Source of the DNA: an uncultured bacterium
GTDB lineage: Bacteria > Patescibacteriota > Patescibacteriia > Magasanikbacterales > GWA2-37-8
Length of the DNA stretch: 48,989 bases
NCBI GenBank assembly: GCA_937903605.1
Contig: CALCZC010000013.1
Coordinates: forward strand, 1-48,989
Reading direction: 5' to 3'
Made by a program: the position numbers and the translations under genes. The notes beneath the pieces were generated by a model. The model was not told where the DNA came from and did not search any database. It was given only the letters and a program-made list of their open reading frames with translations. Shown here piece after piece: positions 1 through 48,989 of the stretch; within the stretch, counting starts at the first letter, position 1; every line of letters begins with the position of its first letter.

Positions 1-1
1 C

Positions 2-481
2 CGACCTCTACTTAATGTTGCTTCTATAGTAGGGGTGGATAACAAGTGGGAGATAAGTACCGAAGGGCTACTAACTACAAAAGTTATCACTACCAAAGGG
101 GAAAAGAAATTTTACAATATTACATCTGAAAATGCTGAAATAACTTTGTCCGGAACTAGTACTTTAGAAAACGGAGAAGCCCGAGTAGTGTTTGATACTA
201 GTACCGTTGAAATGATTGACGAAACTTCGCCGATGAAAATCATATTTTCACTTACCTCTCCATGCGATAAAAAAATATATGTAAGTGAGAAAAGTGCCAA
301 AGGTTTTGTTTTAAAAGAGGTTCAAGGAAATGACAGTGGAGTCGGTTTCGATTGGATGGTTTTGGCAAAAAGAAAAGCAAAGGATCCGTTTATTGAAAAT
401 ATTATTAGTGGTGAAACAATTACGACTACAGAAAAACAAACGTCAACATTAGATTTGGTTGTGGAAACTGTAAATTTTTAG
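2..481 (+). CDS. C-terminal fragment of a large, probably surface-exposed protein (5' end outside the window)
   Basis: Frame is open from position 2 (RPLLNVASIVGVDNKW...), upstream of the ORF-track start at 35. The NGEARVVF...IYVSEKSAKGF...FDWMVLAKRK pattern resembles C-terminal modules of large CPR/tail-fibre-like proteins (recalled similarity, not searched). Confidence 0.55.
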   Translation, partial: RPLLNVASIVGVDNKWEISTEGLLTTKVITTKGEKKFYNITSENAEITLSGTSTLENGEARVVFDTSTVEMIDETSPMKIIFSLTSPCDKKIYVSEKSAKGFVLKEVQGNDSGVGFDWMVLAKRKAKDPFIENIISGETITTTEKQTSTLDLVVETVNF

Positions 482-507
482 AATATCCTTAAAGAATATA
501 ATGCTAT

Positions 508-538
508 AAAAAAAATAGGCGCCAAGTAGGCGCCTATT
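508..538 (-). terminator. Rho-independent terminator
   Basis: Perfect stem AATAGGCGCC-aagta-GGCGCCTATT (514-538) with an A-run at 508-515 (U-tract on the minus strand), overlapping the stop of 534..1130. Confidence 0.75.
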
Positions 539-1130
539 GAATTTCCTCAAAAGTTCTTTCTTTGTCTTCAGAAGCTATAAAGAAAATAATTTCGCGGTTA
601 TTGCTTCCTAAGGATAAAGTGTTGGAATTATTGTCAGAATTCAAGGGGAAATAAAATCCAAAAAAAGATTCCCTATAACCTTCGTCTGTCAGTATCATCT
701 CTGTTTCACAGCGACATTCAGTTGGAGTCATATGGAGACGGATTCGTTTTCCATTTTCTTTATCTTTTCCATAATAACCATCGTAGTTGTCATAAAGAAG
801 AGTGCATGGTTGATCACAAAAATCAGCATCAGGGACAATGAAAGCGTCGTCTGTAATTTCTGCATCTTCATCCGACAAGAACTCTTCTGGATTTTCTTCA
901 TCTGGTTTAAGATGTTCTTCAGTGACCACTTCGCTATCATCACTCACAGCGATATTTTCGTTATCGCTATTTTCCGTAACATCCTCAATCTCTTTCTCTT
1001 CACCATTGTCCGGACGAGGATCTTCCTCTACCTGTACCCACTCACCATCAGCATAAACGAAATAATACTTCTCTACATTGGTACAAGCAAAAATCACGAT
1101 AACGATAGCAAAAAAGAATAAGCTCTTCAT
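534..1130 (-). CDS. Acidic hypothetical lipoprotein
   Basis: 198-aa ORF with MKSLFFFAIVIVIFAC lipobox-like signal, an AGGAG SD upstream and a D/E-rich middle. Confidence 0.65.
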   Translation of the reverse strand: MKSLFFFAIVIVIFACTNVEKYYFVYADGEWVQVEEDPRPDNGEEKEIEDVTENSDNENIAVSDDSEVVTEEHLKPDEENPEEFLSDEDAEITDDAFIVPDADFCDQPCTLLYDNYDGYYGKDKENGKRIRLHMTPTECRCETEMILTDEGYRESFFGFYFPLNSDNNSNTLSLGSNNREIIFFIASEDKERTFEEIQ

Positions 1131-1314
1131 AGCTTTCTCCTCTTATGTTGTTAAGGAACTAACAGTATAAAATACTATATTTTTGGGGTATTGTCAAGAT
1201 TATAAATACAAAATCAAAATAATGAAAAATATTAAAATATTAAGATATTAAAATATTATTAATTTATACCCTAGAATAATCAAACAATATTTTAGTATTC
1301 TAATATTATAATAA

Positions 1315-2397
1315 TTAAGAAGATATATGAAAATAAACAGTATCGCCGTCCTGAATAACATAATCTTTTCCTACCAATTTTATCTTTCCGCTTTCTTTGA
1401 GTTTCTCGCCCCAACCGCCAAAGGCAACAAAATCTTTCCAGTCCACCACATCGGCTTTAACGAAACCTTTGATAAAATCCGTATGAATCACCCCGGCTGC
1501 ATCCGGGGCTTTGGTATTGCGTTTTACAGTCCAAGCGCGAGTTTCCGGTTCGCCGGAAGTCAAGAAAGTCACTAAATTGAGAAGTTTATATCCGGCTTTG
1601 ATAAGTCTGTCCAAACCGGTTTCCGTTAACCCGAGAGATTGTAAATATTCTTGCGCTTCTTGCGGACTAAGATCGGCTAATTCAGCCTCCATCTTTGCAC
1701 AAATTTGAATTTGTTGAGTTTTGCCTTCTTCACCCAAAGTAGGTGACGGGGTCGTCGGAACTTCCTCGGTATTTACCACATAAAGCATTGGCTTCATTGT
1801 GAGAAGGTGCAAATCTTTTACAATGGACATTTCTTCTTCATCAAATTCTAAATCTCTAGCTGGCTTTTCCGCTTTGAGTTGCGCGTCAATTTTTTCTAAA
1901 GTAGAAATAGTCTTGGCTAGTTCTTTGGCATTGGCACCTTTGGCGTCTTTTTTTGTGTTACTTAATTTTTTTTCAACCGTTTGCATGTCAGCCAAAATCA
2001 ATTCCAAATTTATTACATCTGCGTCATTTTTCGGATCTATTTTATTGTTGACGTGGATAATGTTGTCGTCTCTAAAAGCGCGCACAACTTGGGCGATAGC
2101 GTCTACTTCTCGGATGTGGGATAAAAATTGGTTTCCCAATCCTTCGCCCTTACTGGCCCCGGCGACTAAGCCGGCAATATCTACAAATTCAATAGTGGTC
2201 GGTACTATTTTTTTTGATTTGGAAACTTCTGCTAGTTTGTTTAGTCTTTCGTCAGGTACCTCAACTACACCGACATTAGGGTCGATGGTACAAAAAGGAT
2301 AGTTTTGTGCGTTAGCTTGTTTACTGCGGGTTAATGCGTTAAACAGCGTGGATTTTCCGACATTGGGTAAGCCAACGATACCGATAGATAAAGACAT
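1315..2397 (-). CDS. ychF: Redox-regulated ribosome-binding ATPase YchF
   Basis: GIVGLPNVGKSTLFNALT, NYPFCTIDPNVG, DIAGLV, APDAAGVIHTDF and YVIQDGD motifs. Confidence 0.97.
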   Translation of the reverse strand: MSLSIGIVGLPNVGKSTLFNALTRSKQANAQNYPFCTIDPNVGVVEVPDERLNKLAEVSKSKKIVPTTIEFVDIAGLVAGASKGEGLGNQFLSHIREVDAIAQVVRAFRDDNIIHVNNKIDPKNDADVINLELILADMQTVEKKLSNTKKDAKGANAKELAKTISTLEKIDAQLKAEKPARDLEFDEEEMSIVKDLHLLTMKPMLYVVNTEEVPTTPSPTLGEEGKTQQIQICAKMEAELADLSPQEAQEYLQSLGLTETGLDRLIKAGYKLLNLVTFLTSGEPETRAWTVKRNTKAPDAAGVIHTDFIKGFVKADVVDWKDFVAFGGWGEKLKESGKIKLVGKDYVIQDGDTVYFHISS

Positions 2398-2513
2398 AAC
2401 GAATTTTAGATTTTTGATTTTAGAATTAAGATTGTTTGGATATTATTAACTAAAAACAGATAAAAAGCAAGCCCGATGAGGTATTTAGTATATAGTATTA
2501 AGTATTAAGTATA

Positions 2514-2542
2514 TTGACAAACAACTTAAAATAGGGCATACT
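2514..2542 (+). promoter_or_regulatory. sigma70 promoter of tRNA-Ala
   Basis: TTGACA (2514-2519), 17-bp spacer, CATACT (2537-2542), 13 bp upstream of the tRNA. Confidence 0.75.
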
Positions 2543-2555
2543 AATAACACAAAAA

Positions 2556-2629
2556 GGGCCTGTAGCGTAGCTGGCTAGCGCGTCTCCATGGCATGGAGAA
2601 GGTCAGGGGTTCGAATCCCCTCAGGTCCA
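2556..2629 (+). tRNA. tRNA-Ala(GGC)
   Basis: Cloverleaf: GGGCCTG/CAGGTCC acceptor with G3:U70, anticodon arm TCTCC-ATGGCAT-GGAGA, T arm AGGGG-TTCGAAT-CCCCT. No encoded CCA. Confidence 0.96.
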
Positions 2630-2630
2630 C

Positions 2631-2657
2631 AAAAAATTCCCTAATGGGAATTTTTTT
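2631..2657. terminator. Bidirectional terminator
   Basis: AAAAAATTCCC-taat-GGGAATTTTTTT between the tRNA and a convergent gene. Confidence 0.8.
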
Positions 2658-2683
2658 AATATTCAGTATTCAGTATTCAATAT

Positions 2684-3886
2684 TTACTTTTCTAATTTGA
2701 ACCTCCAAATTTCTCTCCCGACTTTTTGGTCAGCGCGGGAATAGAGTAAATACGATGCTTTCTTTTCCCCCAAATATAACAATGGTTCGGCTTTGAAGCC
2801 GAGTTTCAAAAGCTCTGTTTCTAAGTTTATACGAAGCCAAGATGACCCTTGTTTGAAACAGGGAACGATAAAAATGACTGTGCCGTTTTTTTTCAAAACT
2901 TTTTTAAATTCGGAAAACGCGCGGACGTAGAGTCCTTTGAGTTCATCAGCTTGATTTTCCAAAATACCGCGTGTCTCATTTCCTTTGAGCGGTTTTCCCA
3001 AAAACGGTTCAGTAACGATTTTGTCTATGCTGTTTAACTGTATATTTTTAGTTAGGTTTTCTACAGGCAAGACGTGATATTGAATGTTAGATATTGGATA
3101 TTGATTGCTGCTTTTTAACCAATCAACGTTCTTTTGAGTGTCTTTTACAGCCCTTTCAGATAGATCAGAAGCAATGGCGTTTTTTACCCCCAAAAGGAGG
3201 GCTTCGGTGAGAATGGTACCAGAACCGCAGAATGGGTCGAGTAACGTGTCAGAAGGGGTAAATTTAGCCAAATTTAGCATCATTAGGGCTAGCTTTGGGG
3301 GCAACATACCACTCAAACTATCTCTACCTGGACGGCCAAAATCCCTAGAACCAAAATCTTCAAAAGGTTGAACAGCTACAGTTTTAGCCAAGGAAAAACC
3401 GGAGTTTTTCCAAATATAAATATATTCACCACCTTTTTTTATCAAATCATTTTTATCAACTGAAACCGAAGAAAGAATCTGTTCATTATTGAAAGCAAAA
3501 CGTACGGATAGTCCCGTTTGTTTTAATATTTTTTTACTTTCCAACCCGATTTTTTTCAAACGATATAAACTTTCATTATTTTTTGGCGAATAATCGCTTA
3601 AACCAAAATGTATTTTACCTGTCTGATTTTTTAAATCATTAACAATAGTTTCTATCATTTCTTTTTGATTTAAATTTTTTCCAAGTTCAACAGCGATTTT
3701 TATTGTTCCACCAAGCTTTTTTATGAGGTTTGTAGCCTCTATTTCTTTGTTGACGAAGAGAAACGGGGTAGCAAAATCGTTTTGTTCAATTTTTTCCAAA
3801 TTTAAAACCGCGCCGATTTCGGCGGCGGATAATTCGGGGTTATTTCCGAGTAAAAACCAATATTTTATAGAATTATTTTTTGACAT
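2684..3886 (-). CDS. Trm11/UPF0020-like RNA methyltransferase
   Basis: RDFGRP...SGMLPPKLA and LLDPFCGSGTIL SAM-binding motif; IVTEPFLG motif IV variant. Confidence 0.8.
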   Translation of the reverse strand: MSKNNSIKYWFLLGNNPELSAAEIGAVLNLEKIEQNDFATPFLFVNKEIEATNLIKKLGGTIKIAVELGKNLNQKEMIETIVNDLKNQTGKIHFGLSDYSPKNNESLYRLKKIGLESKKILKQTGLSVRFAFNNEQILSSVSVDKNDLIKKGGEYIYIWKNSGFSLAKTVAVQPFEDFGSRDFGRPGRDSLSGMLPPKLALMMLNLAKFTPSDTLLDPFCGSGTILTEALLLGVKNAIASDLSERAVKDTQKNVDWLKSSNQYPISNIQYHVLPVENLTKNIQLNSIDKIVTEPFLGKPLKGNETRGILENQADELKGLYVRAFSEFKKVLKKNGTVIFIVPCFKQGSSWLRINLETELLKLGFKAEPLLYLGEKKASYLLYSRADQKVGREIWRFKLEK

Positions 3887-3894
3887 GTCAAAAA

Positions 3895-4314
3895 TTATTC
3901 GGCTGGGCCGGCTGTTTTGATAACAGAAGAAGATAAATCTTTATTTATTTCTAACGGTTGATAAATAATGTTTTCGTATTTCTCATAAAAAAATACATTA
4001 CGTATTTTTGACGGAATTGTCAAGGGGTTCTTTTTATATTCTATCAAGACAGTTGCTTTTTCCAGAGCCGTCATGTCAATATTTTCTATACTAAAACCGG
4101 ATTTATTAACTACGGTTTCGCTGGTTTTATCAAGCAAAGCGTTAGTTTGATAATAACTTAAACGAAGAAAATAAAAAATTGATAAAGACATTAATAAAAA
4201 CGTAAAAAGGACCACAGCTTTCCAAATAAAAATTTCATCTTTATTTTTAACCGTGATTTCGCTGAGATATTTTGCCAGTTTTTTTGTCAAAGGAATTTTT
4301 TTAGGGGTTGACAT
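3895..4314 (-). CDS. Single-TM protein at the end of the pil operon (PilP-position hypothetical)
   Basis: 139 aa, one TM helix, overlaps the end of the PilO-like gene. Confidence 0.55.
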   Translation of the reverse strand: MSTPKKIPLTKKLAKYLSEITVKNKDEIFIWKAVVLFTFLLMSLSIFYFLRLSYYQTNALLDKTSETVVNKSGFSIENIDMTALEKATVLIEYKKNPLTIPSKIRNVFFYEKYENIIYQPLEINKDLSSSVIKTAGPAE

Positions 4315-4846
4315 ATAATTTTATGCTTAAACGTAAGTCGGATTTTGAATTTTCCGAAGATTCCGGATTGGCAAGATCGTAAATTGGGTTAAAATCCAAA
4401 GAAGTTATTTGTAAAAAATAATTATAATTTTCCAAGTCTGCCAAACACTTTAAAACATCGGGATATTTCCCAGTAAAGCGCAAGCTCATGACAATTGTGT
4501 TGTTGGTTATCTTGTCCAAGTTCGATGACTCTATTTTTAGAGCAGATTGATTTTTGATAGCGATTTTTTCTAAATCGGTTATTAGATCCAATTCTTTTCC
4601 TGGGCTGAATAAATATTGTTTATAATCACTCATGGTAACTTTGGTATAGCGAACCTGGTCAAGGACTTCTTTGAGGTTTTGTGAACCGCGACTTTTTTCT
4701 TCCATTTCTTGAATATAATTTCTAATCTCTTTGTCTTTTGCCCTAATCATGGTTTCCATTTTGAAGACACCGAAAGCAACGATTCCGTCCAAAAGAATAA
4801 AGAGAAAAATAAGTAATTTTATTTGTTTGAGAAAATTTTTATTCAT
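4301..4846 (-). CDS. pilO: Type IV pilus assembly protein PilO-like
   Basis: N-terminal TM, coiled coil and SLRFTGKYPDVLKCLADLEN ferredoxin-like fold pattern; follows pilN. Confidence 0.7.
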   Translation of the reverse strand: MNKNFLKQIKLLIFLFILLDGIVAFGVFKMETMIRAKDKEIRNYIQEMEEKSRGSQNLKEVLDQVRYTKVTMSDYKQYLFSPGKELDLITDLEKIAIKNQSALKIESSNLDKITNNTIVMSLRFTGKYPDVLKCLADLENYNYFLQITSLDFNPIYDLANPESSENSKSDLRLSIKLYVNP

Positions 4847-4849
4847 ATA

Positions 4850-5377
4850 TTAATGCAATTCAAGCCCGATATTAAAAGAAATATTTTCTTTTTGTAATAA
4901 TTGCGATTTTGGTATATCTACATTTTTAATCCAAGGTATATTTTTCAAGATTGTTTCATAAGCAAGTAACGCGTCTCTGTCTTTGGCAACCCCAGGTAAA
5001 AAAAGAGCTTTTTTGTCCAAATTTAAAGAAAAAGAAGAAATCTTAATATTAGAAGGCGCGGTTTGGAGTAAATCTAGAAACTTCGGAGTAAGTTCTTGAT
5101 AATCTTGTCCAGCGACATTTATATTTTGTATGCTTTGATTAAGCTGACGAATTTCTTTGTTGTATTCCACAAAACTATTATCAACCAAAGATTTGCTTTG
5201 ATTGAGATTGTTAAGTTGTTGGTTGAGATTGTAATAAAAAATAGTTAAAAAACAAAGAAAAATCAAAAGCAAATAAAAAGAATTGCTTAAAAAATTCTTT
5301 ATCAGATTTATTCTGGTCAAGATTGCTAGTTCTTTCTTTTTATTTTTTGGCAATAAATTTAAATTGAGAATCATCAT
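4850..5377 (-). CDS. pilN: Type IV pilus assembly protein PilN-like
   Basis: N-terminal INLLP-type motif (LNLNLLP), TM helix, coiled coil and GVAKDRDALLAY; follows pilM. Confidence 0.8.
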   Translation of the reverse strand: MMILNLNLLPKNKKKELAILTRINLIKNFLSNSFYLLLIFLCFLTIFYYNLNQQLNNLNQSKSLVDNSFVEYNKEIRQLNQSIQNINVAGQDYQELTPKFLDLLQTAPSNIKISSFSLNLDKKALFLPGVAKDRDALLAYETILKNIPWIKNVDIPKSQLLQKENISFNIGLELH

Positions 5378-5381
5378 AAAT

Positions 5382-6485
5382 TTAATTTTTGAAATTTTTT
5401 AGTTCTTCACAAGCTCTCAAACCCAGCCCAATGGCCGAGGCGTAAGAAAGCAATTCATAGCGATCGCGACCGATAAGCTTTTCATTATAAATATTCTTCC
5501 AGGCGTTTCCTGGATACGCGCCAACCGCTAGTTTTTTGGTAATAATTTTATCTAGATTTTTTAAAGAGGAAACACCGCCGGACATAGTAATGTGAGTTAC
5601 CGGATTTGGTTCTGGGAAATGATTTTGATAATAATTAACAGTGCGAAAAATGTCGGAAAGAAGTTTTTCAATAAGTTCGCTAATAGTTTTTAAATAGAGA
5701 GGGTAGGCCGGATCATAAGTTAGTCCGTTTTTAATTTTTAAATTTTCAGCGGTTGTCCGATCTATTTTTAGAGACTGCATCAGAGCGGTATCGATAAGAT
5801 CGCCGGAAAAATTTATTCCTTGGCTGAATTGGATACTGCCTTTGTCATAAATGATGATGGTTGATCGAGAAGCTCCTAGATCTAGTATAGCCCGCGCTTC
5901 GCCCATATAAGTTTTATTTCCGGTGATCATGGCACGAGCAATTGAAAGATCTTCAACTTCCGTGGCGATAGGACTTAGCCCGATACTATCCAAAACACTA
6001 AAATAAGAATCAGCGATGATTTTAGGAACAGCTCCGATAAGAACTTTTGCACTAACAGCTTCTTCATCTTCTAGATTTATGATTTGCCAGTCAAGATAAG
6101 TTTCTTTGATATCAAAAGGTACATGGTTAACAGCTTCCAATTTTACATCTTCTTCAGTGAGTTGTAGTGGTGGAGTTTTGATTTCTATTAATTTTAAAAA
6201 TGTTTTAGTAACCGGTAAATCAAAAACCACCCAAGGAGTACTGATTTTTTTAAATTCATTTCCTTCATACCCCAACAGATGAAGAATTTTTTGTTTTATT
6301 GCTTCCGGTTGTAAGATTTCTCCCATTGCAATACAGCCCGGCAAAAGATCGACTTTGCGTAGGTGTTTGAGTTCGTAGGTAGGACGACCGCGCAAATTGA
6401 ATTTTTTGAGAATTTGCACTAATTTAATTGAGGAATCCCCAAAATCCAAACCAAAAGCGCCGTAAAAAGGATTGTTGATAAGCAT
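5382..6485 (-). CDS. pilM: Type IV pilus assembly protein PilM
   Basis: FGLDFGDSSIKLV, ILDLGASRS, ITMSGGVS and YASAIGLGLR actin-like motifs. Confidence 0.92.
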   Translation of the reverse strand: MLINNPFYGAFGLDFGDSSIKLVQILKKFNLRGRPTYELKHLRKVDLLPGCIAMGEILQPEAIKQKILHLLGYEGNEFKKISTPWVVFDLPVTKTFLKLIEIKTPPLQLTEEDVKLEAVNHVPFDIKETYLDWQIINLEDEEAVSAKVLIGAVPKIIADSYFSVLDSIGLSPIATEVEDLSIARAMITGNKTYMGEARAILDLGASRSTIIIYDKGSIQFSQGINFSGDLIDTALMQSLKIDRTTAENLKIKNGLTYDPAYPLYLKTISELIEKLLSDIFRTVNYYQNHFPEPNPVTHITMSGGVSSLKNLDKIITKKLAVGAYPGNAWKNIYNEKLIGRDRYELLSYASAIGLGLRACEELKNFKN

Positions 6486-6489
6486 AATA

Positions 6490-7590
6490 TTAAATATTTT
6501 GGGTTAAGGAATACATAGGCATTATTACCGCCACGGCTACACCCGCGACACCCAAGCCTAGAATCAAAATTATTATCGGTTCTATCACAGAAGTAAAATT
6601 GGACATAGTTTCATTGACTTCAGTGTTGTAATATTCCGATAATTCGTTGAGCATTTGTTCAATATTGCCGGTTTGTTCACCAACCATAATCATTTCTGTA
6701 ACCATGGGGGGAAACACTTCCGGATGACGAGAAAGAACCTCGGAGAGATTTATCCCTTTTTTTAGAGATTCAGAAGCTTCTTTTAATTTTTCTTTATAAA
6801 TAACATTACCCAAAACTTCTGACGAAATTCTAACCGCTTCTATAATAGGTATTGTGCTATTGAGCAGAGAACACAGAGTTAAAGTAAAATTGGCTAAATT
6901 AATTTTTTTGATAATAATTCCAAAGATCGGTAGTTTTAAACGCAGTGCGTGCATAGCTTTTTTGAAAGAATAAATCTTCATCGCGCGTAAATAAGCATAG
7001 ACAAACAAAACTGCGAAAATAATAATCAAATACCAATAATTCTGCATAAAATGAGTAATAAAAATCAGAATTCGCGTAGCCAAAGGTAATTCGGTTTGAG
7101 TTTCTTCAAACAAAACCAAGAGTTTTGGAAATATATAAAGTACGACAAAAAAAGCGATACCGACCATGACGGCAAAAATAACCGCCGGATAAATCATCGC
7201 ACCGCGAACTTTACTCATGAGCTCGTGAGATTTTTTCATTTGCGAAGATACTTCAGTCAAAGCTTCTTCAAGTTTTCCGGCTACTTCACCGGCAGCGATC
7301 ATACTGACATAAACAGGTGGAAAAACTTTTGGGTATTTGGCCAGAGCCACACTCAACTGCTGACCCTTTTCAACTTCCGCTTTGATTTCGGCGATAATAA
7401 GTTTTAGTTTTTTATTTTCACTTTCTTCACTGAGAATTTTCAAAGAGGTGATGATAGAAAGTCCGGCTTTGGTCATGATCTGTAGATGATGTACAAACAT
7501 CATCTTGTCAACAAAAGAGATGCGAGTTAAATAGCGAGAAAAGAAATCGTTAATTTTTTGTTCCAAAGGTGAAAGTTTTTTTGCCTCCAT
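6490..7590 (-). CDS. pilC: Type IV pilus inner-membrane platform protein PilC (GspF family)
   Basis: Two T2SSF repeats: AGEVAGKLEE, AMIYP, VGEQTG, IEPIIIL. Confidence 0.93.
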   Translation of the reverse strand: MEAKKLSPLEQKINDFFSRYLTRISFVDKMMFVHHLQIMTKAGLSIITSLKILSEESENKKLKLIIAEIKAEVEKGQQLSVALAKYPKVFPPVYVSMIAAGEVAGKLEEALTEVSSQMKKSHELMSKVRGAMIYPAVIFAVMVGIAFFVVLYIFPKLLVLFEETQTELPLATRILIFITHFMQNYWYLIIIFAVLFVYAYLRAMKIYSFKKAMHALRLKLPIFGIIIKKINLANFTLTLCSLLNSTIPIIEAVRISSEVLGNVIYKEKLKEASESLKKGINLSEVLSRHPEVFPPMVTEMIMVGEQTGNIEQMLNELSEYYNTEVNETMSNFTSVIEPIIILILGLGVAGVAVAVIMPMYSLTQNI

Positions 7591-7694
7591 ACAAAAACAT
7601 TTAAAAGATTGAAAGATTGAAAAGATTTAAAGATTATTAAAATCGGAATAATTTTTTAAATCTTTTAAATTTCTTAAATTTTTTTAATTTAATT

Positions 7695-9425
7695 TTACTC
7701 TTTCGTTACCCTGAGTATTTCTGAAATAGTAGTTGTGCCCATTTTGGCTTTTATAAGACCATCTTCACTCATCGTAATCATGCCATTTTTACGCGCCGTG
7801 TCTTTGAGTGTATTGGCATCGGCATGTTCATTGATTTTGTGAATTATTTCTTGATTAACTTCCAAAACTTCATAAATACCTACACGTCCTTTGAAGCCGG
7901 AGTTGTTACATCTAGAACACCCGTCACCTTTATAAAAGACCATTTCTTCCAAGTTTTTTTCTCCTTCTTTAAGTAGGTTGTTTTCTTTCAAAATGGTAGT
8001 AATTCTTTCCGCATCAAAAGCTTTGAGTAGCGCATCAATAGAAGCGCGGTCAAGCTTATATTCTTTTTTGCAATATTGGCAAATTTTACGCACCAAACGT
8101 TGAGCCATCACAATGTTGGTGGTATAGGAAACCAAAAAAGGAGGAACGCCCATGTCGGTCAAACGGGGAATAGTAGTCGGAGCGTCGTTGGTGTGTAAAG
8201 TAGAAAGTACTAAGTGTCCGGTCATGGCGGCATGTACGGCAATTTCCGCAGTTTCTTGATCACGAATTTCCCCAACCATGATAATGTTTGGATCTTGACG
8301 CAAAAAAGCGCGCAGACCGGTGGCAAAAGTAAAACCAACTTTGGGATTTATCTGACTCTGATTGATCCCTTGGATACGGTACTCAATAGGATCTTCAATG
8401 GTGGAGATGTTTACACCGGGTTGATTCAAAATACCAAGCACTGAATATAGGGTGGTGGTTTTTCCAGAACCGGTCGGACCAGTAACCAAGATCATACCGT
8501 TTGGTTTTTTGATAGCGTTTTCCACGACTTTTTTGACACTGGGTAAAAAACCGAGTTGTTCCAGGGTTAGAGGCTTGGCTCCTTCAGGCAAAAGACGCAT
8601 AACTATTTTTTCCCCGTCATAAACCGGAATTATAGAAACACGAAAAGCCATTTTTTCACTTTGGGTTTGGATTTTGAAGCGGCCATCTTGCGGAATCATA
8701 TGCTCGTCAATCTTGAGGTTAGCCAAGATTTTTATCCTAGCCACAATACCGCTCTGGAAATTTTTTGGTAAATTCATGACCAGTTTTAAAATACCATCAA
8801 TGCGGTAGCGAATCGCCAGCTCTTTTTCATTGGGCTCTATGTGAATATCGGAAGCTCCTTCATAAACAGCATGCTCCAAAATACTACCGACAATGTTGAT
8901 AATAGGTAATTCTTCAGCGGCTTTTTTGAGATCACCGGTATCGTCTTCATCCTCTTTTTCTTGAATAATTTTCATTTCTTCTTCCAATCCTACATGATAG
9001 CGGTGTAGGGCGTCTTTAAGATCGGAAAAAGTAGTAATATGAATTTTTGGTTCCAAACCTATTTTACGACGAATAAATTCCGCAGTTTGTAAATCAGTCG
9101 GATCGGTCATAGCCAAAAATATCTCTTTTTCATTTTTATCAAAAGCTATCACGCTGTTGGCATTGGCTACCGGAGAGGGGATAAGATTTAAAATGTCACG
9201 ACGAATATCGCGGCCTTTTAAAGAAACAAAAGGAACACTCAATATCTCTCCGACTTTATTAAAAAGTACGCTCTCTTCTACTAAATTTTTAGCCAAAAGA
9301 AGTTCAATAAGCGGAGTGTCTGTTTTTTCCGCCTCGGCTCTCAGATTTTTACAAGCATTTGTATCCGGGCCGATTTTGCAACTAATTATTATTTTTTCCA
9401 CGATATTTGCTGGAAGCATAAACAA
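7695..9425 (-). CDS. pilB: Type IV pilus assembly ATPase PilB (GspE family)
   Basis: ASDIHIEP, GPTGSGKTTT, IEDPIEY, LRQDPNIIMVGEIRD, TGHLVLSTLHTN and CxxC...CxxC motifs. Confidence 0.95.
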   Translation of the reverse strand: MFMLPANIVEKIIISCKIGPDTNACKNLRAEAEKTDTPLIELLLAKNLVEESVLFNKVGEILSVPFVSLKGRDIRRDILNLIPSPVANANSVIAFDKNEKEIFLAMTDPTDLQTAEFIRRKIGLEPKIHITTFSDLKDALHRYHVGLEEEMKIIQEKEDEDDTGDLKKAAEELPIINIVGSILEHAVYEGASDIHIEPNEKELAIRYRIDGILKLVMNLPKNFQSGIVARIKILANLKIDEHMIPQDGRFKIQTQSEKMAFRVSIIPVYDGEKIVMRLLPEGAKPLTLEQLGFLPSVKKVVENAIKKPNGMILVTGPTGSGKTTTLYSVLGILNQPGVNISTIEDPIEYRIQGINQSQINPKVGFTFATGLRAFLRQDPNIIMVGEIRDQETAEIAVHAAMTGHLVLSTLHTNDAPTTIPRLTDMGVPPFLVSYTTNIVMAQRLVRKICQYCKKEYKLDRASIDALLKAFDAERITTILKENNLLKEGEKNLEEMVFYKGDGCSRCNNSGFKGRVGIYEVLEVNQEIIHKINEHADANTLKDTARKNGMITMSEDGLIKAKMGTTTISEILRVTKE

Positions 9426-9667
9426 AAAAATAATTTTTTTGATTGATTAATACCAAAAAAAACCGAACAAAGTATCTTTTGGTTGTTCTTGTTTTATTAT
9501 AGCATAAATTTTCAACTGTGGATACCAACTGTAGATAACACGTTCATAGGTGTTGACTAATTTGAAAAATGTGCTAATATTTAGATACTTTAATCAAGTT
9601 TTATATCCCAAACTTTAAACCCCCCATGAAAAGGGTTGGTTTTAAAGGTCTAATTTTATTGTAAATT

Positions 9668-10195
9668 ATGCAGAAATATGAACTTTTATTGGTTCTTCCA
9701 GGTACTTTTGATGAAAAAGAGTCTGAAAATGAAGCCAATAAAATCTTAGCCGTTGTTAACGAAGTGGGCGAAGGAGCTACCATTTCCGAACTTGGCAAAA
9801 ATCGTTTAGCTTATCCTATCAAGCAAATTCGTTATGGTTATTTTTATACCATAGTTTTTGAAACTGAAACGGAAAAATTAAAAGATTTGAAAAATAAATT
9901 AAATTTGGACAAAAACATTTTACGTAGTTTTATCACCAAATATAATGAAAAAATGTCACAAGCTCAAAAAATTTCTTATTTTCAAACCGAAGCTAAAGAA
10001 GATCGTGAAGAAGTAGAAAAAACAGAGGAAAAAACCGAATCCCGCACTGAACGAAGTTCCAACGTTGCGGAAGAAGAAGTAAAACCTCGTGTTGAACAAG
10101 GTCCAAGTATCGGGGAAAAACCGTTGGATATGAAAGATATTGATAAAAAATTGGATGAAATTTTGGCTGACGATAACTTAATGACCAAAGTTTAA
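9668..10195 (+). CDS. rpsF: 30S ribosomal protein S6 with charged C-terminal extension
   Basis: KYELLLVL, LGKNRLAYPIK and GYFY motifs; first gene of rpsF-ssb-rpsR. Confidence 0.93.
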   Translation: MQKYELLLVLPGTFDEKESENEANKILAVVNEVGEGATISELGKNRLAYPIKQIRYGYFYTIVFETETEKLKDLKNKLNLDKNILRSFITKYNEKMSQAQKISYFQTEAKEDREEVEKTEEKTESRTERSSNVAEEEVKPRVEQGPSIGEKPLDMKDIDKKLDEILADDNLMTKV

Positions 10196-10215
10196 TCAAC
10201 AATAATTTTAATAAT

Positions 10216-10656
10216 ATGGACTTAAATCGCGTAACATTAATTGGTAATTTGACTCGCGACCCGGAATTGCGCAACACACCAAACGGAAAAGCCGTGGCTT
10301 CAATGTCTATCGCCACCAATCGCTTTTGGACCGATGCTCAAGGTCAAAAACAAAAAGAGGCTGAATTTCATAATATCGTGATGTGGTCAAAATTGGCGGA
10401 AATCGCTTCACAATATTTACATCGCGGATCCAAAGTCTATATTGAAGGTCGATTACAAACCAGAGAATGGACCGGACAAGACGGTATCAAACGTTACCGC
10501 ACAGAAATCGTAGCCGATAATATGATCATGTTAAATGGACCCTCTGATAATGCCGGTAAAACCCGAACAAACGATAATGTTCAAACTTCTTCTCCGGCGG
10601 AAAATTCCGACGAAGTTATAGAAGAAGAAATAAAAGTTGAAGATATACCTTTTTAA
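10216..10656 (+). CDS. ssb: Single-stranded DNA-binding protein
   Basis: LNRVTLIGNLTRDPELR, VYIEGRLQTR and C-terminal EDIPF. Confidence 0.98.
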   Translation: MDLNRVTLIGNLTRDPELRNTPNGKAVASMSIATNRFWTDAQGQKQKEAEFHNIVMWSKLAEIASQYLHRGSKVYIEGRLQTREWTGQDGIKRYRTEIVADNMIMLNGPSDNAGKTRTNDNVQTSSPAENSDEVIEEEIKVEDIPF

Positions 10657-10665
10657 AAATAAATT

Positions 10666-10881
10666 ATGCAAGACCAGAAAACAAAAAGTTGCTTTTATTG
10701 CACTAACAACAAAATGGTTGTGGATTATAAGGACGTAAACAGTTTGAGAAAATTTGTTTCTTCCTATATGAAAATCGCGCCTCGACGCCGCAGTGGACTT
10801 TGCGCTAAACACCAACGTCAAGTGGCCAATGCCATCAAACGTGCGCGCCAAGCCTCTCTCATGGCTTTTTTGTCTAAATAA
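10666..10881 (+). CDS. rpsR: 30S ribosomal protein S18 (Zn-binding C+ form)
   Basis: CFYC, VDYKDV, KIAPRRRSGLCAKHQRQVANAIKRAR. Confidence 0.97.
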   Translation: MQDQKTKSCFYCTNNKMVVDYKDVNSLRKFVSSYMKIAPRRRSGLCAKHQRQVANAIKRARQASLMAFLSK

Positions 10882-10932
10882 AAACAACCATCATCCCGAC
10901 TTTTTGTCGGGGTGATTTTGAATATAATAACT

Positions 10933-11493
10933 ATGGCTTCTACCAATGAAATTAGAAAAGGTGTAGTTATCAAACACCAAAACGACCTATTTGTGGTTGT
11001 AGAATTTCAACACATCAATCCGGGCAAAGGCGCGGCCTTTGTGCGTACTCGCATGAAATCTTTGGCCACTGGTAAAGTGATTGAAATTACTTATAAAACC
11101 GTAGAAACAGTAGATATTGTCAGTGTTTCTTTTGTTACTATGCAATATCTCTATAAAACTGGCGACAACTATGCTTTTATGAATATGCAATCCTACGAAC
11201 AGATTGAAATGGACGGTGATTTGATAGGAGATGATGCTAAATACCTCAAAGAAGGATTGGATGTCATCATCGGACTTTATGAAGAACGACCGGTCAGTAT
11301 CCAAATTCCGAAAAAAATTCAATACAAAGTAGTAGAAGCTCCGCCAGCAGAAAAAGGCAACAGTGCAGCCGGAAATGTGACTAAAGAAATAGTGCTTGAT
11401 AACGGTTTGCACATTCAAGCGCCGATATTTATCAAAGAAGGTGAAGAAATTTTGGTAAATACAGAAACAGGGGATTACAGCGCTAGAGCGTAA
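10933..11493 (+). CDS. efp: Translation elongation factor P
   Basis: PGKGAAFVR, YAFMN, KEIVLDNGL and P.FIKEGE motifs. Start moved to ATG 10933. Confidence 0.97.
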   Translation: MASTNEIRKGVVIKHQNDLFVVVEFQHINPGKGAAFVRTRMKSLATGKVIEITYKTVETVDIVSVSFVTMQYLYKTGDNYAFMNMQSYEQIEMDGDLIGDDAKYLKEGLDVIIGLYEERPVSIQIPKKIQYKVVEAPPAEKGNSAAGNVTKEIVLDNGLHIQAPIFIKEGEEILVNTETGDYSARA

Positions 11494-11530
11494 GGATGGA
11501 TTTTGGATTACAAACTTCAAGAATTAAATA

Positions 11531-11563
11531 AAAAAATTGTCCGTTTTTAGCGGGCGATTTTTT
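11531..11563 (+). terminator. Rho-independent terminator after efp
   Basis: AAAAAATTGTCCG...CGGGCGATTTTTT imperfect stem with T-run. Confidence 0.6.
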
Positions 11564-11713
11564 GTTTTTGTATACACTCTTGACTTTAACTAAAAATCAT
11601 ATTATAATTTTTTTACAATTTTGTTATATATTATATATATCTCGCGGGTACTATATACTAAGGTATATGCCACCCTCGTTCAAAAAAGAAAGTAAATTTT
11701 CTTTTCGCTCACT

Positions 11714-11785
11714 GCGGGTATCATATAACGGCTATTATCCCAGTTTTCCAAACTGGTGACACGGGTTCGACTCCCGTTACCCGCT
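11714..11785 (+). tRNA. tRNA-Gly(TCC)
   Basis: GCGGGTA/TACCCGC acceptor, CCAGT-TTTCCAA-ACTGG anticodon arm, GGTTCGACTCC T arm. Confidence 0.95.
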
Positions 11786-11996
11786 CAAAAAATACTTCCG
11801 ATTTATCGGAAGTATTTTTTTGTTTTGTAAGTAACGGGAGGAGAACAGGAAAAGGGAGAAAACGGGAGTTTTCTCTTGTTGAGGAAAGGTATTGGAAAAC
11901 CTGAAGGTTTTCCAAAGAGACGCAAAGCGCCGAGTGAGATTTCCCGTTACCCGCTCTAAATAAAGGTACTCCAGTTTATCTGGGGTATTTTTTTTT
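11772..11996 (+). repeat. tRNA-Gly 3'-end duplication enclosing a palindromic mini-element
   Basis: TCCCGTTACCCGCTC at 11772-11786 and 11942-11956, each followed by a related terminator. Inverted copy GTAACGGGAG at 11831-11840, with internal hairpins. Confidence 0.8.
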
Positions 11997-12095
11997 GAAT
12001 TTTATGTTTTGATATTATGATTTATTTGTTATTTGAAATTTTTAATTTGTAATTTATGGCGTTTATTAGTATAATTTAAATTAATAAATTTACTT

Positions 12096-12389
12096 ATGGA
12101 TATTGTTTTATTTTACAAAAATTACCCCTGGCTTATTTGGTATCTGATAGTTATAAATCTCGTCACTTTTTTTATCTACGGTTTGGACAAAGCCAAAGCC
12201 GAGGGACGTTCTTGGCGGGTTAAAGAAACTCGACTTTTGTTTTTAGCATTTATTGGCGGATCTATAGGAGCTATCGCCGGGATGAAGATTTTTCGTCATA
12301 AAATCAAAAAAATTAGGTTTTTATTGCCGTTTATCTTGATTTTAGCCGTTCAAATTGGTTTGCTTTATTACTTCTTGACGAATTTTTAG
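12096..12389 (+). CDS. DUF1294 (YsdA-like) membrane protein
   Basis: YGLDKAKA...WRVKETRLLFLAFIGGSIGA...FRHK motif. Confidence 0.88.
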   Translation: MDIVLFYKNYPWLIWYLIVINLVTFFIYGLDKAKAEGRSWRVKETRLLFLAFIGGSIGAIAGMKIFRHKIKKIRFLLPFILILAVQIGLLYYFLTNF

Positions 12390-12451
12390 AAGTTGTTATA
12401 ATATTTTTCAAAATAGCCAAGTTTTGGCTTGTAATAAAAATTTAAAGCACT

Positions 12452-12691
12452 ATGCTTAACAATATTAATTTTATTGACGATGATGCCAATTACGACGAAA
12501 ATGACGCCGTTTGGCAAGAAGAAGAAAAAGATGAATTAGATGAATTTGGTTTTAAGACTGAAGACGAGGAAAAAGAGGAAGAAACAAAAGCAGAAGAAGG
12601 TGATGATGATGGTGATGAAGATGAGGAAGATGAAGAGGAAGAAGAAGAGGAAGAAGAAGTTGAAGGATTTGGTCTGGAAAAAGATGTTTAA
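12452..12691 (+). CDS. Small hyperacidic protein
   Basis: 79-aa ORF, more than half D/E, followed by a terminator. Confidence 0.6.
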   Translation: MLNNINFIDDDANYDENDAVWQEEEKDELDEFGFKTEDEEKEEETKAEEGDDDGDEDEEDEEEEEEEEEVEGFGLEKDV

Positions 12692-12696
12692 AGTTT

Positions 12697-12731
12697 TCCC
12701 GCCCCGACGTGAAGTTGGGGCGGGACTTTTT
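12697..12731 (+). terminator. Rho-independent terminator
   Basis: TCCCGCCCCGAC-gtgaa-GTTGGGGCGGGA followed by CTTTTT. Confidence 0.8.
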
Positions 12732-12789
12732 ATAATATGTTCTAAATGCGGTTGAAATAAAAACCAGGGCTAAATTGTATTACCAATAT

Positions 12790-13350
12790 ATGGTCATAGA
12801 TCTCAATTTAAGCGACGAACAATTGGCGGTGGCGGTTCGCGAAGTAGACAAAGAATTATATGGTGAATTAATAAGGCGCTATTCGGTCAAAATAGGGCAT
12901 TATTTGCGTAAATTTATTCGAGACAATGATGAGCTTGAAGATGTCTTACAACTGGTTTTTATCAAGGCCTATCGTAATCTTTTTGATTTTAATTCAAAAT
13001 ATAAATTTTCTCCTTGGTTGTATCGGATAGCCCACAATGAAGCCTTAAATTTTTTGAAAAAATATAAAAGAGAAAAAGTTTCTTTAGATGAAACGGAGTG
13101 GGAAATAGTCGATGAAAAAATGAACCTTAATGATAAGATGGATGTAAAATTTTTGAAAGAAGATATTGAAAAAGGTTTGGGTAAGATGAAAGATAAATAT
13201 CGAGAAGTTTTGATCCTTTATTTTTTTGAACAAAAGACTTACGAAGAAATAGGAGAAATTATGCGTTTGTCACGTAATACAGTCGGGGTTTTATTAATGC
13301 GGGCAAAAGAAATTTTAAAACAAATTCTAAAAGAAGAAAAATATGTTTAA
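12790..13350 (+). CDS. ECF RNA polymerase sigma factor (SigW/RpoE-like)
   Basis: EDVLQLVFIKAY, FSPWLYRIAHN and YREVLILYFFEQKTYEEIGEIM (regions 2 and 4). Start uncertain (12775 or 12790). Confidence 0.9.
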   Translation: MVIDLNLSDEQLAVAVREVDKELYGELIRRYSVKIGHYLRKFIRDNDELEDVLQLVFIKAYRNLFDFNSKYKFSPWLYRIAHNEALNFLKKYKREKVSLDETEWEIVDEKMNLNDKMDVKFLKEDIEKGLGKMKDKYREVLILYFFEQKTYEEIGEIMRLSRNTVGVLLMRAKEILKQILKEEKYV

Positions 13351-14194
13351 AAATAATAAAATCGAAGAAAAAGTGATGGCTGAAATCAAAAGTGGTAAAG
13401 TAAAATTACGTTCCCGCTATGTTTTTTTAGCTGAAAAGCTTGGTATTGGCAGTGCTTTCATTTTTAGCGTATTTTTGGCTGTTTTATTTTTTACTTTAGT
13501 TTTATTTTACTTGCAAGCATCCGACAATTTAGGGTATTTGAGTTTTGGGAGCCGTGGAATGTTCGCTTTTTTGGAAACCTTCCCTTATTTATTGGTAGCC
13601 ACATTGATAATTTGTGTTTTTATAGCCGGATTTATTTTGAAAAAAAGCGGAGTTTTATATCAGAAGCCGTTTGGGCGTTTGGCTCTTAGTCTTTTAGGTT
13701 TTATTGTTTTTGTCGGAGTAATTTTAACCTTTACCTCCTTGGGGGAAAATATCGAAAAAAGATCTTATAATCGCCGTGCTCCAAGCAGAGTTTTTCACCC
13801 TCTATTACATCAGAGTTTTGGTGAACGTCAAAGAGGTATCGCTGGCAGAATTGTAGAAATTGGAGACAATTTTATAAACATAGAAACTCCGATGGGTGTG
13901 AAAAAGATTGATTTTTCTTCTTTACAGGTAAGCAGCACCACTCCCGCCTTTGAAACGGGAATGTTTATTATGGCCGTTGGCAAAAATAAAGGAGAACTTT
14001 TTTCAGCTGTTGATATAAAAGTAGTAAATGAAAATGAAATGCCGATGATACGTCGAGGAATAGACGACCGCTTTGGATCTTTTGAGGGTAGAAAAATTCC
14101 TTTGCCGGGTGAAGAAAAAGTAAGGTGTTTTGAAGGGTGTGTATTTGATAAAAACAACGCCAGTTCTTGTGAAAAAAATTGTCTAATAAAATAA
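13343..14194 (+). CDS. Membrane protein coupled to the ECF sigma (putative anti-sigma; DUF5666-like periplasmic domain)
   Basis: Overlaps the sigma stop; 3 TM helices; GIAGRIVEIGDNFINIET beta-domain pattern. Confidence 0.6.
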   Translation: MFKNNKIEEKVMAEIKSGKVKLRSRYVFLAEKLGIGSAFIFSVFLAVLFFTLVLFYLQASDNLGYLSFGSRGMFAFLETFPYLLVATLIICVFIAGFILKKSGVLYQKPFGRLALSLLGFIVFVGVILTFTSLGENIEKRSYNRRAPSRVFHPLLHQSFGERQRGIAGRIVEIGDNFINIETPMGVKKIDFSSLQVSSTTPAFETGMFIMAVGKNKGELFSAVDIKVVNENEMPMIRRGIDDRFGSFEGRKIPLPGEEKVRCFEGCVFDKNNASSCEKNCLIK

Positions 14195-14198
14195 ATAT

Positions 14199-15959
14199 AT
14201 GAGAAAAATATTTGGTTATTTTTTGGCGCACAAAATTATAAGTTCCATGGTTTTGATTGTTTTGATTGGCGGAGGTTATTGGTCATATCAAAAATGGTTT
14301 ACTCCGGAAGAAGCCGTGCGTTATCTTACCGCTAAAGCGGAAAAAGGGGTTTTATCCTCTTCTATTTCCGGCACCGGACAAGTTGAAGCCGAGAGTCAGG
14401 TTGATATAAAAGCTGAAGCTTCCGGAAAGATTGTTGGCGTTTCAACCAAAGTCGGACAAGAGGTAAAAACGGGGCAGTTGTTAATTACGCTTGATCCAAC
14501 TGATGCATTGAAATCCGTGCGTGATGCGGAAACAAATTTGCGTTCAGCACAAATATCTTATGAAAAGTTAGTTGCGCCGGCCACAGAGTTGGAAATTTTA
14601 CAAGCTGAAAACTCCCTACTTTCGAGCAAAGAATCTTTGCGTCAAGCACAAGATAATTTGGACAAAGCTTATGAAGATGGGTTTAATACAGTTTCTAACG
14701 CGTTTTTAGAGTTGCCGGGATTAATTTCAGATATGGAGGATATGATTTTTGACAATGATTTTGAAAAGTATCAGCCAAATATTGACTGGTATTTAAATCA
14801 AGGTCTTTCCTATGACAGTGATAATCAAAACAAGATAAGAAAATATCGTCAGGATGTCTTGGATGCTTATGATATAGCCAGAATAAATTATAATAACAAT
14901 TTTGAGGATTATAAAAACACATCGCGCGATTCCAGTACTTCTACAATCTCTAATTTGATTTGGCAAACCTATGAAACAGTTAAGTCTTTGGCGGATACGG
15001 TAAAAAATATGAATAATTATGTTGATTATATTCAAGACGCCATGTCACAAGCCGAGTATAAGGTAAATATACCGGCTTTGATGAGTACTCATCAAAGTTC
15101 TTTGGATACTTATACGGGAAAAACGAACAGTCACTTGTCTTCTTTATTACAAATAAAAAATAGTATTGAAAGCACTAAAACAAGTATTGAGAGTACATCG
15201 CGTGCTATTGCCGAAAAAGAGCTTTCATTCATCAATCTTAAAGCCGGACCAGATGCTTTGGATATAGAAACTCAAAAATTATCTTTGCAACAGAAAGAAA
15301 ATTTACTTTTGGAAGCTAGAGAAAAATTGGCTGATTATTATATCCGCGCCCCGTTTGACGGAGTTATTGCTTCGTTTAGTCTCAAGAAAGGGGATACGGT
15401 TTCTTCCGGAGGCGCTATTGCTACCATTATTAACAAACAATATACAGCCACTATTTCACTTAACGAAGTGGATGCGGCCAAAGTTAAAATTGGACAAAAA
15501 GTCATTATTACTTTTGATGCGATCGAAGATCTAACGCTTACCGGAGAAGTAGCGGAGATAGATACTTTGGGCACCGTGAGTCAAGGAGTGGTAAGTTATA
15601 ATGTAAAAATAATTTTTGATATTCAAGATGAAAGATTTAAATCAGGAATGACAGTTACAACTAATATTATTTTATCTTCTAAAACAGATGTTTTGATGGT
15701 TAAGACATCGGCCATTAAAACACAAGGTAATATAAATTATGTTGAAGTTTTGATAGACGGGGTGCCTCAGCAAAAGACAATAACAATTGGTGATAGTAAC
15801 GATACAATGACGGAAGTTTTGAGCGGGATTGACGAGGGCGATGAAGTAGTAACGCAAAAAATAACTGCTAGTTCCGTAACCGCTTCACAGACAAATGCAA
15901 CAACCGATAATAGGAGTTTTGGGGGAGACCAGGGAGTAATGAGAATGATAAGAGACTAA
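14199..15959 (+). CDS. Efflux periplasmic adaptor subunit (MacA/HlyD-like)
   Basis: N-terminal TM, SGTGQVEA, long coiled coil, IRAPFDGVI and ISLNEVDAAKVKIGQKV. Confidence 0.9.
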   Translation: MRKIFGYFLAHKIISSMVLIVLIGGGYWSYQKWFTPEEAVRYLTAKAEKGVLSSSISGTGQVEAESQVDIKAEASGKIVGVSTKVGQEVKTGQLLITLDPTDALKSVRDAETNLRSAQISYEKLVAPATELEILQAENSLLSSKESLRQAQDNLDKAYEDGFNTVSNAFLELPGLISDMEDMIFDNDFEKYQPNIDWYLNQGLSYDSDNQNKIRKYRQDVLDAYDIARINYNNNFEDYKNTSRDSSTSTISNLIWQTYETVKSLADTVKNMNNYVDYIQDAMSQAEYKVNIPALMSTHQSSLDTYTGKTNSHLSSLLQIKNSIESTKTSIESTSRAIAEKELSFINLKAGPDALDIETQKLSLQQKENLLLEAREKLADYYIRAPFDGVIASFSLKKGDTVSSGGAIATIINKQYTATISLNEVDAAKVKIGQKVIITFDAIEDLTLTGEVAEIDTLGTVSQGVVSYNVKIIFDIQDERFKSGMTVTTNIILSSKTDVLMVKTSAIKTQGNINYVEVLIDGVPQQKTITIGDSNDTMTEVLSGIDEGDEVVTQKITASSVTASQTNATTDNRSFGGDQGVMRMIRD

Positions 15960-15965
15960 TTTTTT

Positions 15966-16652
15966 ATGTTGATCAAATGTGAAAATATAAATCAGGCTTA
16001 TCAAGTTGGACGCTCGCTAGTACCGGTTTTAAAAAACATCAATTTTACGATAGAAAAAGGAGAATTTGTGGCGATAATGGGACCGTCCGGTTCTGGTAAA
16101 TCCACTTTAATGAACATTTTGGGCGCTTTGGATAAGCCAATATCTGGAAAATATTATTTGGAAGGAAAAGACGTTTTTTCCCTGTCTGAAAAAGATATTG
16201 CTTCTATTCGGGCTGAAAAAATCGGCTTTGTTTTTCAATCGTTTAATCTTTTGTCACGTTCTACAGTAATACGCAATGTTATGTTACCGTTAGTTTATAA
16301 TCCACTCATTAAAAGAGATCAAAGAAAGAATCTGGCGATTAAAGCTTTGAAAAGTTGCGGTTTGGAAGAAGATCGTTGGCAACATCTAAGTAATGAACTT
16401 TCGGGTGGTCAAATGCAAAGAGTAGCTATTGCCCGCGCGCTTGTCAGTGAGCCGGATATTATTTTAGCCGATGAACCAACCGGCAACCTTGATTCAAAAA
16501 CAGGACAAATTATTTTACAGACTTTTCAAAAGTTAAATCGAGAACAAGGTCATACGATTATTATTATTACTCATGATAAATATGTAGCTGATCAGACAGA
16601 CAGAATCATTGAAATCAAAGACGGAGAAATAATTTCCGATAAGAAAAAATAA
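15966..16652 (+). CDS. ABC transporter ATP-binding protein (MacB/LolD-like)
   Basis: GPSGSGKST, LSGGQMQRVAIARAL, ADEPTGNLD. Confidence 0.95.
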   Translation: MLIKCENINQAYQVGRSLVPVLKNINFTIEKGEFVAIMGPSGSGKSTLMNILGALDKPISGKYYLEGKDVFSLSEKDIASIRAEKIGFVFQSFNLLSRSTVIRNVMLPLVYNPLIKRDQRKNLAIKALKSCGLEEDRWQHLSNELSGGQMQRVAIARALVSEPDIILADEPTGNLDSKTGQIILQTFQKLNREQGHTIIIITHDKYVADQTDRIIEIKDGEIISDKKK

Positions 16653-16657
16653 AAAAT

Positions 16658-17872
16658 ATGTTAATAACCGATATTTTTGAAGAAACAATTTTTTCACTTT
16701 CTTCCAACAAATCACGCTCGGCTTTGACTATTTTAGGCATTGTCATTGGGATTGCTTCCGTCATTGCCATGATTTCTGTGGGTCAGGGTTCGGCACAATC
16801 TATAACCGACAGAGTTGAATCGCTCGGAACTAATTTATTGACCATAATGCCCGGTTCACAAAGACGAACGATGGTCAGCGGGGGTATGGGCTCGGCCACA
16901 ACATTAACTTTGGATGATGCGCAAGCTCTTAGAGAAATTAGCGGGGTAGAATCCGTTGCCCCAACCGTCAGCAGTCGCAAACAAATAACCGTAAAAGGAA
17001 ATAACACCAACACTTCTATCAATGGGATCGATGAAAATTATTTTTTTGTTAAAACAATTGAATTGGAAATGGGTAGTGAATTTACTGCGGTGCAATTAAA
17101 ATCAAAATCAAAAGTCGCCATTATTGGTCCGACTACAAGAAATAATTTGTTTGGAGAAAATGTTGACCCTATCGGACAAAAAATTCGAATTGCCAGCCAA
17201 GAATTTACAGTTGTCGGAGTAACTAAGGCCAAAGGGGGAACTGGATTTGGCAGTGCAGACGATCTTATCTACGTTCCGCTTGGCACCGCTCAACAGTACA
17301 TCACCGGTAATAGCAATTTAAGCAATATTAACGTTCAGGTGGAATCCGCCGATTTGATGGAAATAATAGACCAAGAGATTACAGCTATTCTTTTGGAAAG
17401 ACACAATATAAGCGATGTCACTAAAGCCGATTTTAGTATTATGAACCAAGCTGACATGCTTTCGACCATGACAGAGGTAACCAATACGATGACGATGTTA
17501 CTTGCTGCTATTGCCGGTATTTCTCTTGTTGTTGGCGGAATTGGAATTATGAACATGATGTTAACGACAGTCACTGAACGCACGCGGGAAATAGGTTTGC
17601 GTAAATCTATCGGCGCCAATAATGAAGATATAGTCGTGCAGTTTTTGATGGAATCGGTGGCTTTGACTTTTCTCGGCGGAATAATAGGAATAGTAATAGG
17701 GTGGCTGGCGGCTTGGGTTATGCAGAATTTTTTTAGCATTACTACGTCGGTTAGGCTGTGGTCTATAGTAATGTCTTTTGGAGTAGCGACTTTAATAGGA
17801 ATAGTTTTTGGATATTATCCGGCGCGTCGGGCCGCAAAATTGGATCCGATAGACGCTTTACGTTATCAATAA
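16658..17872 (+). CDS. MacB-family ABC permease
   Basis: RSALTILGIVIGIASVIAM, GGIGIMNMM...ERTREIGLRK and GYYPARRAAKLDPIDALRY. Confidence 0.95.
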   Translation: MLITDIFEETIFSLSSNKSRSALTILGIVIGIASVIAMISVGQGSAQSITDRVESLGTNLLTIMPGSQRRTMVSGGMGSATTLTLDDAQALREISGVESVAPTVSSRKQITVKGNNTNTSINGIDENYFFVKTIELEMGSEFTAVQLKSKSKVAIIGPTTRNNLFGENVDPIGQKIRIASQEFTVVGVTKAKGGTGFGSADDLIYVPLGTAQQYITGNSNLSNINVQVESADLMEIIDQEITAILLERHNISDVTKADFSIMNQADMLSTMTEVTNTMTMLLAAIAGISLVVGGIGIMNMMLTTVTERTREIGLRKSIGANNEDIVVQFLMESVALTFLGGIIGIVIGWLAAWVMQNFFSITTSVRLWSIVMSFGVATLIGIVFGYYPARRAAKLDPIDALRYQ

Positions 17873-17894
17873 TTTATTAATTTATTTAAACTTT

Positions 17895-18482
17895 ATGCGA
17901 AAGTATTTTTTTCTAATTTTATTTTTTGCTTTGGTTTTGACGGTTGCCGGTTGTGCAAAAAAACAAGGAGTGACCAATGATAATATTGGTAAAAGAAATT
18001 TACAAACCGAACAAAACAGACAAAGGAACGGTTTTGCCAGTAGTACCTGGCAAAATTTGGGAGAAAAAGGAGGTGTAAAAGATTTGGATTTAGGAGAAAA
18101 AATCACAGTGATGGGATCAACAAATCAAGACGGTAGTATAAATGCCAGCAGGATTATGCTTGGCGAAATGCCAAAAATGGAAAGACCTAACACTACATCG
18201 GAACAATTTCAAAATAGGGAAGGAAATCAGGCTCCCGCAAATATGGACAGGGGGGACAACTCTCGGTTTGGAAACAATGGTGATCGTCCAAGTGGAACGA
18301 TGAATAGAAATTTTGGAGCAGGAATGTTTAGCGGAGAGATATTAAAAATTGACATTAATAATTTTATTTTGAAAACCGAAAAAGAAGGCACAAAAATAAT
18401 TTATTTTACTCCGGGAACGGAAATTTATATTTTTTCTTCTACAACTTTGAAAGAAAATGTAAGCACAGATTTGGTTGAATAA
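17895..18482 (+). CDS. Lipoprotein, DUF5666-like
   Basis: LTVAGC lipobox; DLGEKITVMGSTNQDGSINASRI and FSGEILKID repeats. Confidence 0.65.
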   Translation: MRKYFFLILFFALVLTVAGCAKKQGVTNDNIGKRNLQTEQNRQRNGFASSTWQNLGEKGGVKDLDLGEKITVMGSTNQDGSINASRIMLGEMPKMERPNTTSEQFQNREGNQAPANMDRGDNSRFGNNGDRPSGTMNRNFGAGMFSGEILKIDINNFILKTEKEGTKIIYFTPGTEIYIFSSTTLKENVSTDLVE

Positions 18483-18506
18483 AAAAGCCCCCGCGAATGC
18501 GGGGGC
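18481..18506 (-). terminator. Terminator between convergent genes
   Basis: AAAAAA-GCCCCCGC-gaat-GCGGGGGC. Confidence 0.8.
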
Positions 18507-18520
18507 AGAAAGAACGAATT

Positions 18521-19375
18521 TTAGGCCGTAGCTCCCGTGACCTTTTCCGGCAGGGGCTTGGAACTTTCCGTTTTGAGCGGAAGATCCGGCTTTTCCTCTT
18601 TTGGAAGTTCAAGCATCCTCACCTCACCGATTATTTCTAACCGGAACTTGGTGTTGGGACTGTTGATTTCCTTGAGACGAGGGAATTCCAGGAGCTCTCC
18701 GCCATCCAAACCACGCATGCCGTCGAGCTTGTTGATCGGGGTATTGTGCCAGTGAATCCTGGCCTGACCAAGCTTGGTCATGACCGTTCCCCATCCCATT
18801 GCCCGGTTGTACCAGAGCACGAACGCCTGGTTGTTGCCGAGTTTCGGGATTTTTACCTCTGGTTTGGTCGGGATCTTGTGCACCGGGCGCAAGTTCTGTT
18901 CGGGTTTGGTAATCCCGAGTTTGCGTGCTCCGGCCGTGTCCTCGTTGATCAGTTTGTCCAGAGCCGGCCAGTTGAGTTCCGGAACCATGAGCGTACCCCA
19001 ATGGATACCGATCTCTTCACGACGAACTTCCTGTTCGGTGATGAAAAGTTCACCGTAGTGAGCCACGACCGCGATTTCGGCCATGACAATGTTGCGTCCG
19101 TCGCGCGCTACGATCCGCAAGTTATTCTGCGGGTACTTGGTGTAAATGAACGGCACACCGTCCACGTACGTCAGCTGGGTAGCGATCTCAATACGATAAA
19201 CACTGTCCTTGTTCTCCGAACGGATCGGTTTGAGGATGTGGATGTTTTTTTGCTGATCCACACTCACCACGATCTTGAACTGATCGAAAAGCTGAACCTC
19301 CAGGGACAGCTTGTCTTCCAGTTTCAAATCTTTCCCGTCAAAGGGAAGGCCGTTTTTCAAAAGTTTCAGTTTCAT
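18521..19375 (-). CDS. GC-rich hypothetical protein with a C-terminal cold-shock/OB-fold-like motif
   Basis: ATG 19375 has an AGGAGG SD; VLWYNRAMGWGTV...ARIHW resembles CSD RNP1/RNP2. Base composition is visibly GC-richer than the flanks. Confidence 0.7.
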   Translation of the reverse strand: MKLKLLKNGLPFDGKDLKLEDKLSLEVQLFDQFKIVVSVDQQKNIHILKPIRSENKDSVYRIEIATQLTYVDGVPFIYTKYPQNNLRIVARDGRNIVMAEIAVVAHYGELFITEQEVRREEIGIHWGTLMVPELNWPALDKLINEDTAGARKLGITKPEQNLRPVHKIPTKPEVKIPKLGNNQAFVLWYNRAMGWGTVMTKLGQARIHWHNTPINKLDGMRGLDGGELLEFPRLKEINSPNTKFRLEIIGEVRMLELPKEEKPDLPLKTESSKPLPEKVTGATA

Positions 19376-19419
19376 CTGGCGCCTCCTTGTAGCTGTTGTT
19401 AAAAGGTACAAAACATATG

Positions 19420-19448
19420 ATTATAGCACATTTTAGCCTTTTTGTCAA
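19420..19448 (-). promoter_or_regulatory. Consensus sigma70 promoter
   Basis: Minus strand TTGACA, 17-bp spacer, TATAAT with an extended TG. Confidence 0.85.
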
Positions 19449-19615
19449 GCTTGCTAATTTACAAACATTTATATTAGACTAATCATCTTAAATATATTTT
19501 TTTAATATTTTTTAATATTCAATATTTAATATCCAATATCCAAGTTTATACCATTGACAAAAACCATTTTTTGCCTTATTTTAGATATAATAGTACTTTA
19601 ACAATGGAGGACACC

Positions 19616-20263
19616 ATGGGATTTTTTAGGAAAGATGGAAGCCTGGACACCATTTTGGCCGGAATGTTTTATCCGCCGATCGCTCAGATAGACAAGATGT
19701 GTAAAATCATCCTTAGCTACGGCGGACAGTTTCACAAGAAACAAGACGGCGGGGTAAAATTTTATTTATTGGAAGAATCTGACGCGGAACTTGAAAAACA
19801 AAACGGTAGATTATTTTTGATTCCGGAAAAAATTTTAGAGTTCGATCCAAACCCAAAGGTATTTGTGGAAGGTGCGGAACATGTTGATTTTACAAATGGC
19901 AAAAAAGAAATGGCACACATTTTTGCTGACAAAATGGGAAATCCATTAATGTCATTTTTTATTCCGCATGAGCAAAAAAAAGAAAAAGCCCACGCCTTAT
20001 TCTCTTTTAAAGACGGATATGAATTAATCGTTTTTGTGGAAAAAGAAAAGGTAGAAATTCAGATCGTGGATATCAGATGTAGATTGTTGTCATCGGGGAA
20101 ATATGCTCTTTATGAAAATCCGATTTACCAGGGATTACTTGCTACAACTTTGCCAAGGAAATTTTGGAAATTGGAGCGAGCTTTTGCGGCCGCTAAAGAA
20201 AAATTCTTTTGTAAAGATTGTATTCACCCACATTTTTACAAGAAATATCGCGCTCGTCCTTAA
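19616..20263 (+). CDS. Hypothetical protein with C-terminal CxxCxHxH
   Basis: GGAGG SD before ATG 19616; C-terminus CKDCIHPHFY. Confidence 0.7.
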   Translation: MGFFRKDGSLDTILAGMFYPPIAQIDKMCKIILSYGGQFHKKQDGGVKFYLLEESDAELEKQNGRLFLIPEKILEFDPNPKVFVEGAEHVDFTNGKKEMAHIFADKMGNPLMSFFIPHEQKKEKAHALFSFKDGYELIVFVEKEKVEIQIVDIRCRLLSSGKYALYENPIYQGLLATTLPRKFWKLERAFAAAKEKFFCKDCIHPHFYKKYRARP

Positions 20264-20286
20264 TCGGGGCGAGCTTTTTTATTGGC

Positions 20287-20315
20287 TTGACAAATTTAAA
20301 AAAAATTACTATAAT
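20287..20315 (+). promoter_or_regulatory. Consensus sigma70 promoter of the tRNA pair
   Basis: TTGACA (20287-20292), 17-bp spacer, TATAAT (20310-20315). Confidence 0.9.
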
Positions 20316-20328
20316 CATTTTACAAAAT

Positions 20329-20402
20329 GCGGTAGTAGTTCAGTTGGCTAGAATGTCTCCTTGCCAAGGAGAAGGTCGCCGGTTCGAATCCGGTCTACCG
20401 CT
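20329..20402 (+). tRNA. tRNA-Gly(GCC)
   Basis: GCGGTAG/CTACCGC acceptor, TCTCC-TTGCCAA-GGAGA anticodon arm, GGTTCGAATCC T arm. Confidence 0.96.
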
Positions 20403-20412
20403 CGAGTCATAT

Positions 20413-20485
20413 CGCGGGATAGAGCAATTGGCAGCTCGCCAGGCCCATAACCTGGAGGTTCTCGGTTCAAGTCCGAGTCCCGCAA
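20413..20485 (+). tRNA. Initiator tRNA-fMet(CAT)
   Basis: C1:A72 mismatch (CGCGGGA/TCCCGCA), CCAGG-CCCATAA-CCTGG anticodon arm, GGTTCAAGTCC T arm. Confidence 0.93.
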
Positions 20486-20670
20486 CTAAAAAGAGACCCA
20501 ATAGTTTGGGTCTCTTTTCGGACTTGAACGCCGGACCGATATTGCGCGACGCAGGCGAGCGAGCGCAATCGGGAGGCGGTGGTCAGACCGAGGAGCCGGA
20601 AGGCGACGAGAGTCGCGACCAAGTCCGAGTCCCGCAACTAAAAAGAGACCCAATAGTTTGGGTCTCTTTT
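20468..20670 (+). repeat. 51-bp direct repeat (tRNA-fMet 3' end + terminator) enclosing a 101-bp GC-rich palindromic element
   Basis: 20468-20518 is identical to 20620-20670. The element starts with TCGGACTTGAAC, the inverse of the T-arm GTTCAAGTCCGA. Confidence 0.9.
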
Positions 20671-20720
20671 AATTTATTTTTTTACTGCTTACCAGCTTAT
20701 AAGCTTACTTGCTTACCAGC

Positions 20721-21773
20721 TCAATTATGGTCCAGCTGTTCCCTATAATATTCATCATACATTTCCCAAAATGCCAAAAGAAGTGAAGCAATAATAGGAC
20801 CGATGATAAATCCTGAAGGCCCAAAAACTACGATACCACCAAGCATAGAAAAAAGAATAAGTAGTGGATGCATTTGCGCTTCTCTACCAACAATTATCGG
20901 GCGCAATAGATTATCAACTGTGCTGATAACAAAGACACCAAAAGACAACATGAAAATTCCTTGCCAAATTTTACCTGATAAAAGTAGAAGTATACCAGCC
21001 GGAAACCAAACCAAACTACAACCAAAAGCTGGTAAAAGTGTCAAAACAAACATTACTAAGCCCCAGATCAGAGCTCCTTGTAACCCGGCGATAAAAAATG
21101 CCAGAGCACCTAAACCTGCTTGTAAACCTCCGACTATTGCTACGCCTTTTAGAGTCCCCAAAGCTGTATTAGTAAATTTTTGAAAAAGTATTTTTTCATA
21201 CTTGTCTCCCAAAGGACAAAGATGCATCAAAGTTTTGAGAATTTTTTCTCCATCACGTAAAAAGAAATAAAGAGTGTAGAGCATTATCAAAACCATGGTA
21301 AAAAATATAATGGAATTCTGGGTAATCTTGGTGATGTTGGTGAAAATATAAGAAGTGATAAATTTAACACCCTCGGAAAATTTTTCCGTCCAGAAACTTT
21401 CATCAAAGTTGAATCTGGCTGTAAAGTGGTTGTTTTTTATAGTTTCCGCCGCTTTGGTCAAAAAAGAAGTTATTTGATCTTGGTTGTTGCTGACCTTATT
21501 GTAAATATCAACCGACTGGGTTATCAAAATTGTCCCGAAAATAAGCAAAGGTATGGCAATGGCAAAAAAAGCAATGATCAAAGTCAAAGTGGCGCTTAAA
21601 TTTGGAGTTTTTAATTTTAAATTTAGTTTTTTATAAAGCGGATAAAATAGCGCCGCAAAAACAGCTGCCCAAAAAATAGGGTAAATAAAAGGGCGAATAA
21701 TATAAATAAAGCTCAAAGTAACTAATAAGAGAGTTCCCAAAAAAATAAGGTTGCGAATTTTAGCAAAGTCCAT
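20721..21773 (-). CDS. AI-2E family transporter (PerM/YdiK-like)
   Basis: Multi-TM; YFFLRDG, DNLLRP, MHPLLILFSMLGG and GFIIGP motifs. Confidence 0.92.
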   Translation of the reverse strand: MDFAKIRNLIFLGTLLLVTLSFIYIIRPFIYPIFWAAVFAALFYPLYKKLNLKLKTPNLSATLTLIIAFFAIAIPLLIFGTILITQSVDIYNKVSNNQDQITSFLTKAAETIKNNHFTARFNFDESFWTEKFSEGVKFITSYIFTNITKITQNSIIFFTMVLIMLYTLYFFLRDGEKILKTLMHLCPLGDKYEKILFQKFTNTALGTLKGVAIVGGLQAGLGALAFFIAGLQGALIWGLVMFVLTLLPAFGCSLVWFPAGILLLLSGKIWQGIFMLSFGVFVISTVDNLLRPIIVGREAQMHPLLILFSMLGGIVVFGPSGFIIGPIIASLLLAFWEMYDEYYREQLDHN

Positions 21774-21784
21774 ATATTTTAAAT

Positions 21785-23209
21785 TTAGTTTTTATTTAAT
21801 TTATTAAAAGGGATAAGTTGTAAGAGGCTGTCGCGAGAAAATATTTTCAGAGTTATTGCGCCCAAAGTGTAAAAAAGTCCAGCCAGAGAAATTAAAATCA
21901 GGACATGTTCATTTCTTAAATTATAAACCAAAATAGACATTAGTAAAGAGAGGAAGAGGATTTTCAAGAAAGTAAAAAGTTTTGGAAAAAAACCACTATA
22001 ACGATAAGCCAAGAAAAGTAAGAAAGCCCCGGCATAAAATTCGGAAAAAATCGTGACATAAGCCGCGCCAAACATGCCAAATTTTGGGATAAAAATAAAA
22101 TATCCGATCAGGCTTAGTAAAGCATCACTGAGATAAACCCAGAAAACCTGTCTTTGTTTATTGATAGCTAAGGTTAGATGACCAAAAACCATCCCAAAAC
22201 AAACGCCAAAAATAGAAATTATCAAAATTTGTAAGATTTTACCGGCTCCAACAAAATCAGCTCCGGCTACAAAACGCATAATAGGTTCAGCCAAGACAAA
22301 AGCGCCAAAAACCATCGGGATAAGTAATGTCATGAGCAGATCAAAAGCTAGTTGTGCATTTTTTTTGAAATCAGACATTATTTGTCGAGACCAAGTAAAA
22401 GCTAAAAGCGGTGTCATAATTCCCATGATCATGGAGCTAACTTGAATAATAATATCAAGTACACGGTAGGCCGCACCATAAAAACTGACATCTGTTTGAG
22501 AGACATAAAGTGGCAAAATAACCCGATCACCCTGTAAATAAATAGCATTGAAAATAACCGCCAAAGCCGTCGGCCAAAGCTGAATGAAAATAGCCTTTGA
22601 TATTTGTTTATCAATCTCCAGTTTAAATTTTTCATTTTTGTACCAGAGATAACCAGTATAAAAACAAGAAGAAACAGTAATAACCGCCATCATAGGTAAA
22701 AACCCAAAACTATTTTTGGCTATCAATAATGCACCGATTACTAAAATTATGCGTCCGATAATTTCCCCGATAGATTGTAAGTGCATTTTTAGTTGAGTTT
22801 GCAAAGAAGCGATGAATATTTGATTTATAGAAACATTGATGAAAGAAATAGCGGTAATCAGTACTGCCAGCTTAATTTCAAAGGGATAGGGAAAAAAGAA
22901 AATAGTAAATGGTAAAATACCTTGGAAAAGCAAAGCGGAAATCAATCGCAGCGTGAAAAGATTATTAAAAAGAGATTTTTTATCAAAATCCGGTCGAGAA
23001 AGCATATTAGCTGAAACAACCGTAAAGCCAAAATCACAAAAAATACCGATAAATTGCAAGAAACCGGTAGCCGTAGCATACCAGCCAAATTTTTCTACCC
23101 CCAAAGAGCGAGTCATGATAGCGACCACCGCCAAACCCAAAACAGTGCTGATAATTTTTCCTACCAGCTGTACCAGGGTATTTTGATAAATTTGTTTAGT
23201 TTGAGACAT
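21785..23209 (-). CDS. Wzx-like polysaccharide flippase (MOP family)
   Basis: About 13 TM helices; RSLGVEKFGWY, DFGF and YGAAYRV. Start moved to ATG 23209. Confidence 0.88.
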   Translation of the reverse strand: MSQTKQIYQNTLVQLVGKIISTVLGLAVVAIMTRSLGVEKFGWYATATGFLQFIGIFCDFGFTVVSANMLSRPDFDKKSLFNNLFTLRLISALLFQGILPFTIFFFPYPFEIKLAVLITAISFINVSINQIFIASLQTQLKMHLQSIGEIIGRIILVIGALLIAKNSFGFLPMMAVITVSSCFYTGYLWYKNEKFKLEIDKQISKAIFIQLWPTALAVIFNAIYLQGDRVILPLYVSQTDVSFYGAAYRVLDIIIQVSSMIMGIMTPLLAFTWSRQIMSDFKKNAQLAFDLLMTLLIPMVFGAFVLAEPIMRFVAGADFVGAGKILQILIISIFGVCFGMVFGHLTLAINKQRQVFWVYLSDALLSLIGYFIFIPKFGMFGAAYVTIFSEFYAGAFLLFLAYRYSGFFPKLFTFLKILFLSLLMSILVYNLRNEHVLILISLAGLFYTLGAITLKIFSRDSLLQLIPFNKLNKN

Positions 23210-23443
23210 AAAAGTCATATTATTATAACATAAAATATTATTTCTGACCAAAACTGGAAAAATGTGATATAATATAAAAAATTTAAAAAATTATTTTTTA
23301 AAAACACCAAGCCCTAAACCCTAAAACCCAAACAATATTTAATATTTAATATTAAATATTAAAAACAGGCGGATTTAAGTATTGAATATTTAAATTTTAA
23401 TATTGTTTAGAACTTAGAATTTAGAAATTAGAGCTTTTTCATT

Positions 23444-25585
23444 ATGAATATTTACAAAACAATACTATCTATAATTGCCCTAAACTGTTTGTTTATAGCT
23501 TTTCCTGTTAAAGCCATTGGTTTTACTCCTCCTCCTTTCAAAGACGCGGATTATTTGGGGCAGTATGTGAGTGTATCGCTAAAAGAACCGATTGAATTGA
23601 AAACTGGAGAAATAAAAGAAATAACGGTAAAAATAAAAAATATCGGTAAAGCGACTTGGGAAAATACAGGCGCTAATTTTGTTTCCATTTACACGGTTAA
23701 TCCCAATTATCGTCAAAGTATTTTTGCCGATAGTTCCTGGATCTCTGATAGTAATCCGGTAAAAATAAAAGCAAGAACTGTTCCCGGACAAACAGGTGAG
23801 TTTACTTTCAAAATAAAAGCACCAAATACTCCTGGAAATTATAAAGAAGATTTTTATTTGGCTGCAGAAAATAAAACTTGGATCAAAAGCAGTTATTTTT
23901 ATATTGATTTAAAAGTTGTGTTGGGCACTTCTCAGACTATAAATGTTAGTCCGGTAGCTAATCAAACAACCGGATTTGTTTTTAATAAAAATTTAGAAAT
24001 GGGTTCTGTAGGGGAGGATGTTAAACAATTGCAAAAATATCTTAACAGTGAAGATTTTATCGTGGCTGCTTCTGGTGCCGGATCTGTCGGAAATGAAACA
24101 ACAAGATTTGGCGCGGCAACCCAAAGCGCTTTGATTAGATTTCAAAAGGCCAATAAAATTTTTCCTGCTTCCGGGTATTTTGGTCCTTTGACTAGAAAAT
24201 TTATTAATGAAAAAATAAATGCCACACAAGTAAAAGAGTCAACAGATGGAATTGGTAATGATACCGGCTATTTACCCGATGAAGCGCAAAAGGTCAGTAA
24301 AGAGTACAAAACTAACCTTTCCGCCATGACCGGTTATAAAATCACGGCTACCGGTGGAGAACAAATCAGATTTATTGTCATGTATACCAATATTGGCACT
24401 TTGAAATGGGATAATTATTTATGGCAAGAAGCTGGTAGTACTGAAATTACTACCGGATCAAGTAAGATAAATATTGCTGACAATAGTTGGCTGTCGCCGG
24501 TAAAGATTTATCAAGGTATAACTTCCGTAGAACCACAACAAACCATTCGTGTAGATTTTTATTTTCGCGCTCCAAAAAACAAAGGAGAATATATTGCCAG
24601 ATTTCAACTTACCGCCAACAATCACACTCTTGACGGTGGAACGCTAGAAATTCCTATTACAGTCACACAGAGCAACCCTGCTTATCAAGAACCACAATTT
24701 ACAAACAATCGGATTTTGGTCTCAGAACCAAATGTAAGAATAGGACTTTATAAAGCGACAGAAGAAGTTAAATTTAAATCTGACTTTGCTTATGAAGTCT
24801 TTGCCGGAGACCAGCTTCAAGGAGTGTTATATGGAGGAGAAAATGCATCTTTGCGATATGCAGGCGGTAATTATTATTTCAACAGCCCAAATTTGAATTT
24901 TACTTCCGTAGAAAAAATTCGTTTAATACCTTATGATTTAAATCATTATTTTGTCCTAACAAATTATAGCCGCTTGGTAAGTTGGAAGGGTAATAAAAAT
25001 TTTAATGTTTATAGAGGAATAATGGAGTTTGTTTATTCTCCAAAAACCGATGTGGCGTGGGTGGTCAATGAATTACCGATGGAATCATATATCGCCGGAA
25101 TCGGAGAAACCAGTAATGGTGCGGCGATGGAATATATCAAAGCCATTTTGGTTGCTGCACGTAGTTATGCTTATTATCATCTTTTTAACGGAGTTTCGGC
25201 TGACCAAAGAACCTTTGATTTATATGCTACTACCGTGGACCAACTTTATTTGGGTTACAATTCGGAAGTTCTGATGCCAAGAGTTGTACAAGCAGAGAGA
25301 GCAACTTATGGAGAAATGGTAACTTATGAAACAAATGTTATTGGGACTCCATATTTTGGCAATTCCGATGGTAAAACTAGGACCTGGAAAGAAGTTTGGG
25401 GTGGTACGGATAAACCATGGTTAGTACCGGTAGTTTGTATTTATGATCAAGGTAAAAAATTGTTTGGTCATGGTGTCGGAATGAGCGCTTGGGATGCTTC
25501 ACAACGGGCAGACAAAGATAGTTGGACATATGAACAGCTTTTGCGTTATTATTATACAGGGGTACAAATTGAAAAAATTTATTAA
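23444..25585 (+). CDS. SpoIID/LytB-domain protein with Ig-like and peptidoglycan-binding modules
   Basis: Signal peptide; two NBR1-like Ig repeats (KNIGKATW, YTNIGTLKW); GEDVKQLQKYLN...GYFGPLTR PG-binding module; ESYIAGIGE...AARSYA...DQLYLG...GHGVGMS SpoIID motifs. Confidence 0.85.
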   Translation: MNIYKTILSIIALNCLFIAFPVKAIGFTPPPFKDADYLGQYVSVSLKEPIELKTGEIKEITVKIKNIGKATWENTGANFVSIYTVNPNYRQSIFADSSWISDSNPVKIKARTVPGQTGEFTFKIKAPNTPGNYKEDFYLAAENKTWIKSSYFYIDLKVVLGTSQTINVSPVANQTTGFVFNKNLEMGSVGEDVKQLQKYLNSEDFIVAASGAGSVGNETTRFGAATQSALIRFQKANKIFPASGYFGPLTRKFINEKINATQVKESTDGIGNDTGYLPDEAQKVSKEYKTNLSAMTGYKITATGGEQIRFIVMYTNIGTLKWDNYLWQEAGSTEITTGSSKINIADNSWLSPVKIYQGITSVEPQQTIRVDFYFRAPKNKGEYIARFQLTANNHTLDGGTLEIPITVTQSNPAYQEPQFTNNRILVSEPNVRIGLYKATEEVKFKSDFAYEVFAGDQLQGVLYGGENASLRYAGGNYYFNSPNLNFTSVEKIRLIPYDLNHYFVLTNYSRLVSWKGNKNFNVYRGIMEFVYSPKTDVAWVVNELPMESYIAGIGETSNGAAMEYIKAILVAARSYAYYHLFNGVSADQRTFDLYATTVDQLYLGYNSEVLMPRVVQAERATYGEMVTYETNVIGTPYFGNSDGKTRTWKEVWGGTDKPWLVPVVCIYDQGKKLFGHGVGMSAWDASQRADKDSWTYEQLLRYYYTGVQIEKIY

Positions 25586-25610
25586 AATTAAAATATTAAA
25601 ATTAAATTTT

Positions 25611-25790
25611 ATGTCAGATTCAAAAAGATGGCGTGGAGGGGAAAGAGAAATAAAGCCAAGAGTTGAAGAAGATTTTTTGGATCCAGATGATCCAAACTAT
25701 ATTCCAACCCCAGCAGAATATGAAGTAATGAAAAAAAATAAAGAGGAAGCGGAAAAAGATGCGGAAAAAGAAAAAGTAAGTAATGCCTAA
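25611..25790 (+). CDS. Small charged hypothetical protein
   Basis: 59 aa from ATG 25611, followed by a terminator. Confidence 0.5.
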   Translation: MSDSKRWRGGEREIKPRVEEDFLDPDDPNYIPTPAEYEVMKKNKEEAEKDAEKEKVSNA

Positions 25791-25794
25791 AAAT

Positions 25795-25825
25795 AAAAAA
25801 CTCTGCCACTTGGCAGAGTTTTTTT
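25795..25825. terminator. Bidirectional terminator
   Basis: AAAAAA-CTCTGCC-actt-GGCAGAG-TTTTTTT. Confidence 0.85.
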
Positions 25826-25854
25826 AATATCGCAATGTCTTGATATTTTAATAT

Positions 25855-26397
25855 CTATTTCACACCTTGATGATATTTTCTATCAGCATCAGCTAAATCC
25901 AAAATTTGTTGGCGCAGACTGTGGGGATCAGAAATATTGTGAATTTTAAATTGTGGTTTAGATCCTGCGGTTTGAATAGTCAATGTACCATAATTGAACA
26001 CATGAGCGGTTATACCTTTGACTTCAGAAGTTACATCTTGGATGCGATAAAGATCCACTTCGGAAACTGTACGAGCAAAAAGATTATTCTGCTCCATGTC
26101 TACCAGGCGGTCATTGGTTATAAAAAGAACATCTAAATAAAAGTCAATAAAATAGGCGAAAAAAAATAAAGTTACCGAAAGTAAATAAACTCCGCCCAGC
26201 AATATGAAAAGCGGGGCATAATCAGAATTCAAAATGTTTTCTCCATTTTCCAATCCAAAATAAATAGCGATTCCAACCGGGATAGCCAAAGCCAAAATGT
26301 ACAAAAGGATTGCTGGTAAGAAAGTGATAACATGACGACGCAAACAAAAAACTTTTTTTTCGTAAGACTTGAGAGTAAAAATTTTTCCAATGGACAT
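25855..26397 (-). CDS. Membrane protein with bacterial PH (bPH_2-like) domain
   Basis: Two TM helices then ITNDRLVD...IQDVT...NYGTLTIQTAG. Confidence 0.8.
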   Translation of the reverse strand: MSIGKIFTLKSYEKKVFCLRRHVITFLPAILLYILALAIPVGIAIYFGLENGENILNSDYAPLFILLGGVYLLSVTLFFFAYFIDFYLDVLFITNDRLVDMEQNNLFARTVSEVDLYRIQDVTSEVKGITAHVFNYGTLTIQTAGSKPQFKIHNISDPHSLRQQILDLADADRKYHQGVK

Positions 26398-26435
26398 ATA
26401 ATTAAAATTCAAAAGGCAAAAGTCAAAATTAATGA

Positions 26436-26708
26436 TTAATTAAAATTAAAAATACTTGTTATCCAAGAACTGTCAAAAATGGTTATTTGGGTTTGCCAGT
26501 TGATATCTTGCAATAAATACCAAGTGATAAAAAATGATAATGAGGAAACAGCAAAAACTAAGATTGTTACTGCCAGACTTGTAAGTGTCAAAGAGGCGGT
26601 TTCAAAAAGTCTATAGAGTCCTATAAAAATAAATAACAAAAAAACAGCAATAAAAACAAAAAAAGCGAAAAGAAAAATGTAAATAGGAAGAGAGAGAATG
26701 AGGGGCAT
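26436..26708 (-). CDS. Small two-TM membrane protein
   Basis: 90-aa hydrophobic ORF, co-oriented with ruvB. Confidence 0.6.
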   Translation of the reverse strand: MPLILSLPIYIFLFAFFVFIAVFLLFIFIGLYRLFETASLTLTSLAVTILVFAVSSLSFFITWYLLQDINWQTQITIFDSSWITSIFNFN

Positions 26709-26877
26709 ATTGTTGAAATTTCAAATGTCAAATTTCCAATTTCCAACTCGATTATTTTAAAAATAATTCTTCGAATTTGGTAGATAGGTTAATGACAGAC
26801 ATTTAATAATAAAAATTTTAAATTTTGATATTTAGATTTTGAAATTGATTTGATATTGGATATTGGAAATTTGATAT

Positions 26878-27918
26878 TTATAATAATGTTCCATTGTTTT
26901 TCGGCTCCTCAAACCCCAAATGTCTGTAAGCTAGAGTTGTGGCTTTTCTTCCGCGCGGAGTTCTTTCCAAGAAGTCGGTTTGTAAAAGATATGGTTCATA
27001 AATATTTTCTATAGCATCCATTTCTTCAGAAATTGCTGCAGCCAGCGTGTTTAATCCCACCGGTCCGCCTCGAAATTTATCAATCAAAACTTCCAGTAGT
27101 CGGCGATCGACTTCGTCCAAACCATATTCATCAATAGAAAGCATGGCTAGGGCCTCGGTAGCTATTTTTTCGTTTATGTTTCCTTCATGTTTAACTTGAG
27201 CGAAATCACGAACACGTTTGAGTAATCTATTGGCGATGCGCGGAGTACGTCTAGCGCGACTAGAAATTATTTGCAGAGCCGGTTCATCAGTTTGAATATT
27301 TAATATTTGCGAACTGCGTTGCAAAATTTGTTGGATGTCTTTTTCTTCATAAAAATTCAAATGATAAGCGTGACCGAAACGATCGCGAAGCGGGCCGGAA
27401 AGCAAGCTCATTTTGGTAGTGGCGCCGATAAGAGTAAATCTATTGAGTGGCATACGAATGGTGCGGGCGGCCGGACCGGATCCGATGATAATATCCAAAG
27501 AATAATCTTCCAGTGCCGGGTAAAGAACTTCCTCAATGGTTTTATTAAGACGATGGATTTCGTCAATAAACAAAATATCGCCATTTTCTAAATTGGAAAG
27601 TATAGCGGCCAAATCGCCGACTTTTTCCAAAGCCGGACCGGCAGTGGTTTTGATATTACCACCCATTTCTTTTCCTATAATATGTGCCAAAGTGGTTTTG
27701 CCCAAACCCGGGTTGCCGTAAAGCAGAACGTGTTCCAAACAATCGCCGCGTTTTTTGGCGGCTTGTATAGAAATATCCAGATTTTGTTTCAGTTGATCTT
27801 GGCCGACAAAATCAGAGAGTTTTTGCGGGCGAAGATTGTTTTCAAAAACAACCTCCTCCGGCAATTCTTCCGGTTTTATAAGGTCTTCTTCGTTTTCTAT
27901 GATAAATTCTTCATCCAT
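26878..27918 (-). CDS. ruvB: Holliday junction branch migration helicase RuvB
   Basis: LRPQKLSDFVGQ, GNPGLGKTT, FIDEIHR, LIGATT, LRDRFG and RTPRIANRLL. Start moved to ATG 27918. Confidence 0.97.
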   Translation of the reverse strand: MDEEFIIENEEDLIKPEELPEEVVFENNLRPQKLSDFVGQDQLKQNLDISIQAAKKRGDCLEHVLLYGNPGLGKTTLAHIIGKEMGGNIKTTAGPALEKVGDLAAILSNLENGDILFIDEIHRLNKTIEEVLYPALEDYSLDIIIGSGPAARTIRMPLNRFTLIGATTKMSLLSGPLRDRFGHAYHLNFYEEKDIQQILQRSSQILNIQTDEPALQIISSRARRTPRIANRLLKRVRDFAQVKHEGNINEKIATEALAMLSIDEYGLDEVDRRLLEVLIDKFRGGPVGLNTLAAAISEEMDAIENIYEPYLLQTDFLERTPRGRKATTLAYRHLGFEEPKNNGTLL

Positions 27919-28033
27919 AGTGATTTTATTGTAATATAGAACTCTCATAAAAACAAGGAGATTGACTTTTTTATTAAGAAATGGTAAAAAAAACATGGTT
28001 CTTTTCATAAACTAAACTATTTCGGAGGATAAA

Positions 28034-28222
28034 ATGAACAGTACTTTTATTTTTTGTTCTTGCTGTGATTACGACACGCAACAGAAAGAGCTAAAAAACA
28101 ACGGTTTCAAAAAAGAAACCGAATGTCTGGTGTGTAAAAACATCAACAGATTTGAATTTTGTGGAGAATGTCATAATTTTTACCACATTGAAAAGGGCTG
28201 CAGTTGTCAAAAAGAGAAATAA
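28034..28222 (+). CDS. Small Cys-rich (putative Zn-binding) protein
   Basis: GGAGG SD at about -11; motifs CSCC, CLVC, CGEC and CSC in 62 aa. Confidence 0.6.
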   Translation: MNSTFIFCSCCDYDTQQKELKNNGFKKETECLVCKNINRFEFCGECHNFYHIEKGCSCQKEK

Positions 28223-28237
28223 GAGATCATTTTTTAA

Positions 28238-28266
28238 TCCCGGTCGCATTGAAGCGACCGGTTTTT
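28238..28266 (+). terminator. Rho-independent terminator
   Basis: CCGGTCGC-attgaa-GCGACCGG followed by a T-run. Confidence 0.75.
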
Positions 28267-28275
28267 ATTTTTGTT

Positions 28276-28284
28276 TGTGGATAA
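28276..28284 (-). promoter_or_regulatory. Perfect DnaA box upstream of nrdD
   Basis: TGTGGATAA, the reverse complement of the TTATCCACA consensus. Confidence 0.5.
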
Positions 28285-28347
28285 CTTTTTTTTAAAATTT
28301 TATCGTCTGCGGTTTTTGTGGTTTGTATAGCTAAAATAAGTTTACTC

Positions 28348-28376
28348 TTGGAGGTCCTTGACGGAAGTGATATAAT
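28348..28376 (+). promoter_or_regulatory. Putative nrdDG promoter
   Basis: TTGGAG, 17-bp spacer, TATAAT with an extended TG. Confidence 0.6.
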
Positions 28377-28393
28377 GTAATTGCTTAAATAAA

Positions 28394-28442
28394 ACACAAC
28401 ATGTTGTGCCAAAATTAATAAAAATAACACAACCTGTAGAAA
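28394..28442 (+). promoter_or_regulatory. Tandem NrdR-box-like operators
   Basis: Palindrome CACAACATGTTGTG (28395-28408) and a degenerate copy ACACAACCTGTAG 33 bp downstream, upstream of nrdD. Confidence 0.65.
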
Positions 28443-28492
28443 CAATAAAAAAGCCTTAAATCTATAAAAATAATTAACTTTTTAATAAATAT

Positions 28493-30628
28493 ATGTTTGA
28501 CAAAATCAAAAAGAGGGACGGCCGAGTGGTTGATTTTGATGCCGAGAAAATAGTGTCCGCCATTGCTAAAGCCGGTCAAGCTACCGGAGAGTTTGATGAA
28601 ACAACCGCCCGTCGGCTTGCGCTTAAAGTTGTTCAATTAGCTGGCAAGATGATCCGTAAAGAAGTTCCGACCGTAGAAGATTTACAAGATATTGTCGAAG
28701 CTGTTCTCATTGATTCTACTTATACCAAAACCGCTAAATCCTACATCATCTATCGCGAGCAACACAAACAATTGCGTGAATTGACCAATCGCGCCAGCGT
28801 GGATTTGGTAGATCAGTATTTATCTCAAGCAGACTGGCAAGTGAATGAAAACAGTAACATGGCTTTTTCACTTCAAGGGTTGAACAATTATATTTCATCT
28901 GAAATCAGTAAGGTTTATTGGCTCAACAAAATTTATCCCAAAGCCATCAAAGACGCGTATCTTGATGGAGATTTTCATATTCATGATTTGAATATTTTGT
29001 CTGTATATTGTGTGGGTTGGGATTTGATGGATTTGTTAACAGAGGGTTTTACCGGTGTGGCGGGAAAAGTGGAAACCAAACCGGCTAAACATTTGCGTCC
29101 GGCTTTGGGTCAGGTGGTAAACTTTTTCTATACTTTGCAAGGTGAAGCTGCTGGAGCCCAAGCTTTTTCCAATTTTGACACTTTGCTCGCGCCGTTTATT
29201 CGTTATGATAATTTGTCTTACAAAGATGTTAAACAATGTTTGCAAGAATTTGTTTTCAACGTCAATGTGCCGACTCGCGTGGGTTTTCAAACTCCTTTTA
29301 CCAATGTGACCATGGATTTGAAAGTTCCAAGTTATTATAAAGATCAGCCAGTGATTATTGGCGGTAAACCGCAAAAAGAAACTTACGGCGAATTTCAAGC
29401 GGAAATGGATATGTTTAACAAAGCGTTTTTTGAAGTGATGATGGAAGGAGATGCCAAAGGACGCGTGTTTACTTTCCCGATTCCGACCTACAACATCACC
29501 AAAGATTTTGATTGGGATAATCCGGAACTCAAAAATCTCTGGGAAATGACCGCTAAATACGGTATTCCTTATTTCTCCAACTTTGTAAATTCCGATATGA
29601 ATCCGGAAGATGCTCGTAGTATGTGTTGTCGTTTGCGTATTGATAATCGTGAATTGCAATCTCGCGGAGGCGGACTTTTTGGCGCCAATCCGCTCACCGG
29701 TTCTATCGGGGTGGTTACTATAAATATGCCAAGATTGGGTTATACTTCTAAAACAGAAGAAGAATTCAAAGAAAAACTTGGTCGTTTGATGGATTTGGCC
29801 AAAGATAGTTTGGAAATCAAAAGAAAAATTTTGGAAACATTGACTGAAAAAAATCTTTATCCTTACGCTAAATATTATTTACGCAATATCAAAGCTCGTT
29901 TTGATCAATATTGGAAAAATCATTTTGGTACTATCGGATTAGTCGGGATGAACGAAGCGGTTAAAAACTTGTTTGGAAAAAATATTACAGAAAAAGAAGG
30001 TATGGATTTCGCTGTTCGTATAATGAATTTTATGCGCGATAGATTGCAAGTTTATCAAGAAGAAACCGGTAGTATTTATAATCTAGAAGCTACTCCGGCC
30101 GAAGGAACTTCTTTCCGTCTTGCCAGCAAAGATAAAATCAAATATCCGGAAATTATCGTAGCCAATGAAGCAGAATATCAAAAAGGAGCTCATCCTTTTT
30201 ATACCAACTCCACTCAATTGCCGGTAAATCATACGGATGATATTTTTGAAGCTATGGAATTGCAAGACAATTTGCAAACCAAATATACCGGCGGAACCGT
30301 AATGCATCTTTTTGTCGGAGAAAAAATAAACAGTGTAGAGTCGGTAAAAAATATGGTGAAGAAAATTTGTAATACTTATAAATTGCCTTACTTCACTTTC
30401 TCGCCGACGTTCTCCGTTTGTCCGAGTCACGGTTATATCGTCGGAGAACATTTTGAATGTCCGACTTGTAAAGCCAAAACCGAAGTTTATTCTCGCGTAG
30501 TTGGGTATCTCCGCCCGGTCCAACAATGGAATCACGGTAAAAAAGCGGAATTTGGTATGCGCAAAACTTTCAAAGTGCCGGTAAACGAAGAAGAGCCGAT
30601 AATGCAAACTACTTGCGCCACTTGTTAA
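28493..30628 (+). CDS. nrdD: Anaerobic (class III) ribonucleoside-triphosphate reductase with ATP cone
   Basis: IKKRDGRVVDFD ATP cone, SMCCRL, EATPAEG, CPSHG...CPTC and YSRVVGYLRPV glycyl-radical motif. Confidence 0.96.
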   Translation: MFDKIKKRDGRVVDFDAEKIVSAIAKAGQATGEFDETTARRLALKVVQLAGKMIRKEVPTVEDLQDIVEAVLIDSTYTKTAKSYIIYREQHKQLRELTNRASVDLVDQYLSQADWQVNENSNMAFSLQGLNNYISSEISKVYWLNKIYPKAIKDAYLDGDFHIHDLNILSVYCVGWDLMDLLTEGFTGVAGKVETKPAKHLRPALGQVVNFFYTLQGEAAGAQAFSNFDTLLAPFIRYDNLSYKDVKQCLQEFVFNVNVPTRVGFQTPFTNVTMDLKVPSYYKDQPVIIGGKPQKETYGEFQAEMDMFNKAFFEVMMEGDAKGRVFTFPIPTYNITKDFDWDNPELKNLWEMTAKYGIPYFSNFVNSDMNPEDARSMCCRLRIDNRELQSRGGGLFGANPLTGSIGVVTINMPRLGYTSKTEEEFKEKLGRLMDLAKDSLEIKRKILETLTEKNLYPYAKYYLRNIKARFDQYWKNHFGTIGLVGMNEAVKNLFGKNITEKEGMDFAVRIMNFMRDRLQVYQEETGSIYNLEATPAEGTSFRLASKDKIKYPEIIVANEAEYQKGAHPFYTNSTQLPVNHTDDIFEAMELQDNLQTKYTGGTVMHLFVGEKINSVESVKNMVKKICNTYKLPYFTFSPTFSVCPSHGYIVGEHFECPTCKAKTEVYSRVVGYLRPVQQWNHGKKAEFGMRKTFKVPVNEEEPIMQTTCATC

Positions 30629-30629
30629 T

Positions 30630-31319
30630 ATGAAAATAGGCGGATTGCAAAAATTCTCAATGATTGACTATCCGGATAAAATCGCTTGCATAGTTTTCAC
30701 CCAAGGTTGCAATTTTCGCTGTCCATATTGTCACAATCCGGAATTGGTAAAACCGGAAATGTTTGGGGAAAGTTTAAACGAAGAAGAATTTTTTGACTTT
30801 TTGAAAGAAAGAATGGGGAAACTGGATGCAGTGTCTATCACCGGCGGGGAACCGACACTCCAATACGATTTGATAGAGTTTATCAAAAAAATCCGCGATT
30901 TGGGATTTCTCATCAAACTGGATACCAATGGCACCAATCCGGAAATGCTCAAAGAAATCATTGATCAAAAGCTCGTAAATTATCTGGCCATGGATATCAA
31001 AGCGCCCTTCTCTAAATACGAAGAGATTACCAGAATGCCGGTAAATATAGAAAAGATCAAACAAAGCGTGGAAATGATAAAAAATTCGGGGATTGATTAT
31101 GAATTTCGCACGACTTTGGTGAAAAAACTTTTGTCTCCGGAAGATATAGAACAAATAGGCAGAGATATTGCCGGCGCGAAACAATACTTTTTGCAAAAAT
31201 TTGTTTCCACCAAAACGGTTGATGAAAAAGTTTTACACGAAGAAACCTATAGTGAAGAAGAAATGGAAAATCTAAAAGAACGATTAAAACCTTTTGTCGC
31301 AAAGTGCCTGTCGCGATAA
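30630..31319 (+). CDS. nrdG: Anaerobic RNR-activating radical SAM protein
   Basis: FTQGCNFRCPYCHNP, ITGGEPT and KLDTNG; directly after nrdD. Confidence 0.92.
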   Translation: MKIGGLQKFSMIDYPDKIACIVFTQGCNFRCPYCHNPELVKPEMFGESLNEEEFFDFLKERMGKLDAVSITGGEPTLQYDLIEFIKKIRDLGFLIKLDTNGTNPEMLKEIIDQKLVNYLAMDIKAPFSKYEEITRMPVNIEKIKQSVEMIKNSGIDYEFRTTLVKKLLSPEDIEQIGRDIAGAKQYFLQKFVSTKTVDEKVLHEETYSEEEMENLKERLKPFVAKCLSR

Positions 31320-31331
31320 AAGGGGAAAACT

Positions 31332-31366
31332 AAAAAAGCTCCAACATGCCTGTCTGGAGCTTTTTT
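31332..31366 (+). terminator. Terminator, copy 1 of a 35-bp direct repeat
   Basis: AAAAAAGCTCCAACATGCCTGTCTGGAGCTTTTTT, 30/35 identical to 32307-32341. Confidence 0.75.
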
Positions 31367-31448
31367 GTTTGGAAAAATCATTGTGTTTTTTGGTCGGAAA
31401 AGGTAAAATATGTTTATATTATTTTTACAAAATAAAAAATATAAACAT

Positions 31449-32273
31449 ATGGAGGAACCACAAAATCAGCAAATAGCTTTATTTAAAGGTAAAGAAATAA
31501 GAAAAATTCTGCACAAAAATGAATGGTGGTTTTCTATTCTTGATGTGGTAGCTGTGTTGGCGGAAACCCCGTCGCCTAAAACATATTGGTCAAAAATGAA
31601 AGATCGGGATAAAGAAATATCTCAACCGTTCCCATTTTGGGAACAGTTAAAATTAGTTGCAGAAGATGGTAAAATGCGCGAAACAGACTGTGCTGACACC
31701 GAAGGTATTTTTCGTATTATCCAATCTATTCCTAGTCCCAAAGCCGAGCCTTTTAAGCGTTGGCTGGCCAAAGTTGGTTATGAACGTGTGCAAGAAATTG
31801 AAAATCCAGAATTGGCAACCAAAAGGACTAGAATGCTCTATAAACTCAAAGGTTATAGCGAAGATTGGATAGAAAAAAGAATGCGCGGAATCGCTATCCG
31901 CGAAGAATTGACCGATGAATGGGAAAAACGTGGAGCTAAAGAGAAAAAAGATTATGAAATTTTGACCGCGGAAATATCTAAAGCAACTTTCGGAATAACA
32001 CCGAGTCAATACAAAAAACTCAAAGGTCTTAAACGAGAAAATTTGCGTGATCACATGGATGATTTCGAACTTATCTTTAATATGCTCGGTGAGAGGTCTA
32101 CAACTGAAATTCATCGCAATGAAAATTCAATTGGTGTAAAAAAATTAAAAAATGATGCGTATAGAGGTGGAAAAGTTGCCGGCAATGCCAGAAAAGAATT
32201 GGAAAAAGAATTAGGGCGATCAATCACAACAAAAAATAATTTTTTATCAAAAGCTAAAAGAAAGCGTATATAA
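31449..32273 (+). CDS. Bro-N domain protein (phage antirepressor-like)
   Basis: EIRKILHKNEWWFSILDVVAVL, RIIQSIPSPKAEPFKRWLA and LRDHM motifs. Start moved to ATG 31449. Confidence 0.88.
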   Translation: MEEPQNQQIALFKGKEIRKILHKNEWWFSILDVVAVLAETPSPKTYWSKMKDRDKEISQPFPFWEQLKLVAEDGKMRETDCADTEGIFRIIQSIPSPKAEPFKRWLAKVGYERVQEIENPELATKRTRMLYKLKGYSEDWIEKRMRGIAIREELTDEWEKRGAKEKKDYEILTAEISKATFGITPSQYKKLKGLKRENLRDHMDDFELIFNMLGERSTTEIHRNENSIGVKKLKNDAYRGGKVAGNARKELEKELGRSITTKNNFLSKAKRKRI

Positions 32274-32306
32274 TTTTGTAGTGTATTTATCTTGATTAAT
32301 AAAATT

Positions 32307-32341
32307 AAAAAAGTTCCAGTATGCTTGTCTGGGGCTTTTTT
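32307..32341 (+). terminator. Terminator, copy 2 of a 35-bp direct repeat
   Basis: AAAAAAGTTCCAGTATGCTTGTCTGGGGCTTTTTT. Confidence 0.7.
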
Positions 32342-32441
32342 AGTTTGAATAGTGAATTTTGACATTTTTAAAGTTTTTATATATACTATAAAGTCAATTA
32401 ATTTTGATACGATCTTTAACAATTTAGATAAGGAGATTAAT

Positions 32442-32990
32442 ATGGGAACAAACGAGAAAAAAGCAAATCCTGTTTTTAATGATTTAAGTAAATCAGGAAA
32501 CCAAAAGGCTGATTGCTTACACCAAAGCTTGAAGAGGTATGGTGTAAATTTTGCTACCGGCGTGCCTTGTGGAGTGTTGCGACACGTTATCAATAACTTG
32601 ATAAATGACAAGAGTATTATTCACGTAGTATCAAATCGTGAATCAGAAGCAGTTGGAATTGCAGCGGGTGCTTATCTATCAGGAAAATGTCCGGTAGTTT
32701 ACATGCAAAATTCTGGACTTTTTGCAGCTTCAAACGATATTGCTTCTCTTCTTGTTCCTTATAAGATCCCAATTTTATTTGTGGTTACTTATAGGGGCTG
32801 CGAAGGTGAAGATGCTGTCCAACATCTTGTAACTGGAAAAGCAACCGAAAAATTACTTACATCATTTGATGTTGATTTCTTTGTATATGAAAAACAGGAC
32901 ATTAATGATTTGGTTGATATGATTTTCAACCGTATGAATGAAACCAACTTACCAAACTTTTTACTTTTAAAAAGGGGGTGGAACAAATGA
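32442..32990 (+). CDS. ThDP-dependent decarboxylase alpha subunit (sulfopyruvate ComD / phosphonopyruvate decarboxylase N-half like)
   Basis: GVPCG, RESEAVGIAAGAYLSG and YMQNSG; AGGAG SD before ATG 32442. Confidence 0.85.
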   Translation: MGTNEKKANPVFNDLSKSGNQKADCLHQSLKRYGVNFATGVPCGVLRHVINNLINDKSIIHVVSNRESEAVGIAAGAYLSGKCPVVYMQNSGLFAASNDIASLLVPYKIPILFVVTYRGCEGEDAVQHLVTGKATEKLLTSFDVDFFVYEKQDINDLVDMIFNRMNETNLPNFLLLKRGWNK

Positions 32991-33556
32991 AAAGAAAAGA
33001 TGCAATTAAAACAATTTTTTCAACGATTGGTGTTTCGGATGTCACTATCTCTACAACAGGACTTATTTCGAGAGAAGTATTTTCAAAATTCGATTCTCCT
33101 AGAAATATCTATGTTCCAGGTTCAATGGGCCTGGTGTCGTCAATTGGATTGTCACTTGCTTTGTGTAATAGTAATAGAAGAGTGTTTGTAATAGACGGTG
33201 ATGCCAGTCTATTAATGAATTTTGGAAGTCTTGTAACCATAGGAGCATATAAACCGAATAATTTAATCCATATTGTTTTGGATAATAGTGCTTATGGTTC
33301 ATGCAGTGAAGAAAAATCTTTGTCATCTTCAGTAAATTTTGCTAAAATAGCTAAAGATGTAGGATTTAACACTGTTTTTGAGGTTCAAGATAAAAATGGG
33401 TTAAAAAACGCAATTGTGAGCGATTCTCCTTGCCCGATTTTTGTTCATGTGAAAATTGAGCTGGGAGGAAGACGGGATTTTTCTCGTCCACTGGACTTGC
33501 CAGGAATCAAAGAAAGATTTATGTCATTTTTACTAACTAACAATATAAGGAGATAA
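32987..33556 (+). CDS. ThDP-dependent decarboxylase beta subunit (ComE / Ppd C-half like)
   Basis: GSMGLVSSIGL and IDGDASLLMN...LDNSAYGS ThDP motif; ATGA overlap with the alpha subunit. Confidence 0.85.
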   Translation: MKRKDAIKTIFSTIGVSDVTISTTGLISREVFSKFDSPRNIYVPGSMGLVSSIGLSLALCNSNRRVFVIDGDASLLMNFGSLVTIGAYKPNNLIHIVLDNSAYGSCSEEKSLSSSVNFAKIAKDVGFNTVFEVQDKNGLKNAIVSDSPCPIFVHVKIELGGRRDFSRPLDLPGIKERFMSFLLTNNIRR

Positions 33557-33559
33557 AAT

Positions 33560-34384
33560 ATGATATTTCAAGGCGAAAAAATGTTTGATGCATCTTTTGA
33601 TATCTTTGCGAATAATTATGATGATGTTCGCCCGGGTTACCCGAAAGAGATGTATGATGATATTGCAAAAATCTGCAATCTCAGTAAATCTTCCAGTGTA
33701 ATTGAAATTGGAGCTGGCAGCGGAATTGCCACTGTTGAGTTGGCTAAAACAGGATGTAAGATTGTCGGTATTGAGCCGGGATCTAATTTGGTGGTGATAG
33801 CCAAAGAAAAAACTAAAGATTATCCAAACGTGGAAATTGTCGAGGCTATGTTTGAAGATTATGAATCTTCGAACAAGTTTGATTGCTTGATCGCTTTGAC
33901 TTCCTTTCATTGGATCAGCGAACAAACGAAATACAAAAAGGCCTATGACTTATTGAATCGCAATGGACATTTTGTCATCGTTTGGAACAGCTTTTTTCAA
34001 TCAACAGGAGAAGCGACAAAAGAAGTTAACTCCCTGTATAATGAAATGTTGTCTGATATATATCCCGAACAGAAAAATGATGTTAATTTGGGTGTATTTA
34101 ACAAATTGAATGGGCGTGAGCTGGAAATTGTCGGAAGTGATATGTTTTATCTTTACTTTCTGCGTAAATATGTCACGGTTTACAACTACGACAAAGAAAC
34201 GTATCCGATGCTTTTGAATACTTTTCCAAAAATTATTAAGATTAAAAAGGAAAGACGGGAAAAGTTTCTCAAAAGAGTGGAAAAGATTGTTGAAAAACAT
34301 GGCACACTTTCTGTTCCTGTATTAACTACATTGCTTATAACCAAGAAAAAGGACGTATTTTTTGATGAAATCAACAAGGTTTAA
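33560..34384 (+). CDS. Class I SAM-dependent methyltransferase
   Basis: YDDVRPGYP, VIEIGAGSG, GIEPG and SFHWI motifs. Confidence 0.88.
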   Translation: MIFQGEKMFDASFDIFANNYDDVRPGYPKEMYDDIAKICNLSKSSSVIEIGAGSGIATVELAKTGCKIVGIEPGSNLVVIAKEKTKDYPNVEIVEAMFEDYESSNKFDCLIALTSFHWISEQTKYKKAYDLLNRNGHFVIVWNSFFQSTGEATKEVNSLYNEMLSDIYPEQKNDVNLGVFNKLNGRELEIVGSDMFYLYFLRKYVTVYNYDKETYPMLLNTFPKIIKIKKERREKFLKRVEKIVEKHGTLSVPVLTTLLITKKKDVFFDEINKV

Positions 34385-34398
34385 AAAGGAGGTTTAGA

Positions 34399-35493
34399 AT
34401 GATAACATTGAAAAAGATATATTCTCTGGCTGAGATTTATAATGTGCCAGTGGAGGATGTTTTGTTTGTCGCATTGAATATTTACGGAGCTGCTTTTAAA
34501 TGTGATTTTAACCGCATGAGAATGGGGATACATACTATCGAACAAGAAGTATTCAAATATTCCCACTCCCTTGGCATCAAAGACTTCTATTTTGCATTGC
34601 CGATTAATGAAAGCAGCCCTTTCTCTGTTACTGACGGAAAATTGCTTTTTGATAATCAGGAAATAGCTGATGCAATTGAACCGTCCGAAGATTTTTGCGA
34701 TTCAAACTATCCAAGAAGAAACGGTACGGTTTTGAACATTAACCCAAATTCTCGCACATCTTGTCGGGGGTGCAAGTTTTGCTACACAGGCTATCAAGTG
34801 CCAAGAGATATGAAACGCATGGCTTGTGCAACGGACATAAAGGAATTTTTTGATAATTGGATGGCCGAGAAAAAATTAGTCGATCTTTCAAATCTTGTGC
34901 AGGTAGCCGTGGTTACTGGTTGTTATAATAGTAATAGCGAGCTAAGCTCATTCTTGATTTTGTTGAGGGAGATATTGAACCGATATCAATTCAAAGGCGA
35001 AATTTTCTATCTTGGCTCGCAGATTACCAATAAAGAAACACTGGAAAAGCTAAAGTCAATTCAACCTTTCTGTTACTGTGTATCTCTTGAGTGCTTTGAA
35101 AATAGAAATACACTTCTTCGTGACAAGAAAAGCAGCATGACGGTTGAATCCGCTTTTAAATTGATGGACTTTGCTAAATCCATTGATCACCGAGTAAATT
35201 TTTCCTATGTGCTTGGATTGGAGTCGCTGTTTACGGTTGAAAAATACTTTTCATTGGCAAAAAGGTTTATAAACAGCTTTCCAATTGTAAATACAATTCA
35301 GCTTCACAAATATCACAGTGCCTCGCTTCTTACGCCTGAGGCGGTAAATATCGAATATTTTTTTGAGGCCAGAAAACTGCTTGAAAGAATATTTATTGAT
35401 ACTGATATGAGGCCGAAGGAATGGGAAAACTATCGTAGTTTATGGTTTTTGAAATTTGCCGAAGAAAAACTTACAGGCATCAGAACGCCATAA
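34399..35493 (+). CDS. Radical SAM-like Fe-S protein with CX2CX2C motif
   Basis: SCRGCKFCY, VAVVTG, SLECF and FSYVLGLE; AGGAGG SD. Confidence 0.6.
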   Translation: MITLKKIYSLAEIYNVPVEDVLFVALNIYGAAFKCDFNRMRMGIHTIEQEVFKYSHSLGIKDFYFALPINESSPFSVTDGKLLFDNQEIADAIEPSEDFCDSNYPRRNGTVLNINPNSRTSCRGCKFCYTGYQVPRDMKRMACATDIKEFFDNWMAEKKLVDLSNLVQVAVVTGCYNSNSELSSFLILLREILNRYQFKGEIFYLGSQITNKETLEKLKSIQPFCYCVSLECFENRNTLLRDKKSSMTVESAFKLMDFAKSIDHRVNFSYVLGLESLFTVEKYFSLAKRFINSFPIVNTIQLHKYHSASLLTPEAVNIEYFFEARKLLERIFIDTDMRPKEWENYRSLWFLKFAEEKLTGIRTP

Positions 35494-35513
35494 TAATTAT
35501 TAATTTTAACAGT

Positions 35514-35542
35514 GAGTCGTGTATTTTAGCACGACTCTTTTT
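35514..35542 (+). terminator. Terminator between the radical SAM gene and the integrase
   Basis: GAGTCGTG-tattttag-CACGACTC followed by a T-run. Confidence 0.75.
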
Positions 35543-35555
35543 TATTTACTCCTTA

Positions 35556-36368
35556 TCAAAGAGGGCTTTTGATATTTTTGATACTGGGATTAGTCACGTG
35601 AGTATATATTTGCGTAGTGCGGATATTGGCGTGGCCCAAAAGCTCTTGTACATAACGTACATCAACGCCGTTTTCTAGTAGGTGAGTGGCGAAACTATGG
35701 CGTAAACTATGAAAGCTAGCGGGTTTTTTGATCCCTGATTTTTTCAATGCTTCTTCAAATATGGCTTGCGCGGTTCTGACGGTGAGTTTGCCACCACGAT
35801 TACTTTCAAAAAGATAATCCTCGCCGTTTCGTTCACCTGTCAAAAAATATAAATCATTTTTGATATTTTCTGGAATAACGGTTATCCTGTCTTTTTTGCC
35901 TTTGCCTTGCCTTACTTTCAAAATTAGTTCATCAAGTAAAACGTCTTTTATTTTCAAATCAACAACTTCACTCACTCGCAATCCCGCTCCATAAGCTAGA
36001 GATAATAGTAACAAATGTTTTTTATTGGTAACTTGAGATAAGATATTTTTGATTTCTTCTTTACTCAAAACTTCCGGCAAAGAATTGTTTCTTTTGGCAA
36101 ATTTTAGATCAACTCTTTGGTTATTTTTCAAAACATCATGATAGAAAAATTTTATAGCGTGTAAATACAAATTAATTGTTTGAGGAGAAAAATGCTTGTC
36201 TTGTTTTGAAAGTAAAAATTGTCTGATTTTGTCTATACTCAAAACCTCAAAATCAACTCTCAAAAAGATAAAATAATCTCTTAAACAGCCAAGATAGGAG
36301 TCAATGGTCCGAGGGCTATAATTACGTAGTCGTAACTCAATCCGAGTTTTGTCTAAAAATTCTTGCAT
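35556..36368 (-). CDS. IntI-like tyrosine recombinase (short form, no I2 insertion)
   Basis: LRLRNYSPRTIDSY N-domain; catalytic GLR, GKGKKDR, HSLRH, LLGH and TQIY; C-terminal SPL as in IntI; divergent from a cassette array. Confidence 0.92.
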   Translation of the reverse strand: MQEFLDKTRIELRLRNYSPRTIDSYLGCLRDYFIFLRVDFEVLSIDKIRQFLLSKQDKHFSPQTINLYLHAIKFFYHDVLKNNQRVDLKFAKRNNSLPEVLSKEEIKNILSQVTNKKHLLLLSLAYGAGLRVSEVVDLKIKDVLLDELILKVRQGKGKKDRITVIPENIKNDLYFLTGERNGEDYLFESNRGGKLTVRTAQAIFEEALKKSGIKKPASFHSLRHSFATHLLENGVDVRYVQELLGHANIRTTQIYTHVTNPSIKNIKSPL

Positions 36369-36473
36369 ATTTTGATAAAAAAGAGTAAAATTTGTATATA
36401 TTTATATACAACAACATTATACATAAAATTCGTAAAATATACAAATTTAGGTATATTTCACGTAGTTTTATTC

Positions 36474-36493
36474 GTATAACAACCAGTTGCGCA
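36474..36493 (+). other. Candidate attI site
   Basis: GTATAAC-AACCA-G|TT, an inverted AAC/GTT core with a 5-bp spacer, 105 bp upstream of the integrase start. The first mini-cassette begins at the G|TT. Confidence 0.6.
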
Positions 36494-36639
36494 AAATTTC
36501 GCTTCGCTCATTTTGCGCAATGTGCGGCGCATAACTGCGCCAGCTGTGCTTCGCGAAGCTTCGCACAACTGTCGCATATCCAAAATGGCGATCTGATGAC
36601 AAAGTCATCATCTCACCACTTCGGATTATGCGCCGCACA
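36487..36639 (+). mobile_element. 153-bp gene-less mini-cassette type A, copy 1
   Basis: TTGCGCAAAAT...GCCGCACA, identical to copies 2-4; inserted at G|TT. Confidence 0.9.
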
Positions 36640-36826
36640 TTATACGCAATTCAAAAAATATTTTTCTTTTAATAAGGAATTTTGACAGGCTTTTTTAAAG
36701 GGGAATAAATTTGTTTTTTTATTTATTAGAAAGGGGTATAAGGTGTTTTCTCCGCTTCGCTACGAAAACGATTTATTTATAAGGGGAAAACGAATACAAT
36801 ACAAATACCTATCACGAAAATAATTT

Positions 36827-38629
36827 ATGCCAAAAATTAAGGATATGCCTAAGATTGACCGCCCAAGAGAACGATTTTTGCAAAAAGGGGCTGATGCACT
36901 TTCAAAGAGTGATCTTTTGGCAATTCTTTTGGGTAGCGGAATTAAGGGGAAAAATGTTAGACAGCTTTCGGAAAATATTATTAAAAAATTCGGTAAAAAC
37001 TTTTTAAATATCACCGTTGATGATCTTTTAGAAATTTCGGGAATTGGACAAGCTAAAGCATTACAAATTGCTTCCGCTGTTTCGTTAGTAAAAAGATTTT
37101 ACGACGAGGACAAAACAAACGAAATTGTTATAAAAAACTCTCAAGATGTTTTATCCCTTACTTATGATTTAAGAGACAAGAAAAAAGAACATTTAGTTTG
37201 TCTTTATTTGAACGCACGAAATGTTTTGTTGAAAAAAGAAATTGTTAGTGTAGGTCTTTTAGACAAAGCATTGCTACATCCGAGAGAAATTTTTTACCCT
37301 GCAACCGAATTAAACGCCGCCAGTGTAATTTTGGTTCACAATCACCCTTCGGGCGATTCTTCACCTAGCGAAAAAGACAACCAAATTATTGAAAAAATTG
37401 TGCAAGCCGGCGAGATCATGGGAATACCTGTTATTGATTTTATTATTATTTCGACAAATGGAAATTATAGTTTTTTTGAAAAGTTAAAAGGTCAAAACAC
37501 AAATTTTGATTATGTAGCGGATGGTGTACAGGGAACGCTTTTTAATCTGTTGGAAATTGAAAAATCACCTTACGAGGTAACGATAAAAAAGATCGAAAAG
37601 CCATATTTTCATTTTTCAAAGACAAAAAGCAATTCATTCCAGCTACAAAATAGAAGATATTTAGGAAACAAGCATAAATTACTTGGTTTTATTGAAGATA
37701 TTGTTTCTGAAAAATGCAATGGAATAAAATCATTTTGCGATATTTTTGCCGGCACAGGCGTTGTTGGCGAAAGATTTAATAAGCCCACAATCAAAGTTAT
37801 TTCAAATGACATACTTTTTAGTAACTACGCTTGTCTAAAAGCTTTTCTCGGCATAAACACAAACATAGATAACATTACGGAAAAAATAAAAATTTTAAAT
37901 AACCTACAAGCTACTGAAGATAATTATTTCTCAAAGCATTTTGGAAATACTTATTTTTCACTAGAAAACGCTAAAAAAATTGGGGCTATCAGAGAAGAAA
38001 TAGAAAATATTGCAGAATCCGAAGAAGAAAAAAACGCTCTCATTTGCTCGCTATTATATGCAGTTGACAAAGTTGCAAACACCGTCGGTCACTATGATGC
38101 CTTTCGTAAAGATTTAGACATGATTCAGCCAATAATGCTGTTAACGCCAGATATTGATTACTCAAACAATGCAAATAACGAAGTTTACAAGGAAGATGCA
38201 AATATTTTGATTAGAAAAATTTCTTGTGATGTATTGTATATCGACCCGCCATATAACTCACGTCAATATTCAGATGCTTATCACTTGCTTGAAAATCTTG
38301 CGGAATGGAAAAAACCAGAAGTCGAAGGAGTGGCAAAAAAAATGGATCGTTCACACATCAAAAGTTCCTACTGCCTCAAAAATGCGACGCAGGCATTTGA
38401 AGATTTAATCAGAAATGCGGATTGTAAACATATTTTATTATCATATAATAATACTGGGGATTCAAAAGACGGACGATCAAATGCCAGAATTTCTGACAAT
38501 GACATTTTAAGAATATTAAAAAACAAAGGAGAAGTTGAAATTTTTGAAAGAGATTACAAAGCCTTTACCGCGGGCAAGAGTAATGGCGACGGAAATGCGG
38601 AAAGAATTTTTTATTGCAAAGTAAACTAA
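36827..38629 (+). CDS. RadC (JAB) - D12-class N6-adenine DNA methyltransferase fusion
   Basis: PRERF...LLAILLGSG, HPREIF and VHNHPSGDSSPSEKD (RadC), then RRYLGNK, DIFAGTG and YIDPPYN (MTase), in one frame. Confidence 0.9.
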   Translation: MPKIKDMPKIDRPRERFLQKGADALSKSDLLAILLGSGIKGKNVRQLSENIIKKFGKNFLNITVDDLLEISGIGQAKALQIASAVSLVKRFYDEDKTNEIVIKNSQDVLSLTYDLRDKKKEHLVCLYLNARNVLLKKEIVSVGLLDKALLHPREIFYPATELNAASVILVHNHPSGDSSPSEKDNQIIEKIVQAGEIMGIPVIDFIIISTNGNYSFFEKLKGQNTNFDYVADGVQGTLFNLLEIEKSPYEVTIKKIEKPYFHFSKTKSNSFQLQNRRYLGNKHKLLGFIEDIVSEKCNGIKSFCDIFAGTGVVGERFNKPTIKVISNDILFSNYACLKAFLGINTNIDNITEKIKILNNLQATEDNYFSKHFGNTYFSLENAKKIGAIREEIENIAESEEEKNALICSLLYAVDKVANTVGHYDAFRKDLDMIQPIMLLTPDIDYSNNANNEVYKEDANILIRKISCDVLYIDPPYNSRQYSDAYHLLENLAEWKKPEVEGVAKKMDRSHIKSSYCLKNATQAFEDLIRNADCKHILLSYNNTGDSKDGRSNARISDNDILRILKNKGEVEIFERDYKAFTAGKSNGDGNAERIFYCKVN

Positions 38630-38634
38630 AATCT

Positions 38635-40470
38635 ATGAAAAAACCTTGGTCAATAACAACAACTACCAGAAGTCCTTACCGACTAAAAGAGCAACTGCGA
38701 GTATTAGTTGATAATTTTTCCGGCTTTGAGTGGACAAGAGAAAATCAGATAAATTTTCAGATTTCTTTGATTCAACACCGCTTATATGGACACAACGAAG
38801 ATACCGGTTTTTCTCAACAATTTTTAAACGGCTTGTCGGAAACACACAAAGAAATATTCACTGATTTTTCGCATATCTTAACTTTTGAAGAAGCTAAAGA
38901 GATATTTGATAGCAAAAATTACGAGGATCCCTCAATGAGAGGTCGACAATCCTTTAACCCATTTAAAAAATTCGGATTTGTGAGATTGAGAAAGAAAATT
39001 TTAGAAATAACACCATTCGGTGAGAATTTTTTGTCTAATGAGCATGATCTTTCAGATATATTTTTTAGTAGTTTTATAAAATGGCAATTACCTAATCCCG
39101 ATAATTCTGGCTACAAATTGGCTGACGGCTACAATATAAAACCATTTATTGGAATACTCCACCTTATACGCAAGGTGAATGAAAAATCTTTGGCATTAGG
39201 AGAAAAAAATAAAGGAATTAGTAAGGCAGAATTTTCATTATTTGGCCCCTCGCTAGTAAATTTTAATGACGTTGATTCATACGCTGAAAAAATTATTGGC
39301 TTACGACAAAAATTGAATGGAAAAAATAAGCAAGAACAAAAAGCTATTTTTGAGCAGTATAAAAAAACTTTTGCAAAAGAATTTCTCCAGTCCGACAATC
39401 CAAAAGGAGTAAATAAACTCCTTAAAAACTTGAAAGATTACGGCGATAATGCCATTAGGTACTTCCGATTAACTAACTATATCTATATTCGTGGTGGTGG
39501 TTTTTATATTGATTTAGAGCCGAGAAGGTCTGTTGAAATTAACGCCTTGCTAGATTTTGACAATGCACAATCCAAAACATTCGCAACTAAAGAGGCGTAT
39601 TTTGATTACATTTCCGACATTGCGCAACCGCATCTCCCTTGGGAAACAAAAGAAAAGTACATTGAGATTGTTGCCAAACTTATTGAAGAAGTAAAGAATT
39701 ATGAAACTGAATTAGAAAAAGAGCCCGTTGTAATACAGGACTATTCAAAATTGGAGGAAACTGAACTAAAAACATACATTGCCGAGCTTAGAAAATACCG
39801 ACGAGAATTACAAGATCAAGAAGCTCACAGTAAATCCCAAGACACAGAAGCAATAAAATCCTATATCCAAGAATTGGAAAATATTTTTGATGCCGATGAC
39901 AAACCTATACTGCTTGAAAAACTTTCATCGTTAGGCTTGCACGCACTAAACGATGCTCTAAAAATACAACCAAATTATCCTGTCGGAGACGACAACGAGC
40001 CAACATTTACAGCACCAGCCAACACGCCCGATATAGAATGCTTTTATAAAAGCTTCAATGCTATTTGCGAAGTAACAATGCTCACGGGACGAGATCAATG
40101 GTATAATGAGGGTCAGCCAGTTATGAGACATTTAAGGGATTTTGAAAGTAAATATAATGACAAAAACTCTTATTGCTTGTTTATTGCGCCAAAAATTCAC
40201 AGGGATACAGTCAATACTTTTTGGACTGCTATAAAATATGAATATGAAGGCAAAAAACAAAGGATAATTCCCCTGTCAATCGGCAATTTTGTTTCTCTTC
40301 TGAATATCTTGGTTAAAATAAAATCAGAAAATAAATTTTTGAAGCACAGCGAAATTTCCAGACTGTATGATGAAATAATCAATTCATCAAATTCTTTTAA
40401 CGATTCCAACGAATGGCTCAAAAATATTCCTGCGACTATTTCGTCATGGCAAGAAAGCCTAACATTCTAA
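38635..40470 (+). CDS. AlwI/Nt.BstNBI-family type IIS restriction endonuclease
   Basis: WSITTTTRSPYR, DPSMRGRQS and PTFTAPANTPDIEC...EVTMLTGRDQWYNEGQPVMRH; flanked by two MTases. Confidence 0.85.
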   Translation: MKKPWSITTTTRSPYRLKEQLRVLVDNFSGFEWTRENQINFQISLIQHRLYGHNEDTGFSQQFLNGLSETHKEIFTDFSHILTFEEAKEIFDSKNYEDPSMRGRQSFNPFKKFGFVRLRKKILEITPFGENFLSNEHDLSDIFFSSFIKWQLPNPDNSGYKLADGYNIKPFIGILHLIRKVNEKSLALGEKNKGISKAEFSLFGPSLVNFNDVDSYAEKIIGLRQKLNGKNKQEQKAIFEQYKKTFAKEFLQSDNPKGVNKLLKNLKDYGDNAIRYFRLTNYIYIRGGGFYIDLEPRRSVEINALLDFDNAQSKTFATKEAYFDYISDIAQPHLPWETKEKYIEIVAKLIEEVKNYETELEKEPVVIQDYSKLEETELKTYIAELRKYRRELQDQEAHSKSQDTEAIKSYIQELENIFDADDKPILLEKLSSLGLHALNDALKIQPNYPVGDDNEPTFTAPANTPDIECFYKSFNAICEVTMLTGRDQWYNEGQPVMRHLRDFESKYNDKNSYCLFIAPKIHRDTVNTFWTAIKYEYEGKKQRIIPLSIGNFVSLLNILVKIKSENKFLKHSEISRLYDEIINSSNSFNDSNEWLKNIPATISSWQESLTF

Positions 40471-40473
40471 CTT

Positions 40474-41250
40474 ATGGGTATGAAAACAAACATTATTTAT
40501 AACGACGATTGCGTAGATATACTCAAATTAAAAATTGATAAGGAATCAATTGATCTTATTTTTGCCGATCCGCCATATAACTTATCTGGCAACGGACTAT
40601 CTTGGAAAGGCAATAAAACTGGTGGTGATTGGTACATGGTAAATGAGGCATGGGACAGAATGTCCGCACCAGAATACCTGCAATTTACCAGAAAATGGAT
40701 TGGTGGTGCCTATCGTGCATTGAAAGACGGCGGATCAATTTATATTTCCTGCACTTATCACAATATCGCAGAAGTCATGATTGTTTTGAAGCAACTGGAT
40801 TTCAAAATCAATAATATCATCACTTGGCAAAAAACAAATGCGATGCCGAATATGACAAGACGAGTTTTTACACACTCTACTGAATTTGTAGTTTGGGCGG
40901 TAAAAGGCAAAAAATGGATTTTTAACTACGAAGAATTAAAGAAACTAAACCCCGACAAACAGAAAGACGGATCTCTAAAACAAATGCGAGACGTTTGGCA
41001 ATTGCCTCTCGTTCAGGGCAAAGAAAGAATCAGAGGAAATGATAACAGGGCTATTCACCCCACCCAAAAGCCAGAAGAAATGTTGCGTCGTATTATTCTC
41101 GCATCTTCGAACAAGGGCGATATTGTTCTTGATCCATTTTTAGGTAGTGGGACGACAACTTTTGTAGCAAAAAAACTTGGGAGGAAATGGATAGGAATAG
41201 AAAAGGACAAAAAATATTTTACGGTTGCGGAAAAAAGAATGAATTATTAG
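40474..41250 (+). CDS. beta-class N4/N6 DNA methyltransferase
   Basis: [14 protein letters not shown] and [11 protein letters not shown]. Confidence 0.93.
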
Positions 41251-41254
41251 AAAT

Positions 41255-43279
41255 ATGAACAATAATGAATCAAAAACAAACGGCTGGCTACATAATAGGT
41301 TTTTCCTATTTTTAACTTTTACTATTGCTTTGCTTGGTGCAAATTATTTTTTTACAGGAAACCTTTTTCCTAGCACTAATACAAAAGAGCTTTGGTTTTA
41401 CTCTGGAATTTTCATGGTTCTTTTTTCGATTCTTTTTATTGAGCCGTATTATACATCTCCTAAAAATGTTATAACCAACGCCATCCCGCTATTGCTTGTT
41501 TTTCTTTCGATAGAAAATACCTTTGAAAACAAAATCTTATGGTGGATTGCGGTTGCAATAATTTTAGCTCTACTTTTCTTTTCAATTATCGCAATTGCGT
41601 TAGAGGATAAAAATAAAAGTCCAAATCATTTGAAAAATAAATTTTCAGAATTGTTAAAAAAACTTGTAGTAATTGTCGGCAAGGGAAAAATTATCTATTC
41701 CGCAGTTTTTCTTTTATTCTTATTCGTTAACATTACATCAAAACCGGCAGAAGATTTTAATCAGATATTTGATAGTTATTTTGTGGTTTTACTAATCTTT
41801 TGGGGCTTAATTCTTTCTATTGATCCGAAAGAAATAAATAATACTTTTTCTTTAAAGAAAAAAATACTTAATGATGATGCACTAGGCGAAATTTTTGGAG
41901 TTCAATCTAGAAAAATATTTCTGGTAAAACTTTTTGAGGATAGAAAAGAAATAAAAAAGTTTGACATAGTAAGATTTAGATATTCAATGCAGGATTCAAA
42001 TGATTTTTTAATATCAGGCATTGTTTTTGACACATATTTACTTAATCAAGAGAAGTGGGCAAAGGTTTTGCAATTAGGGAAAATAGCAAAAAACAGTTCT
42101 AGTGCCGAAAAAAATGTTGTTTATAAAGTATCAAATAGCGAAGAAATCGACACACTGGAAAAAGAATTACGCACAGATCGCTTTGTTGGTATTGTGATTG
42201 AAGGCTCAAACATAGGAAAAATTAAATTTGAGTATTCAAAAAAACAAGAGGATTTACAAGAGGGAGATTTAATCGAACTAAAAACAAATGATAAAAGATT
42301 ATTTTATCAAGTAATTAACGGACTAACTGAAAAGGAATCTTTGGAACATCGAAATGAAACAAGTTTTATTAAAGGCGAGGCAATTCAACTTGGAGAATGG
42401 AAAAACGATGATCTCTCCTTTCAAAAATATGGCTGGGTACCTTCCATAAATACGCCTATTTTTAAAGCTGACACGTCTGATATTGAAGTGAAGAGTTTTA
42501 ATTATCCCGAATACAAACTTGGAATAATTCCCAATACTTCATTGCCTTCTGTAATTAACTTAGCTCAAGCAGTTAGTCATCATATGGCTCTATTAGGCGT
42601 TACTGGATCAGGTAAATCCTTTCTCGCTCGCGAAATTATAAAAGAATTAACTAATGATACAAAAATAATTTGTGTTGATTTTACAAGTGAATGGAAAAAG
42701 GAGGTTGAAAAAACAGCAATTACTCCAACAATATTAAACAAGGACAATATAGACACTTTTTTAAGCGGTACGGATAAAATTGGGATTGTTGAATTGCCCG
42801 CAATGAGTAATACAGTTGAAATTATAAGTGCCACAGAAAAACTTTTTGAAGCAATATTTAATTTTGCAAAAAAGAAATACGACGAACAAAATCCAACAAA
42901 AATATCTCTCGTACTTGAAGAAGCTCACACAATAGTTCCTGAAGAAAAATTTTTAGGTGTTAATAATTGGGATAGTAAGGCTATAGTAAATAAGATGGGG
43001 CAGATTGCCTTACAGGGCAGAAAATACGGAATAGGCTTACTTGTCATCGCACAAAGAACTGCAAATGTTTCTAAAACAGTTTTAACGCAATGTAATACAG
43101 TTATTTGTTTTCAAGCATTTGACGAGACTAGTTTTAATTTCTTAGGAAATTATGTCGGCAAAGATCTCGTTCTGACACTTCCAAATTTAAAACAATACCA
43201 TGCAATTGTTACTGGCAAAGCTATCAAATCAAATGTTCCAATGATTATTGATTTAGAAAGAAAAAAGGAGAAAGAATAA
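41255..43279 (+). CDS. Membrane-anchored HerA/FtsK-like (DUF87) ATPase
   Basis: About 6 N-terminal TM helices, HAS-barrel-like middle, HMALLGVTGSGKS, LVLEEAH and GRKYGIGLLVIAQR. Confidence 0.85.
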   Translation: MNNNESKTNGWLHNRFFLFLTFTIALLGANYFFTGNLFPSTNTKELWFYSGIFMVLFSILFIEPYYTSPKNVITNAIPLLLVFLSIENTFENKILWWIAVAIILALLFFSIIAIALEDKNKSPNHLKNKFSELLKKLVVIVGKGKIIYSAVFLLFLFVNITSKPAEDFNQIFDSYFVVLLIFWGLILSIDPKEINNTFSLKKKILNDDALGEIFGVQSRKIFLVKLFEDRKEIKKFDIVRFRYSMQDSNDFLISGIVFDTYLLNQEKWAKVLQLGKIAKNSSSAEKNVVYKVSNSEEIDTLEKELRTDRFVGIVIEGSNIGKIKFEYSKKQEDLQEGDLIELKTNDKRLFYQVINGLTEKESLEHRNETSFIKGEAIQLGEWKNDDLSFQKYGWVPSINTPIFKADTSDIEVKSFNYPEYKLGIIPNTSLPSVINLAQAVSHHMALLGVTGSGKSFLAREIIKELTNDTKIICVDFTSEWKKEVEKTAITPTILNKDNIDTFLSGTDKIGIVELPAMSNTVEIISATEKLFEAIFNFAKKKYDEQNPTKISLVLEEAHTIVPEEKFLGVNNWDSKAIVNKMGQIALQGRKYGIGLLVIAQRTANVSKTVLTQCNTVICFQAFDETSFNFLGNYVGKDLVLTLPNLKQYHAIVTGKAIKSNVPMIIDLERKKEKE

Positions 43280-43541
43280 ATGGGGTAAGCAAATAAAAGG
43301 CAAAAATTCCCTCCCCTTAAACCCCTTCCTTTTTGCCTTTTATTTGAAGAGAATAAGGAGTTTTGGATTTTGGGCATTCACCCCTAACCCCTCTGCCCAA
43401 AATCCAAAACAAAAAAACAAATTTATGATTATTGAATAAAAAGCCTGTCAAAATGAAATTGAATGAAAAATATTTTTTGAACTCGCTCCTTTCAATCGCG
43501 CCCCGCTGCGCTCTCGCCTCCGCTACGCTACGGCTCGGGGC

Positions 43542-43640
43542 GTATAACACAGCGTATGCGGTTCGGGGCTCGGCTCGCCCCTCACCCATATTTTTGCTCC
43601 CGTTGGTCGCAAAAACATCGCATACGCTGGAACGTTGCGC
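43542..43640 (+). other. attC site 1
   Basis: R'' GTATAAC, L'' CAGCGTATGCG, L' CGCATACGCTG, then GAAC-G|TT. CGTATAAC complements the cassette start G+TTATACG (36640). Confidence 0.85.
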
Positions 43641-43787
43641 AAAATTTCGCTTCGCTCATTTTGCGCAATGTGCGGCGCATAACTGCGCCAGCTGTGCTTC
43701 GCGAAGCTTCGCACAACTGTCGCATATCCAAAATGGCGATCTGATGACAAAGTCATCATCTCACCACTTCGGATTATGCGCCGCACA
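43635..43787 (+). mobile_element. 153-bp mini-cassette type A, copy 2
   Basis: Identical to 36487-36639. Confidence 0.9.
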
Positions 43788-43811
43788 TTATATGAAATAC
43801 ATCACAAAATT

Positions 43812-44612
43812 ATGATAATCGACAGTCATTTACATCTATCATACTTAGATGAAGAGAAAAAAAATCTTTTCGAAGTAAAAAAAGAACTTTTAGAATCAAT
43901 GGAAAAATACGGTATTGATTATTCGATTGTCATTCCCGATAACGTGCCAAACCCAAAATGCGCTGATACAGAAACAATGTTTAATATCATTGGAGACGAC
44001 AAACAGTTTTTTTCAATGGGAACCATAAATATTTTTCAAGATATAGAAAAACAAATATTAAATTTAGAATCACTGATAACGGCCAAAAAAATTTGCGCTA
44101 TCAAGCTTTTTCCTGGACACGACCCCTTCTATCCTGTCGATGAGAAATGCCAACTAATTTATGAATTATGCGCTAAACACGATATTCCAGTTGTTTTTCA
44201 TACTGGTGCAAACACTGGAAATGCTGATTGCGCAAAATATAATGATCCAAAATACATTGTCGAAATTGCAAAAAAATACAACACCTTAAAAGTTGTCATT
44301 TCACATTTTTTTTGGCCTAAGATGGAATATTGTTATGAGGCAACCAAAGACTTGAAAAATATTTATTACGATACTTCAGCAATGGCAGATGATGAAGTTG
44401 TTGAAAGTTCTGGTGGCTGGGATAAAGTTGTAGAAATATTGAAAAAAACTGTTTTACATAAACCTAAAAACGTTTTGTTTGGCACTGACTGGCCAATGTG
44501 CCCTGTCGATAAACACATAAAATTAATCAAAGATTTGGGATTAGATTCCAGAACCGAAGAAAAGATTTTTTTTCTTAACACAGTTGATCTATATAAACTC
44601 GAAATTTTGTGA
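43812..44612 (+). CDS. Amidohydrolase_2-family metal-dependent hydrolase (cassette gene)
   Basis: IIDSHLHL, IKLFPG, VVFHTG, ISHFFWP, YYDTS and LFGTDWP. Start moved to ATG 43812. Confidence 0.88.
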   Translation: MIIDSHLHLSYLDEEKKNLFEVKKELLESMEKYGIDYSIVIPDNVPNPKCADTETMFNIIGDDKQFFSMGTINIFQDIEKQILNLESLITAKKICAIKLFPGHDPFYPVDEKCQLIYELCAKHDIPVVFHTGANTGNADCAKYNDPKYIVEIAKKYNTLKVVISHFFWPKMEYCYEATKDLKNIYYDTSAMADDEVVESSGGWDKVVEILKKTVLHKPKNVLFGTDWPMCPVDKHIKLIKDLGLDSRTEEKIFFLNTVDLYKLEIL

Positions 44613-44620
44613 TGTACTTC

Positions 44621-44777
44621 ATATAACACCTGCCTATGCGGTTACAGAATTTTTCCAAATCCAATTAACGCCAAGGAATAAAAAATTCTTCCACCCAAAT
44701 TTTTATCTTTCTTTTCTTAAGAGAATTAACATCAAGGAAGAAAGATAAAAACTTCGCATCATCCGGATACGTTGCGC
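44621..44777 (+). other. attC site 2
   Basis: CATATAAC complements the cassette start G+TTATATG (43788); CTATGCG...CGCAT arms (imperfect, possibly hybrid); GGATAC-G|TT. Confidence 0.75.
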
Positions 44778-44924
44778 AAAATTTCGCTTCGCTCATTTTG
44801 CGCAATGTGCGGCGCATAACTGCGCCAGCTGTGCTTCGCGAAGCTTCGCACAACTGTCGCATATCCAAAATGGCGATCTGATGACAAAGTCATCATCTCA
44901 CCACTTCGGATTATGCGCCGCACA
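44772..44924 (+). mobile_element. 153-bp mini-cassette type A, copy 3
   Basis: Identical to copy 1. Confidence 0.9.
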
Positions 44925-44943
44925 TTATATAAAATTTTATACT

Positions 44944-45270
44944 ATGAAAAAATTGATTGTCGTTTTATCCAGCGGTGCATTGGTTCTACCAGAAATAGCT
45001 AATGCGTGTTATTTAACGCCCAATTTTAAGAATATTTTTTTAAGTGGCATTATTGGCCTGGTCTTATCCGCCATACTGATAACATTAATTCATAAAAAAA
45101 TAAGTAAGTTATTTGCAAAAAAATACAAATATTATTTGCTGTTTATACCAATTTACATAATAATGACCTTGATACTCATTATGATTATCCCGCTGGATAA
45201 AACGACAATTGAATGTGGGAATACTACAGGAAATGAGCAACTACCAGAAAATTTTGGCAAAACGCCATAA
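44944..45270 (+). CDS. Small membrane protein (cassette gene)
   Basis: 108 aa from ATG 44944, signal-like N-terminus and 2 TM helices. Confidence 0.7.
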   Translation: MKKLIVVLSSGALVLPEIANACYLTPNFKNIFLSGIIGLVLSAILITLIHKKISKLFAKKYKYYLLFIPIYIIMTLILIMIIPLDKTTIECGNTTGNEQLPENFGKTP

Positions 45271-45313
45271 ATACCGGAAATCAAAACGATATTTTTTCAT
45301 AGTATAAAACTTT

Positions 45314-45726
45314 ATATAACAGCGTATATACGGCTCACAAGCGAAATAAAATTATTTTTTCTTTTATGCGTGGAGATAACAACATTTTACGGTTAGACGG
45401 CGCAAATATGGATATTGATTTGACTTCCGGGGATAAAACTTCGTGGAAGCAAACAGAATGTCCATGGAATGAGGCCGAGGGTACAAATGAACACAAATGC
45501 GCCGTCAAAAATGTTTCTATTTGCAAATATTTCTGCGGAATTGAGTATTTAGACAATGTTTTGTGCTGTTATCCCAACAAAAATATGCTGGTGGATAACA
45601 AACAGAAAAAATAATTATATTTTTAATCGCTTGTTCGCCCAAATTCGGTTTCCGTTTTGTGTTGGCGCTCCGCGCAATTTTAACACAAAACTACAACCGA
45701 ACTTCGTATATACGCGTACATTGCGC
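45314..45726 (+). other. attC site 3, with a ~400-bp variable region containing an ORF
   Basis: TTATATAAC complements the cassette start G+TTATATAA (44925); GCGTATATACG (45322-45332) pairs with CGTATATACGC (45705-45715); then GTAC-A|TT. Confidence 0.75.
45366..45614 (+). CDS. Small Cys-rich hypothetical protein inside attC3
   Basis: 82-aa ATG ORF with 6 Cys; protein-like composition in otherwise structured DNA. Confidence 0.55.
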   Translation: MRGDNNILRLDGANMDIDLTSGDKTSWKQTECPWNEAEGTNEHKCAVKNVSICKYFCGIEYLDNVLCCYPNKNMLVDNKQKK

Positions 45727-45873
45727 AAAATTTCGCTTCGCTCATTTTGCGCAATGTGCGGCGCATAACTGCGCCAGCTGTGCTTCGCGAAGCTTCGCAC
45801 AACTGTCGCATATCCAAAATGGCGATCTGATGACAAAGTCATCATCTCACCACTTCGGATTATGCGCCGCACA
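45721..45873 (+). mobile_element. 153-bp mini-cassette type A, copy 4
   Basis: Identical to copy 1. Confidence 0.9.
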
Positions 45874-45934
45874 TTAAGTGAAATTGAATTTTGACAACGA
45901 TTGTAAAATACAAGTTCATTTATAAAATAACCTT

Positions 45935-46330
45935 ATGAAAATTTTTGTTCAATTTGTTTCAAGCTTAGTGGGCGGCATATTGTTAGGCATCATTGGACTT
46001 TTTATTGGCTCCATGATTGGCGGCAATTTCGGCTTCCCTGAATTCGGAGGTAACGTTGGATATCAAGCAGGAGGCCCTTTTTTCGGAATTATTGGAATTT
46101 CGCTAGGAAGCCTCCTTGGAATAATAGCTGCTAAAAGAATTCAAAAGGATCAGTTTATATATTCAATAACCTCAATAGCCGCCATTATAACAACTATTAT
46201 CGGCTTACTTCTTTTTGATTACAATATGCCGCCAGCTATTGGCTTTAGTATACCTTTGATGCCAGCAATAGTATTAATAATCGTCACAAATTGGCAAAAA
46301 TTTTTTAAAATTAAACTAAATAAAACTTAG
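45935..46330 (+). CDS. Gly-rich multi-TM membrane protein (cassette gene)
   Basis: 131 aa, about 4 TM helices with GxxxG repeats. Confidence 0.7.
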   Translation: MKIFVQFVSSLVGGILLGIIGLFIGSMIGGNFGFPEFGGNVGYQAGGPFFGIIGISLGSLLGIIAAKRIQKDQFIYSITSIAAIITTIIGLLLFDYNMPPAIGFSIPLMPAIVLIIVTNWQKFFKIKLNKT

Positions 46331-46345
46331 CCAAAATTCAACATC

Positions 46346-46432
46346 ACTTAACACGGGATACACGGTAAAGTCTTTCGCGGAAAGACTTTACTCAAATTGC
46401 TACGCAACTTCGCTTATCCCGGAACGTTATCT
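46346..46432 (+). other. attC site 4
   Basis: CACTTAAC complements the cassette start G+TTAAGTG (45874); CGGGATA...TATCCCG arms; internal hairpin GTAAAGTCTTTC/GAAAGACTTTAC; GAAC-G|TT. Confidence 0.85.
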
Positions 46433-46596
46433 AAAATGTCTCTCGCTCCGCTCGCTCCATTTTAGATAATGTGGCGCGTATATCTCCGCTGTTCTCCTCG
46501 CGTCGCTTCGCGACACTTCAGATAACAGCGGATAATCTGTAATATCTGTCTGACGACTTCGTCGTCATCCAGCTACTACAGATTATCCGCGCCACA
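46427..46596 (+). mobile_element. 170-bp gene-less mini-cassette type B
   Basis: TTATCTAAAATG/CATTTTAGATAA hairpin, then AATGTGGCGCG...CGCGCCACA|TT main stem with two branches; same layout as type A with a different sequence. Confidence 0.8.
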
Positions 46597-46659
46597 TTGT
46601 GTGAAATATTTTAGAAAAATTTAAATTTATATCATATTTATTAATAATATATAATTACC

Positions 46660-48036
46660 ATGAAAAAAACACTTATTATTTTAATTACAGTGACGGCTGT
46701 TTTATTAATCGGAGCTTTTTATTTTTTCAACAGAGAATCAGCTGGACAGAAACAAGAACAAGTTTTATTAGAACAGACATATGAAATTTCTAAAGAGTAT
46801 CTTTCTCTTCGTCTCCAAACCGATGATGTTTTGATTAATGCCAAGAATTATCCTGATTATGAATCATGGAATACAGAAATGACAAAAATTATCAGTGATT
46901 GGAATAATTTAGAAAAAAAATCACAAGAATTGCAAGAAACTGCTTTTGAAATTGTAGAATTGTCTGCTATAGATTTTGATTTAATCCCAACAGCCAATGC
47001 TTATACTGCCAAAGAAATCTCAGATATTTATGACGGAGCGCCTAAATTCCAAGGTATCGCAACTCTAGCCAAACATTTGGGAGTGGATGCCAAAAGAGCC
47101 CAAGTGATTTTAGACAAGGCGCAAGCTGAGATAAGCGCCGGTGTTTTTAGTGAAGAAGGAGATGCCTTTGAAAATCTGGAAAATACCGCGATTGTAGTGA
47201 AAGATGGCTGTAAAGTGGCCGGTTTTGTGGGCGGAGTAGTAATAACCGGAGGTGCTGCGGGATTTGCAGCTGCCGGTACGATGGCCCAAGTAGGTACAGT
47301 TGTTGTAGGAGTAGATCTGGCACTTGAAGTGACAGAAGACGGAGCTCAAATTGCTTTTGGAGATAAAAATAAAGTGTCTTCTTTTGTCAAAGATATCAGA
47401 ACAGTTACCGAACCCGTTGCAAACGTATTGGCAATTACCAATATACCCGGCAACCTTGGTACCGCATACGGGAAAATCGAAAGCGTTATGATAGGATTGG
47501 AAAAGTTTCGAGAGACTGCTCAAGAAGGTAAGGTAATCGGTATTAACCTTAACAATTTCAAATACCAACCATCTTTTCAGCTTATCAAAAAAACCAAATA
47601 TCCGGGAACAGTAACAGTAGCAGAAATGGAAAAGGCGGAAGTAGAAGAATGGTTAAAAAGTTTAAACAAAAAACAAGAGCCGATGTCTCAAGAAGAAATT
47701 AAAAAGTTTTTATCAAGCTCGCTTAAATCGATAAAACAAGAAAAAGAAGATGCAAAAAATGAGACTATAGATACCGCAGAAAAAGCAAACAACGAAGTTA
47801 AGCTGATGTCAGTTGATGAATTTCAAGAACTTTTTGACGAAGAAGTGGCTTTTGAAAGTGTTTCAAAAGCCAAGAAAATTTTTGGCGAACCCGACGAAGT
47901 TAATATGTTTGAGGATGGGTATGGAAATTATGTTTATCGCAAAAGATTGGTATATCCAAACGGCAATGTTGCAAAGTTTACAATAAGATTTCATAATAAG
48001 GACGTTGAAGGTTACAGTATCGGACTAGATGAATAA
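46660..48036 (+). CDS. Membrane-anchored hypothetical protein
   Basis: 458 aa; N-terminal TM, helical region and a central Gly/Ala-rich hydrophobic hairpin. Confidence 0.75.
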   Translation: MKKTLIILITVTAVLLIGAFYFFNRESAGQKQEQVLLEQTYEISKEYLSLRLQTDDVLINAKNYPDYESWNTEMTKIISDWNNLEKKSQELQETAFEIVELSAIDFDLIPTANAYTAKEISDIYDGAPKFQGIATLAKHLGVDAKRAQVILDKAQAEISAGVFSEEGDAFENLENTAIVVKDGCKVAGFVGGVVITGGAAGFAAAGTMAQVGTVVVGVDLALEVTEDGAQIAFGDKNKVSSFVKDIRTVTEPVANVLAITNIPGNLGTAYGKIESVMIGLEKFRETAQEGKVIGINLNNFKYQPSFQLIKKTKYPGTVTVAEMEKAEVEEWLKSLNKKQEPMSQEEIKKFLSSSLKSIKQEKEDAKNETIDTAEKANNEVKLMSVDEFQELFDEEVAFESVSKAKKIFGEPDEVNMFEDGYGNYVYRKRLVYPNGNVAKFTIRFHNKDVEGYSIGLDE

Positions 48037-48081
48037 TAGTATTGTTAAATTTTTGAAAAAATTTTTAATTAACTAAAAAAT

Positions 48082-48423
48082 ATGAAAAAAAGAGTATTTG
48101 TGGCTATTTTATCAGGAGCTTTTTTGGGTATTTTTTGTATAATCGGAGTAAGTAGTAGACTTGGTTTTGCCGGAAATGAATTGTTTATATTATCTACTTG
48201 GATAAATAGAGTAGTCATGGGTTTAGTAATAGGCTTGGCGCCATATTATCAAATCCAAAATAATACCAAAAATATTATATTGCGCGGAGCGTTGCTCGGA
48301 CTCATAATAAGTGGTTCATTTTTCTTAGCCACAGACTTCAAAGATATCCTAGGATTTTTTGCAGGAATTGTTTACGGGATAATTATAGATTTTGTTGCGA
48401 CAAAATACGGAGAAAAGAAATAA
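48082..48423 (+). CDS. Four-TM membrane protein
   Basis: 113-aa hydrophobic ORF. Confidence 0.7.
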   Translation: MKKRVFVAILSGAFLGIFCIIGVSSRLGFAGNELFILSTWINRVVMGLVIGLAPYYQIQNNTKNIILRGALLGLIISGSFFLATDFKDILGFFAGIVYGIIIDFVATKYGEKK

Positions 48424-48434
48424 AAATAAAAAAT

Positions 48435-48650
48435 ATGAAAATATTATATATTTTTTTGCTCGGTGCTTGTGTTCTTTTGGGAGCAATAATTTTAAATTTA
48501 GTTGCCAATTTTATCGGACTTACCACTTGGTATGAATTTTTAAAAAATCCAAGCAAAACAAATACTATTTCTTATATCTGGCTTTTTGTTTTTTATCCAC
48601 TGGGACTGGGCTTAATAGCATATTTTGTTATCAAATTGTTAAATATTTAA
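48435..48650 (+). CDS. Small two-TM membrane protein
   Basis: 71-aa hydrophobic ORF with a TWYEFL loop. Confidence 0.6.
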   Translation: MKILYIFLLGACVLLGAIILNLVANFIGLTTWYEFLKNPSKTNTISYIWLFVFYPLGLGLIAYFVIKLLNI

Positions 48651-48665
48651 TTTTAAATTTTAAAT

Positions 48666-48694
48666 ATAAAACACTCCGATAAGGAGTGTTTTAT
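48666..48694. terminator. Bidirectional terminator
   Basis: ATAAAACACTCC-gataa-GGAGTGTTTTAT. Confidence 0.8.
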
Positions 48695-48989
48695 AGTGCC
48701 CGCCCCAAAGGGGCCCCTTCGGGGGTGTGGGAATCTGCTTCGCCTCTCGTCGTCTTCCGACTCCTCGGGCTAGCCACCAGCTCGCGGTTTTACTCGCCCG
48801 CAAGCTCGTAAAACATCGCTCCGCTGTTCTCATCCTGACGCGAGCAAACAGTTTTGCTCGCTCCCCAGACAAAATAACACAGACCAAAAAAGGTCTGTGT
48901 TATTTTGTCTGGGGCGGGAATTCCTCGTCGTCTCGCCGACAAATATCGGCTCGACTCCTTGCCCTGGGCAGCGTCGGATTCACACTGTG
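48695..48989 (-). repeat. Tandem GC-rich palindromic elements related to the tRNA-fMet-associated element
   Basis: The reverse complement of 48744-48778 matches 20578-20612 at 30/35. A perfect 23-bp inverted repeat lies at 48863-48885/48892-48914. Confidence 0.75.

Follow-up and report, generated by a model that had tools for sequence, protein, structure and literature searches.

At T-loop-class tyrosine integrase sites, a direct repeat covers the tRNA gene from its T-loop to its 3′ end. Islands and prophages that integrate into tRNA and tmRNA genes in this manner (tyrosine integrase, T-loop sublocation) are among the closest described counterparts of the elements reported here, which we designate family A. 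Both occupy a tRNA 3′ end and leave the tRNA intact, both produce the T-loop-to-3′-end direct repeat, and in both the native trailer follows the distal copy. Family A differs in possessing neither integrase nor cargo and in measuring 130 nt rather than kilobases. One family A core serves about 30 tRNAs, and the element combines an antisense arm matched to its target with a three-way junction, conserved across the phylum, that folds on one strand. A second comparison is with integron attC and CTX-phi attP(+) sites (IntI/XerCD), where intrastrand pairing of an inverted repeat recreates the target sequence as a duplex stem, and where antisense arm, loop and sense copy lie beside one junction after integration. 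The shape and strand asymmetry of family A would be compatible with that arrangement, but no IntI is present for family A, the stem sequence varies with the target tRNA, and what corresponds to the "loop" is a conserved junction of ~90 nt whose GNRA tetraloop points to RNA.

Like REP/RAYT elements, MITEs and CIMEs, family A is multi-copy, gene-less, structured and intergenic, with a copy number that varies between close relatives. Unlike them, its ends are copies of the neighbouring gene's end instead of fixed terminal repeats, and it is placed behind tRNA genes (a tRNA or tmRNA is upstream in 66 of 80 copies); in contrast to REP/RAYT elements and MITEs, it has no matching HUH or DDE enzyme, Y1 and Y2 transposases being uncorrelated with it. 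Free-standing GIY-YIG homing endonucleases of the T4 SegB type are comparable in that this genome has small GIY-YIG genes clustered at tRNA genes, some of the adjoining tRNAs carry elements, and an empty allele could acquire a cassette through repair of a double-strand break. However, family A encodes no nuclease, its co-occurrence with GIY-YIG genes is weak (15/17 genomes with the element versus 32/44 without), and homing leaves arms that match a new tRNA unaccounted for.

The locus at which family A was recognized is a tRNA-Gly/tRNA-fMet operon in the window, the whole 48,989-nt stretch of DNA that was analysed, from a host genome of 1.13 Mb in 32 contigs. Its features are as follows.

20287-20315, plus strand: sigma-70 promoter of the tRNA-Gly/tRNA-fMet operon, TTGACA-17-TATAAT, matching the consensus at 12/12 positions
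20329-20403, plus strand: tRNA-Gly(gcc), called by ARAGORN and Rfam
20413-20486, plus strand: tRNA-fMet(cat), the intact target or host gene, called tRNA-Met(cat) by ARAGORN and Rfam
20468-20486, plus strand: S1, the proximal copy of tRNA nucleotides C56-A73, part of the working tRNA
20489-20518, plus strand: H1, the family-typical hairpin, 13 bp with a UAGU loop, followed by just 4 U
20518-20529, plus strand: T′ arm, TCGGACTTGAAC, antisense of tRNA nucleotides 53-64, whose initial 8-9 nt form stem P1 with the tail
20529-20578, plus strand: P2 domain of the conserved core, CGCC...GGCG, with an internal GA loop and a 7-bp covarying stem
20581-20620, plus strand: P3 domain of the core, GGUC...GACC, a rod with tandem G.A pairs and a GGAA tetraloop
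20620-20638, plus strand: S2, the tail, a spare copy of tRNA nucleotides C56-A73, whose first 8-9 nt are the P1 partner of T′
20641-20670, plus strand: H2, the repeat of hairpin H, with a U-rich tract after it; the sole terminator-like site of the operon

The initiator identity of the tRNA-Met(cat) is marked by a C1-A72 mismatch. A repeat search of the 49-kb window recovered a 51-nt direct repeat of 100% identity (20468-20518 and 20620-20670, spacing 152), a length of perfect repeat that is effectively impossible by chance in 49 kb. Each copy comprises C56-A73 of tRNA-fMet, CTA, and the 13-bp hairpin with its UAGU loop, and the two copies enclose a 101-nt core (20519-20619) of 68% GC in a genome of 36% GC. 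An initial annotation, made from the sequence alone, had described this arrangement as a small palindromic element duplicating the tRNA end, and its account of the locus proved accurate: the repeat and the GC-rich core are present, the tRNA 3′ end is duplicated from the T-loop onward (C56-A73, 19/19 in the tail), and the left end of the element is the inverse of the T-arm, TCGGACTTGAAC (20518-20529) being complementary at 12/12 positions to GTTCAAGTCCGA (20465-20476). The same arm pairs with the distal repeat copy at 20615-20628, so that the two ends of the element are joined, as had been proposed, through CGGACUUG and CAAGUCCG.

The predicted RNA fold of 20516-20642 is a three-way junction with CGGACUUG/CAAGUCCG as its closing stem (MFE −56.1 kcal/mol, z = −3.2), in keeping with the suggestion that the locus gives a structured RNA, and strong covariation is found in the family. 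When the whole co-transcript is folded, the 5′ strand of the tRNA is able to pair with either S copy. Only CTA separates tRNA-fMet from H, and the A′ arm found upstream of H in some other copies is absent. At this locus the family-wide NNGAAC box at the end of T′ reads TTGAAC, and its trailing AAC is unpaired.

The core was searched for with nhmmer and then with a covariance model, R1, built from the genome's own five copies. These lie behind tRNA-fMet, tRNA-Leu(gag), tRNA-Leu(tag) and tRNA-Asp, with the fifth at the end of the window (48696-48861, minus strand). The fMet copy, itself one of the five seeds, scores 137.2 bits against R1 (E = 9.5e-41, 20513-20646), and the model is supported by more than 80 independent matches beyond the seeds. 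Matches were found in 17 of 61 related genomes, with at most nine copies per genome, and in 36 of 401 genomes sampled evenly from the phylum (9%), spanning 31 genera. Among the matches listed, an exact two-box pattern occurs in more than 120 stretches of contigs from CPR/Patescibacteria metagenome-assembled genomes. The same two-box pattern was not found in IMG/VR viral contigs; 80 IMG/VR stretches with an exact match to a single box gave no match to R1 and are therefore chance matches. The family A unit is ~130 nt long, and all copies are gene-less and between 100 and 170 nt, which speaks against the remnant of a large island that the initial annotation had named as a refutation.

Confinement to one locus had been named likewise, and an origin as the scar of a fold-back or template-switch event had been offered as an alternative. 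That such an accident, or an assembly artefact, at the fMet locus alone could account for the element is extremely improbable. The exact inversion of the T-arm at the left end and the perfection of the repeat are what it would explain; the same core, however, is present at five loci in this genome and at hundreds elsewhere across the phylum, and the sequence of the fMet element is identical in three independent ENA assemblies, so it is not an assembly artefact. A Logan contig ends at the repeat of the fMet locus.

With Rfam 15 at permissive thresholds, no family besides tRNAs matched either element locus in the window, the best non-tRNA scores being less than half of the gathering score, and at the gathering threshold only tRNAs matched in the whole window. 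A full-text literature search found no description of such elements. Family A is widespread among the ultra-small bacteria of the Patescibacteria/CPR and is apparently undescribed.

The order of parts within a unit is hairpin H, T′, the conserved ~90-nt three-way junction (P2 and P3) and the tail S; in most copies, the full order is tRNA, an optional terminator, an optional A′ arm, H, T′, P2, P3 and S. Hairpin H, typically 9 bp with a tetraloop, was found in 77 of 86 copies. T′ is antisense to tRNA nucleotides 65 back to 53, that is, to the 3′ strand of the T-stem and the T-loop, and always ends in NNGAAC, with the variants GAGAA (40 of the 86 copies), TCGAA (26) and TTGAA (11). The boxes GAACGCCGGAGCGAT and CGCGAGGCGGTGG are more than 90% invariant. 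A GGAA loop caps P3 in 51/86 copies. The 51-bp repeat did not hold up as a signature of the family: only the 19-nt tRNA segment 56-73 is typical, and the remaining ~32 nt at the fMet locus are hairpin H, which belongs to the element and was duplicated along with the tRNA segment. At that locus H doubles as a weak terminator of the tRNA.

Covariation was assessed in 86 further copies aligned by fitting to R1, a fit that favours the structure. Paired cells amount to 94%, against 31-45% when the partners are slid, compensatory changes are seen at 28 of the 37 pairs, and none of 500 shuffles attained any of the covariation measures. Compensatory changes at 20 of the 37 pairs were already evident in the five-sequence MAFFT/RNAalifold alignment. 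G.U pairs outnumber A.C combinations 156 to 24, or 88 to 24 after removal of one conserved U.G pair, and the tRNA-sense strand is therefore the one that folds. We thus show that family A folds on the tRNA-sense strand, with T′ paired to S, directly behind an intact tRNA. Several known motifs suggested by eye (hammerhead, group II domain V, SRP domain IV and kink-turn) fail in other copies and were rejected. In other copies the P3 rod is replaced by plain A-U pairs.

The optional A′ arm, upstream of H, is antisense to the 3′ strand of the acceptor stem. It is clear (at least six of seven positions) in 16/76 copies, about a fifth, compared with 7% of controls, and in some copies it is a perfect antisense of 9-12 nt that completes an acceptor-like stem. 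Since only a minority of copies carry A′, a general acceptor-stem mimic was rejected.

The initial annotation's proposal of a small non-autonomous element tied to tRNA genes is well borne out beyond this locus. A tRNA or tmRNA gene on the same strand lies 14-280 nt upstream in 66 of 80 copies, with about 30 anticodons represented, and the other 14 copies are mostly at locus edges or behind tRNAs missed by ARAGORN. The tail is identical (19/19) to the last 19 nt of the upstream tRNA in 32 of 65 copies and matches it at 17 or more positions in 46 of 65, against a control mean of 10.7. In the fMet copy the tail is 19/19 identical and the tRNA ends 26 nt before the R1 match. Changes in the local T-stem are matched by covariation in T′. 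As a rule the repeat stops precisely at the 3′ end of the tRNA, and it contains CCA only where CCA is encoded by the gene, so the tail is a copy of the gene and not of the mature tRNA.

In this genome, H-type hairpins are limited to family A elements plus one that stands alone behind tRNA-Ala(tgc), and H is therefore not a general terminator of the genome. Terminator scoring in the fMet operon picked out only H2, H1 failing to score because just 4 U follow its hairpin. Lying between the operon promoter and its only good terminator, the fMet element most likely forms the 3′ trailer of the tRNA transcript, as judged from these sequence signals. No terminator separates tRNA and element in 40 of 66 copies; the other 26 are behind a terminator, which weakens the argument for co-transcription in their case.

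These features raise the possibility, towards which we lean less than towards insertion, that family A is a functional small RNA coupled to tRNAs, in which the tRNA 3′ trailer would be processed to a stable three-way-junction RNA. The closing stem copies the T-stem of the neighbouring tRNA and, in some copies, the acceptor stem too; the product could be a tRNA-like minihelix presented to tRNA end-processing enzymes, or could serve as regulator or decoy towards a factor recognizing the 3′ halves of tRNAs. Phylum-wide conservation of the core in both sequence and fold, with the GGAA tetraloop at a fixed distance, folding on the sense strand, and a position inside the tRNA transcription unit would all be expected of such an RNA. 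So would the decayed tail of locus L024, which still pairs through G.U (CUUCUUUCC with GGAGAGAGG), and the perfect 9-12-nt A′ arms. Less easily accommodated is the rarity of A′, absent at fMet and clear in only about a fifth of copies.

Comparison of related species revealed considerable turnover. The set of tRNA genes that carry family A differs between them. At the fMet locus, genomes G002 and G004 contain one unit, its repeat just ~20-27 nt long and its second terminator different, G005 contains two exact 152-nt units, G003 retains a remnant comprising H and the first 6 nt of T′, and three other genera are empty, with ordinary terminators. By comparison with these loci, the state of the present genome (G000), a unit plus S+H, is 1 1/3 tandem units of family A. 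In G000 a solo H is present behind tRNA-Ala(tgc), and a full element occupies that position in G001 and G004. The tRNA-Ala(ggc) gene in the window (2556-2630, plus strand) is empty, with its own terminator directly after it (2556-2660), and in G002, G003 and G005 it is followed by H-T′-core-S and then by the same native terminator. From this pair of empty and occupied alleles, the inserted block is the element plus one S, and the native trailer follows the distal S. Copies at tRNA-Val and tRNA-Pro were seen in G002 only; they have perfect repeats of 88 nt and at least 55 nt, respectively, that include the native terminator, and are apparently young. Long repeats of this type exist in apparently young copies, but for most repeats the tRNA 3′ end is the exact boundary, and a variable-length target duplication with TPRT-like topology was rejected as a general rule.

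P2 identity between different tRNA loci of the same genome reaches 92-98% (Asp/Leu-gag in G003, Ala-tgc/Ala-ggc in G002 and Asp/Leu-tag in G000) and is 58-69% between orthologous loci of sister species. The P3 rods of the G000 and G002 fMet copies are unlike. The arms, and oddities such as an insertion in the Asp tail, stay with the locus, and cores have therefore been copied between loci within fixed arms. If family A were a functional RNA, the differences in copy number would reflect loss and gene conversion; against this, the element is dispensable, being present in only 9% of the sampled genomes of the phylum, and its presence at orthologous tRNAs varies among species of one genus.

Of the 45 tRNA genes in this genome, at least 14 have a downstream copy of their own 3′ end. 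In eight of them the copy accompanies an unrelated core, family B; one of these genes, tRNA-Gly(tcc), is in the window, where a second family A copy also occurs.

11714-11786, plus strand: tRNA-Gly(tcc), then a terminator, then a family B element (whole region 11714-11956)
11831-11846, plus strand: antisense arm of the family B element
11941-11956, plus strand: tail of the family B element, a copy of the tRNA-Gly(tcc) 3′ end
48696-48861, minus strand: second family A copy in the window, at the contig end, with H at 48840-48861, T′ and core at 48837-48737 and the tail at 48727-48696

The family B core at tRNA-Gly(tcc) reads GGAAAAGGGAGAAAACGGGAGTTTTCTCTT...GAGGAAAGG...GGAAAACCTGAAGGTTTTCC, and eight such copies are present in the genome. 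Further cores exist, for example family D, and several elements may stack behind one tRNA. Since families B and D follow the arm design of family A, that design is common to unrelated cores. A shared arm design on unrelated, stackable cores looks like the logic of insertion rather than of one function, a further point against a small tRNA-coupled RNA.

Taken with the turnover data, sequence comparison leads us to assign a probability of roughly 0.55 to the reading that family A is a selfish, non-autonomous insertion element that targets tRNA ends and finds its target by base pairing. Entry would occur by recombination within the segment of the tRNA gene from the T-loop to the 3′ end, and the tRNA would stay whole because the element brings, or duplicates, S. 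Loss would occur by recombination between the two S (or S+H) repeats, leaving a clean site or a solo-H footprint or, alternatively, producing tandem units. The antisense arm would match the target by base pairing in folded single-stranded DNA or in RNA, and the catalyst would be a host or trans-acting factor, for which the small GIY-YIG nucleases at tRNA genes are a candidate. We conjecture that matched arms may arise by template switching that corrects imperfect inverted repeats. Against insertion, all of these patterns could come from old vertical inheritance, frequent loss by recombination between repeats, and gene conversion. The lack of a correlated enzyme, the lack of a copy in IMG/VR and the acquisition of arms that match a new tRNA also weigh against it, and a complex junction that carries a GNRA loop and is conserved phylum-wide is found more typically in functional RNAs than in junk.

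No Pfam recombinase was found in the fMet element or in ORFs within 2 kb of it, where the neighbouring genes encode an AI-2E transporter, a polysaccharide-synthesis protein and unknown products. Clustering of all ORFs within 3 kb of the 80 copies gave no recurrent protein; these neighbourhoods contain one large serine recombinase gene (at locus L053, confirmed by Pfam), two recombinase-like ORF fragments and four small GIY-YIG genes. Co-occurrence was scored in the 61 related genomes, 17 with family A and 44 without, counting family A only, so that other cores may blur the comparison. RVT_1 is present in 3/17 genomes with the element and 28/44 without, Y1_Tnp in 5/17 and 12/44, Y2_Tnp in one of the 61, the large serine recombinase in 7/17 (none in G000) and 25/44, and small GIY-YIG proteins in 15/17 (mean 3.8) and 32/44 (mean 2.25). 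RVT_1 is absent from G002, G003, G005 and G027, each of which has 8-9 copies.

A retroelement (SINE-like, target-primed or derived from a group II intron) was rejected on the basis of the RVT_1 distribution (3/17), a tail without CCA unless gene-encoded, and the absence of any Rfam intron match. Helpers of the IS91 (GTTC target), IS200/IS605 and REP/RAYT types were rejected because Y1 and Y2 do not co-occur with family A, and a large serine recombinase because it shows no genome-wide correlation despite the gene neighbouring L053. That RVT_1, Y1, Y2 and the large serine recombinase all failed to emerge as a mobilizing enzyme is again what a functional RNA would predict.

Mobilization in trans by a tyrosine integrase, with family A as a miniature, CIME-like (attL/attR) derivative of an integrase-borne tRNA island, would account for a direct repeat that spans the same T-loop-to-3′-end segment as at T-loop-class integrase sites, and for the native terminator after the distal copy. 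We nevertheless regard it as quite unlikely. No full-size relative exists among the covariance model matches, all of which are 100-170 nt long, with none in IMG/VR, and the ~30 tRNAs served by this one core family exceed the site specificity of one protein. The duplex beside the crossover is without inverted core-type sites, and the complementary arm lies ~100 nt away and is kept as a folded structure with G.U pairs. Some repeats, moreover, hold the native terminator, unlike an attP.

The genome of the window contains nine small (~90 aa) GIY-YIG genes, encoding the catalytic domain only, on contigs C7, C25 and C28. Five of the nine are within 250 nt of a tRNA gene (permutation mean 0.24, P < 5e-5), and one is directly upstream of the tRNA-Leu(gag) pair that carries a family A element. 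A link between these proteins and family A is no more than suggestive, and is the sole lead for a helper. It also bears on a bolder version of the insertion reading, which we consider rather doubtful, namely that family A represents a new class of nucleic-acid-guided mobile elements without protein genes, whose arms are re-templated from each new target. The three-way junction would then serve as a recombination scaffold or ribozyme, the antisense arm (nucleotides 53-65, sometimes up to 76) as a guide pairing across the T-loop of the tRNA gene, and the sense tail as a copy that rescues the gene end; a host factor, such as the ~90-aa GIY-YIG proteins clustered at tRNA genes, might provide catalysis.

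If insertion is guided and protein-less, it would give DNA a new means of finding a site through base pairing, with arms that are reprogrammable in principle, and would explain why, in some of the smallest bacterial genomes, one tRNA gene in three has a GC-rich appendage. If the elements are instead functional RNAs, they would form a large unrecognized RNA class tied to tRNA biology, in a phylum that accounts for a big share of bacterial diversity. Under either reading they affect annotation, through spurious ORFs, contig breaks and pseudo-tRNA fragments, and a 130-nt element with one tRNA gene makes a compact, testable system.

The contig-end elements on the minus strand (48696-48989) are an array behind a tRNA located past the contig end. 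The tail of the family A copy there is split by a GC-rich hairpin insertion, CCCCCGAAGGGGCCCCTTTGGGG, and the copy is preceded by the 3′ part of another core type (GCTGCCCAGGGCAAGGAGTC..., 48907-48989) whose end resembles the 3′ end of tRNA-Leu(taa). In the second tRNA-Leu(gag) copy (C7:52275-52400, minus strand, corresponding to about 2276-2401 of L001), a GC-rich palindrome of 20-22 nt, CCTGCCTGCCGGCAGGCAGG, is present in the D-loop region, and the 5′ acceptor strand is mismatched. The same palindrome is inserted in P2 of the tRNA-Gln(ttg) element of G003 (G003:C18), and could represent another type of insertion, smaller still.

Short runs of a GCTTAC-based repeat of 6-12 nt occur at 20680-20725 of the window (TGCTTACCAGCT, twice) and at about 43620-43700 of C7, just past convergent gene ends and adjoining tRNA terminators. 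At 18450-19450 the window contains a single-copy island of ~900 bp with 50-59% GC in the 36% GC genome. It has overlapping antisense ORFs of 296 aa (minus strand) and 218 aa (plus strand), neither with a Pfam match; the 296-aa ORF is preceded by a near-consensus promoter, TTGACAAAAAGGCTAAAATGTGCTATAAT (about 19420-19448), a 29-nt sequence that recurs at several loci in the genome. Contig C10 (36 kb) has a GC content of 27.5%, far below the rest of the bin, and five tRNAs, one with the anticodon UCA that ARAGORN assigned to tRNA-SeC; the contig could belong to a phage or have been mis-binned, and this tRNA could be of the suppressor type.

Follow-up and report, generated by a model that had tools for sequence, protein, structure and literature searches.

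In the window, by which we mean the entire 48,989-nt stretch of DNA analyzed here, four tightly coupled open reading frames on the forward strand (positions 32442-35493) constitute a horizontally mobile operon that is foreign to its host lineage. The conserved mobile block, as delimited by blastn, extends from 32355 to 35551 on the forward strand and comprises a promoter, the four genes, and a terminator. Equipped with its own promoter, ribosome-binding sites, and terminator, the operon is probably a self-contained mobile unit encoding a three-enzyme pathway for a small molecule.

Upstream of gene 1 lies a near-consensus promoter of the sigma-70 type (TTGACA-17-TATACT, 11 of 12 matches; 32359-32387, forward strand), which was the best match across 31300-36800 and is kept in the related locus L008, where it forms the left edge of the homology block. 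Shine-Dalgarno sequences precede gene 1 (AAGGAG), gene 3 (AAGGAG), and gene 4 (AGGAGG). The sequence 5′ of gene 2 reads GGGGGTGG, and its ATG overlaps with the stop codon of gene 1 (ATGA). The AGGAG motif was found ahead of only one of the 34 other delimited genes of the window (Fisher p ~0.002, a value that rests on our own start calls). The operon is closed by an intrinsic terminator (35514-35547, forward strand) with a 9-bp stem, including five G-C pairs, and a 6-nt loop; the stem (35514-35537) is followed by the T run TTTTTTATTT and ends 19 nt short of the stop codon of a convergent integrase gene. An earlier note, made from the letters of the DNA, had described four coupled genes with strong Shine-Dalgarno sites unlike those of the core genes and a terminator beside the integrase, all of which was confirmed by the open reading frames, the Shine-Dalgarno counts, and the stem-loop. 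The cassette genes are under purifying selection, with dN/dS values of 0.03-0.12 for all four genes (0.03-0.05 for gene 4) when compared to L008 and L009.

The distribution of the operon reveals its mobility. Only two of 401 sampled genomes of the phylum contained a cassette gene, and a genome of the same genus (G373) lacks the cassette, its synteny with the window ending at 31416. Nucleotide alignments with L008 (85% identity) and L009 (84%) start at 32359 and 32355 and end at 35548 and 35551, respectively; the homology block spans exactly promoter to terminator and stops just past the latter. The flanks of the two related copies are unrelated, with SecA/MurB in one case and SAH hydrolase/HIT in the other. 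Furthermore, the cassette proteins share 80-95% identity with their L008 counterparts, whereas the SecA proteins of L008 and of this genome are only 59% identical. The horizontal acquisition proposed by the earlier note is thus borne out by the 2/401 distribution, the absence from G373, the differing flanks, the SecA contrast, and the Shine-Dalgarno sites.

The convergent gene (35556-36368, reverse strand) encodes a tyrosine recombinase of the XerA/integron-integrase-like type (PF00589, E 1e-42), which scored 225 bits with NF040815 (cut-off 220) and 208 bits with TIGR02249 (cut-off 265). Its adjacency to the operon is probably incidental, because the closest cassettes (84-85% nucleotide identity), which sit between housekeeping genes, have no integrase beside them and because homology ends at the promoter and the terminator. 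An integron gene cassette was considered and rejected: the four 185-nt repeats (36466-45884) are located 5′ of the integrase gene, and none of them flanks the 32355-35551 block, which lies on its 3′ side. We also considered an integrase-borne element bounded by two similar stretches of ~45 nt (~31375-31420 and 36350-36395); an att site is not claimed, since both copies read as TTGNNT-17-TAAAAT promoters ahead of variable genes. A hybrid-looking version of the ~45-nt stretch is present in G373. On the right side of the variable region, G373 matches only a repeated tRNA-tail element in opposite orientation.

Genes 1 and 2 (forward strand, 32442-32990 and 32987-33556) encode a putative ComD/RhiE-like alpha subunit with a PYR domain (182 aa) and a putative ComE/RhiF-like beta subunit with a PP domain (189 aa, or 192 aa from an alternative GTG start at 32978). 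They matched PF02776 (TPP_enzyme_N; E 1.9e-8) and PF02775 (TPP_enzyme_C; E 1.2e-13), respectively, in both cases above the cut-offs. Residues E67 and E69, candidates for the catalytic glutamate of the PYR domain, were invariant in 18 alpha orthologues, and G74-D75 and N103 of the GD(G/A)...N ThDP/Mg motif of the PP domain were invariant in 19 beta subunits. Judged by domains and cofactor-motif residues, the two proteins are predicted to form a decarboxylase-type ThDP enzyme. Their best solved relatives are RhiE (9iz3_A, E 7.5e-21) and RhiF (9iz3_B, E 3.8e-24), the two halves of the phosphonopyruvate decarboxylase encoded in the rhizocticin cluster of Bacillus subtilis (PMC12141560). Compared with RhiEF (9iz3/9iz4) and the single-chain Ppd enzymes (Fom2, AepY), the window pair shares with RhiEF the two-gene alpha/beta arrangement without a TH3 domain, but stays below the Ppd equivalog cut-off (TIGR03297: alpha 113.8 and beta 166.1 bits, cut-off 312.5, which exceeds even their simple sum of 280) and is accompanied by a radical-SAM protein and a methyltransferase rather than phosphonate genes. 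The split architecture is likewise common to ComDE of coenzyme M biosynthesis. Similarity to ComDE is comparable to that to Ppd, but both scores remain under the equivalog cut-offs (TIGR03845, sulfopyruvate decarboxylase alpha, 116.2 bits versus 147.95; TIGR03846, beta, 147.9 bits versus 221.5).

Gene 4 (34399-35493, forward strand) encodes a 364-aa protein that had no match in Pfam (E 0.01, including PF04055), NCBIfam, PHROG, or PADLOC, and neither single-sequence nor profile searches of the PDB returned a hit. Some homologues have a precomputed PF04055 match, which is weak in the one case with a grade shown. The AF2 model (pLDDT 85) contains the partial (beta/alpha)6 TIM-barrel core, and in a Foldseek search ranks 1-31 were all radical-SAM enzymes, with E values down to 3e-6. 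VIA-align gave Z scores of 12-15 over 210-240 residues against LipA, MqnE, viperin, HydG, and RlmN; the nearest by structure were LipA (4u0o/4u0p), MqnE (6xig), viperin (5vsl), and HydG (4rtb). These matches are typical of the superfamily as a whole and do not single out any one reaction. The motif following beta-1 is C122-R-G-C125-K-F-C128, that is, CX2CX2C instead of the canonical CX3CX2C. All three cysteines were invariant in 17 family members, the most distant of which share 20% identity, and none of them has a cysteine at position 121. Gene 4 has in common with canonical radical-SAM enzymes the cysteine loop right after beta-1, an aromatic residue before the last cysteine, a glycine-rich stretch past beta-2, and a GxxE-like motif near G273; it differs from them in the cluster motif, the missing PF04055 match, an N-terminal alpha/beta domain of ~100 aa, and a conserved C-terminal WENYRSLW tail. 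On this structural basis, we regard gene 4 as a predicted non-canonical radical-SAM relative. The assignment as "radical SAM" in the earlier note therefore stands with respect to the predicted fold but not with respect to the motif, which is non-standard.

As LipA and BioB head the Foldseek list and all close relatives share C100, C175, and C227, an auxiliary Fe-S cluster or sulfur insertion was considered for gene 4. No conserved auxiliary-cluster cysteines were seen in the 17-member comparison; these three residues are not conserved in distant members, and the idea was therefore rejected as a family feature.

The product of gene 3 (33560-34384, forward strand; 274 aa) is a Tam/HvrF-like class I SAM-dependent methyltransferase (Methyltransf_25/11, E 4e-12). 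Its best solved full-length relative is HvrF of the pantaphos cluster, annotated as an O-methyltransferase (9e72, E 8.4e-12), to which similarity is low, and it also matches the models of trans-aconitate methyltransferases (Tam). The characterized relative Tam acts by esterifying a small acid at its carboxylate. The methyltransferase is less strictly conserved than the other two enzymes: elsewhere in the family, cassettes carry unrelated class I methyltransferases instead, the type varying with that of the cassette (Tam/HvrF-like; TehB/UbiE-like in one to three copies; others). Since the family differs between cassette types, the methyltransferase step may be tailoring and not part of the core.

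The earlier note had called the operon an orphan. This proved incorrect: the same cassette occurs at ~25 other loci, mostly in Patescibacteria, and belongs to a recurrent family that extends to plasmids of cultured bacteria. In 45 of 50 fetched loci, which include several near-duplicates, the radical-SAM gene lies within ~6 kb of a ThDP enzyme gene, usually as its immediate neighbor. Co-localization of homologues, on which the earlier note had staked its proposal, was thus seen in most of the 50 loci, and the proposal was not refuted. The five loci without a ThDP neighbor are L028, L034, and L036 from DPANN archaea, where the flanks are long enough for the gene to be seen, and L026 and L052, whose contigs are too short to tell. 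Two of the three DPANN loci retain a methyltransferase even though an adjacent ThDP gene is missing. We considered hidden ThDP genes in these loci, but neither the 758-aa neighbor in L034 nor the 178/181-aa pair in L028 is a ThDP enzyme. The radical-SAM/ThDP pairing is therefore nearly constant but, given the three DPANN loci, not absolute.

The conserved core of the family consists of the radical-SAM protein and a ThDP enzyme, which is either of the split ComDE-like or of the phosphoketolase-like type. At least three to four changes of partner type are required on well-supported branches of the radical-SAM tree. Four cassette-linked XFP-like proteins scored 157-513 bits against NCBIfam phosphoketolase cut-offs of 777-1518 and are therefore divergent paralogues; known relatives of these ThDP enzymes cleave ketose phosphates. 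Gene fusions also occur: in L014, the beta subunit and the methyltransferase share a single 474-aa frame, and domains of the GrpB nucleotidyltransferase fold are fused to or adjoin some family members.

Larger clusters that include ligase and tailoring genes are found on plasmids of cultured bacteria. Plasmids of Clostridium perfringens (70-77 kb) encode a full-length gene 4 homologue (33% identity), with genes for a PHP protein, a methyltransferase, and a phosphoketolase-family protein as its neighbors; a HAD hydrolase and an adenylation-domain protein complete the cluster. When compared to the window, this cluster has a ThDP enzyme of the phosphoketolase type and, in addition, the adenylation-domain protein and the HAD hydrolase. 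An uncharacterized "cluster of putative metabolic genes" has been mentioned for the pCPF5603-family plasmids of C. perfringens (PMC4810218) and is a candidate counterpart, membership of our plasmids in that family being putative. The clusters on a Streptomyces goshikiensis plasmid and on pNF1 of Nocardia farcinica contain an enolase-superfamily protein, a HAD hydrolase, and a methyltransferase. Additional genes encode a creatininase-family protein, a PhyH dioxygenase, and a Sua5-like protein in S. goshikiensis, and two further radical-SAM proteins in pNF1, where nucleoside genes lie nearby.

Gene content, cysteine motif, gene pairing, mobility, and selection were observed directly and the fold of gene 4 was predicted; from these we infer substrate, product, and order of the steps. 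The chemistry is read from gene context, because no enzyme of the gene 4 family has been characterized and literature searches on this family, the gene combination, a CX2CX2C radical-SAM motif, and links to GrpB or phosphoketolase returned nothing relevant. In the pathway we favor, a 2-oxo acid resembling pyruvate and substituted at C3 would be decarboxylated by the ThDP enzyme, giving a hydroxyalkyl-ThDP carbanion or an aldehyde and hence an acyl-anion unit of two or three carbons. In other lineages, the phosphoketolase-like partners would obtain a comparable unit from a ketose phosphate. A C-C or C-heteroatom bond on this unit or its acceptor would then be made or rearranged by the radical-SAM enzyme, and the methyltransferase would cap the product. 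An unknown 2-oxo acid as the substrate had been proposed in the earlier note. The decarboxylase pair on which that idea was built is present, but the idea is weakened because a phosphoketolase-like ThDP enzyme replaces the decarboxylase in other lineages. The host genome, which is 99.83% complete, encodes MetK, further ThDP enzymes, and no fewer than eight further radical-SAM enzymes, indicating that the cofactors are in use. No thiamine pyrophosphokinase was found in this genome; ThDP must therefore be imported or made otherwise. Counting against a small-molecule pathway, the CPR cassette includes no gene for transport, regulation, or resistance.

An unlikely alternative, though the best-surviving one, is that the radical-SAM protein and the methyltransferase act on a nucleotide, tRNA or rRNA, a protein, or a glycan, or that the operon acts in defense, for instance by making a viperin-like antiviral nucleotide analogue; on the same slim odds, the ThDP enzyme would supply a carbon unit. 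The variable region of the window indeed harbors a restriction-modification operon, a HerA-like ATPase, and, as its first gene, a Bro-N domain protein that is the PADLOC candidate PDC-S13 (31410-32273, forward strand; PF02498; PDLC04920, E 2.5e-115), and some other copies of the cassette have restriction genes or a gene for superinfection immunity in their vicinity. The structural matches of gene 4 include viperins (Z 13-14), the methyltransferase has weak Erm/KsgA-type matches, and the GrpB domains and the nucleoside genes near the pNF1 cluster would also suit such a role. However, the three core proteins gave no specific PADLOC or PHROG match, the methyltransferase matching only the methyltransferase part of mad2, and no homologue was found in phage records. 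Many copies lie among housekeeping genes, a rare, patchy, and mobile set is unlike a modifier of the translation apparatus, and the larger clusters, with their adenylation domain, dioxygenase, and enolase-superfamily enzyme, resemble natural-product clusters.

Slightly less probable still is a truncated phosphonate or sulfonate pathway, in which the alpha/beta pair is a true phosphonopyruvate or sulfopyruvate decarboxylase whose substrate is supplied by the host cell or by genes at other sites. Equally improbable is its second part, in which the radical-SAM enzyme and the methyltransferase tailor phosphono- or sulfo-acetaldehyde, similar to the Fom3-type methylation in fosfomycin biosynthesis. 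In its favor, Ppd/RhiEF and ComDE are the closest families and provide the only close solved structure, HvrF belongs to a phosphonate cluster, and CPR bacteria live on hosts able to supply precursors. Yet neither subunit reaches the curated cut-off of any of the three equivalog models, and sister cassettes swap in a phosphoketolase-like enzyme, which has no place in these routes. Fom3 and PhpK carry a B12-binding domain, whereas domain and structure searches detected none in gene 4. Moreover, profile searches of the host genome found neither PEP mutase (TIGR02320) nor the phosphosulfolactate synthase ComA (PF02679), while control searches were positive in 7 and 3 of 14 genomes, respectively; the absence of PepM and ComA described in the earlier note thus extends beyond the window to the whole genome. 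To our knowledge, the host is a fermentative CPR bacterium for which no use of coenzyme M is known. We conclude that the operon does not represent a standard route to phosphonates or coenzyme M.

Two readings of the ThDP partner are more doubtful. In the first, the radical-SAM and ThDP enzymes would be one coupled catalyst in which the ThDP-bound enamine (Breslow intermediate) traps a SAM-derived radical and a ketone results; the trapped species, with similarly long odds, would be the 5′-deoxyadenosyl radical or a substrate radical. Such a catalyst would account for the exchange of two unrelated ThDP scaffolds beside a constant radical-SAM partner, and it would be nature's parallel to the radical acylation of N-heterocyclic-carbene chemistry. 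A complex prediction for gene 4 with the alpha and beta subunits, all supplied as alignments, scored 0.00 and gave no answer either way. In the second, the ThDP enzyme would be a low-potential electron source and not a biosynthetic step, hydroxyalkyl-ThDP oxidation reducing the radical-SAM [4Fe-4S] cluster as ThDP enamines reduce Fe-S clusters in pyruvate:ferredoxin oxidoreductase (PFOR), which would make the interchangeability easier to explain if only the enamine matters; this is improbable, as at least eight other radical-SAM enzymes of the genome work without such a partner, the near-constant methyltransferase is left unexplained, phosphoketolase chemistry is non-oxidative, and no evidence of a complex was obtained.

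The gene 4 family defines a radical-SAM subfamily whose cluster motif is one residue shorter and which is nearly always accompanied by either of two unrelated ThDP architectures, a pairing for which we found no description in the literature searched. Secondary metabolism is generally considered to be nearly absent from CPR bacteria and DPANN archaea. The enzyme trio described here is rare, mobile, and strongly conserved; it moves among these lineages and has kin in plasmid clusters of cultured Clostridium, Streptomyces, and Nocardia. Should its product be a small molecule, this molecule would be a candidate for the interaction of episymbionts with their hosts or competitors, and the cultured carriers make the question testable.

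The operon is a mobile, self-contained unit under selection. As the earlier note had observed, it consists of four genes between 32442 and 35493; all are open reading frames on the plus strand. They are preceded by the best promoter match of the region (TTGACA-17-TATACT, + strand, 32359–32387) and followed by a terminator on the same strand (35514–35547), a 9-bp stem with a subsequent T run. Genes 1 and 3 carry AAGGAG upstream of their starts, gene 4 carries AGGAGG, and gene 2 carries GGGGGTGG. The remark that the core genes are preceded by other ribosome-binding sites was correct, because AGGAG lies within 25 nt of the start in only one of the 34 other genes of the window. This difference fits a foreign origin; the GC content of the cassette showed nothing distinctive. 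Several gene starts in the window lie directly 3' of TAAAAT-like boxes, from which leaderless transcripts may arise.

Among 401 genomes sampled from the phylum, only two matched gene 4, one of them that of the present contig (G000); the same-genus genome and the five others searched from the taxonomic family had no match. Synteny with the same-genus genome G373 spans RuvB, NrdD, and NrdG and ends at 31416, beyond which the two genomes differ. The first differing gene encodes a Bro-N domain protein (31410–32273), directly upstream of the cassette. The two closest cassettes, L008 (85%) and L009 (84%), are homologous to the window at the nucleotide level over exactly 32355–35551, from promoter to terminator. 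The L008 cassette is located between SecA and S30AE/MurB, and that of L009 upstream of an unannotated 534-aa gene, which is followed by sugar epimerase-like, HIT, and SAH hydrolase genes. The L008 cassette proteins share 80–95% identity with those of the window, whereas its SecA is only 59% identical to that of G000. The dN/dS values of all four cassette genes (0.03–0.12) indicate strong purifying selection. The sparse distribution, the synteny break, the sharply bounded homology, and the SecA contrast thus uphold the proposed horizontal acquisition.

The convergent tyrosine recombinase gene (35556–36368, – strand) had been tied to the operon. This link needs revision, since the L008 and L009 cassettes have no integrase and the gene stands beside an array of 185-nt direct repeats; it belongs to another structure than the cassette. 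The four repeat copies (36466–36650, 43614–43798, 44751–44935, and 45700–45884) are 90–100% identical, and within each lies a 25-nt inverted repeat. On the 5' side of the recombinase gene, away from the operon, these copies set apart gene cassettes with RadC-Dam/AlwI/N4-N6 methylase/HerA-like genes, an amidohydrolase gene, and two small ORFs. The array thereby has an integron-like layout in a CPR genome. An 11-mer, GAATTTTGACA, has three exact copies in the window (32354–32364, 36677–36687, and 45886–45896), and each opens a mobile unit, namely the cassette and the units that begin shortly after two of the 185-nt repeats. Allowing one mismatch gave 9 matches versus 3.7 expected. The 11-mer probably represents a –35/UP promoter element common to these units. 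A similar stretch of ~45 nt at ~31375–31420 and 36350–36395 flanks the Bro-N gene, the cassette, and the integrase gene. The version in the same-genus genome (L044, 1506–1551) resembles the left copy in its left half and the right copy in its right half. Both window copies also read as TTGNNT-17-TAAAAT promoters, and the stretch may represent an att site or just a promoter common to both places.

Gene 4 (34399–35493, + strand; 364 aa) had no match to Pfam, NCBIfam, PHROG, or PADLOC models or to PDB sequences. An AlphaFold2 model based on an alignment with 16 homologues reached a pLDDT of 85 and a pTM of 0.86. The top Foldseek matches of this model were all radical-SAM enzymes (LipA/LIAS, MgmA, SuiB, BioB, and HemN), and VIA-align gave Z scores of 12–15 to LipA, MqnE, viperin, HydG, RlmN, and PylB, with no single subfamily favored. 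The cysteine loop follows β1, as in the radical-SAM superfamily, but has the motif C122-x2-C125-x2-C128 (CX2CX2C) instead of CX3CX2C. The three cysteines are invariant in 17 family members down to 20% identity, as are D98, T173, G200, R236, K244, G273, P295, R325, and W349, and the residue preceding C122 is never a cysteine. By its predicted fold and its cysteine loop, gene 4 is a non-canonical radical-SAM relative. Three further cysteines are kept in close relatives and missing from distant ones; for this reason, no auxiliary cluster is proposed. With 316 clusters at E ≤ 0.001 in a set of 1.84 billion representatives, the family is small, and our literature searches found no paper describing it.

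Gene 1 (32442–32990, + strand; 182 aa) encodes a ThDP PYR-domain protein and gene 2 a PP-domain protein. Gene 2 extends on the same strand from an ATG at 32987, which overlaps the TGA of gene 1 in ATGA (or from a GTG at 32978), to 33556. Their nearest NCBIfam models are those of the sulfopyruvate decarboxylase subunits (116 bits against a cut-off of 148 for gene 1; 148 against 221.5 for gene 2) and phosphonopyruvate decarboxylase (114 and 166 bits, respectively, against 312.5), so that neither gene exceeds a curated cut-off for these enzymes. The only close solved relative is RhiEF (E 7.5e-21 for gene 1, 3.8e-24 for gene 2), the phosphonopyruvate decarboxylase of the rhizocticin cluster, which is likewise split into two subunits. 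Across 18–19 orthologues, neither the catalytic Glu region nor the GD...N ThDP/Mg motif varies. Gene 3 (33560–34384, + strand) encodes a class I SAM methyltransferase whose best full-length solved relative is the O-methyltransferase HvrF; trans-aconitate methyltransferases match with weaker scores. SAM, Fe-S, and ThDP chemistry are in use in G000, because MetK, eight or nine other radical-SAM enzymes, a transketolase-like protein, and another TPP_enzyme_C protein are present. The MetK match (435 bits, above cut-off) lies outside the window on contig C25 (175844–176959), with one TAG and one TAA reported inside the matched stretch.

The earlier note had called the operon an orphan. This does not apply: gene 4 homologues were collected from several metagenome contigs and 36 loci in genomes, and a BLAST table of their neighbors revealed the order alpha–beta–methyltransferase–radical SAM in ~25 loci, mostly of Patescibacteria; larger relatives reside on plasmids of cultured bacteria. 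The neighborhood is therefore conserved and its genes co-localized. In other loci, a phosphoketolase-like protein of 668–751 aa adjoins the radical-SAM gene (for example, in L005–7, L018/19, L025, L027, L038/39, L051, L055/56, and the Treponema lecithinolyticum locus L042); its scores lie far below the phosphoketolase cut-offs. A third layout places one to three TehB/UbiE-type methyltransferases after radical SAM–alpha–beta (L040, L050, and L053). When 40 radical-SAM sequences were placed on a maximum-likelihood tree, at least three to four switches of partner type were required on well-supported branches. Thus, two unrelated ThDP scaffolds are interchangeable beside a constant radical-SAM enzyme. 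A CX2CX2C radical-SAM enzyme and a ThDP enzyme form the core of the family, and a methyltransferase usually accompanies them. Three DPANN loci are exceptions, in which no ThDP gene adjoins the radical-SAM gene. Some gene 4 family members are fused to, or adjoin, a GrpB nucleotidyltransferase-fold domain. In a Patescibacteria locus (L014, 4577–5998), the beta subunit and the methyltransferase share a single 474-aa frame, which reflects a natural gene fusion or else a misassembly.

In PLSDB, tblastn identified 39 plasmids with a gene 4 homologue, 30 of them Clostridium perfringens plasmids of 70–77 kb and the others from Streptomyces, Nocardia, and Mycobacterium. The C. perfringens cluster, carried by L057 (NZ_CP075989.1, 1–11821) and the 29 similar plasmids, comprises six genes in the order HAD hydrolase, adenylation-domain protein, radical-SAM homologue, phosphoketolase-family protein, PHP protein, and methyltransferase. 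Possibly, it corresponds to the "cluster of putative metabolic genes" that a review (PMC4810218) lists as uncharacterised for pCPF5603-family plasmids. Two further clusters, on a plasmid of Streptomyces goshikiensis NBC_00909 and on pNF1 of Nocardia farcinica, bring in an enolase-superfamily enzyme together with a HAD hydrolase. In the Streptomyces cluster, these are joined by a creatininase-family protein, a PhyH dioxygenase, and a Sua5-like protein; pNF1 has two more radical-SAM proteins, with nucleoside genes close by. These clusters resemble those for natural products, and the CPR cassette has the appearance of their minimal core.

We infer that the operon product is a small molecule. The ThDP enzyme would generate a short acyl-anion or aldehyde unit, here from a 2-oxo acid; in the phosphoketolase-type cassettes, it would take a similar unit from a ketose phosphate. 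The 2-oxo acid, suggested previously, is kept as a proposal for the split enzyme and weakened by the phosphoketolase-like replacement elsewhere. The radical-SAM enzyme would perform a bond-forming or rearranging step, and capping of the product, perhaps on a carboxylate, would fall to the methyltransferase. Macromolecule modification or defence is an unlikely role for the operon, next to which the Bro-N protein matches the PADLOC candidate defence family PDC-S13 (E 2.5e-115) and phrog_15286 (E 1.5e-91). Slightly less probable still is a phosphonate or sulfonate route with a precursor supplied by the host. PEP mutase and ComA were not found in G000 (1.13 Mb, 99.83% complete), with positive control searches, so the absence of these partner genes, noticed earlier in the window, extends genome-wide. 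Least credible is that the ThDP enzyme donates electrons to the radical-SAM enzyme. Within the scope of our literature searches, the small-molecule operon that we propose combines known enzyme superfamilies in a pairing without earlier description.

Follow-up and report, generated by a model that had tools for sequence, protein, structure and literature searches.

Integrons and the Xer/dif recombination systems are the described systems closest to the locus reported here. In integrons, especially sedentary chromosomal ones such as the Vibrio superintegron, and in archaeal integrons, which Ghaly et al. are said to have described in 2022, a divergent recombinase gene heads a one-directional array of cassettes, and the insertion site with its direct-repeat accessory boxes lies beside the recombinase gene. 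Each cassette ends in an imperfect palindrome of the form R''-L''...L'-R', in which the crossover falls at G|TT, R' belongs to the next cassette, and the L box and the surroundings of the crossover contain unpaired or bulged bases. Most cassettes carry one gene, promoter-less or with its own promoter, of accessory or defence function, and cassette content varies between strains. In the Xer/dif systems (archaeal XerA, XerS/difSL, XerH/difH) the site likewise adjoins the recombinase gene; a dif site consists of two inverted 11-bp arms around a center of 6-8 bp and lies at the replication terminus, where GC skew switches. XerCD uses a folded single strand for CTX-phi, and IMEX of that type illustrate that Xer enzymes can take such a substrate with exchange of one strand, while the pdif modules of Acinetobacter are separate gene modules with Xer sites at their borders. 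Integrated elements of the IMEX and pdif kinds are each flanked by dif-like sites with XerC/XerD arms, which form anew on integration.

The integron traits listed above recur, together with a recombinase whose sequence and size are of the Xer/XerA type and a palindromic element in attI regions of this type, in a locus from an ultra-small bacterium, a Magasanikbacteria-like member of the CPR/Patescibacteria. The window, meaning the whole stretch of DNA that was analysed, comprises 48,989 nucleotides (GCA_937903605.1 CALCZC010000013.1:1-48989). We found no paper describing this system. With a probability of roughly 80%, we read the locus as a chromosomal gene-cassette platform that is integron-like in its working, with a short Xer/XerA-like tyrosine recombinase as its enzyme. 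Its features, in window coordinates, are as follows.

35556..36368, minus strand: tyrosine recombinase, 270 aa, with Phage_integrase and SAM-like N domain
36369..36486, plus strand: attI-like region, crossover 36486|36487
36487..36639, plus strand: mini-A copy 1, gene-less cassette, 153 bp
36640..43634, plus strand: gene cassette 1, 6995 bp, restriction-modification genes and HerA-like ATPase
36827-38629: cassette 1, RadC-JAB/Dam-like methyltransferase
38614-40470: cassette 1, AlwI-family endonuclease (type II nicking/AlwI REase)
40474-41250: cassette 1, N4/N6 methyltransferase
41255-43279: cassette 1, HerA-like ATPase
43458-43634: cassette 1 folded site, with R'' CGTATAAC at 43541-48, L'' at 43550-62 and L' at 43617-29
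43635..43787, plus strand: mini-A copy 2, gene-less cassette, 153 bp
43788..44771, plus strand: gene cassette 2, 984 bp, Amidohydro_2 protein
44603-44771: cassette 2 site, with R'' CATATAAC at 44620-27
44772..44924, plus strand: mini-A copy 3, gene-less cassette, 153 bp
44925..45720, plus strand: gene cassette 3, 796 bp, membrane protein and Cys-rich ORF
45721..45873, plus strand: mini-A copy 4, gene-less cassette, 153 bp
45874..46426, plus strand: gene cassette 4, 553 bp, 131-aa membrane protein at 45935-46330
46323-46426: cassette 4 compact site, with R'' CACTTAAC at 46345-52
46427..46596, plus strand: mini-B, gene-less cassette, 170 bp, architecture as mini-A but different sequence

From the recombinase gene the locus runs through the attI-like site into nine co-oriented cassettes, four copies of mini-A alternating with four gene cassettes and followed by mini-B, each with a folded site at its 3' end. 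Every cassette opens with TTRNNNNAAAT, and this start recurs close to the cassette's end as its reverse complement, the signature of a circular cassette. An earlier note on this DNA had claimed that the R'' box complements the first bases of the same cassette; the complementarity in fact extends further than was claimed, over 24-29 nt (79-97%) in the four gene cassettes, with 24 nt at 96% in cassette 2, 29 nt at 97% in cassette 3 and, in cassette 1, a GC-rich insert of ~50 nt separating the 24-nt arm from the R'' box. Own-cassette pairing between R'' and the variable 5-nt core of R' was seen in 14 cassettes from eight arrays and is perfect in 13 of the 14, the remaining one, a mini of L011, having one mismatch; the cores comprise 13 different sequences, and this pairing is not by chance. 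The boundaries that the note had drawn are exact and all hold on re-examination, each being a single crossover at [G/A]|TT. The attI|mini-A and cassette 4|mini-B boundaries are fixed, while the relative order of cassettes 1-3 is beyond a k-mer contig check because each is flanked by identical minis.

The folded sites of the window have the box order and G|TT footprint known from attC and, on the gene cassettes, an asymmetric central loop of 1 versus 4 nt and a TT/AA bulge in the L box. They differ from attC sites in consensus and in the greater length of their boxes, with R boxes of at least 11 nt (TTRNNNNAAAT) against 7 nt in integrons, and the own-cassette complementarity described above is a further difference. 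Also unlike integrons, arrays of this type include multi-gene cassettes of 6-7 kb with restriction-modification systems, and genes may sit within the L''-L' loop. Cassette 1 encodes two methyltransferases, both of type II, and has a conserved leader (36640-36826) and a promoter-like site of its own. The Amidohydro_2 protein of cassette 2 likely starts at ATG 43812 (MIIDSHLHL) and ends at 44612. In cassette 3, R' and R'' (TTATATAAC, 45312-20) flank the membrane protein (about 44946-45270), and an 82-aa Cys-rich ORF (45366-45614) lies inside the loop between L'' (45322-33) and L' (45704-15), a layout that recurs in L085 and in cassette 2 of L011. Cassette 4 likewise has its own promoter-like site (45901-45928), and near attI there is one weak promoter-like match (36401-36429, plus strand, 9/12), a possible counterpart of the Pc promoter that drives the cassettes of integrons.

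The recombinase is of the XerA/IntI-like "Cand" type, and its catalytic motifs are complete (RVSE, HSLRHSFATH and LGHANIRTTQIYTH). It passes the cutoff of NF040815 XerA_Arch (225 bits, cutoff 220), fails that of the integron integrase model TIGR02249 (208 bits, cutoff 265) and scores 133 against PRK15417, below the cutoff of 435. Its best solved relatives are XerA 4a8e, at 147 bits, and XerA 5hxy; the match to IntI4 2a3v reaches 137 bits and is split over two stretches. The IntI-specific additional domain (the I2 helix, between patches II and III) is absent, as the earlier note had held: residues 170-201 (32 aa) align where VchIntIA/IntI4 has 174-248 (75 aa). Together with its length of 270 aa, these features set the enzyme apart from integron integrases, and by sequence it stands equally near to XerA and to IntI, a correction to the note's IntI-like label. 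The description of the locus as an integron-like cassette system stands for the divergent recombinase gene, the attI-like site, the co-oriented cassettes and the 3' folded sites. Members of the family are all ~270 aa and, between CPR classes, share 60-76% identity. In a preprint (bioRxiv 10.1101/542381), Smyshlyaev et al. treat the "Cand" simple tyrosine recombinases as Xer-like and found in candidate phyla only, and list the subgroup among putative dimer-resolution enzymes; the passages of that preprint considered here describe it without cassette arrays, an attI-like site or hairpin sites. The window recombinase and the "Cand" subgroup probably belong to the same protein family. Because this family is highly conserved and is regarded there as Xer-like, the recombinase may serve a housekeeping role, the cassettes being hitch-hikers.

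The attI-like region holds an accessory repeat, ATTCGTAAAATATACAA, at 36428-36444 and an arm, TTCGTATAA, at 36471-36479, which is followed by CAACCAG and then the crossover. Upstream of CPR homologues the consensus of the site is TTCGYATAAYATACAA-N20-25-TTCGYATAR-N-AA-N-SAG|TTRNNNNAAAT; it is kept in Saccharibacteria, Peregrini-, Gracili-, Wolfe-, Moran-, Magasanik- and Paceibacterota, and the window itself and about 30 CPR loci have the conserved site next to the recombinase gene. Searching with an L'-R' junction profile gave 28 matches at E<=1, all 28 of them upstream of the recombinase in CPR loci and on the array strand, and none elsewhere. Homologous recombinases were checked for arrays, and the combination of recombinase, attI-like site and upstream array recurs across Patescibacteria. 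In line with such a platform, ~20 of ~35 CPR contigs terminate 80-580 bp upstream of the recombinase gene. L003 and L004 part exactly past AACCAG|TT. Cassette content switches precisely at SAG|TT between these two loci and in metagenome X17, and a different cassette immediately follows attI in L003 and X17.

A conserved Xer-like enzyme beside its own site could also mean accretion of the IMEX type at dif, in which the recombinase would be the cell's only Xer, the adjoining site its dimer-resolution site, and the cassettes non-autonomous Xer exploiters in the manner of CTX-phi-type IMEX or Acinetobacter pdif. This explanation overlaps in part with the main one because a folded site and single-strand exchange are common to both. 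The strong conservation of the family, its constant length, its score above the XerA_Arch cutoff and the inclusion of the "Cand" subgroup among putative dimer-resolution enzymes, in the passages of the preprint considered here, are all consistent with it, as is a near-perfect palindrome in the attI region of several genomes (L001, CTATACGAA-TTTTC-TTCGTATAG; L041, CTATACGAA-TAGTT-TTCGTATAG; L011, ATATACGAA-AACAC-TTCGCATAT). The folded single strand used by XerCD in CTX-phi provides a precedent. However, the palindrome ends 7-8 nt short of the crossover, and GC skew keeps its sign across the array, both in the window and in six of nine loci with long flanks, so that in these the site does not coincide with a skew switch. 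Unlike in Xer/dif, IMEX and pdif, no dif-like site is regenerated between cassettes, each junction instead holding one hybrid hairpin site. Instead of dif copies, the cassettes carry long hairpins of the integron type (R''-L''...L'-R'), which are bulged and whose arms covary, and they are all co-oriented and show the integron-type G|TT footprint. We consider accretion at dif unlikely.

The four mini-A copies are 100% identical over their 153 bp and are composed of R' TTGCGCAAAAT, a 12-nt loop, R'' ATTTTGCGCAAT and an L stem, GTGCGGCGCATAA...TTATGCGCCGCAC, that runs without interruption to A|TT, giving a fold with a perfect stem of 24-28 bp and a three-way junction. Mini-B is laid out as TTATCTAAAAT...ATTTTAGATAAT GTGGCGCG...CGCGCCAC A|TT and appears to be the final unit of the array; no R'' partner was found downstream for the TTGTGTGAAAT that follows it. 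The minis, which lie between gene cassettes, have no gene but are otherwise complete cassettes (R'-short loop-R''-L''-loop-L'). The stem of mini sites is uninterrupted, whereas gene-cassette sites have the asymmetric loop (1 nt versus 4 nt), and this contrast is conserved across phyla. The proposal in the earlier note of two site types per junction is therefore right in that the minis are a structurally distinct class of site, but each boundary has a single crossover, and the arrangement is more aptly described as gene cassettes between which gene-less cassettes are inserted. Mini hairpins have stabilities of -48 to -59 kcal/mol (DNA parameters), and the matches of a strict mini-finder were confined to arrays (~1 Mb searched, both strands). 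Identical minis alternating with gene cassettes, a further difference from integrons, are also found in L011, a closed Wolfebacteria genome (three copies), L032 of Gracilibacteria (two) and L071 of Cytophagales (three). Many arrays of the family, such as L001, are devoid of minis, which are therefore dispensable to the system, and gene cassettes directly adjoin each other in L085.

It has to be asked whether the minis might be functional non-coding modules (insulators or terminators, promoters, small RNAs) that are under selection and not mobile. The great stability of the hairpins, the presence of a mini between every gene pair and the invariance of mini-A between strains would suit such modules, and mini-A and mini-B are covered by metatranscriptome contigs, although these RNA data are sparse and may reflect DNA carry-over. 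Mini-A, however, has no internal sigma-70-like promoter and no T-run after its stem, the minis gave no Rfam family matches, and cassettes 1 and 4 have promoter-like sites of their own. Mini-A is bounded at either end by a crossover point and adjoins many different neighbors, and the R'/R''/L''/L' box order of cassettes is kept exactly in the minis. A non-mobile role as non-coding modules seems distinctly unlikely to us.

Public metagenomes provide population-level evidence that the cassettes are mobile as units. In X1, a source-like run, mini-A is a separate contig of 156 nt at a depth of 39.8; the recombinase gene stands at 9.5, and that gene and each of the four gene cassettes lie within 7.8-10.6, which gives a ratio of mini-A to unique DNA of 4.2. 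Rearranged and deleted orders were found in other metagenomes: a mini-A|mini-B joint (36639|46427, 4 nt shared) is present in X2, X3 and X4, from three other studies, and in X20; cassettes 2 and 4 are present and 3 is absent in X20; 2 and 3 are present and 4 is absent in X17; and X13 has a cassette 4|mini-A junction. Cassettes 2, 3 and 4 assort independently among samples, and at least 10 different cassettes lie directly 3' of mini-A, with new neighbors at both of its ends. Mini-A shows no differences in X13, X17, X20 and X21, whereas the recombinase gene diverges by 2-3% in X13 and X17. No circular-junction reads were found among the assembled Logan contigs, which drop rare forms.

Homologous, RecA-type recombination between identical minis could in principle drive the gain and loss of cassettes, the minis then being portable homology only. 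Four perfect direct repeats of 153 bp are good substrates, and a gene cassette together with a mini-A could leave as a loop and be taken up again at any mini-A copy. We nevertheless regard this as very improbable: the recurrent 36639|46427 joint shares only 4 nt, the switches at AACCAG|TT between attI and cassette occur without flanking homology, and homologous exchange cannot yield complementarity between a cassette's own R'' and its first bases. That mis-assembly of a mixed population made the repeats or the array order is scarcely credible, for although short-read contigs break at each mini-A and the order of cassettes 1-3 escapes the contig check, the X1 depths fit four copies of mini-A beside evenly covered cassettes and recombinase gene, each individual junction was found in independent runs of other studies, and the closed genome L011 has the same architecture.

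Beyond the observed anatomy, conservation across CPR, precise presence/absence polymorphism and mini-A copy number, we infer that this recombinase catalyzes the exchanges on folded single-stranded substrates. It would bind the double-stranded attI-like site adjoining its own gene, composed of the TTCGYATAR arm, a 7-8 nt center and the TTRNNNNAAAT arm, and would also bind the folded hairpin sites of the cassettes through their R''/R' and L''/L' stems. One strand would be exchanged at [G/A]|TT, and cassettes would therefore come and go as circles. The minis are complete cassettes without a gene, consisting of the recombination hairpin only, and mini-A, which now lies at most junctions, would have multiplied in the arrays of this species by excision and re-insertion. 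The alternation could arise from instability of tandem identical minis, and may also reflect a preferred pairing of an unbulged mini site with a bulged gene-cassette site. Either way, gene cassettes would be bracketed by efficient, always-foldable sites, each still exchangeable.

A possible but doubtful extension is that the minis, as unbulged, double-strand-like hairpins, are a conserved recombination site of a second kind, which would act as portable attI mimics and provide the array with internal docking or partner sites. For synapsis to be productive, an unbulged site (attI or mini) would then pair with a bulged gene-cassette site, and the system would be an Xer-derived analog or a surviving precursor of integrons. 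If this is true, unbulged-by-bulged synapsis would account for the strictness of the alternation, each gene cassette would stay excisable on its own, and an integron analog or precursor that works without the IntI I2 domain would span the Patescibacteria and reach the Bacteroidota (Cytophagales, L071).

The array beside the short Xer-type recombinase gene consists of nine plus-strand units (mini-A, cassette 1, mini-A, cassette 2, mini-A, cassette 3, mini-A, cassette 4, mini-B), the minis being gene-less hairpin cassettes of 153 bp (mini-A) or 170 bp (mini-B), and a spacer of 118 bp separates the first unit from the recombinase ORF. An earlier note had mapped this locus as an integron-like array, and ORF and repeat listings, direct reading and a script showed that map to be exact to the base.

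Recombinase and array units in the window
35556-36368, minus strand, recombinase ORF, 270 aa
36487-36639, plus strand, mini-A copy 1
36640-43634, plus strand, cassette 1: type IIS-like restriction-modification system and ATPase
43635-43787, plus strand, mini-A copy 2
43788-44771, plus strand, cassette 2: Amidohydro_2 protein
44772-44924, plus strand, mini-A copy 3
44925-45720, plus strand, cassette 3: small membrane protein and Cys-rich 82-aa ORF
45721-45873, plus strand, mini-A copy 4
45874-46426, plus strand, cassette 4: small membrane protein
46427-46596, plus strand, mini-B

The four 153-bp copies of mini-A show zero mismatches at any position (script). All units of the window start with TTRNNNNAAAT, have G or A as the base before the start, and carry near their own end the reverse complement of their own first bases, over 24-29 nt in all four gene cassettes (repeat listing). 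Past this R'' box follow AAC (AAT in the minis), the L'' arm, a loop and the L' arm, whose end lies 0-4 nt from the next [G/A]|TT, and circularised units folded with DNA parameters gave long hairpins on both strands. The predicted circle junctions would read ...CCGCACA|TTGCGCAAAA... for mini-A and ...GGATACG|TTATATG... for cassette 2.

The earlier note had also proposed two site types per junction. This holds as a structural distinction between bulged and unbulged sites, but each junction has a single crossover and a mini is a whole gene-less cassette. Gene-cassette sites follow the plan ...AAC-A-[L'']...[L']-NAAC-G|TT, with an asymmetric loop of 1 nt versus 4 nt beside the crossover and an L box containing the conserved pair TATGCGG / ACTTCGCATA, in which TT is bulged (AA on the other strand). 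The minis lack the 1-versus-4 asymmetry: R'' is continuous with a GC-rich L stem, giving a perfect stem of 24-28 bp, and R' and R'' are connected by a short GC-rich, TCGCTTCGCTC-like loop. A naive stem-plus-AAC site finder was swamped by AT-rich false positives, so that an iterated nhmmer junction profile and a strict pattern finder for the mini plan were used instead; an automatic score of own versus non-own R boxes mispaired three cassettes that have long inserts and was used qualitatively only. Across about 1 Mb of fetched loci, on both strands, the strict mini-finder matched exclusively within arrays: five times in the window, three times in L071 (Cytophagales), twice in L032 (Gracilibacteria), once each in L031, L041 and L079, and twice in L011, a closed Wolfebacteria genome, where a third copy has a divergent end. 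GC-rich runs of CGCTTCGC / GCGAAGC-type words, against a 35% GC genome, fill the mini loops and also a 50-nt insert at 43482-43531, within cassette 1's R stem. The oligonucleotide d(GCGAAGC) forms an unusually stable DNA mini-hairpin, and such words would fit folding at the DNA level.

The genes of cassette 1 encode a RadC-JAB/Dam-like methyltransferase fusion, an AlwI-family (nicking-type) endonuclease, an N4/N6 methyltransferase and a HerA-like ATPase. Genes occupy two possible positions, the classical R'-R'' interval or the inside of the L''-L' loop, the latter seen in cassette 3 (for the 82-aa ORF), in the metagenome contig L085 (first cassette) and in L011 (cassette 2). A leader of about 150 nt is conserved at the start of the first gene cassette (36640-36826), with different genes behind it, and also opens the first gene cassettes of L023, L026, L001, L011 and L032. 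It reads TTATACGCAATTCAAAAAATATTTTTC ... GGGGRATAAGGTGTTTTC-hairpin-GAAAACG-ATTTATTTATAAGGGGAAAA, includes a good promoter-like site (TTGACA-18-TAAATT, 36682-36711) and has no match in Rfam; it may serve to regulate restriction-modification or defence cassettes.

The recombinase has intact catalytic motifs and Pfam Phage_integrase and SAM-like N domains. In NCBIfam it scores 225 bits against XerA_Arch (cutoff 220), about 195 bits against XerC/XerD, and 208 bits against the integron integrase model TIGR02249, below its cutoff of 265. Against solved structures, two XerA entries score 147 and 139 bits and Vibrio IntI4 scores 137 bits. The IntI4 alignment falls into two parts (query 3-169 with IntI4 4-173, and query 202-270 with IntI4 249-317), between which the recombinase has 32 residues where IntI4 has 75; the IntI-specific insert is therefore absent. 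A C-terminal ...KSPL is common to the recombinase and IntI. Patescibacteria are full of homologues with 60-76% identity, nearly all of 270-271 aa. In their passages on a 'Cand' subgroup of simple tyrosine recombinases, Smyshlyaev et al. (bioRxiv 10.1101/542381) describe enzymes close to Xer and restricted to candidate phyla, count them with putative dimer-resolution enzymes and make no mention of cassette arrays. Judged from these passages, the window recombinase and the 'Cand' subgroup are probably the same family.

A homologue scan with one genome per species yielded 80 loci. Of about 35 CPR contigs, about 20 break off 80-580 bp upstream of the recombinase gene, the expected product of repeats or strain variation at that spot. 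The sequences upstream of CPR recombinase genes share an attI-like site in which TTCGYATAAYATACAA is followed, after 20-25 nt, by TTCGYATAR-N-AA-N-SAG|TTRNNNNAAAT, and several carry an inverted copy of the arm, e.g., CTATACGAA-N5-TTCGTATAG. A junction profile seeded with 16 junctions and iterated on the CPR loci (nhmmer) converged to AAACTTCGCATATGCCGAAACG|TTATGTGAAAT, and every one of its 28 matches in these loci at E<=1 is on the array strand and upstream of the recombinase, with none elsewhere. In L001, a Magasanikbacteria locus with a 76% identical recombinase, two cassettes lie between attI and ruvC, one of 6 kb encoding an EcoRI-type methylase, GmrSD, an AAA ATPase and an S8 peptidase, the other an acetyltransferase. 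Short-type recombinases of about 40% identity also exist outside CPR, with arrays of repeats that follow the gene on its own strand, in L071 (13818-17630), in the Flavobacteriaceae loci L050, L051 and L083, in L063 (Spirochaetia) and in L057 (Saccharibacillus). The L071 array has three identical minis on the CPR plan, L063 has six junction-profile matches, and L050 has at least six repeats of 130-140 nt, roughly 1 kb apart. The platform family may thus include Bacteroidota, Spirochaetota and Bacillota, where gene and array would be oriented differently.

Alternation of minis and gene cassettes recurs in other lineages. The order in L011 is attI|mini|cassette|mini|cassette|mini, with three mini copies of 176-219 nt at 95-100% identity; in L032 there are two 240-nt minis, identical to each other, of which the first adjoins attI, and the three identical minis of L071 (177-184 nt) stand 1.4-2.2 kb apart. 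A mini also adjoins attI in L020, L030, L031 and L041. Perfect alternation accounts for 1-2 of the 70 possible orders of four identical minis and four gene cassettes, and taking the other arrays into account it is unlikely to have arisen by chance. Minis are nevertheless an optional addition, since many arrays of the family have none (e.g., L001) and L085 has gene cassette next to gene cassette. Cassettes with the leader of cassette 1 adjoin attI in L023 and L026 and stand behind different, lineage-specific minis in the window and L032, which argues for minis as residents of particular lineages and for gene cassettes as the units that travel.

Public metagenome runs provide population evidence for this movement. 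In the source-like run X1, contigs break at each mini-A, which forms its own 156-nt contig at depth 39.8, whereas the recombinase gene has a depth of 9.5 and the individual gene cassettes 7.8-10.6; this corresponds to four copies per genome with none left over for other places, the depth ratio of 4.2 serving as a proxy for the absence of copies outside the array. In X2, X3 and X4, from three other studies, a contig joins 36639 to 46427, placing mini-B directly after mini-A, so that 9787 bp are skipped at a joint sharing 4 letters; the same mini-A|mini-B junction occurs in X20. Cassettes 2 and 4 are present and 3 absent in X20, cassettes 2 and 3 are present and 4 absent in X17, and X13 has cassettes 2, 3 and 4 together with a cassette 4|mini-A junction. 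The first unit past attI is another cassette in L003 and X17, with the switch at AACCAG|TT, and mini-A in L004. At least 10 different sequences follow mini-A, among them cassettes 1-4, mini-B, the L085 cassette and its variant, TTAGGCGACAT..., two cassettes with the R' box of cassette 1, and a variant of the cassette 1-like leader. The depth ratio of mini-A to recombinase is 2.0 in X13 and 3.6 in X17. Mini-A has 0 differences in X13, X17, X20 and X21, where the recombinase gene differs by 2-3%, a pattern suggesting that the mini has recently spread or been homogenised. A metagenome contig scan with a 25-nt mini-A word matched one contig, L085.

Variation was also seen beside these exchanges. 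The other flank of the recombinase gene is variable, as strains with 97-99% identical genes diverge right past the stop codon: left of 35556, the window and X13 have a 364-aa ORF (34399-35493) of no known family, and L003 (960-1140), X3, X17 and X20 have other DNA, GGGGCTTTTTTGTTTGG..., at this place. One cassette occurs with two R' boxes, TTATCTAAAA... in L085 (8020-7990), similar to the R' of mini-B, and TTGTCGGAAA... in an X17 contig, the two versions being identical past position 10; the R' arm may be exchangeable or convertible as a unit.

The junctions carry the integron footprint, in which the left part of each junction is kept by the left cassette and the switch falls at [G/A]|TT. The junction centres differ between partners, which would fit a single-strand exchange resolved by replication better than an Xer reaction on two strands, and the site would have to fold, since only folding makes sense of the covarying R'/R'' arms. 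In the reading we favour, minis would be gene-less cassettes, the smallest movable unit of the system, and would gain copies by leaving one sister chromosome and inserting again; minis in tandem would be lost, so that minis would stay only where a selected gene cassette separates the copies. Two further proposals fit the data: [mini + gene cassette] units co-move, or the unbulged sites (attI and minis) and the bulged gene-cassette sites are preferred partners, a pairing from which alternation would follow directly. Consistent with such a preference, the observed deletion brings together the site of mini-A and that of cassette 4.

An Xer/dif-associated accretion of the dif/IMEX kind has some support as an alternative origin of the array, in that the enzyme is Xer-like and very conserved and a palindrome lies within the attI region. 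However, the sign of GC skew is unchanged across the locus in the window and in six of nine loci, the crossover lies outside the palindrome, and junctions between cassettes have no regenerated dif-like site. A transposon or MITE reading of the minis was rejected, as copies occur only at cassette boundaries and their boxes follow the cassette plan, and a reading as promoter modules was dropped when promoter and terminator scans of mini-A found no promoter inside and no T-run behind. Exchange by RecA alone is ruled out by joints sharing just 4 nt, and an assembly artefact by the depths and the independent runs. At the gathering threshold, Rfam matched nothing but tRNAs; the minis had none at this level and sub-threshold chance matches to mir-2763 and CRISPR-DR22. 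A GC-rich, highly structured stretch behind a terminator, with a 28-nt near-perfect palindrome (48858-48919), lies at 48700-48989, where it is cut off by the window end, and also has no Rfam match at threshold.

Neither an integron-like platform in CPR nor alternating gene-less cassettes turned up in our searches of the literature on integrons, Patescibacteria/candidate phyla radiation, attC, empty cassettes and XerA. New here are the strict alternation with identical minis and its recurrence in three other lineages, the dichotomy of bulged and unbulged sites, and the population evidence for exact gain and loss of cassettes. Integron recombination is thought to need an IntI-specific domain that reads extrahelical bases of the folded attC. 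An Xer-sized enzyme without this domain, tied to arrays with integron-type footprints across a minimal-genome radiation, bears on how integrases evolved from Xer-like ancestors and provides a natural experiment for telling which site and enzyme features hairpin recombination needs, the two site classes being directly testable in recombination assays. The minis represent a new element, whether as a minimal selfish cassette or as an adaptor site, and account for the breaks in MAG assemblies beside the recombinase gene. CPR bacteria thereby have a dedicated means of exchanging genes for defence and membrane proteins, and population evidence supports movement of the cassettes.

What the first reader, a model, noticed from the sequence alone, without database searches (positions are those of the whole stretch)
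35556..36368. 270-aa integrase with IntI-like ends but no integron-specific I2 insertion
Seen: complete R-K-HxxR-H-Y catalytic set, an N-terminus like IntI (LRLRNYSPRT) and a C-terminus like IntI (TTQIYTHV...SPL). The segment from DRITVIP through YLF to HSLRH is short (...GERNGEDYLFESNRGGKL...), with no counterpart of the IntI1 [10 protein letters not shown] or DPRSGVVRRHH stretches. Established: that insertion is needed for attC recombination in class 1 integrons and defines the intI HMM. Inference: automated tools would call this XerC/D plus CALIN and miss a functional system.
Basis: partly seen in the sequence, partly recalled or inferred. Interest (0 to 1): 0.72.

Follow-up and report, generated by a model that had tools for sequence, protein, structure and literature searches.

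The report
Integron-like integrase without the integron domain
This intact 270-residue recombinase of an ultrasmall (Patescibacteria/CPR) bacterium lacks the extra domain thought essential for integron integrases, yet sits beside its own insertion site and an exchangeable array of gene cassettes, so it looks like a natural integron that works without that domain.

Summary
ORF 35556-36368(-) is an intact tyrosine recombinase (R131, K156, H220, R223, H246, Y255). It aligns end to end with IntI1 and VchIntIA but lacks their 31+11-residue insertion.

It belongs to a very large, length-conserved Patescibacteria family: more than 8000 clusters of 270-271 aa, the published 'Cand' Xer-like subgroup. 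Pipelines name it XerD or 'tyrosine recombinase/integron integrase'.

The integron-like reading holds up on comparative and population evidence.
- About 100-130 nt upstream of nearly every family member lies a conserved site, TTCGYATAnAAACSAG|TTAnnCGAAAT.
- Only on that side and strand lie hairpin sites (36 against 0) whose stems covary.
- Each cassette's first bases pair with its own far end, not with the neighbouring site. This is the circular-cassette signature.
- The 7-kb restriction-modification cassette is 93% identical to one in an array whose integrase is only 58% identical.
- Contigs from seven public metagenomes carry variants of this array. Two of the three variant breakpoints fall on the predicted crossovers and the third within three bases.

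Recombination was not assayed. A tree cannot place the family nearer IntI or Xer. I found no published description. Earlier notes of this scan report the same system in other CPR genomes.

The parts
35556..36368 (-). 270-aa tyrosine recombinase (CPR 'Cand'/XerA-like family, IntI-like ends, no IntI insertion)
35514..35543 (.). hairpin GAGTCGTG...CACGACTC followed by TTTTTT, between the convergent radical-SAM-like gene and the recombinase gene; likely a shared terminator
   Evidence: read directly; not tested further
36431..36462 (+). 12-8-12 imperfect palindrome CGTAAAATATAC-AAATTTAG-GTATATTTCACG between the core site and the gene start; candidate accessory binding site or operator
   Evidence: (also kept in L001)
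36471..36497 (+). attI-like core TTCGTATAA-CAACCAG|TT..., crossover between 36486 and 36487; the right arm is now supplied by the inserted unit A
   Evidence: consensus of 27 loci; G-1, T+1 and T+2 invariant; L002 empty, L003 occupied
36487..36639 (+). gene-less structured 153-nt 'mini-cassette' unit A, copy 1 (TT...CACA)
36640..43634 (+). cassette 1 (7.0 kb): RadC-Dam methylase 36827-38629, AlwI-family endonuclease 38614-40470, N6/N4 methylase 40474-41250, HerA-like ATPase 41255-43279. attC1: R'' 43541-43548, L'' 43550-43560, L' 43619-43629, GAACG| 43630-43634
   Evidence: (92.9% identical over 2137 nt to L026)
43635..43787 (+). unit A, copy 2
43788..44771 (+). cassette 2: amidohydrolase (ORF to 44612). 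Its own ends pair 23/24 (43788-43811 with 44603-44626, one A·C at position 10); attC2 ends ...GGATACG|
44772..44924 (+). unit A, copy 3
44925..45720 (+). cassette 3: small membrane protein (ORF to 45270). Its own ends pair 28/29 (44925-44953 with 45291-45319); attC3 with a long loop, L'' CGTATATACG / L' CGTATATACG, ends GTACA|
   Evidence: (I7)
45721..45873 (+). unit A, copy 4
45874..46426 (+). cassette 4: 131-aa membrane protein 45935-46330; own ends pair 18/20; attC4 ends CGGAACG|
46427..46596 (+). gene-less structured unit B (170 nt): different sequence from unit A, same fold
   Evidence: absent in run X14
46597..48423 (+). next unit, starting with the consensus R' TTGTGTGAAAT; ORFs 46660-48036 and 48082-48423. 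Present in all runs examined. No closing attC found before the window ends

Best explanation
The protein is the Patescibacteria-wide short tyrosine recombinase: the 'Cand' subgroup of Smyshlyaev 2021, which also passes NCBIfam's XerA model NF040815. It has an IntI-like N-terminal domain and C-terminal tail but no IntI-specific insertion.

Its gene lies about 118 nt from its own core site, TTCGYATAn-AAACSAG-TTAnnCGAA, a 9-7-9 imperfect palindrome.

Inferred mechanism: the recombinase joins circular gene cassettes to this site at G|TT and excises them again, building a one-directional array that diverges from the gene.

Each cassette carries an attC-like site, R''(..YAAC)-A-L''...L'-(KRAAC)-G|TT-R'. 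When the site is folded or the cassette is circular, this makes an R stem and an L stem. The R stem has 8 Watson-Crick pairs, then a conserved A·A and an A·C (G·T on the bottom strand), then cassette-specific pairs. The L stem has about 11 bp and covaries. The two stems are separated by a 1-by-4 asymmetric loop. The R''-L'' strand reproduces the spacing of the attI bottom strand (AA|C-N6-TATRCG).

Shown here:
- the anatomy of the sites;
- conservation of the insertion site across the family;
- restriction of the hairpin sites to one side and one strand;
- the own-end pairing rule;
- a cassette shared between lineages;
- population variants at or within three bases of the crossover points.

Inferred only: that this protein is the catalyst; that the folded bottom strand is the substrate; and that the asymmetric loop replaces the extrahelical bases and I2 helix of classical integrons.
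For: - Family size and conservation.
- Conserved attI-like site in about 27 loci with integrases 43-99% identical; G-1, T+1 and T+2 are invariant.
- Strict structural attC definition: 36 hits upstream of the gene on the cassette strand, 0 on that strand downstream, 3 on the other strand. L''/L' are 10/10 complementary with different sequences, while attI sites have no partner.
- Own-end rule: 11 wins, 0 losses and 3 ties for cassettes under 2 kb, including 5 consecutive in L023. Window cassettes pair 8/8, 23/24, 28/29 and 18/20 with their own R''. The position 9/10 mismatch is conserved in 14-15 of 18 cassettes.
- Co-oriented accessory genes (restriction-modification, Fic, nucleotidyltransferase, small hypotheticals) diverge from the gene in L004, L007, L009 and L011.
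- Cassette 1 is 92.9% identical over 2137 nt to L026, whose integrase is 58% identical, and lies at another array position there.
- The same organism in six runs (X2, X4, X5, X6, X7, X16) joins 36639 to 46427, with a 4-nt ambiguity (TTAT). X14 joins unit A to 46597-46600, with no unit B. X16 joins 45717 to 46424.
- L002 and L003 have 99%-identical integrases, yet the attI of L002 is empty of unit A and that of L003 is occupied.
- Unit A contig depth is 39.8 against about 9.7 for the flanks, which gives four copies, all in this array.
- No other recombinase in the window.
Against: - No recombination assay was done, and no circular cassette junction was seen. The runs are held only as assembled contigs.
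- The protein passes NCBIfam's XerA equivalog cut-off (225.2 against 220) and fails the IntI model.
- The family's very large size and strong sequence conservation fit a housekeeping Xer.
- The X16 joint carries G where the window's attC3 has A at position -1. That breakpoint is therefore resolved only to within 1-3 nt, or the strains differ there.
- Classical work holds that the missing domain is necessary for attC recombination (Messier & Roy 2001, cited; Escudero 2020, PMC7790495).
- Units A and B sit at every junction of this array, which simple attI-first capture does not predict.
Confidence: 0.75

Rival explanations
1. The protein is primarily, or only, the cell's chromosome-dimer resolvase: a single Xer like XerA, XerS or XerH. 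The adjacent palindrome is its dif site. The cassettes are parasitic elements of the IMEX type that hijack it. The array is then a by-product, not a dedicated gene-capture platform. This overlaps with the main explanation, since the same enzyme moves the cassettes, and differs only in the primary function.
For: - NF040815 XerA equivalog passed; the best solved relatives are XerA 4a8e and 5hxy.
- The 'Cand' subgroup was described as standing in for Xer in candidate phyla (PMC8138268).
- The core site is a dif-like 9-7-9 palindrome next to the gene, as difSL is next to xerS (established knowledge).
- The family is very large and length-conserved.
Against: - GC skew stays positive on both sides of the locus (12-35 kb and 47-48 kb), with no sign change such as a terminus would give. 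This is weak evidence, because only 2.3 kb follow the array.
- The cassette sites are long covarying hairpins with a conserved asymmetric loop, not simple duplex dif copies.
- In the tree the family is split from XerC/D/XerA by a branch with SH-aLRT 97.
Confidence: 0.15
2. The array is built by another enzyme, such as a canonical IntI elsewhere in the genome or a transposase, and the adjacency of this recombinase is incidental.
For: The genome could not be searched. L001 holds an attI remnant, unit A and a cassette with no recombinase within 4 kb.
Against: The conserved site is found next to this gene family in about 27 independent loci. The hairpin sites lie only on that side (36 against 0). 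Many contigs break right at the site. No second recombinase is present in the window or seen in the 20-kb loci listed.
Confidence: 0.05
3. The repeats are miniature transposable elements or structured RNA genes that land in terminator hairpins, and no cassette recombination system exists.
For: Four copies of unit A are 100% identical, and a fifth identical copy lies in another assembly. The unit folds strongly, z = -8.3 on the minus strand. This was my own first reading.
Against: - After the units are removed, the junctions still form attC-like sites.
- Most arrays in other loci have no such units but show the same sites and the own-end rule.
- The units themselves start with TT, end with CACA|TT, and have the R'/R''/L''/L' layout of a cassette.
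- No Rfam family matches.
Confidence: 0.03

Closest known systems
Integrons (IntI + attI + attC cassette arrays), especially sedentary chromosomal integrons such as the Vibrio superintegron
   Same: - The recombinase gene diverges from a one-directional cassette array.
- An attI lies beside the gene, with the crossover at G|TT (compare attI1 ...AAACAAAG|TTAGGC, from memory).
- Cassette sites have an R''-L''...L'-R' layout with YAAC/GTTR boxes, covarying stems and an asymmetric unpaired spacer.
- Each cassette's 5' end matches its own 3' site.
- The cargo is defence systems, toxin-like genes and small unknown genes.
- The protein aligns with IntI1 (35% identity) and VchIntIA over its whole length; the top Foldseek hit is 2a3v.
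   Different: - No IntI-specific insertion (I2 helix region), and the IntI HMM falls below its cut-off.
- No extrahelical bases in the L stem. Instead there is a 1-by-4 loop and a conserved A·A/A·C at R-stem positions 9-10.
- R stems of 16-29 bp are specific to each cassette.
- The L' arm carries the same TCGYATA word as attI, so the sites mimic a dif-like duplex.
- Gene-less structured mini-cassettes sit at the junctions.
- The host phylum is Patescibacteria, and the family appears near-universal rather than sporadic.
Single-recombinase Xer systems (archaeal XerA/dif; XerS/difSL; XerH/difH) and the mobile elements that exploit Xer (IMEX)
   Same: - A short recombinase of about 270-290 aa without insertions, and the best HMM and sequence matches to solved structures.
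- A palindromic core site beside the gene.
- Non-autonomous elements integrated by a host-encoded recombinase.
   Different: - In the tree the family is split from XerC/D/XerA (SH-aLRT 97).
- The N-terminal domain and C-terminal tail align with IntI rather than with Xer.
- The elements carry hairpin sites, obey the circular-cassette rule and form long co-oriented arrays. No terminus signal was seen.
- Dimer resolution by this protein was not tested.
'Cand' subgroup of simple tyrosine recombinases (Smyshlyaev et al. 2021, PMC8138268)
   Same: Xer-related short recombinases of candidate phyla. The homologues here are named Magasanikbacteria, Buchananbacteria, Vogelbacteria, Parcubacteria and Patescibacteria.
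   Different: That paper lists the subgroup among cellular Xer substitutes and, in the passages I read, mentions neither cassette arrays nor sites. I did not score the protein with their HMMs.
Short tyrosine recombinases encoded next to IS91-family transposases (e.g. Clostridium tagluense plasmid pCM008-C)
   Same: 41% identity over the full length, no insertion, a KSPLD tail, and the same NCBI name. They fall on the same side of the tree as the CPR family.
   Different: They are paired with an IS91 transposase. No attI-like consensus or array was looked for there.

Membership tests
Integron integrase (IntI) | Tyrosine-recombinase catalytic residues R-K-H-R-H-Y | tested here: met
   R131, K156, H220, R223, H246, Y255
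Integron integrase (IntI) | IntI-specific additional domain around patch III (I2 alpha-helix) | tested here: not met
   32 residues stand where VchIntIA has 75. IntI1 insertions of 31 and 11 residues align to gaps. tblastn: 311 IntI1 codons against 266 query residues.
Integron integrase (IntI) | Score at or above the curated cut-off of the integron-integrase models (TIGR02249, NF011946) | tested here: not met
   208 against 265, and 133.2 against 435. IntegronFinder's intI_Cterm model was not available.
Integron integrase (IntI) | Gene adjacent to an attI and to an array of attC-bounded cassettes | tested here: met
Integron integrase (IntI) | Monophyly with known IntI | tested here: inconclusive
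   IntI1 falls on the same side as the family (SH-aLRT 97). However, forcing IntI1 together with the Xer proteins is not rejected (AU p = 0.65). Only one IntI was sampled and it sits on a long branch.
Integron integrase (IntI) | Recombines the folded bottom strand of attC | not testable with these tools
   Indirect only: conserved G·T on the bottom strand at R-stem position 10 (15 of 18) and in the mini-cassettes.
Xer chromosome-dimer resolvase (XerA type, NF040815) | Score at or above the equivalog cut-off | tested here: met
   225.2 against 220, a narrow pass. The same model also names an IS91-associated recombinase.
Xer chromosome-dimer resolvase (XerA type, NF040815) | Acts at a dif site in the replication terminus | tested here: inconclusive
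   A dif-like 9-7-9 palindrome lies beside the gene. GC skew shows no sign change across the locus, but little flank is available.
Xer chromosome-dimer resolvase (XerA type, NF040815) | Clusters with XerA/XerC/XerD in a tree | tested here: not met
   A branch of length 0.57 with SH-aLRT 97 separates XerA x2, XerC and XerD from the family. The XerA sequences were partial.
Xer chromosome-dimer resolvase (XerA type, NF040815) | Single copy and near-universal in the host lineage | not tested
   Only the size of the family is known: more than 8000 clusters at 90% identity.
Integron (the system) | Cassettes are discrete units that circularise: the 5' end of each matches its own 3' site across the G|TT crossover | tested here: met
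   Natural variants have breakpoints at or within three bases of these points.
Integron (the system) | Common promoter Pc that drives promoterless cassettes | not tested
   No promoter analysis was done. Cassette 1 has a 190-nt leader of its own.

The most novel reading that the evidence does not exclude
Patescibacteria carry, nearly phylum-wide, an integron-type gene-capture platform. Its integrase recombines folded hairpin (bottom-strand) cassette sites without the I2 domain. The same enzyme and site also serve as the cell's only Xer/dif pair. If so, this is either a living representative of the pre-I2 ancestor of integrons or an independent invention of cassette capture on the dimer-resolution machinery.
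Probability: 0.3. Interest if true: 0.92.

Novelty: new variant of a known kind. Interest (0 to 1): 0.8.

Why it matters
Integron integrases are defined by the additional I2 domain. Experimental work presents its acquisition as the step that turned a double-strand Xer-like recombinase into a single-strand attC recombinase (PMC4792948 and PMC7790495; Messier & Roy 2001, cited).

A natural, widespread and apparently active cassette platform whose integrase lacks that domain would have three consequences:
- It would give a concrete system in which to test how cassette capture arose.
- It would mean that integron surveys of metagenomes which keep only 'complete' integrons (for example PMC12259885) miss a whole phylum's worth of gene-capture loci.
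- It would identify a main route by which these reduced genomes exchange defence systems. Here a 7-kb restriction-modification cassette is shared between lineages.

Tried and rejected
- **Transposable element or RNA.** I first read the 153-158-nt identical repeats as a miniature transposable element or a structured RNA unrelated to the recombinase. Rfam gave only tRNAs at gathering thresholds and chance microRNA-like hits at E-value thresholds. The reading was dropped once the junctions without the units proved to be attC-like and the units themselves had cassette architecture.
- **Weight matrix.** A position weight matrix trained on attI sites (-6 to +11) found the window's attI but not the attC junctions, because the spacers differ by 2 nt.
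- **Permissive attC search.** A search with a 9-nt L stem and one mismatch gave hundreds of chance hits on both strands in this AT-rich DNA. It was replaced by the strict definition. The strict definition in turn misses real sites such as the window's attC2 and attC4.
- **Phylogeny.** The tree separates the family from XerC/D/XerA but cannot place IntI1.
- **Structure model.** The AlphaFold2 model from 20 sequences is mediocre (pLDDT 68.6; residues 139-192 below 50). The Foldseek ranking, with VchIntIA first and XerA next, is therefore only weak support.

Full report
**Observation.** The ORF at 35556-36368 on the minus strand encodes 270 residues from an ATG. It matches Pfam Phage_integrase (1.1e-42) and the SAM-like N-terminal domain. 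All six catalytic residues are present: R131, K156, H220, R223, H246 and Y255. All are invariant among 20 homologues.

The absence of the integron-specific insertion is clear from three results:
- VchIntIA (PDB 2a3v) aligns in two blocks, query 3-169 and 202-270 against 4-173 and 249-317. That leaves 32 query residues opposite 75.
- In a multiple alignment, IntI1's '[31 protein letters not shown]' and 'HTHSTDPRSGV' face gaps in the query, as they do in XerD and XerA.
- tblastn covers 266 query residues with 311 IntI1 codons.

The 'IntI-like ends' are also real. Only the IntI alignments run from residue 3-5 to the terminal SPL. However, a KSPL(D) tail also occurs in other short recombinases.

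**What family it is.** A search of 5.8 billion proteins hit the 8000-candidate ceiling. The best 120 are almost all 270-271 aa, 61-76% identical, and come from Patescibacteria. Sources name them 'site-specific recombinase XerD' or 'site-specific tyrosine recombinase/integron integrase'.

- NCBIfam's XerA equivalog NF040815 is passed narrowly (225.2 against 220).
- The integron-integrase model TIGR02249 scores 208 against 265, in two stretches. XerC and XerD models score 195 and 193, far below their cut-offs.
- Smyshlyaev et al. 2021 put such proteins in a 'Cand' subgroup of simple, Xer-related recombinases (PMC8138268).
- Against 1.84 billion cluster representatives, the best 150 hits (at least 200 bits) are all insertion-less short recombinases, some with N-terminal extensions. 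IntI and XerA score only about 137-147 bits.
- The nearest annotated non-CPR relative is a recombinase next to an IS91 transposase on a Clostridium plasmid (41% identity).

**The site beside the gene.** I collected the upstream DNA of relatives from six look-ups by identity and one metagenome scan. About 100-130 nt before the start codon of nearly every family member (integrases 43-99% identical) lies TTCGYATAnAAAC(G/C)AG|TTAnnCGAAAT. In 27 loci, G-1, T+1 and T+2 are invariant and the flanking positions are strongly conserved. The site reads as a 9-7-9 imperfect palindrome, TTCGCATAG-AAACCAG-TTAGGCGAA.

Homology between close relatives stops exactly at G|TT. L002 and L003 have integrases 99% identical to the window's. 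L002 continues with TTAGACGAAAT, whereas L003 and the window continue with the 153-nt unit A.

**The cassette sites.** In the window, the DNA left of each copy of unit A ends in CTTCGYATA-N10-|TT. About 50-380 nt upstream lies a word complementary to the ten bases after TCG (8-10 of 10 for attC1, attC3 and attC4; attC2 has no clear partner). It is always preceded by YAAC-A.

I then applied a definition based only on structure: AACA[ACG], a 9-nt word, its exact reverse complement within 600 nt, 1-5 nt, then AC[GA]|TT. Across the fetched loci this gives:
- 36 sites on the cassette strand upstream of the recombinase gene;
- none on that strand downstream;
- three on the other strand.

The paired words differ from site to site (AGCGTATGC, GGCATATAC, AGAGTATGC, TGCATAAGC and others) yet stay complementary. 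That is covariation. The attI-type sites have no such partner.

Genes on that side are co-oriented and diverge from the recombinase. They include restriction-modification systems, Fic, nucleotidyltransferases and small unknowns.

**The circular-cassette signature.** In an array produced by site-specific insertion of circles, the first bases of a cassette should pair with the R'' of its own far end, not with the physically adjacent site.
- For pairs of strict sites less than 2 kb apart, the own end wins 11 times, loses never and ties 3 times. Five consecutive cassettes in L023 follow the rule.
- The window's cassettes pair 8/8, 23/24, 28/29 and 18/20 with their own ends (I7).
- Across 18 cassettes the R stem has a fixed anatomy. 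Positions 1-8 are Watson-Crick. Position 9 is A·A (14 of 18). Position 10 is A·C on the top strand, hence G·T on the bottom strand (15 of 18). Beyond that come cassette-specific pairs.

**Evidence of movement.**
- Window 36708-38844 (RadC-methylase and the start of the AlwI-family endonuclease) is 92.9% identical to the far end of L026. The L026 integrase is only 58% identical, and the segment lies about 7.8 kb from that integrase rather than first in the array.
- Leader and trailer segments of cassette 1 recur around different cargo. For example, the trailer is 96% identical in L004, whose 6.1-kb cassette holds an EcoRI-type methylase, GmrSD, an AAA ATPase and an S8 peptidase.
- Contigs of public runs laid on the locus show the same organism with other arrays. 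Six runs from several studies (X2, X4, X5, X6, X7, X16) join 36639 directly to 46427. Unit A is followed by unit B with cassettes 1-4 absent, and only the shared TTAT is ambiguous.
- X14 joins unit A to 46597-46600, so unit B is absent too.
- X16 also joins 45717 to 46424, so unit A and cassette 4 are absent. This joint carries G at position -1 where the window has A. That breakpoint is therefore resolved only to 1-3 nt, or the strains differ there.
- In the likely source run X1, the unit A contig has depth 39.8 against about 9.7 for the flanks. That fits four copies, all of them in this array.

**Kinship with IntI and Xer.** A maximum-likelihood tree of 44 sequences puts XerC, XerD and two partial XerA on one side of a branch (length 0.57, SH-aLRT 97). 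The CPR family, the IS91-associated group and IntI1 fall on the other side. IntI1 is a long branch, however, and forcing it to join the Xer proteins is not rejected (AU p = 0.65).

Identities over aligned columns are IntI1 35%, XerA 34-37%, XerC 32% and XerD 29%. The AlphaFold2 model is of modest quality (pLDDT 68.6). Its best Foldseek match is VchIntIA (E = 2.8e-11), followed by XerA.

I therefore file the protein under neither IntI (a defining feature was tested and not met) nor canonical Xer. It belongs to its own family, which works like an integron integrase.

**Most likely mechanism.**
- The anatomy is shown. The following chemistry is inferred.
- A dimer binds the attI core. Another dimer binds a cassette site in which the R''/R' and L''/L' stems rebuild the same two arms.
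- The R''-L'' strand has the spacing of the attI bottom strand (AA|C-N6-TATRCG). The other strand carries three extra bases (KRAAC against A).
- Exchange at G|TT inserts the circle next to attI. Exchange between two sites excises cassettes.
- The L stems are perfectly paired, and the asymmetry lies in the loop and in the 9/10 mismatch. The system therefore has no counterpart of the extrahelical bases that IntI's I2 helix reads, which fits the missing domain.
- Conserved G·T pairs on the bottom strand, here and in the mini-cassettes, hint that the bottom strand folds, as in integrons.

**Rivals.**
- *Xer with parasitic IMEX-type elements.* The main rival is that this is first of all the cell's Xer and the site its dif. 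It shares the catalytic claim and differs in primary function.
- *Another enzyme.* A different catalyst elsewhere in the genome is unlikely, given the family-wide linkage of gene, site and array.
- *Transposable element.* The miniature-transposon reading fails on arrays that lack the units.

**Novelty.** Eight full-text searches found no description of cassette arrays or attC-like sites in CPR bacteria. Archaeal integrons reported in 2022 have IntIs with the additional domain (PMC9668308).

Earlier notes of this scan describe the same system in many other CPR genomes and likewise found no publication. These are AI notes, not independent evidence.

This window adds three things:
- population-level variants at or near the crossover points;
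- a defence cassette shared across lineages;
- gene-less structured mini-cassettes at every junction.

Noticed in passing
window 36487-36639, 43635-43787, 44772-44924, 45721-45873 (unit A); 46427-46596 (unit B); L007 6785-6958 and two more copies (unit C); L001 4275-4427: These are gene-less 153-174-nt units with cassette architecture: an R' hairpin, AAT in place of AAC, a long L stem and an ending CACA|TT. One sits at every junction of this array. The three sequence types share one fold, with 21 of 59 pairs changed on both sides. G·U pairs are conserved on the minus strand, which folds far better than the plus strand (-101.6 against -73.6 kcal/mol). Their function is unknown; they could be selfish cassettes, insulators or terminators, or an antisense RNA.
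   Followed up: partly
window 36640-36808 and 43290-43600; L004 3648-3796, L016, L026, L029, L036, L041, L043: The leader and trailer of the 7-kb cassette, which carry nested inverted repeats, recur around different cargo in other arrays (trailer 96% identical in L004). One run joins 36808 to 43291 with unknown content between. This suggests a reusable 'shell' whose cargo is exchanged by some second process.
   Followed up: partly
L001 (CAYUIA010000002.1) 4216-4877: This contig is from a MAG labelled Gammaproteobacteria but has CPR-like gene content. It holds the distal half of the attI region, an identical unit A and one cassette with a strict attC, with no recombinase within 4 kb. It is either an integrase-less array or a rearranged locus, and the bin label looks wrong.
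   Followed up: partly
window 45366-45614: An 82-codon Cys-rich ORF lies inside the 370-nt loop of attC3, bracketed by ACAAGCGA / TCGCTTGT. It may be a second small cassette whose site has decayed.
   Followed up: no
window 20468-20518 and 20620-20670: A perfect 51-nt direct repeat starts in the 3' end of tRNA-Met (20413-20486), and each copy ends in a hairpin. It looks like the footprint of a small element integrated into the tRNA gene.
   Followed up: no
window 48690-48989: A GC-rich, highly structured stretch lies at the window's end. It includes a perfect 28-nt hairpin (48858-48885 with 48892-48919) containing ATAACACAGACC. It might be the closing site of the last unit, or another element. 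The window ends inside it.
   Followed up: no
L002, L003, L006, L008, L010, L012, L027 and others: Many assemblies break 100-250 nt upstream of this recombinase gene, at or just beyond the attI-like site. This fits strain-level array heterogeneity or repeats there. It also means that MAGs will systematically lose these arrays.
   Followed up: partly

Follow-up and report, generated by a model that had tools for sequence, protein, structure and literature searches.

Gene-less, self-complementary cassettes in an integron-like array of a Patescibacteria genome

The window (the whole stretch of 48,989 nt that was analysed) contains a cassette array with four identical copies of a 153-bp unit. These units are probably integron-type gene-less cassettes, consisting of an attC and nothing else, hyper-mobile, presumably selfish and moved by the recombinase of the array itself. 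They are independently mobile: the same unit lies in varied contexts, and the same junction is found with and without a unit. They belong to a family that is widespread in the cassette arrays of CPR bacteria and apparently undescribed.

Four identical units at the crossovers of a cassette array

A first-pass annotation had reported four 153-bp units with 100% identity, and alignment by MAFFT and BLAST bears this out (Table 1). The identical blocks run over 156 bp; the cassette proper, TT...CACA, is 153 bp, and the three further identical bases (TTA) are part of the next cassette. The 16-mer AATGTGCGGCGCATAA occurs eight times, in both arms of the four units, against 0.01 occurrences expected by chance. 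Exact placement at the crossover (marked here by an arrow) had also been claimed and was confirmed, as ...G↓ or ...A↓ precedes every copy, the TT of the next cassette comes after it, and there is no target duplication. Removing a copy restores a core-like junction, as predicted from the first reading: GTTATAC, GTTATAT, GTTATAT or ATTAAGT, and the same unit-free forms occur naturally elsewhere. The unit's own 3' crossover is A↓TT, not G↓TT.

An assembly artefact is very unlikely. Depth in what is probably the source run is 23.2 for the unitig of 156 bp, against 3.8-7.1 in the flanks, and each flank is joined to this unitig through separate unitigs. Independent assemblies also contain units, as do several runs, with differing flanks and a depth consistent with copy number. 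Because the repeats are identical, the cassette order is that of the assembly, without independent verification.

Table 1. Coordinates of the array, its cassettes and the parts of the first unit
Feature	Position	Strand	Remarks
Tyrosine recombinase, Xer/IntI-like, 270 aa	35556..36368	-	Divergent from array
attI-like left half	36431..36486	+	Ends ...TATTCGTATAA-CAACCAG↓; resembles dif left arm and spacer
Identical blocks (156 bp)	36487-36642, 43635-43790, 44772-44927, 45721-45876		MAFFT, BLAST
Type A copy 1	36487..36639	+	Junction attI↓A↓C1
Copy 1, terminal hairpin	36487-36520	+	
Copy 1, main stem	36521-36534 paired with 36626-36639	+	
Copy 1, branch 1	36536-36576	+	R''b CGCACAAC inside, at 36562-36569
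Copy 1, branch 2	36579-36625	+	
Gene cassette C1	36640..43634	+	RadC-Dam methylase fusion, AlwI-type endonuclease, N4/N6 methylase, HerA-like ATPase
Type A copy 2	43635..43787	+	C1 attC ...GGAACG↓A↓C2
Gene cassette C2	43788..44771	+	Amidohydrolase; own attC ending GGATACG
Type A copy 3	44772..44924	+	Between gene cassettes C2 and C3
Gene cassette C3	44925..45720	+	129-aa membrane protein and 82-aa ORF within long attC; ends GCGTACA
Type A copy 4	45721..45873	+	Between gene cassettes C3 and C4
Gene cassette C4	45874..46426	+	131-aa membrane protein; attC ending CCGGAACG
Type B gene-less cassette	46427..46596	+	170 bp, sequence different from A, fold alike
TTGTGTGAAAT	46597..46607	+	Array end; compare L007 ...CGAAACG↓TTGTGCGAAAT

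The array holds four gene cassettes and all five of its junctions are filled, by four type A units and one unit of a second type, B. The gene cassettes keep their own complete attC, with an R'' matched to their own start; the attC of C1 occupies about 43520-43634, with an R'' (GCGTATAAC) complementary to the start of the same cassette, TTATACGC. The idea that the unit is the true attC of each gene cassette (a composite attC) was rejected, as the gene cassettes have their own R''/L''/L'/R' and occur without a unit. Other sequencing runs contain variants of the array: the attC of C2 is directly followed by a different cassette start in runs X22 and X23, runs X3 and X4 lack C3, one X4 contig has lost exactly the 553 bp of C4, leaving A↓B, and in run X2 C4 is followed by A in place of B. 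Near-identical copies of type B adjoin attI in two further loci, L095 and L098. The array ends in TTGTGTGAAAT, which could be the right half of the original attI.

The layout is that of an integron platform, with attI beside a divergent integrase gene and then a cassette array in a single orientation. The recombinase matches Pfam Phage_integrase (1e-42) and a SAM-like N domain, and reaches 225 bits with NF040815, "XerA/integron integrase" (cut-off 220). Its score with the integron integrase model TIGR02249 is 208 bits, below the cut-off of 265 and in two separate matching stretches, and with PRK15417 it is 133 against a cut-off of 435. The nearest solved structures are XerA 4a8e (8e-42, the best) and IntI4 2a3v (1e-38), and the alignment with the latter breaks after residue 169. 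By these comparisons the protein lacks the integron-specific additional domain (I2 helix) by which canonical integron integrases read folded attC. Although it works as an integron does, the platform is not canonical. Homologues of about 270 aa number at least 7,700, their named sources being mostly Patescibacteria, and the recombinase may be the housekeeping Xer of these bacteria. Single-strand recombination is therefore an assumption for this enzyme.

In 12 loci a homologue of the recombinase lies ~118 bp away from the first cassette, and the form ...TTCG(N)ATAA-N7-AG↓TT recurs ~118 bp from the start of the integrase in L095, L098, L009, L128, L132, L135, L136 and L133/134. The attI-like site of L132 is about 6 kb from dnaA. 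The attI-like segment of the window together with unit A is 95% identical over 213 bp to positions 4219-4431 of L007, a second genome.

Fold and strand of the unit

The fold that had been described from the sequence, with an 11-bp terminal hairpin, a main stem of 14-16 bp and two branches, was recovered. The predicted energy of type A is -70.6 kcal/mol as RNA (z -7.1) and -54.3 kcal/mol as minus-strand DNA (z -9.2). At the 5' end lies R'a (TTnnnnAAAAT), a form shared with the start of any gene cassette, followed by a short loop and by R''a (ATTTTnnnnAA), which pairs perfectly with R'a into the terminal hairpin. After R''a come TGTG and a GC-rich arm, and then an internal stem of R'b, hairpin and R''b (nnnnnAAC). 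The 3' part of the unit comprises L'', a variable hairpin, an (A)ACTTCG motif, L' and a GC-rich arm that ends in CACA. From R''b onwards the unit is homologous to the attC of the neighbouring gene cassettes, and the (A)ACTTCG-L' motif is common to both. The unit thus carries an attC of the order R''-L''...L'-R' with an R'' complementary to its own first bases. Its 5' half is a lid complementary to this attC, plus the terminal hairpin, and when folded the whole unit forms a nearly fully paired structure. In a circularised type A, CACA↓TT would complete one continuous perfect stem of ~25 bp.

Comparison of subtypes supports this architecture. All 20 subtypes have four helices in common, of which the terminal hairpin, and the main stem in part, are ascertained, because the search pattern for the family required AATGTG...CACATT and members were retained only with a terminal hairpin. 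Paired cells reach 86.9%, against 31-44% in slid controls, and compensatory changes occur in 34 of 54 pairs. The two branches played no part in selection and covary in 19 of their 25 pairs, and the L''/L' stem covaries in 10 of 12. R''b complements a G followed by the first bases of its own unit at 73 of 100 variable positions, compared with 48 after permutation (p<0.0005). In the most stable fold the TGTG/CACA spacer is fully paired; an alternative fold through R''b has a bulge of ~6 nt that resembles the GAAC bulge of the neighbouring gene cassettes. A canonical attC has an unpaired central spacer, extrahelical bases and a G↓TT crossover, whereas the outer stem of the unit has a paired spacer and A↓TT.

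The motif GCTNCGC (GCGNAGC on the bottom strand) occurs 60 times on the top strand, against five times in reverse and about two in shuffles. GCGNAGC forms a very stable DNA mini-hairpin (review PMC13037366). Because these mini-hairpin motifs lie almost only on the bottom strand, the evidence points to a unit that acts as DNA, through its bottom strand. The description of the unit as gene-less was correct, as it contains no protein-coding gene; no reading frame is open across subtypes, and in 10 of 20 of them all six frames contain stops. Within the unit there is no sigma-70-like site on the + strand, and the region has no more promoter and terminator hits than shuffled sequence. Over the window only tRNAs reach the Rfam gathering score, and a permissive scan gave chance-level matches, the best for the unit being a microRNA model at 24.7 bits (cut-off 50). 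The suggested role as a noncoding RNA or terminator module thus gained no support: Rfam, terminator and promoter searches were all negative, and the DNA hairpin motifs are specific to the non-coding strand.

Relatives and mobility

Relatives were gathered by regular expressions and BLAST. A metagenome scan returned about 58, in about 15 subtypes of 150-191 bp. All of these start with TT, end with CACA and follow either an attI left half (...AACCAG↓) or the attC end of a gene cassette (...RAACG↓), and a cassette start of the form TTRnnnRAAAT comes after them. In this sample, selected for having units, 13 of 58 lie directly at attI. Of some 77 unclassified metagenome matches, ~70 were discarded as high-GC contigs with unrelated long palindromes starting AATGTG; the few at low GC are units truncated where a contig ends or whose terminal hairpin is imperfect. 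An exact 20-mer scan of species-representative genomes gave one true match, L007, and six Poribacteria matches, unrelated and alike over only about 21 bases. No match came from viral contigs, phages or plasmids.

The 156 bp of type A are identical at all 156 positions in L007, and apart from them the two loci share only 56 bp of attI-like sequence (about 82%) and an unrelated match of 50 bp. The identity of the copies had been taken to imply recent spread, which is supported, because the same 156 bp occur in this otherwise unrelated genome. Across runs, type A is found in at least seven upstream and at least eight downstream contexts. Copies lie only at att junctions, as had been expected of elements targeted by an integrase; none was found elsewhere in the window or in about 50 foreign loci.

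The alternative that the unit is an obligatory adaptor or spacer is refuted, as a weight-matrix scan found many unit-free junctions in related arrays and five arrays sampled through their integrase have no units at all. Saturation of att sites, likewise proposed at the outset, is true of this array, in which every junction is occupied, and is not a property of the family. The same cassettes and the same attI do occur with and without the unit, the comparison that the first-pass annotation had recommended. For instance, L009 reads attI↓unit, and L087 and L100, whose flank is 85-91% identical to that of L009, read attI↓420-bp gene cassette↓unit. A homologous cassette lies directly at attI in L027 and behind a unit in L100. 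L133 and L134 encode the same integrase protein, 99% identical to that of the window, and their attI left halves are near-identical; the former reads attI↓gene cassette and the latter attI↓type A. The conserved cassette leader TTATACGCAATTCAAAAAATATTTTTCT follows any of four unit types or comes straight after an attC, and run X3 has unit-free attI and attC↓C1-leader junctions. For the genome of the window itself, no circle junction, 153-bp skip or unit-free attI↓C1 was found in the assembled contigs of four DNA runs, which are unitigs and drop rare variants.

Proposed explanation and alternatives

In the proposed mechanism, the 270-aa recombinase would recombine the folded bottom strand at (G/A)↓TT with attI or another attC, a step that can be likened to integron cassette exchange. 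Replication would then resolve the product, and re-insertion would raise the copy number, as the multiple copies suggest. Most likely the units are selfish hitchhikers selected for recombination efficiency. The word selfish is argued from absence of function: the units show no coding or promoter signal, are optional and multi-copy, and are identical even in unrelated genomes. As side effects, they would provide extra recombination sites and 153 bp of homology between cassettes.

A more far-reaching version, which we regard as possible but doubtful, is that the units are "integron satellites", a novel kind of minimal replicator living as a parasite of integron-like arrays. The integrated fold would stack the terminal hairpin on the main stem, so that the crossovers, ...G↓TT at the 5' end and ...CACA↓TT at the 3' end, abut on one helix. 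Such a pre-formed junction could let a Xer-like recombinase without I2 excise a fully paired single-stranded circle, and this excision would need no synapsis of two separate sites.

Among the rivals of the selfish-cassette reading, a regulatory gene-less cassette kept by selection, as a promoter or as an insulating or stabilising structure for the downstream cassette, is unlikely. Sense promoters are documented in gene-less cassettes (PMC11014356), and a unit precedes every gene cassette in the window, C2 and C3 starting only 19-24 nt past it without a promoter of their own. The junction of attI and type A also appears at low depth in one metatranscriptome and one run labelled RNA-Seq; this signal is weak, however, and could be DNA carry-over. 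The promoter and terminator searches described above speak against regulation, as do the conservation of the recombination boxes and of hairpin motifs on the strand not transcribed with the cassettes, and the fact that most junctions elsewhere are unit-free, including those ahead of homologous cassettes.

Rather improbable is a facultative recombination helper, a portable and perfectly folding site that would boost capture, excision and shuffling of neighbouring cassettes, by way of the recombinase or of RecA recombination between the identical repeats of 153 bp, and be retained for this benefit. It would fit with the units that flank every gene cassette here, the identity of copies within an array and the precise deletion of C4 in run X4, which uses the 3' crossover of a unit. 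Units often lie directly at attI, the landing place of incoming cassettes, but that count comes from a sample chosen for having units, and in L087 and L100 the insertion was at attI, upstream of the unit and not at it. Moreover, gene cassettes have a complete attC of their own and are also found in unit-free arrays.

Very unlikely is a non-autonomous transposon targeting att (a MITE, an IS200/IS605-type palindromic element or an IS1111-attC-like one) with its transposase encoded elsewhere. Lack of target duplication, richness in hairpins and a specific short target are also traits of IS200/IS605 derivatives, and a Y1 transposase gene lies within one related array (L132). Against this, the unit's ends coincide with the cassette crossover to the base, its start is the cassette R' consensus, its internal R'' is complementary to that start and its 3' half is homologous to gene-cassette attC. 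There are no transposon-type terminal inverted repeats and no transposase in the array of the window or in most loci, and all copies found lie in arrays in one orientation. The earlier label of MITE-like holds as an analogy, the unit following cassette rules and not transposon rules. A group II intron remnant was also considered, as the minus strand begins TGTGCG, and rejected, 153 nt being far too short and the ends being cassette crossovers.

Least credible of all is a small structured RNA gene, a riboswitch-like leader or an assembly artefact: the fold is very stable and covarying and a + strand gene lies downstream of each unit, but the boundaries are recombination crossovers, the Rfam results and the strand asymmetry of the DNA mini-hairpins argue against RNA, and the independent assemblies and depths given above argue against an artefact.

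Significance and relation to known systems

Gene-less cassettes are already known; what appears to be new is a conserved, cargo-free, self-complementary family that multiplies within arrays. Our literature search found no description of integrons or tyrosine-recombinase cassettes in Patescibacteria/CPR, nor any account of conserved cargo-free self-complementary cassettes that multiply in arrays and cross species. If the selfish reading is right, the minimal substrates of integron-like arrays would be parasites of those arrays, much as MITEs are of transposons. The roughly 15 covarying subtypes constitute a natural substrate series for recognition by a short Xer/IntI-like recombinase, which bears on how integron integrases, evolved from Xer ancestors, gained single-strand recombination (PMC4792948, PMC7790495). 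Should the satellite reading be true, the family would document the interconversion of duplex-type Xer sites and folded attC sites, the proposed Xer-to-IntI transition. In practice, the units could mark hidden arrays in genomes and metagenomes that searches requiring IntI would probably miss, because these arrays are without a canonical IntI. Identical 153-bp repeats at all junctions also break short-read assemblies and can scramble cassette order.

The closest parallels are the gene-less (ORF-less) cassettes of Vibrionaceae superintegrons (Blanco et al. 2024, PMC11014356) and of Treponema oral integrons (PMC6557892). Like these, the units are bounded by crossovers, carry a recombination site without a coding gene and are interspersed among gene cassettes. 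The Vibrio study assayed individually selected non-coding cassettes for promoter activity (PMC11014356). In contrast to the Vibrio cassettes, the part of the unit outside the attC is a conserved lid complementary to that attC plus a terminal hairpin, and one architecture is shared over about 15 subtypes that are multi-copy, identical within arrays and without promoter signal. The host system also differs from the Vibrio platform, using a 270-aa recombinase without the integron-specific insertion.

In sedentary chromosomal integrons, species-specific attC repeats (e.g. Vibrio cholerae repeats) are the attC of each gene cassette. As in these integrons, highly similar structured repeats of ~120-150 bp lie between the cassettes of one array, with types that differ by host; unlike there, the gene cassettes here have their own heterogeneous attC, and the unit is an extra, separable cassette, optional at each junction. 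IS1111-attC insertion sequences and group IIC-attC introns are known to target attC. With these, and with MITEs and IS200/IS605 palindromes, the units have in common that they are small or specialised, non-autonomous, exploit integron sites or hairpins and leave no target duplication, but the unit inserts at the crossover itself, has cassette ends and lacks transposase or intron features.

Finally, some elements integrate at dif through the host Xer, such as CTX phage, by a single-strand hairpin, and the pdif modules of Acinetobacter. CTX integrates by a folded single strand that imitates the duplex site. No phage or plasmid context was found for the units, and they differ from CTX and pdif in being many small cassettes beside a recombinase gene, with integron-style R''/L''/L'/R' and a one-strand crossover. 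Like the dif-integrating elements, they are associated with a Xer-like recombinase, and the attI here (CGCATAA / TTCGTATAA, 7 nt, TTATATGAAAT) resembles E. coli dif, GGTGCGCATAA-TGTATA-TTATGTTAAAT, a sequence confirmed in PMC3025954.

Recombinase and cassette array

The 270-aa tyrosine recombinase of the window narrowly passes the NCBIfam 'XerA/integron integrase' model (225 bits, cut-off 220). With the integron-integrase model it stays below the threshold (208 bits against 265), and this match is split in two stretches. The closest solved structures are archaeal XerA (8e-42) and Vibrio IntI4 (1e-38), and the alignment with IntI4 is interrupted after residue 169, the place of the IntI-specific insertion. 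Judged from its sequence, the protein is without the IntI-specific I2 insertion and about equally near archaeal XerA and Vibrio IntI4. It has at least 7,700 matches among proteins of about 270 aa; those named by source are mostly from Patescibacteria, and often annotated as XerD. The protein may be the housekeeping Xer of these bacteria, and attI may double as their dif site.

Downstream, the array reads attI-left (the left half of attI), A, C1, A, C2, A, C3, A, C4, B and TTGTGTGAAAT, where A and B are the two types of gene-less unit and C1 to C4 are gene cassettes, an order that depends on the assembler. Every gene cassette brings an integron-style site of its own, with R'' complementary to the first bases of that cassette. 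For instance, GCGTATAAC, close to the C1 end, pairs with the opening bases of C1, TTATACGC, and the pairing with the cassette's own start involves TTTATATAAC in C3 and CACTTAAC in C4. C1 to C4 are genuine cassettes. The attI of the array resembles dif (dif sequence from PMC3025954).

The attC of C3 is long and includes an ORF (see table), and a cassette at 4428-4876 of L007 (contig CAYUIA010000002.1; L numbers denote genome or metagenome loci retrieved for comparison) is arranged in the same way, with R''-L'' before the ORF. In the related locus L132, dnaA is about 6 kb away from the recombinase locus, and a Y1 transposase gene of the IS200/IS605 type is found within the cassette array at 6192-6794.

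Features of the window and positions of the conserved cassette leader in other loci
Feature	Position	Strand	Length	Description
Structured modules	11787-11955, 20487-20640		~130-170 nt	GC-rich; after tRNA-Gly(UCC) and tRNA-Met
Recombinase gene	35556-36368	minus	270 aa	Tyrosine recombinase
attI-left	36431-36486			Left half of attI
Type A units	36487, 43635, 44772, 45721 (starts)		153 bp	Four copies
Conserved leader	36640-36800		~130 nt	Opens cassettes in several loci
Leader, other loci	L014 2191; L027 4469, 7280; L062 3089; L102 3164
Leader, L120	1162 (counted on reverse complement)	minus
C1			7 kb	Operon: restriction-modification and ATPase
C2				Amidohydrolase
C3, C4				Small membrane proteins
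attC of C3	45314-45726		~400 bp
ORF in attC of C3	45366-45614		82 aa	Cys-rich; between L'' and L' arms
Type B unit	46427-46596		170 bp	Sequence unlike type A, plan alike
Window end	48690-48989			GC-rich, highly structured

Gene-less units and their family

The first-pass annotation had described four identical 153-bp units inserted exactly at the crossovers. Alignment and BLAST confirm the identity of the four copies (156/156 bp), which are positioned exactly at the crossover between gene cassettes. The length of 153 bp also holds with the cassette-style limits TT...CACA, the remaining three identical bases being the TTA that opens each downstream cassette. For the 16-mer of the main stem, eight occurrences (both arms of four units) compare with 0.01 expected by chance. 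The fold proposed for type A was recovered, with an 11-bp terminal hairpin, a main stem of 14-16 bp and two branches, at -70.6 kcal/mol (z -7.1) as RNA and -54.3 kcal/mol (z -9.2) for the minus strand folded as DNA. Depth in the probable source run is 23.2 for the 156-bp unitig and 3.8-7.1 for the flanks, and separate unitigs join it to each flank, so the type A repeats are real.

Among species-representative genomes, scanned for exact 20-mers, one true copy was identified, in L007, identical to type A over 156/156 bp. Beyond the unit, L007 has in common with the window only a 56-bp attI-like segment, at about 82% identity, and an unrelated match of 50 bp. Its unit lies directly after attI-left, without an adjoining integrase gene, and the next junction, CGAAACG followed by TTGTGCGAAAT, has no unit. 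Although its label is that of an uncultured Gammaproteobacteria MAG, the contig has low G+C, small genes and attI, unit and cassette of the Patescibacteriota (CPR) type; the label or the binning is probably wrong.

A metagenome scan with the pattern AATGTGSSGCG...CGCSSCACATT gave matches on at least 120 contigs. The matches listed include at least 58 units of 150-191 bp on at least about 50 low-GC contigs, with at least 34 distinct sequences and at least about 15 subtypes, a sample skewed by the search pattern. Every listed unit starts with TT and ends with CACA, is preceded at the crossover by attI-left (...ATAA[AC]AAC[CG]AG) or by the attC end of a gene cassette (...ATAYNCNNRAACG), and is followed by the cassette start TTRnnnRAAAT. 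Among the same matches, at least 12 unit-bearing contigs encode a recombinase homologue (42-94% identity); in the four contigs with spacing checked, its start codon and the first cassette are about 118 bp apart. Most high-GC matches were rejected because they are long palindromes with no relationship to the units. In L012, L015, L016, L032, L040, L106, L117 and other high-GC loci the palindromes are long and perfect, begin AATGTGGCGCGGGCGCC, and apparently occupy one conserved locus in several metagenome contigs.

Anatomy and folding strand

The same fold was found in all 20 subtypes tested. In their alignment, sliding the partners lowers the share of paired cells from 86.9% to 31-44% and the covariation score from 0.365 to 0.05-0.07. 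Compensatory double changes affect 34 of the 54 pairs, the terminal hairpin and part of the main stem being ascertained because they served to find and classify members; in the two branches, which were not used in selecting members, 19 of 25 pairs covary.

In its 5' portion the unit has R'a (TTnnnnAAAAT, built like every cassette start), followed by a loop, R''a (ATTTTnnnnAA) and TGTG with a GC-rich arm. The middle has an internal G|TT-like R'b, a hairpin and R''b (nnnnnAAC), and the 3' portion L'', a variable hairpin, (A)ACTTCG, L' and a GC-rich arm ending in CACA. Since the motifs from R''b onward are common to the attC of neighbouring gene cassettes, and R''b can pair with the sequence formed by G and the start of its own unit (complementary at 73 of 100 variable positions, 48 after permutation, p<0.0005), we interpret the unit as an ordinary attC behind a complementary lid, with the cargo replaced by a loop of 12-41 nt. 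In a circularised unit, joining CACA to TT would make the stem continuous and perfect, with 25 bp in type A. No conserved reading frame was found across units.

The loops of the units are made of GCTNCGC on the top strand, which is GCGNAGC on the bottom strand, known as a DNA mini-hairpin of extraordinary stability (review: PMC13037366). Among 33 distinct units the motif appears as GCTNCGC on the top strand 60 times, against 5 reversed and about 2 expected by shuffling, and 19 of the 24 top-strand occurrences of the window fall in the 10-kb array. This strand asymmetry points to the bottom DNA strand as the one that folds, the opposite of the strand expected in cassette transcripts. Integrons recombine the bottom strand. 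The Rfam search of the unit gave no match, and a consensus scan of its + strand found no promoter or terminator. Type A appears at depth 3-6 in one metatranscriptome (with the attI junction) and one RNA-labelled run, a weak signal that may originate from DNA.

Presence, absence and mobility

A weight matrix built from known junctions identified many unit-free junctions in related arrays, units occupying one of five junctions in L102, two of five in L065 and one of four in L010. No unit was found within 10 kb in five arrays retrieved via the recombinase instead of the unit. These absences contradict the earlier suggestion of an obligatory spacer or adaptor; full occupancy of the junctions is peculiar to the window array.

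The first-pass annotation had proposed to look for orthologous cassettes without the insert. A homologous cassette lies behind a unit in L100 and directly at attI in L027, and one conserved cassette leader is preceded by four unit types, or directly by attC. In L009 the unit follows attI, and in L087 and L100 (flank 85-91% identical) a 420-bp gene cassette stands between them, the pattern expected for a new cassette inserted at attI. Two contigs with one recombinase protein, 99% identical to that of the window, have a near-identical attI-left and diverge after it, with a gene cassette in one and type A in the other.

Assembled contigs from other public sludge/wastewater runs lack C3, have attI and the C1 leader without a unit or, in one run, have A and not B after C4. 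One contig of another run has lost exactly C4, all 553 bp of it, leaving A next to B. From such junction variants across runs, type A has at least seven upstream and at least eight downstream contexts.

Other structured elements

The modules that follow the two tRNA genes start with the antisense of the tRNA T-arm, finish with a duplicated tRNA 3' end (CCCGTTACCCGCTC; AAGTCCGAGTCCCGCAAC plus terminator) and have GCGAGC-type motifs in their loops on the top strand. Possibly these modules are related to the units and integrated, in the opposite orientation, at tRNA genes. The conserved leader has the sequence TTATACGCAATTCAAAAAATATTTTTCT ... GGGGAATAAATTTG ... hairpin GTGTTTTC-TCCGCTTCGCTAC-GAAAACG, and similar hairpin parts are found in L128 and L136. 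Its copy in the window holds a promoter-like site, TTGACA-18-TAAATT, and the leader may serve these loci as a common promoter or regulatory module. The window end has a long perfect hairpin at about 48855-48915, and no Rfam match at gathering score in 48690-48989.

Nature of the units and known systems

The units follow every cassette rule and no transposon rule. In the first-pass proposal of a MITE-like parasite using the integrase, the likeness to a MITE is no more than an analogy. The units are cassettes, probably mobilised in trans by the recombinase of the array. By analogy with integrons and CTX phage, strand exchange would occur on the folded single strand and be resolved by replication. 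As the recombinase is without the I2 insertion and attI resembles dif, the chemistry could differ from that of canonical integrons.

Regarding function, the units may have a regulatory role, as in the gene-less cassettes of Vibrio (PMC11014356), and the very short leaders in C2 and C3 speak for it; alternatively, they may be helpers in cassette exchange. We favour the units as selfish hitchhikers selected for recombination efficiency, because they are identical across unrelated genomes although the family tolerates wide sequence change, are present in several identical copies per array and are optional, and because coding and promoter signals are absent. Neither integron-like arrays nor such units are described for Patescibacteria in the literature searched. 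Among known elements, gene-less integron cassettes come closest, and this family differs from them in its non-canonical platform.
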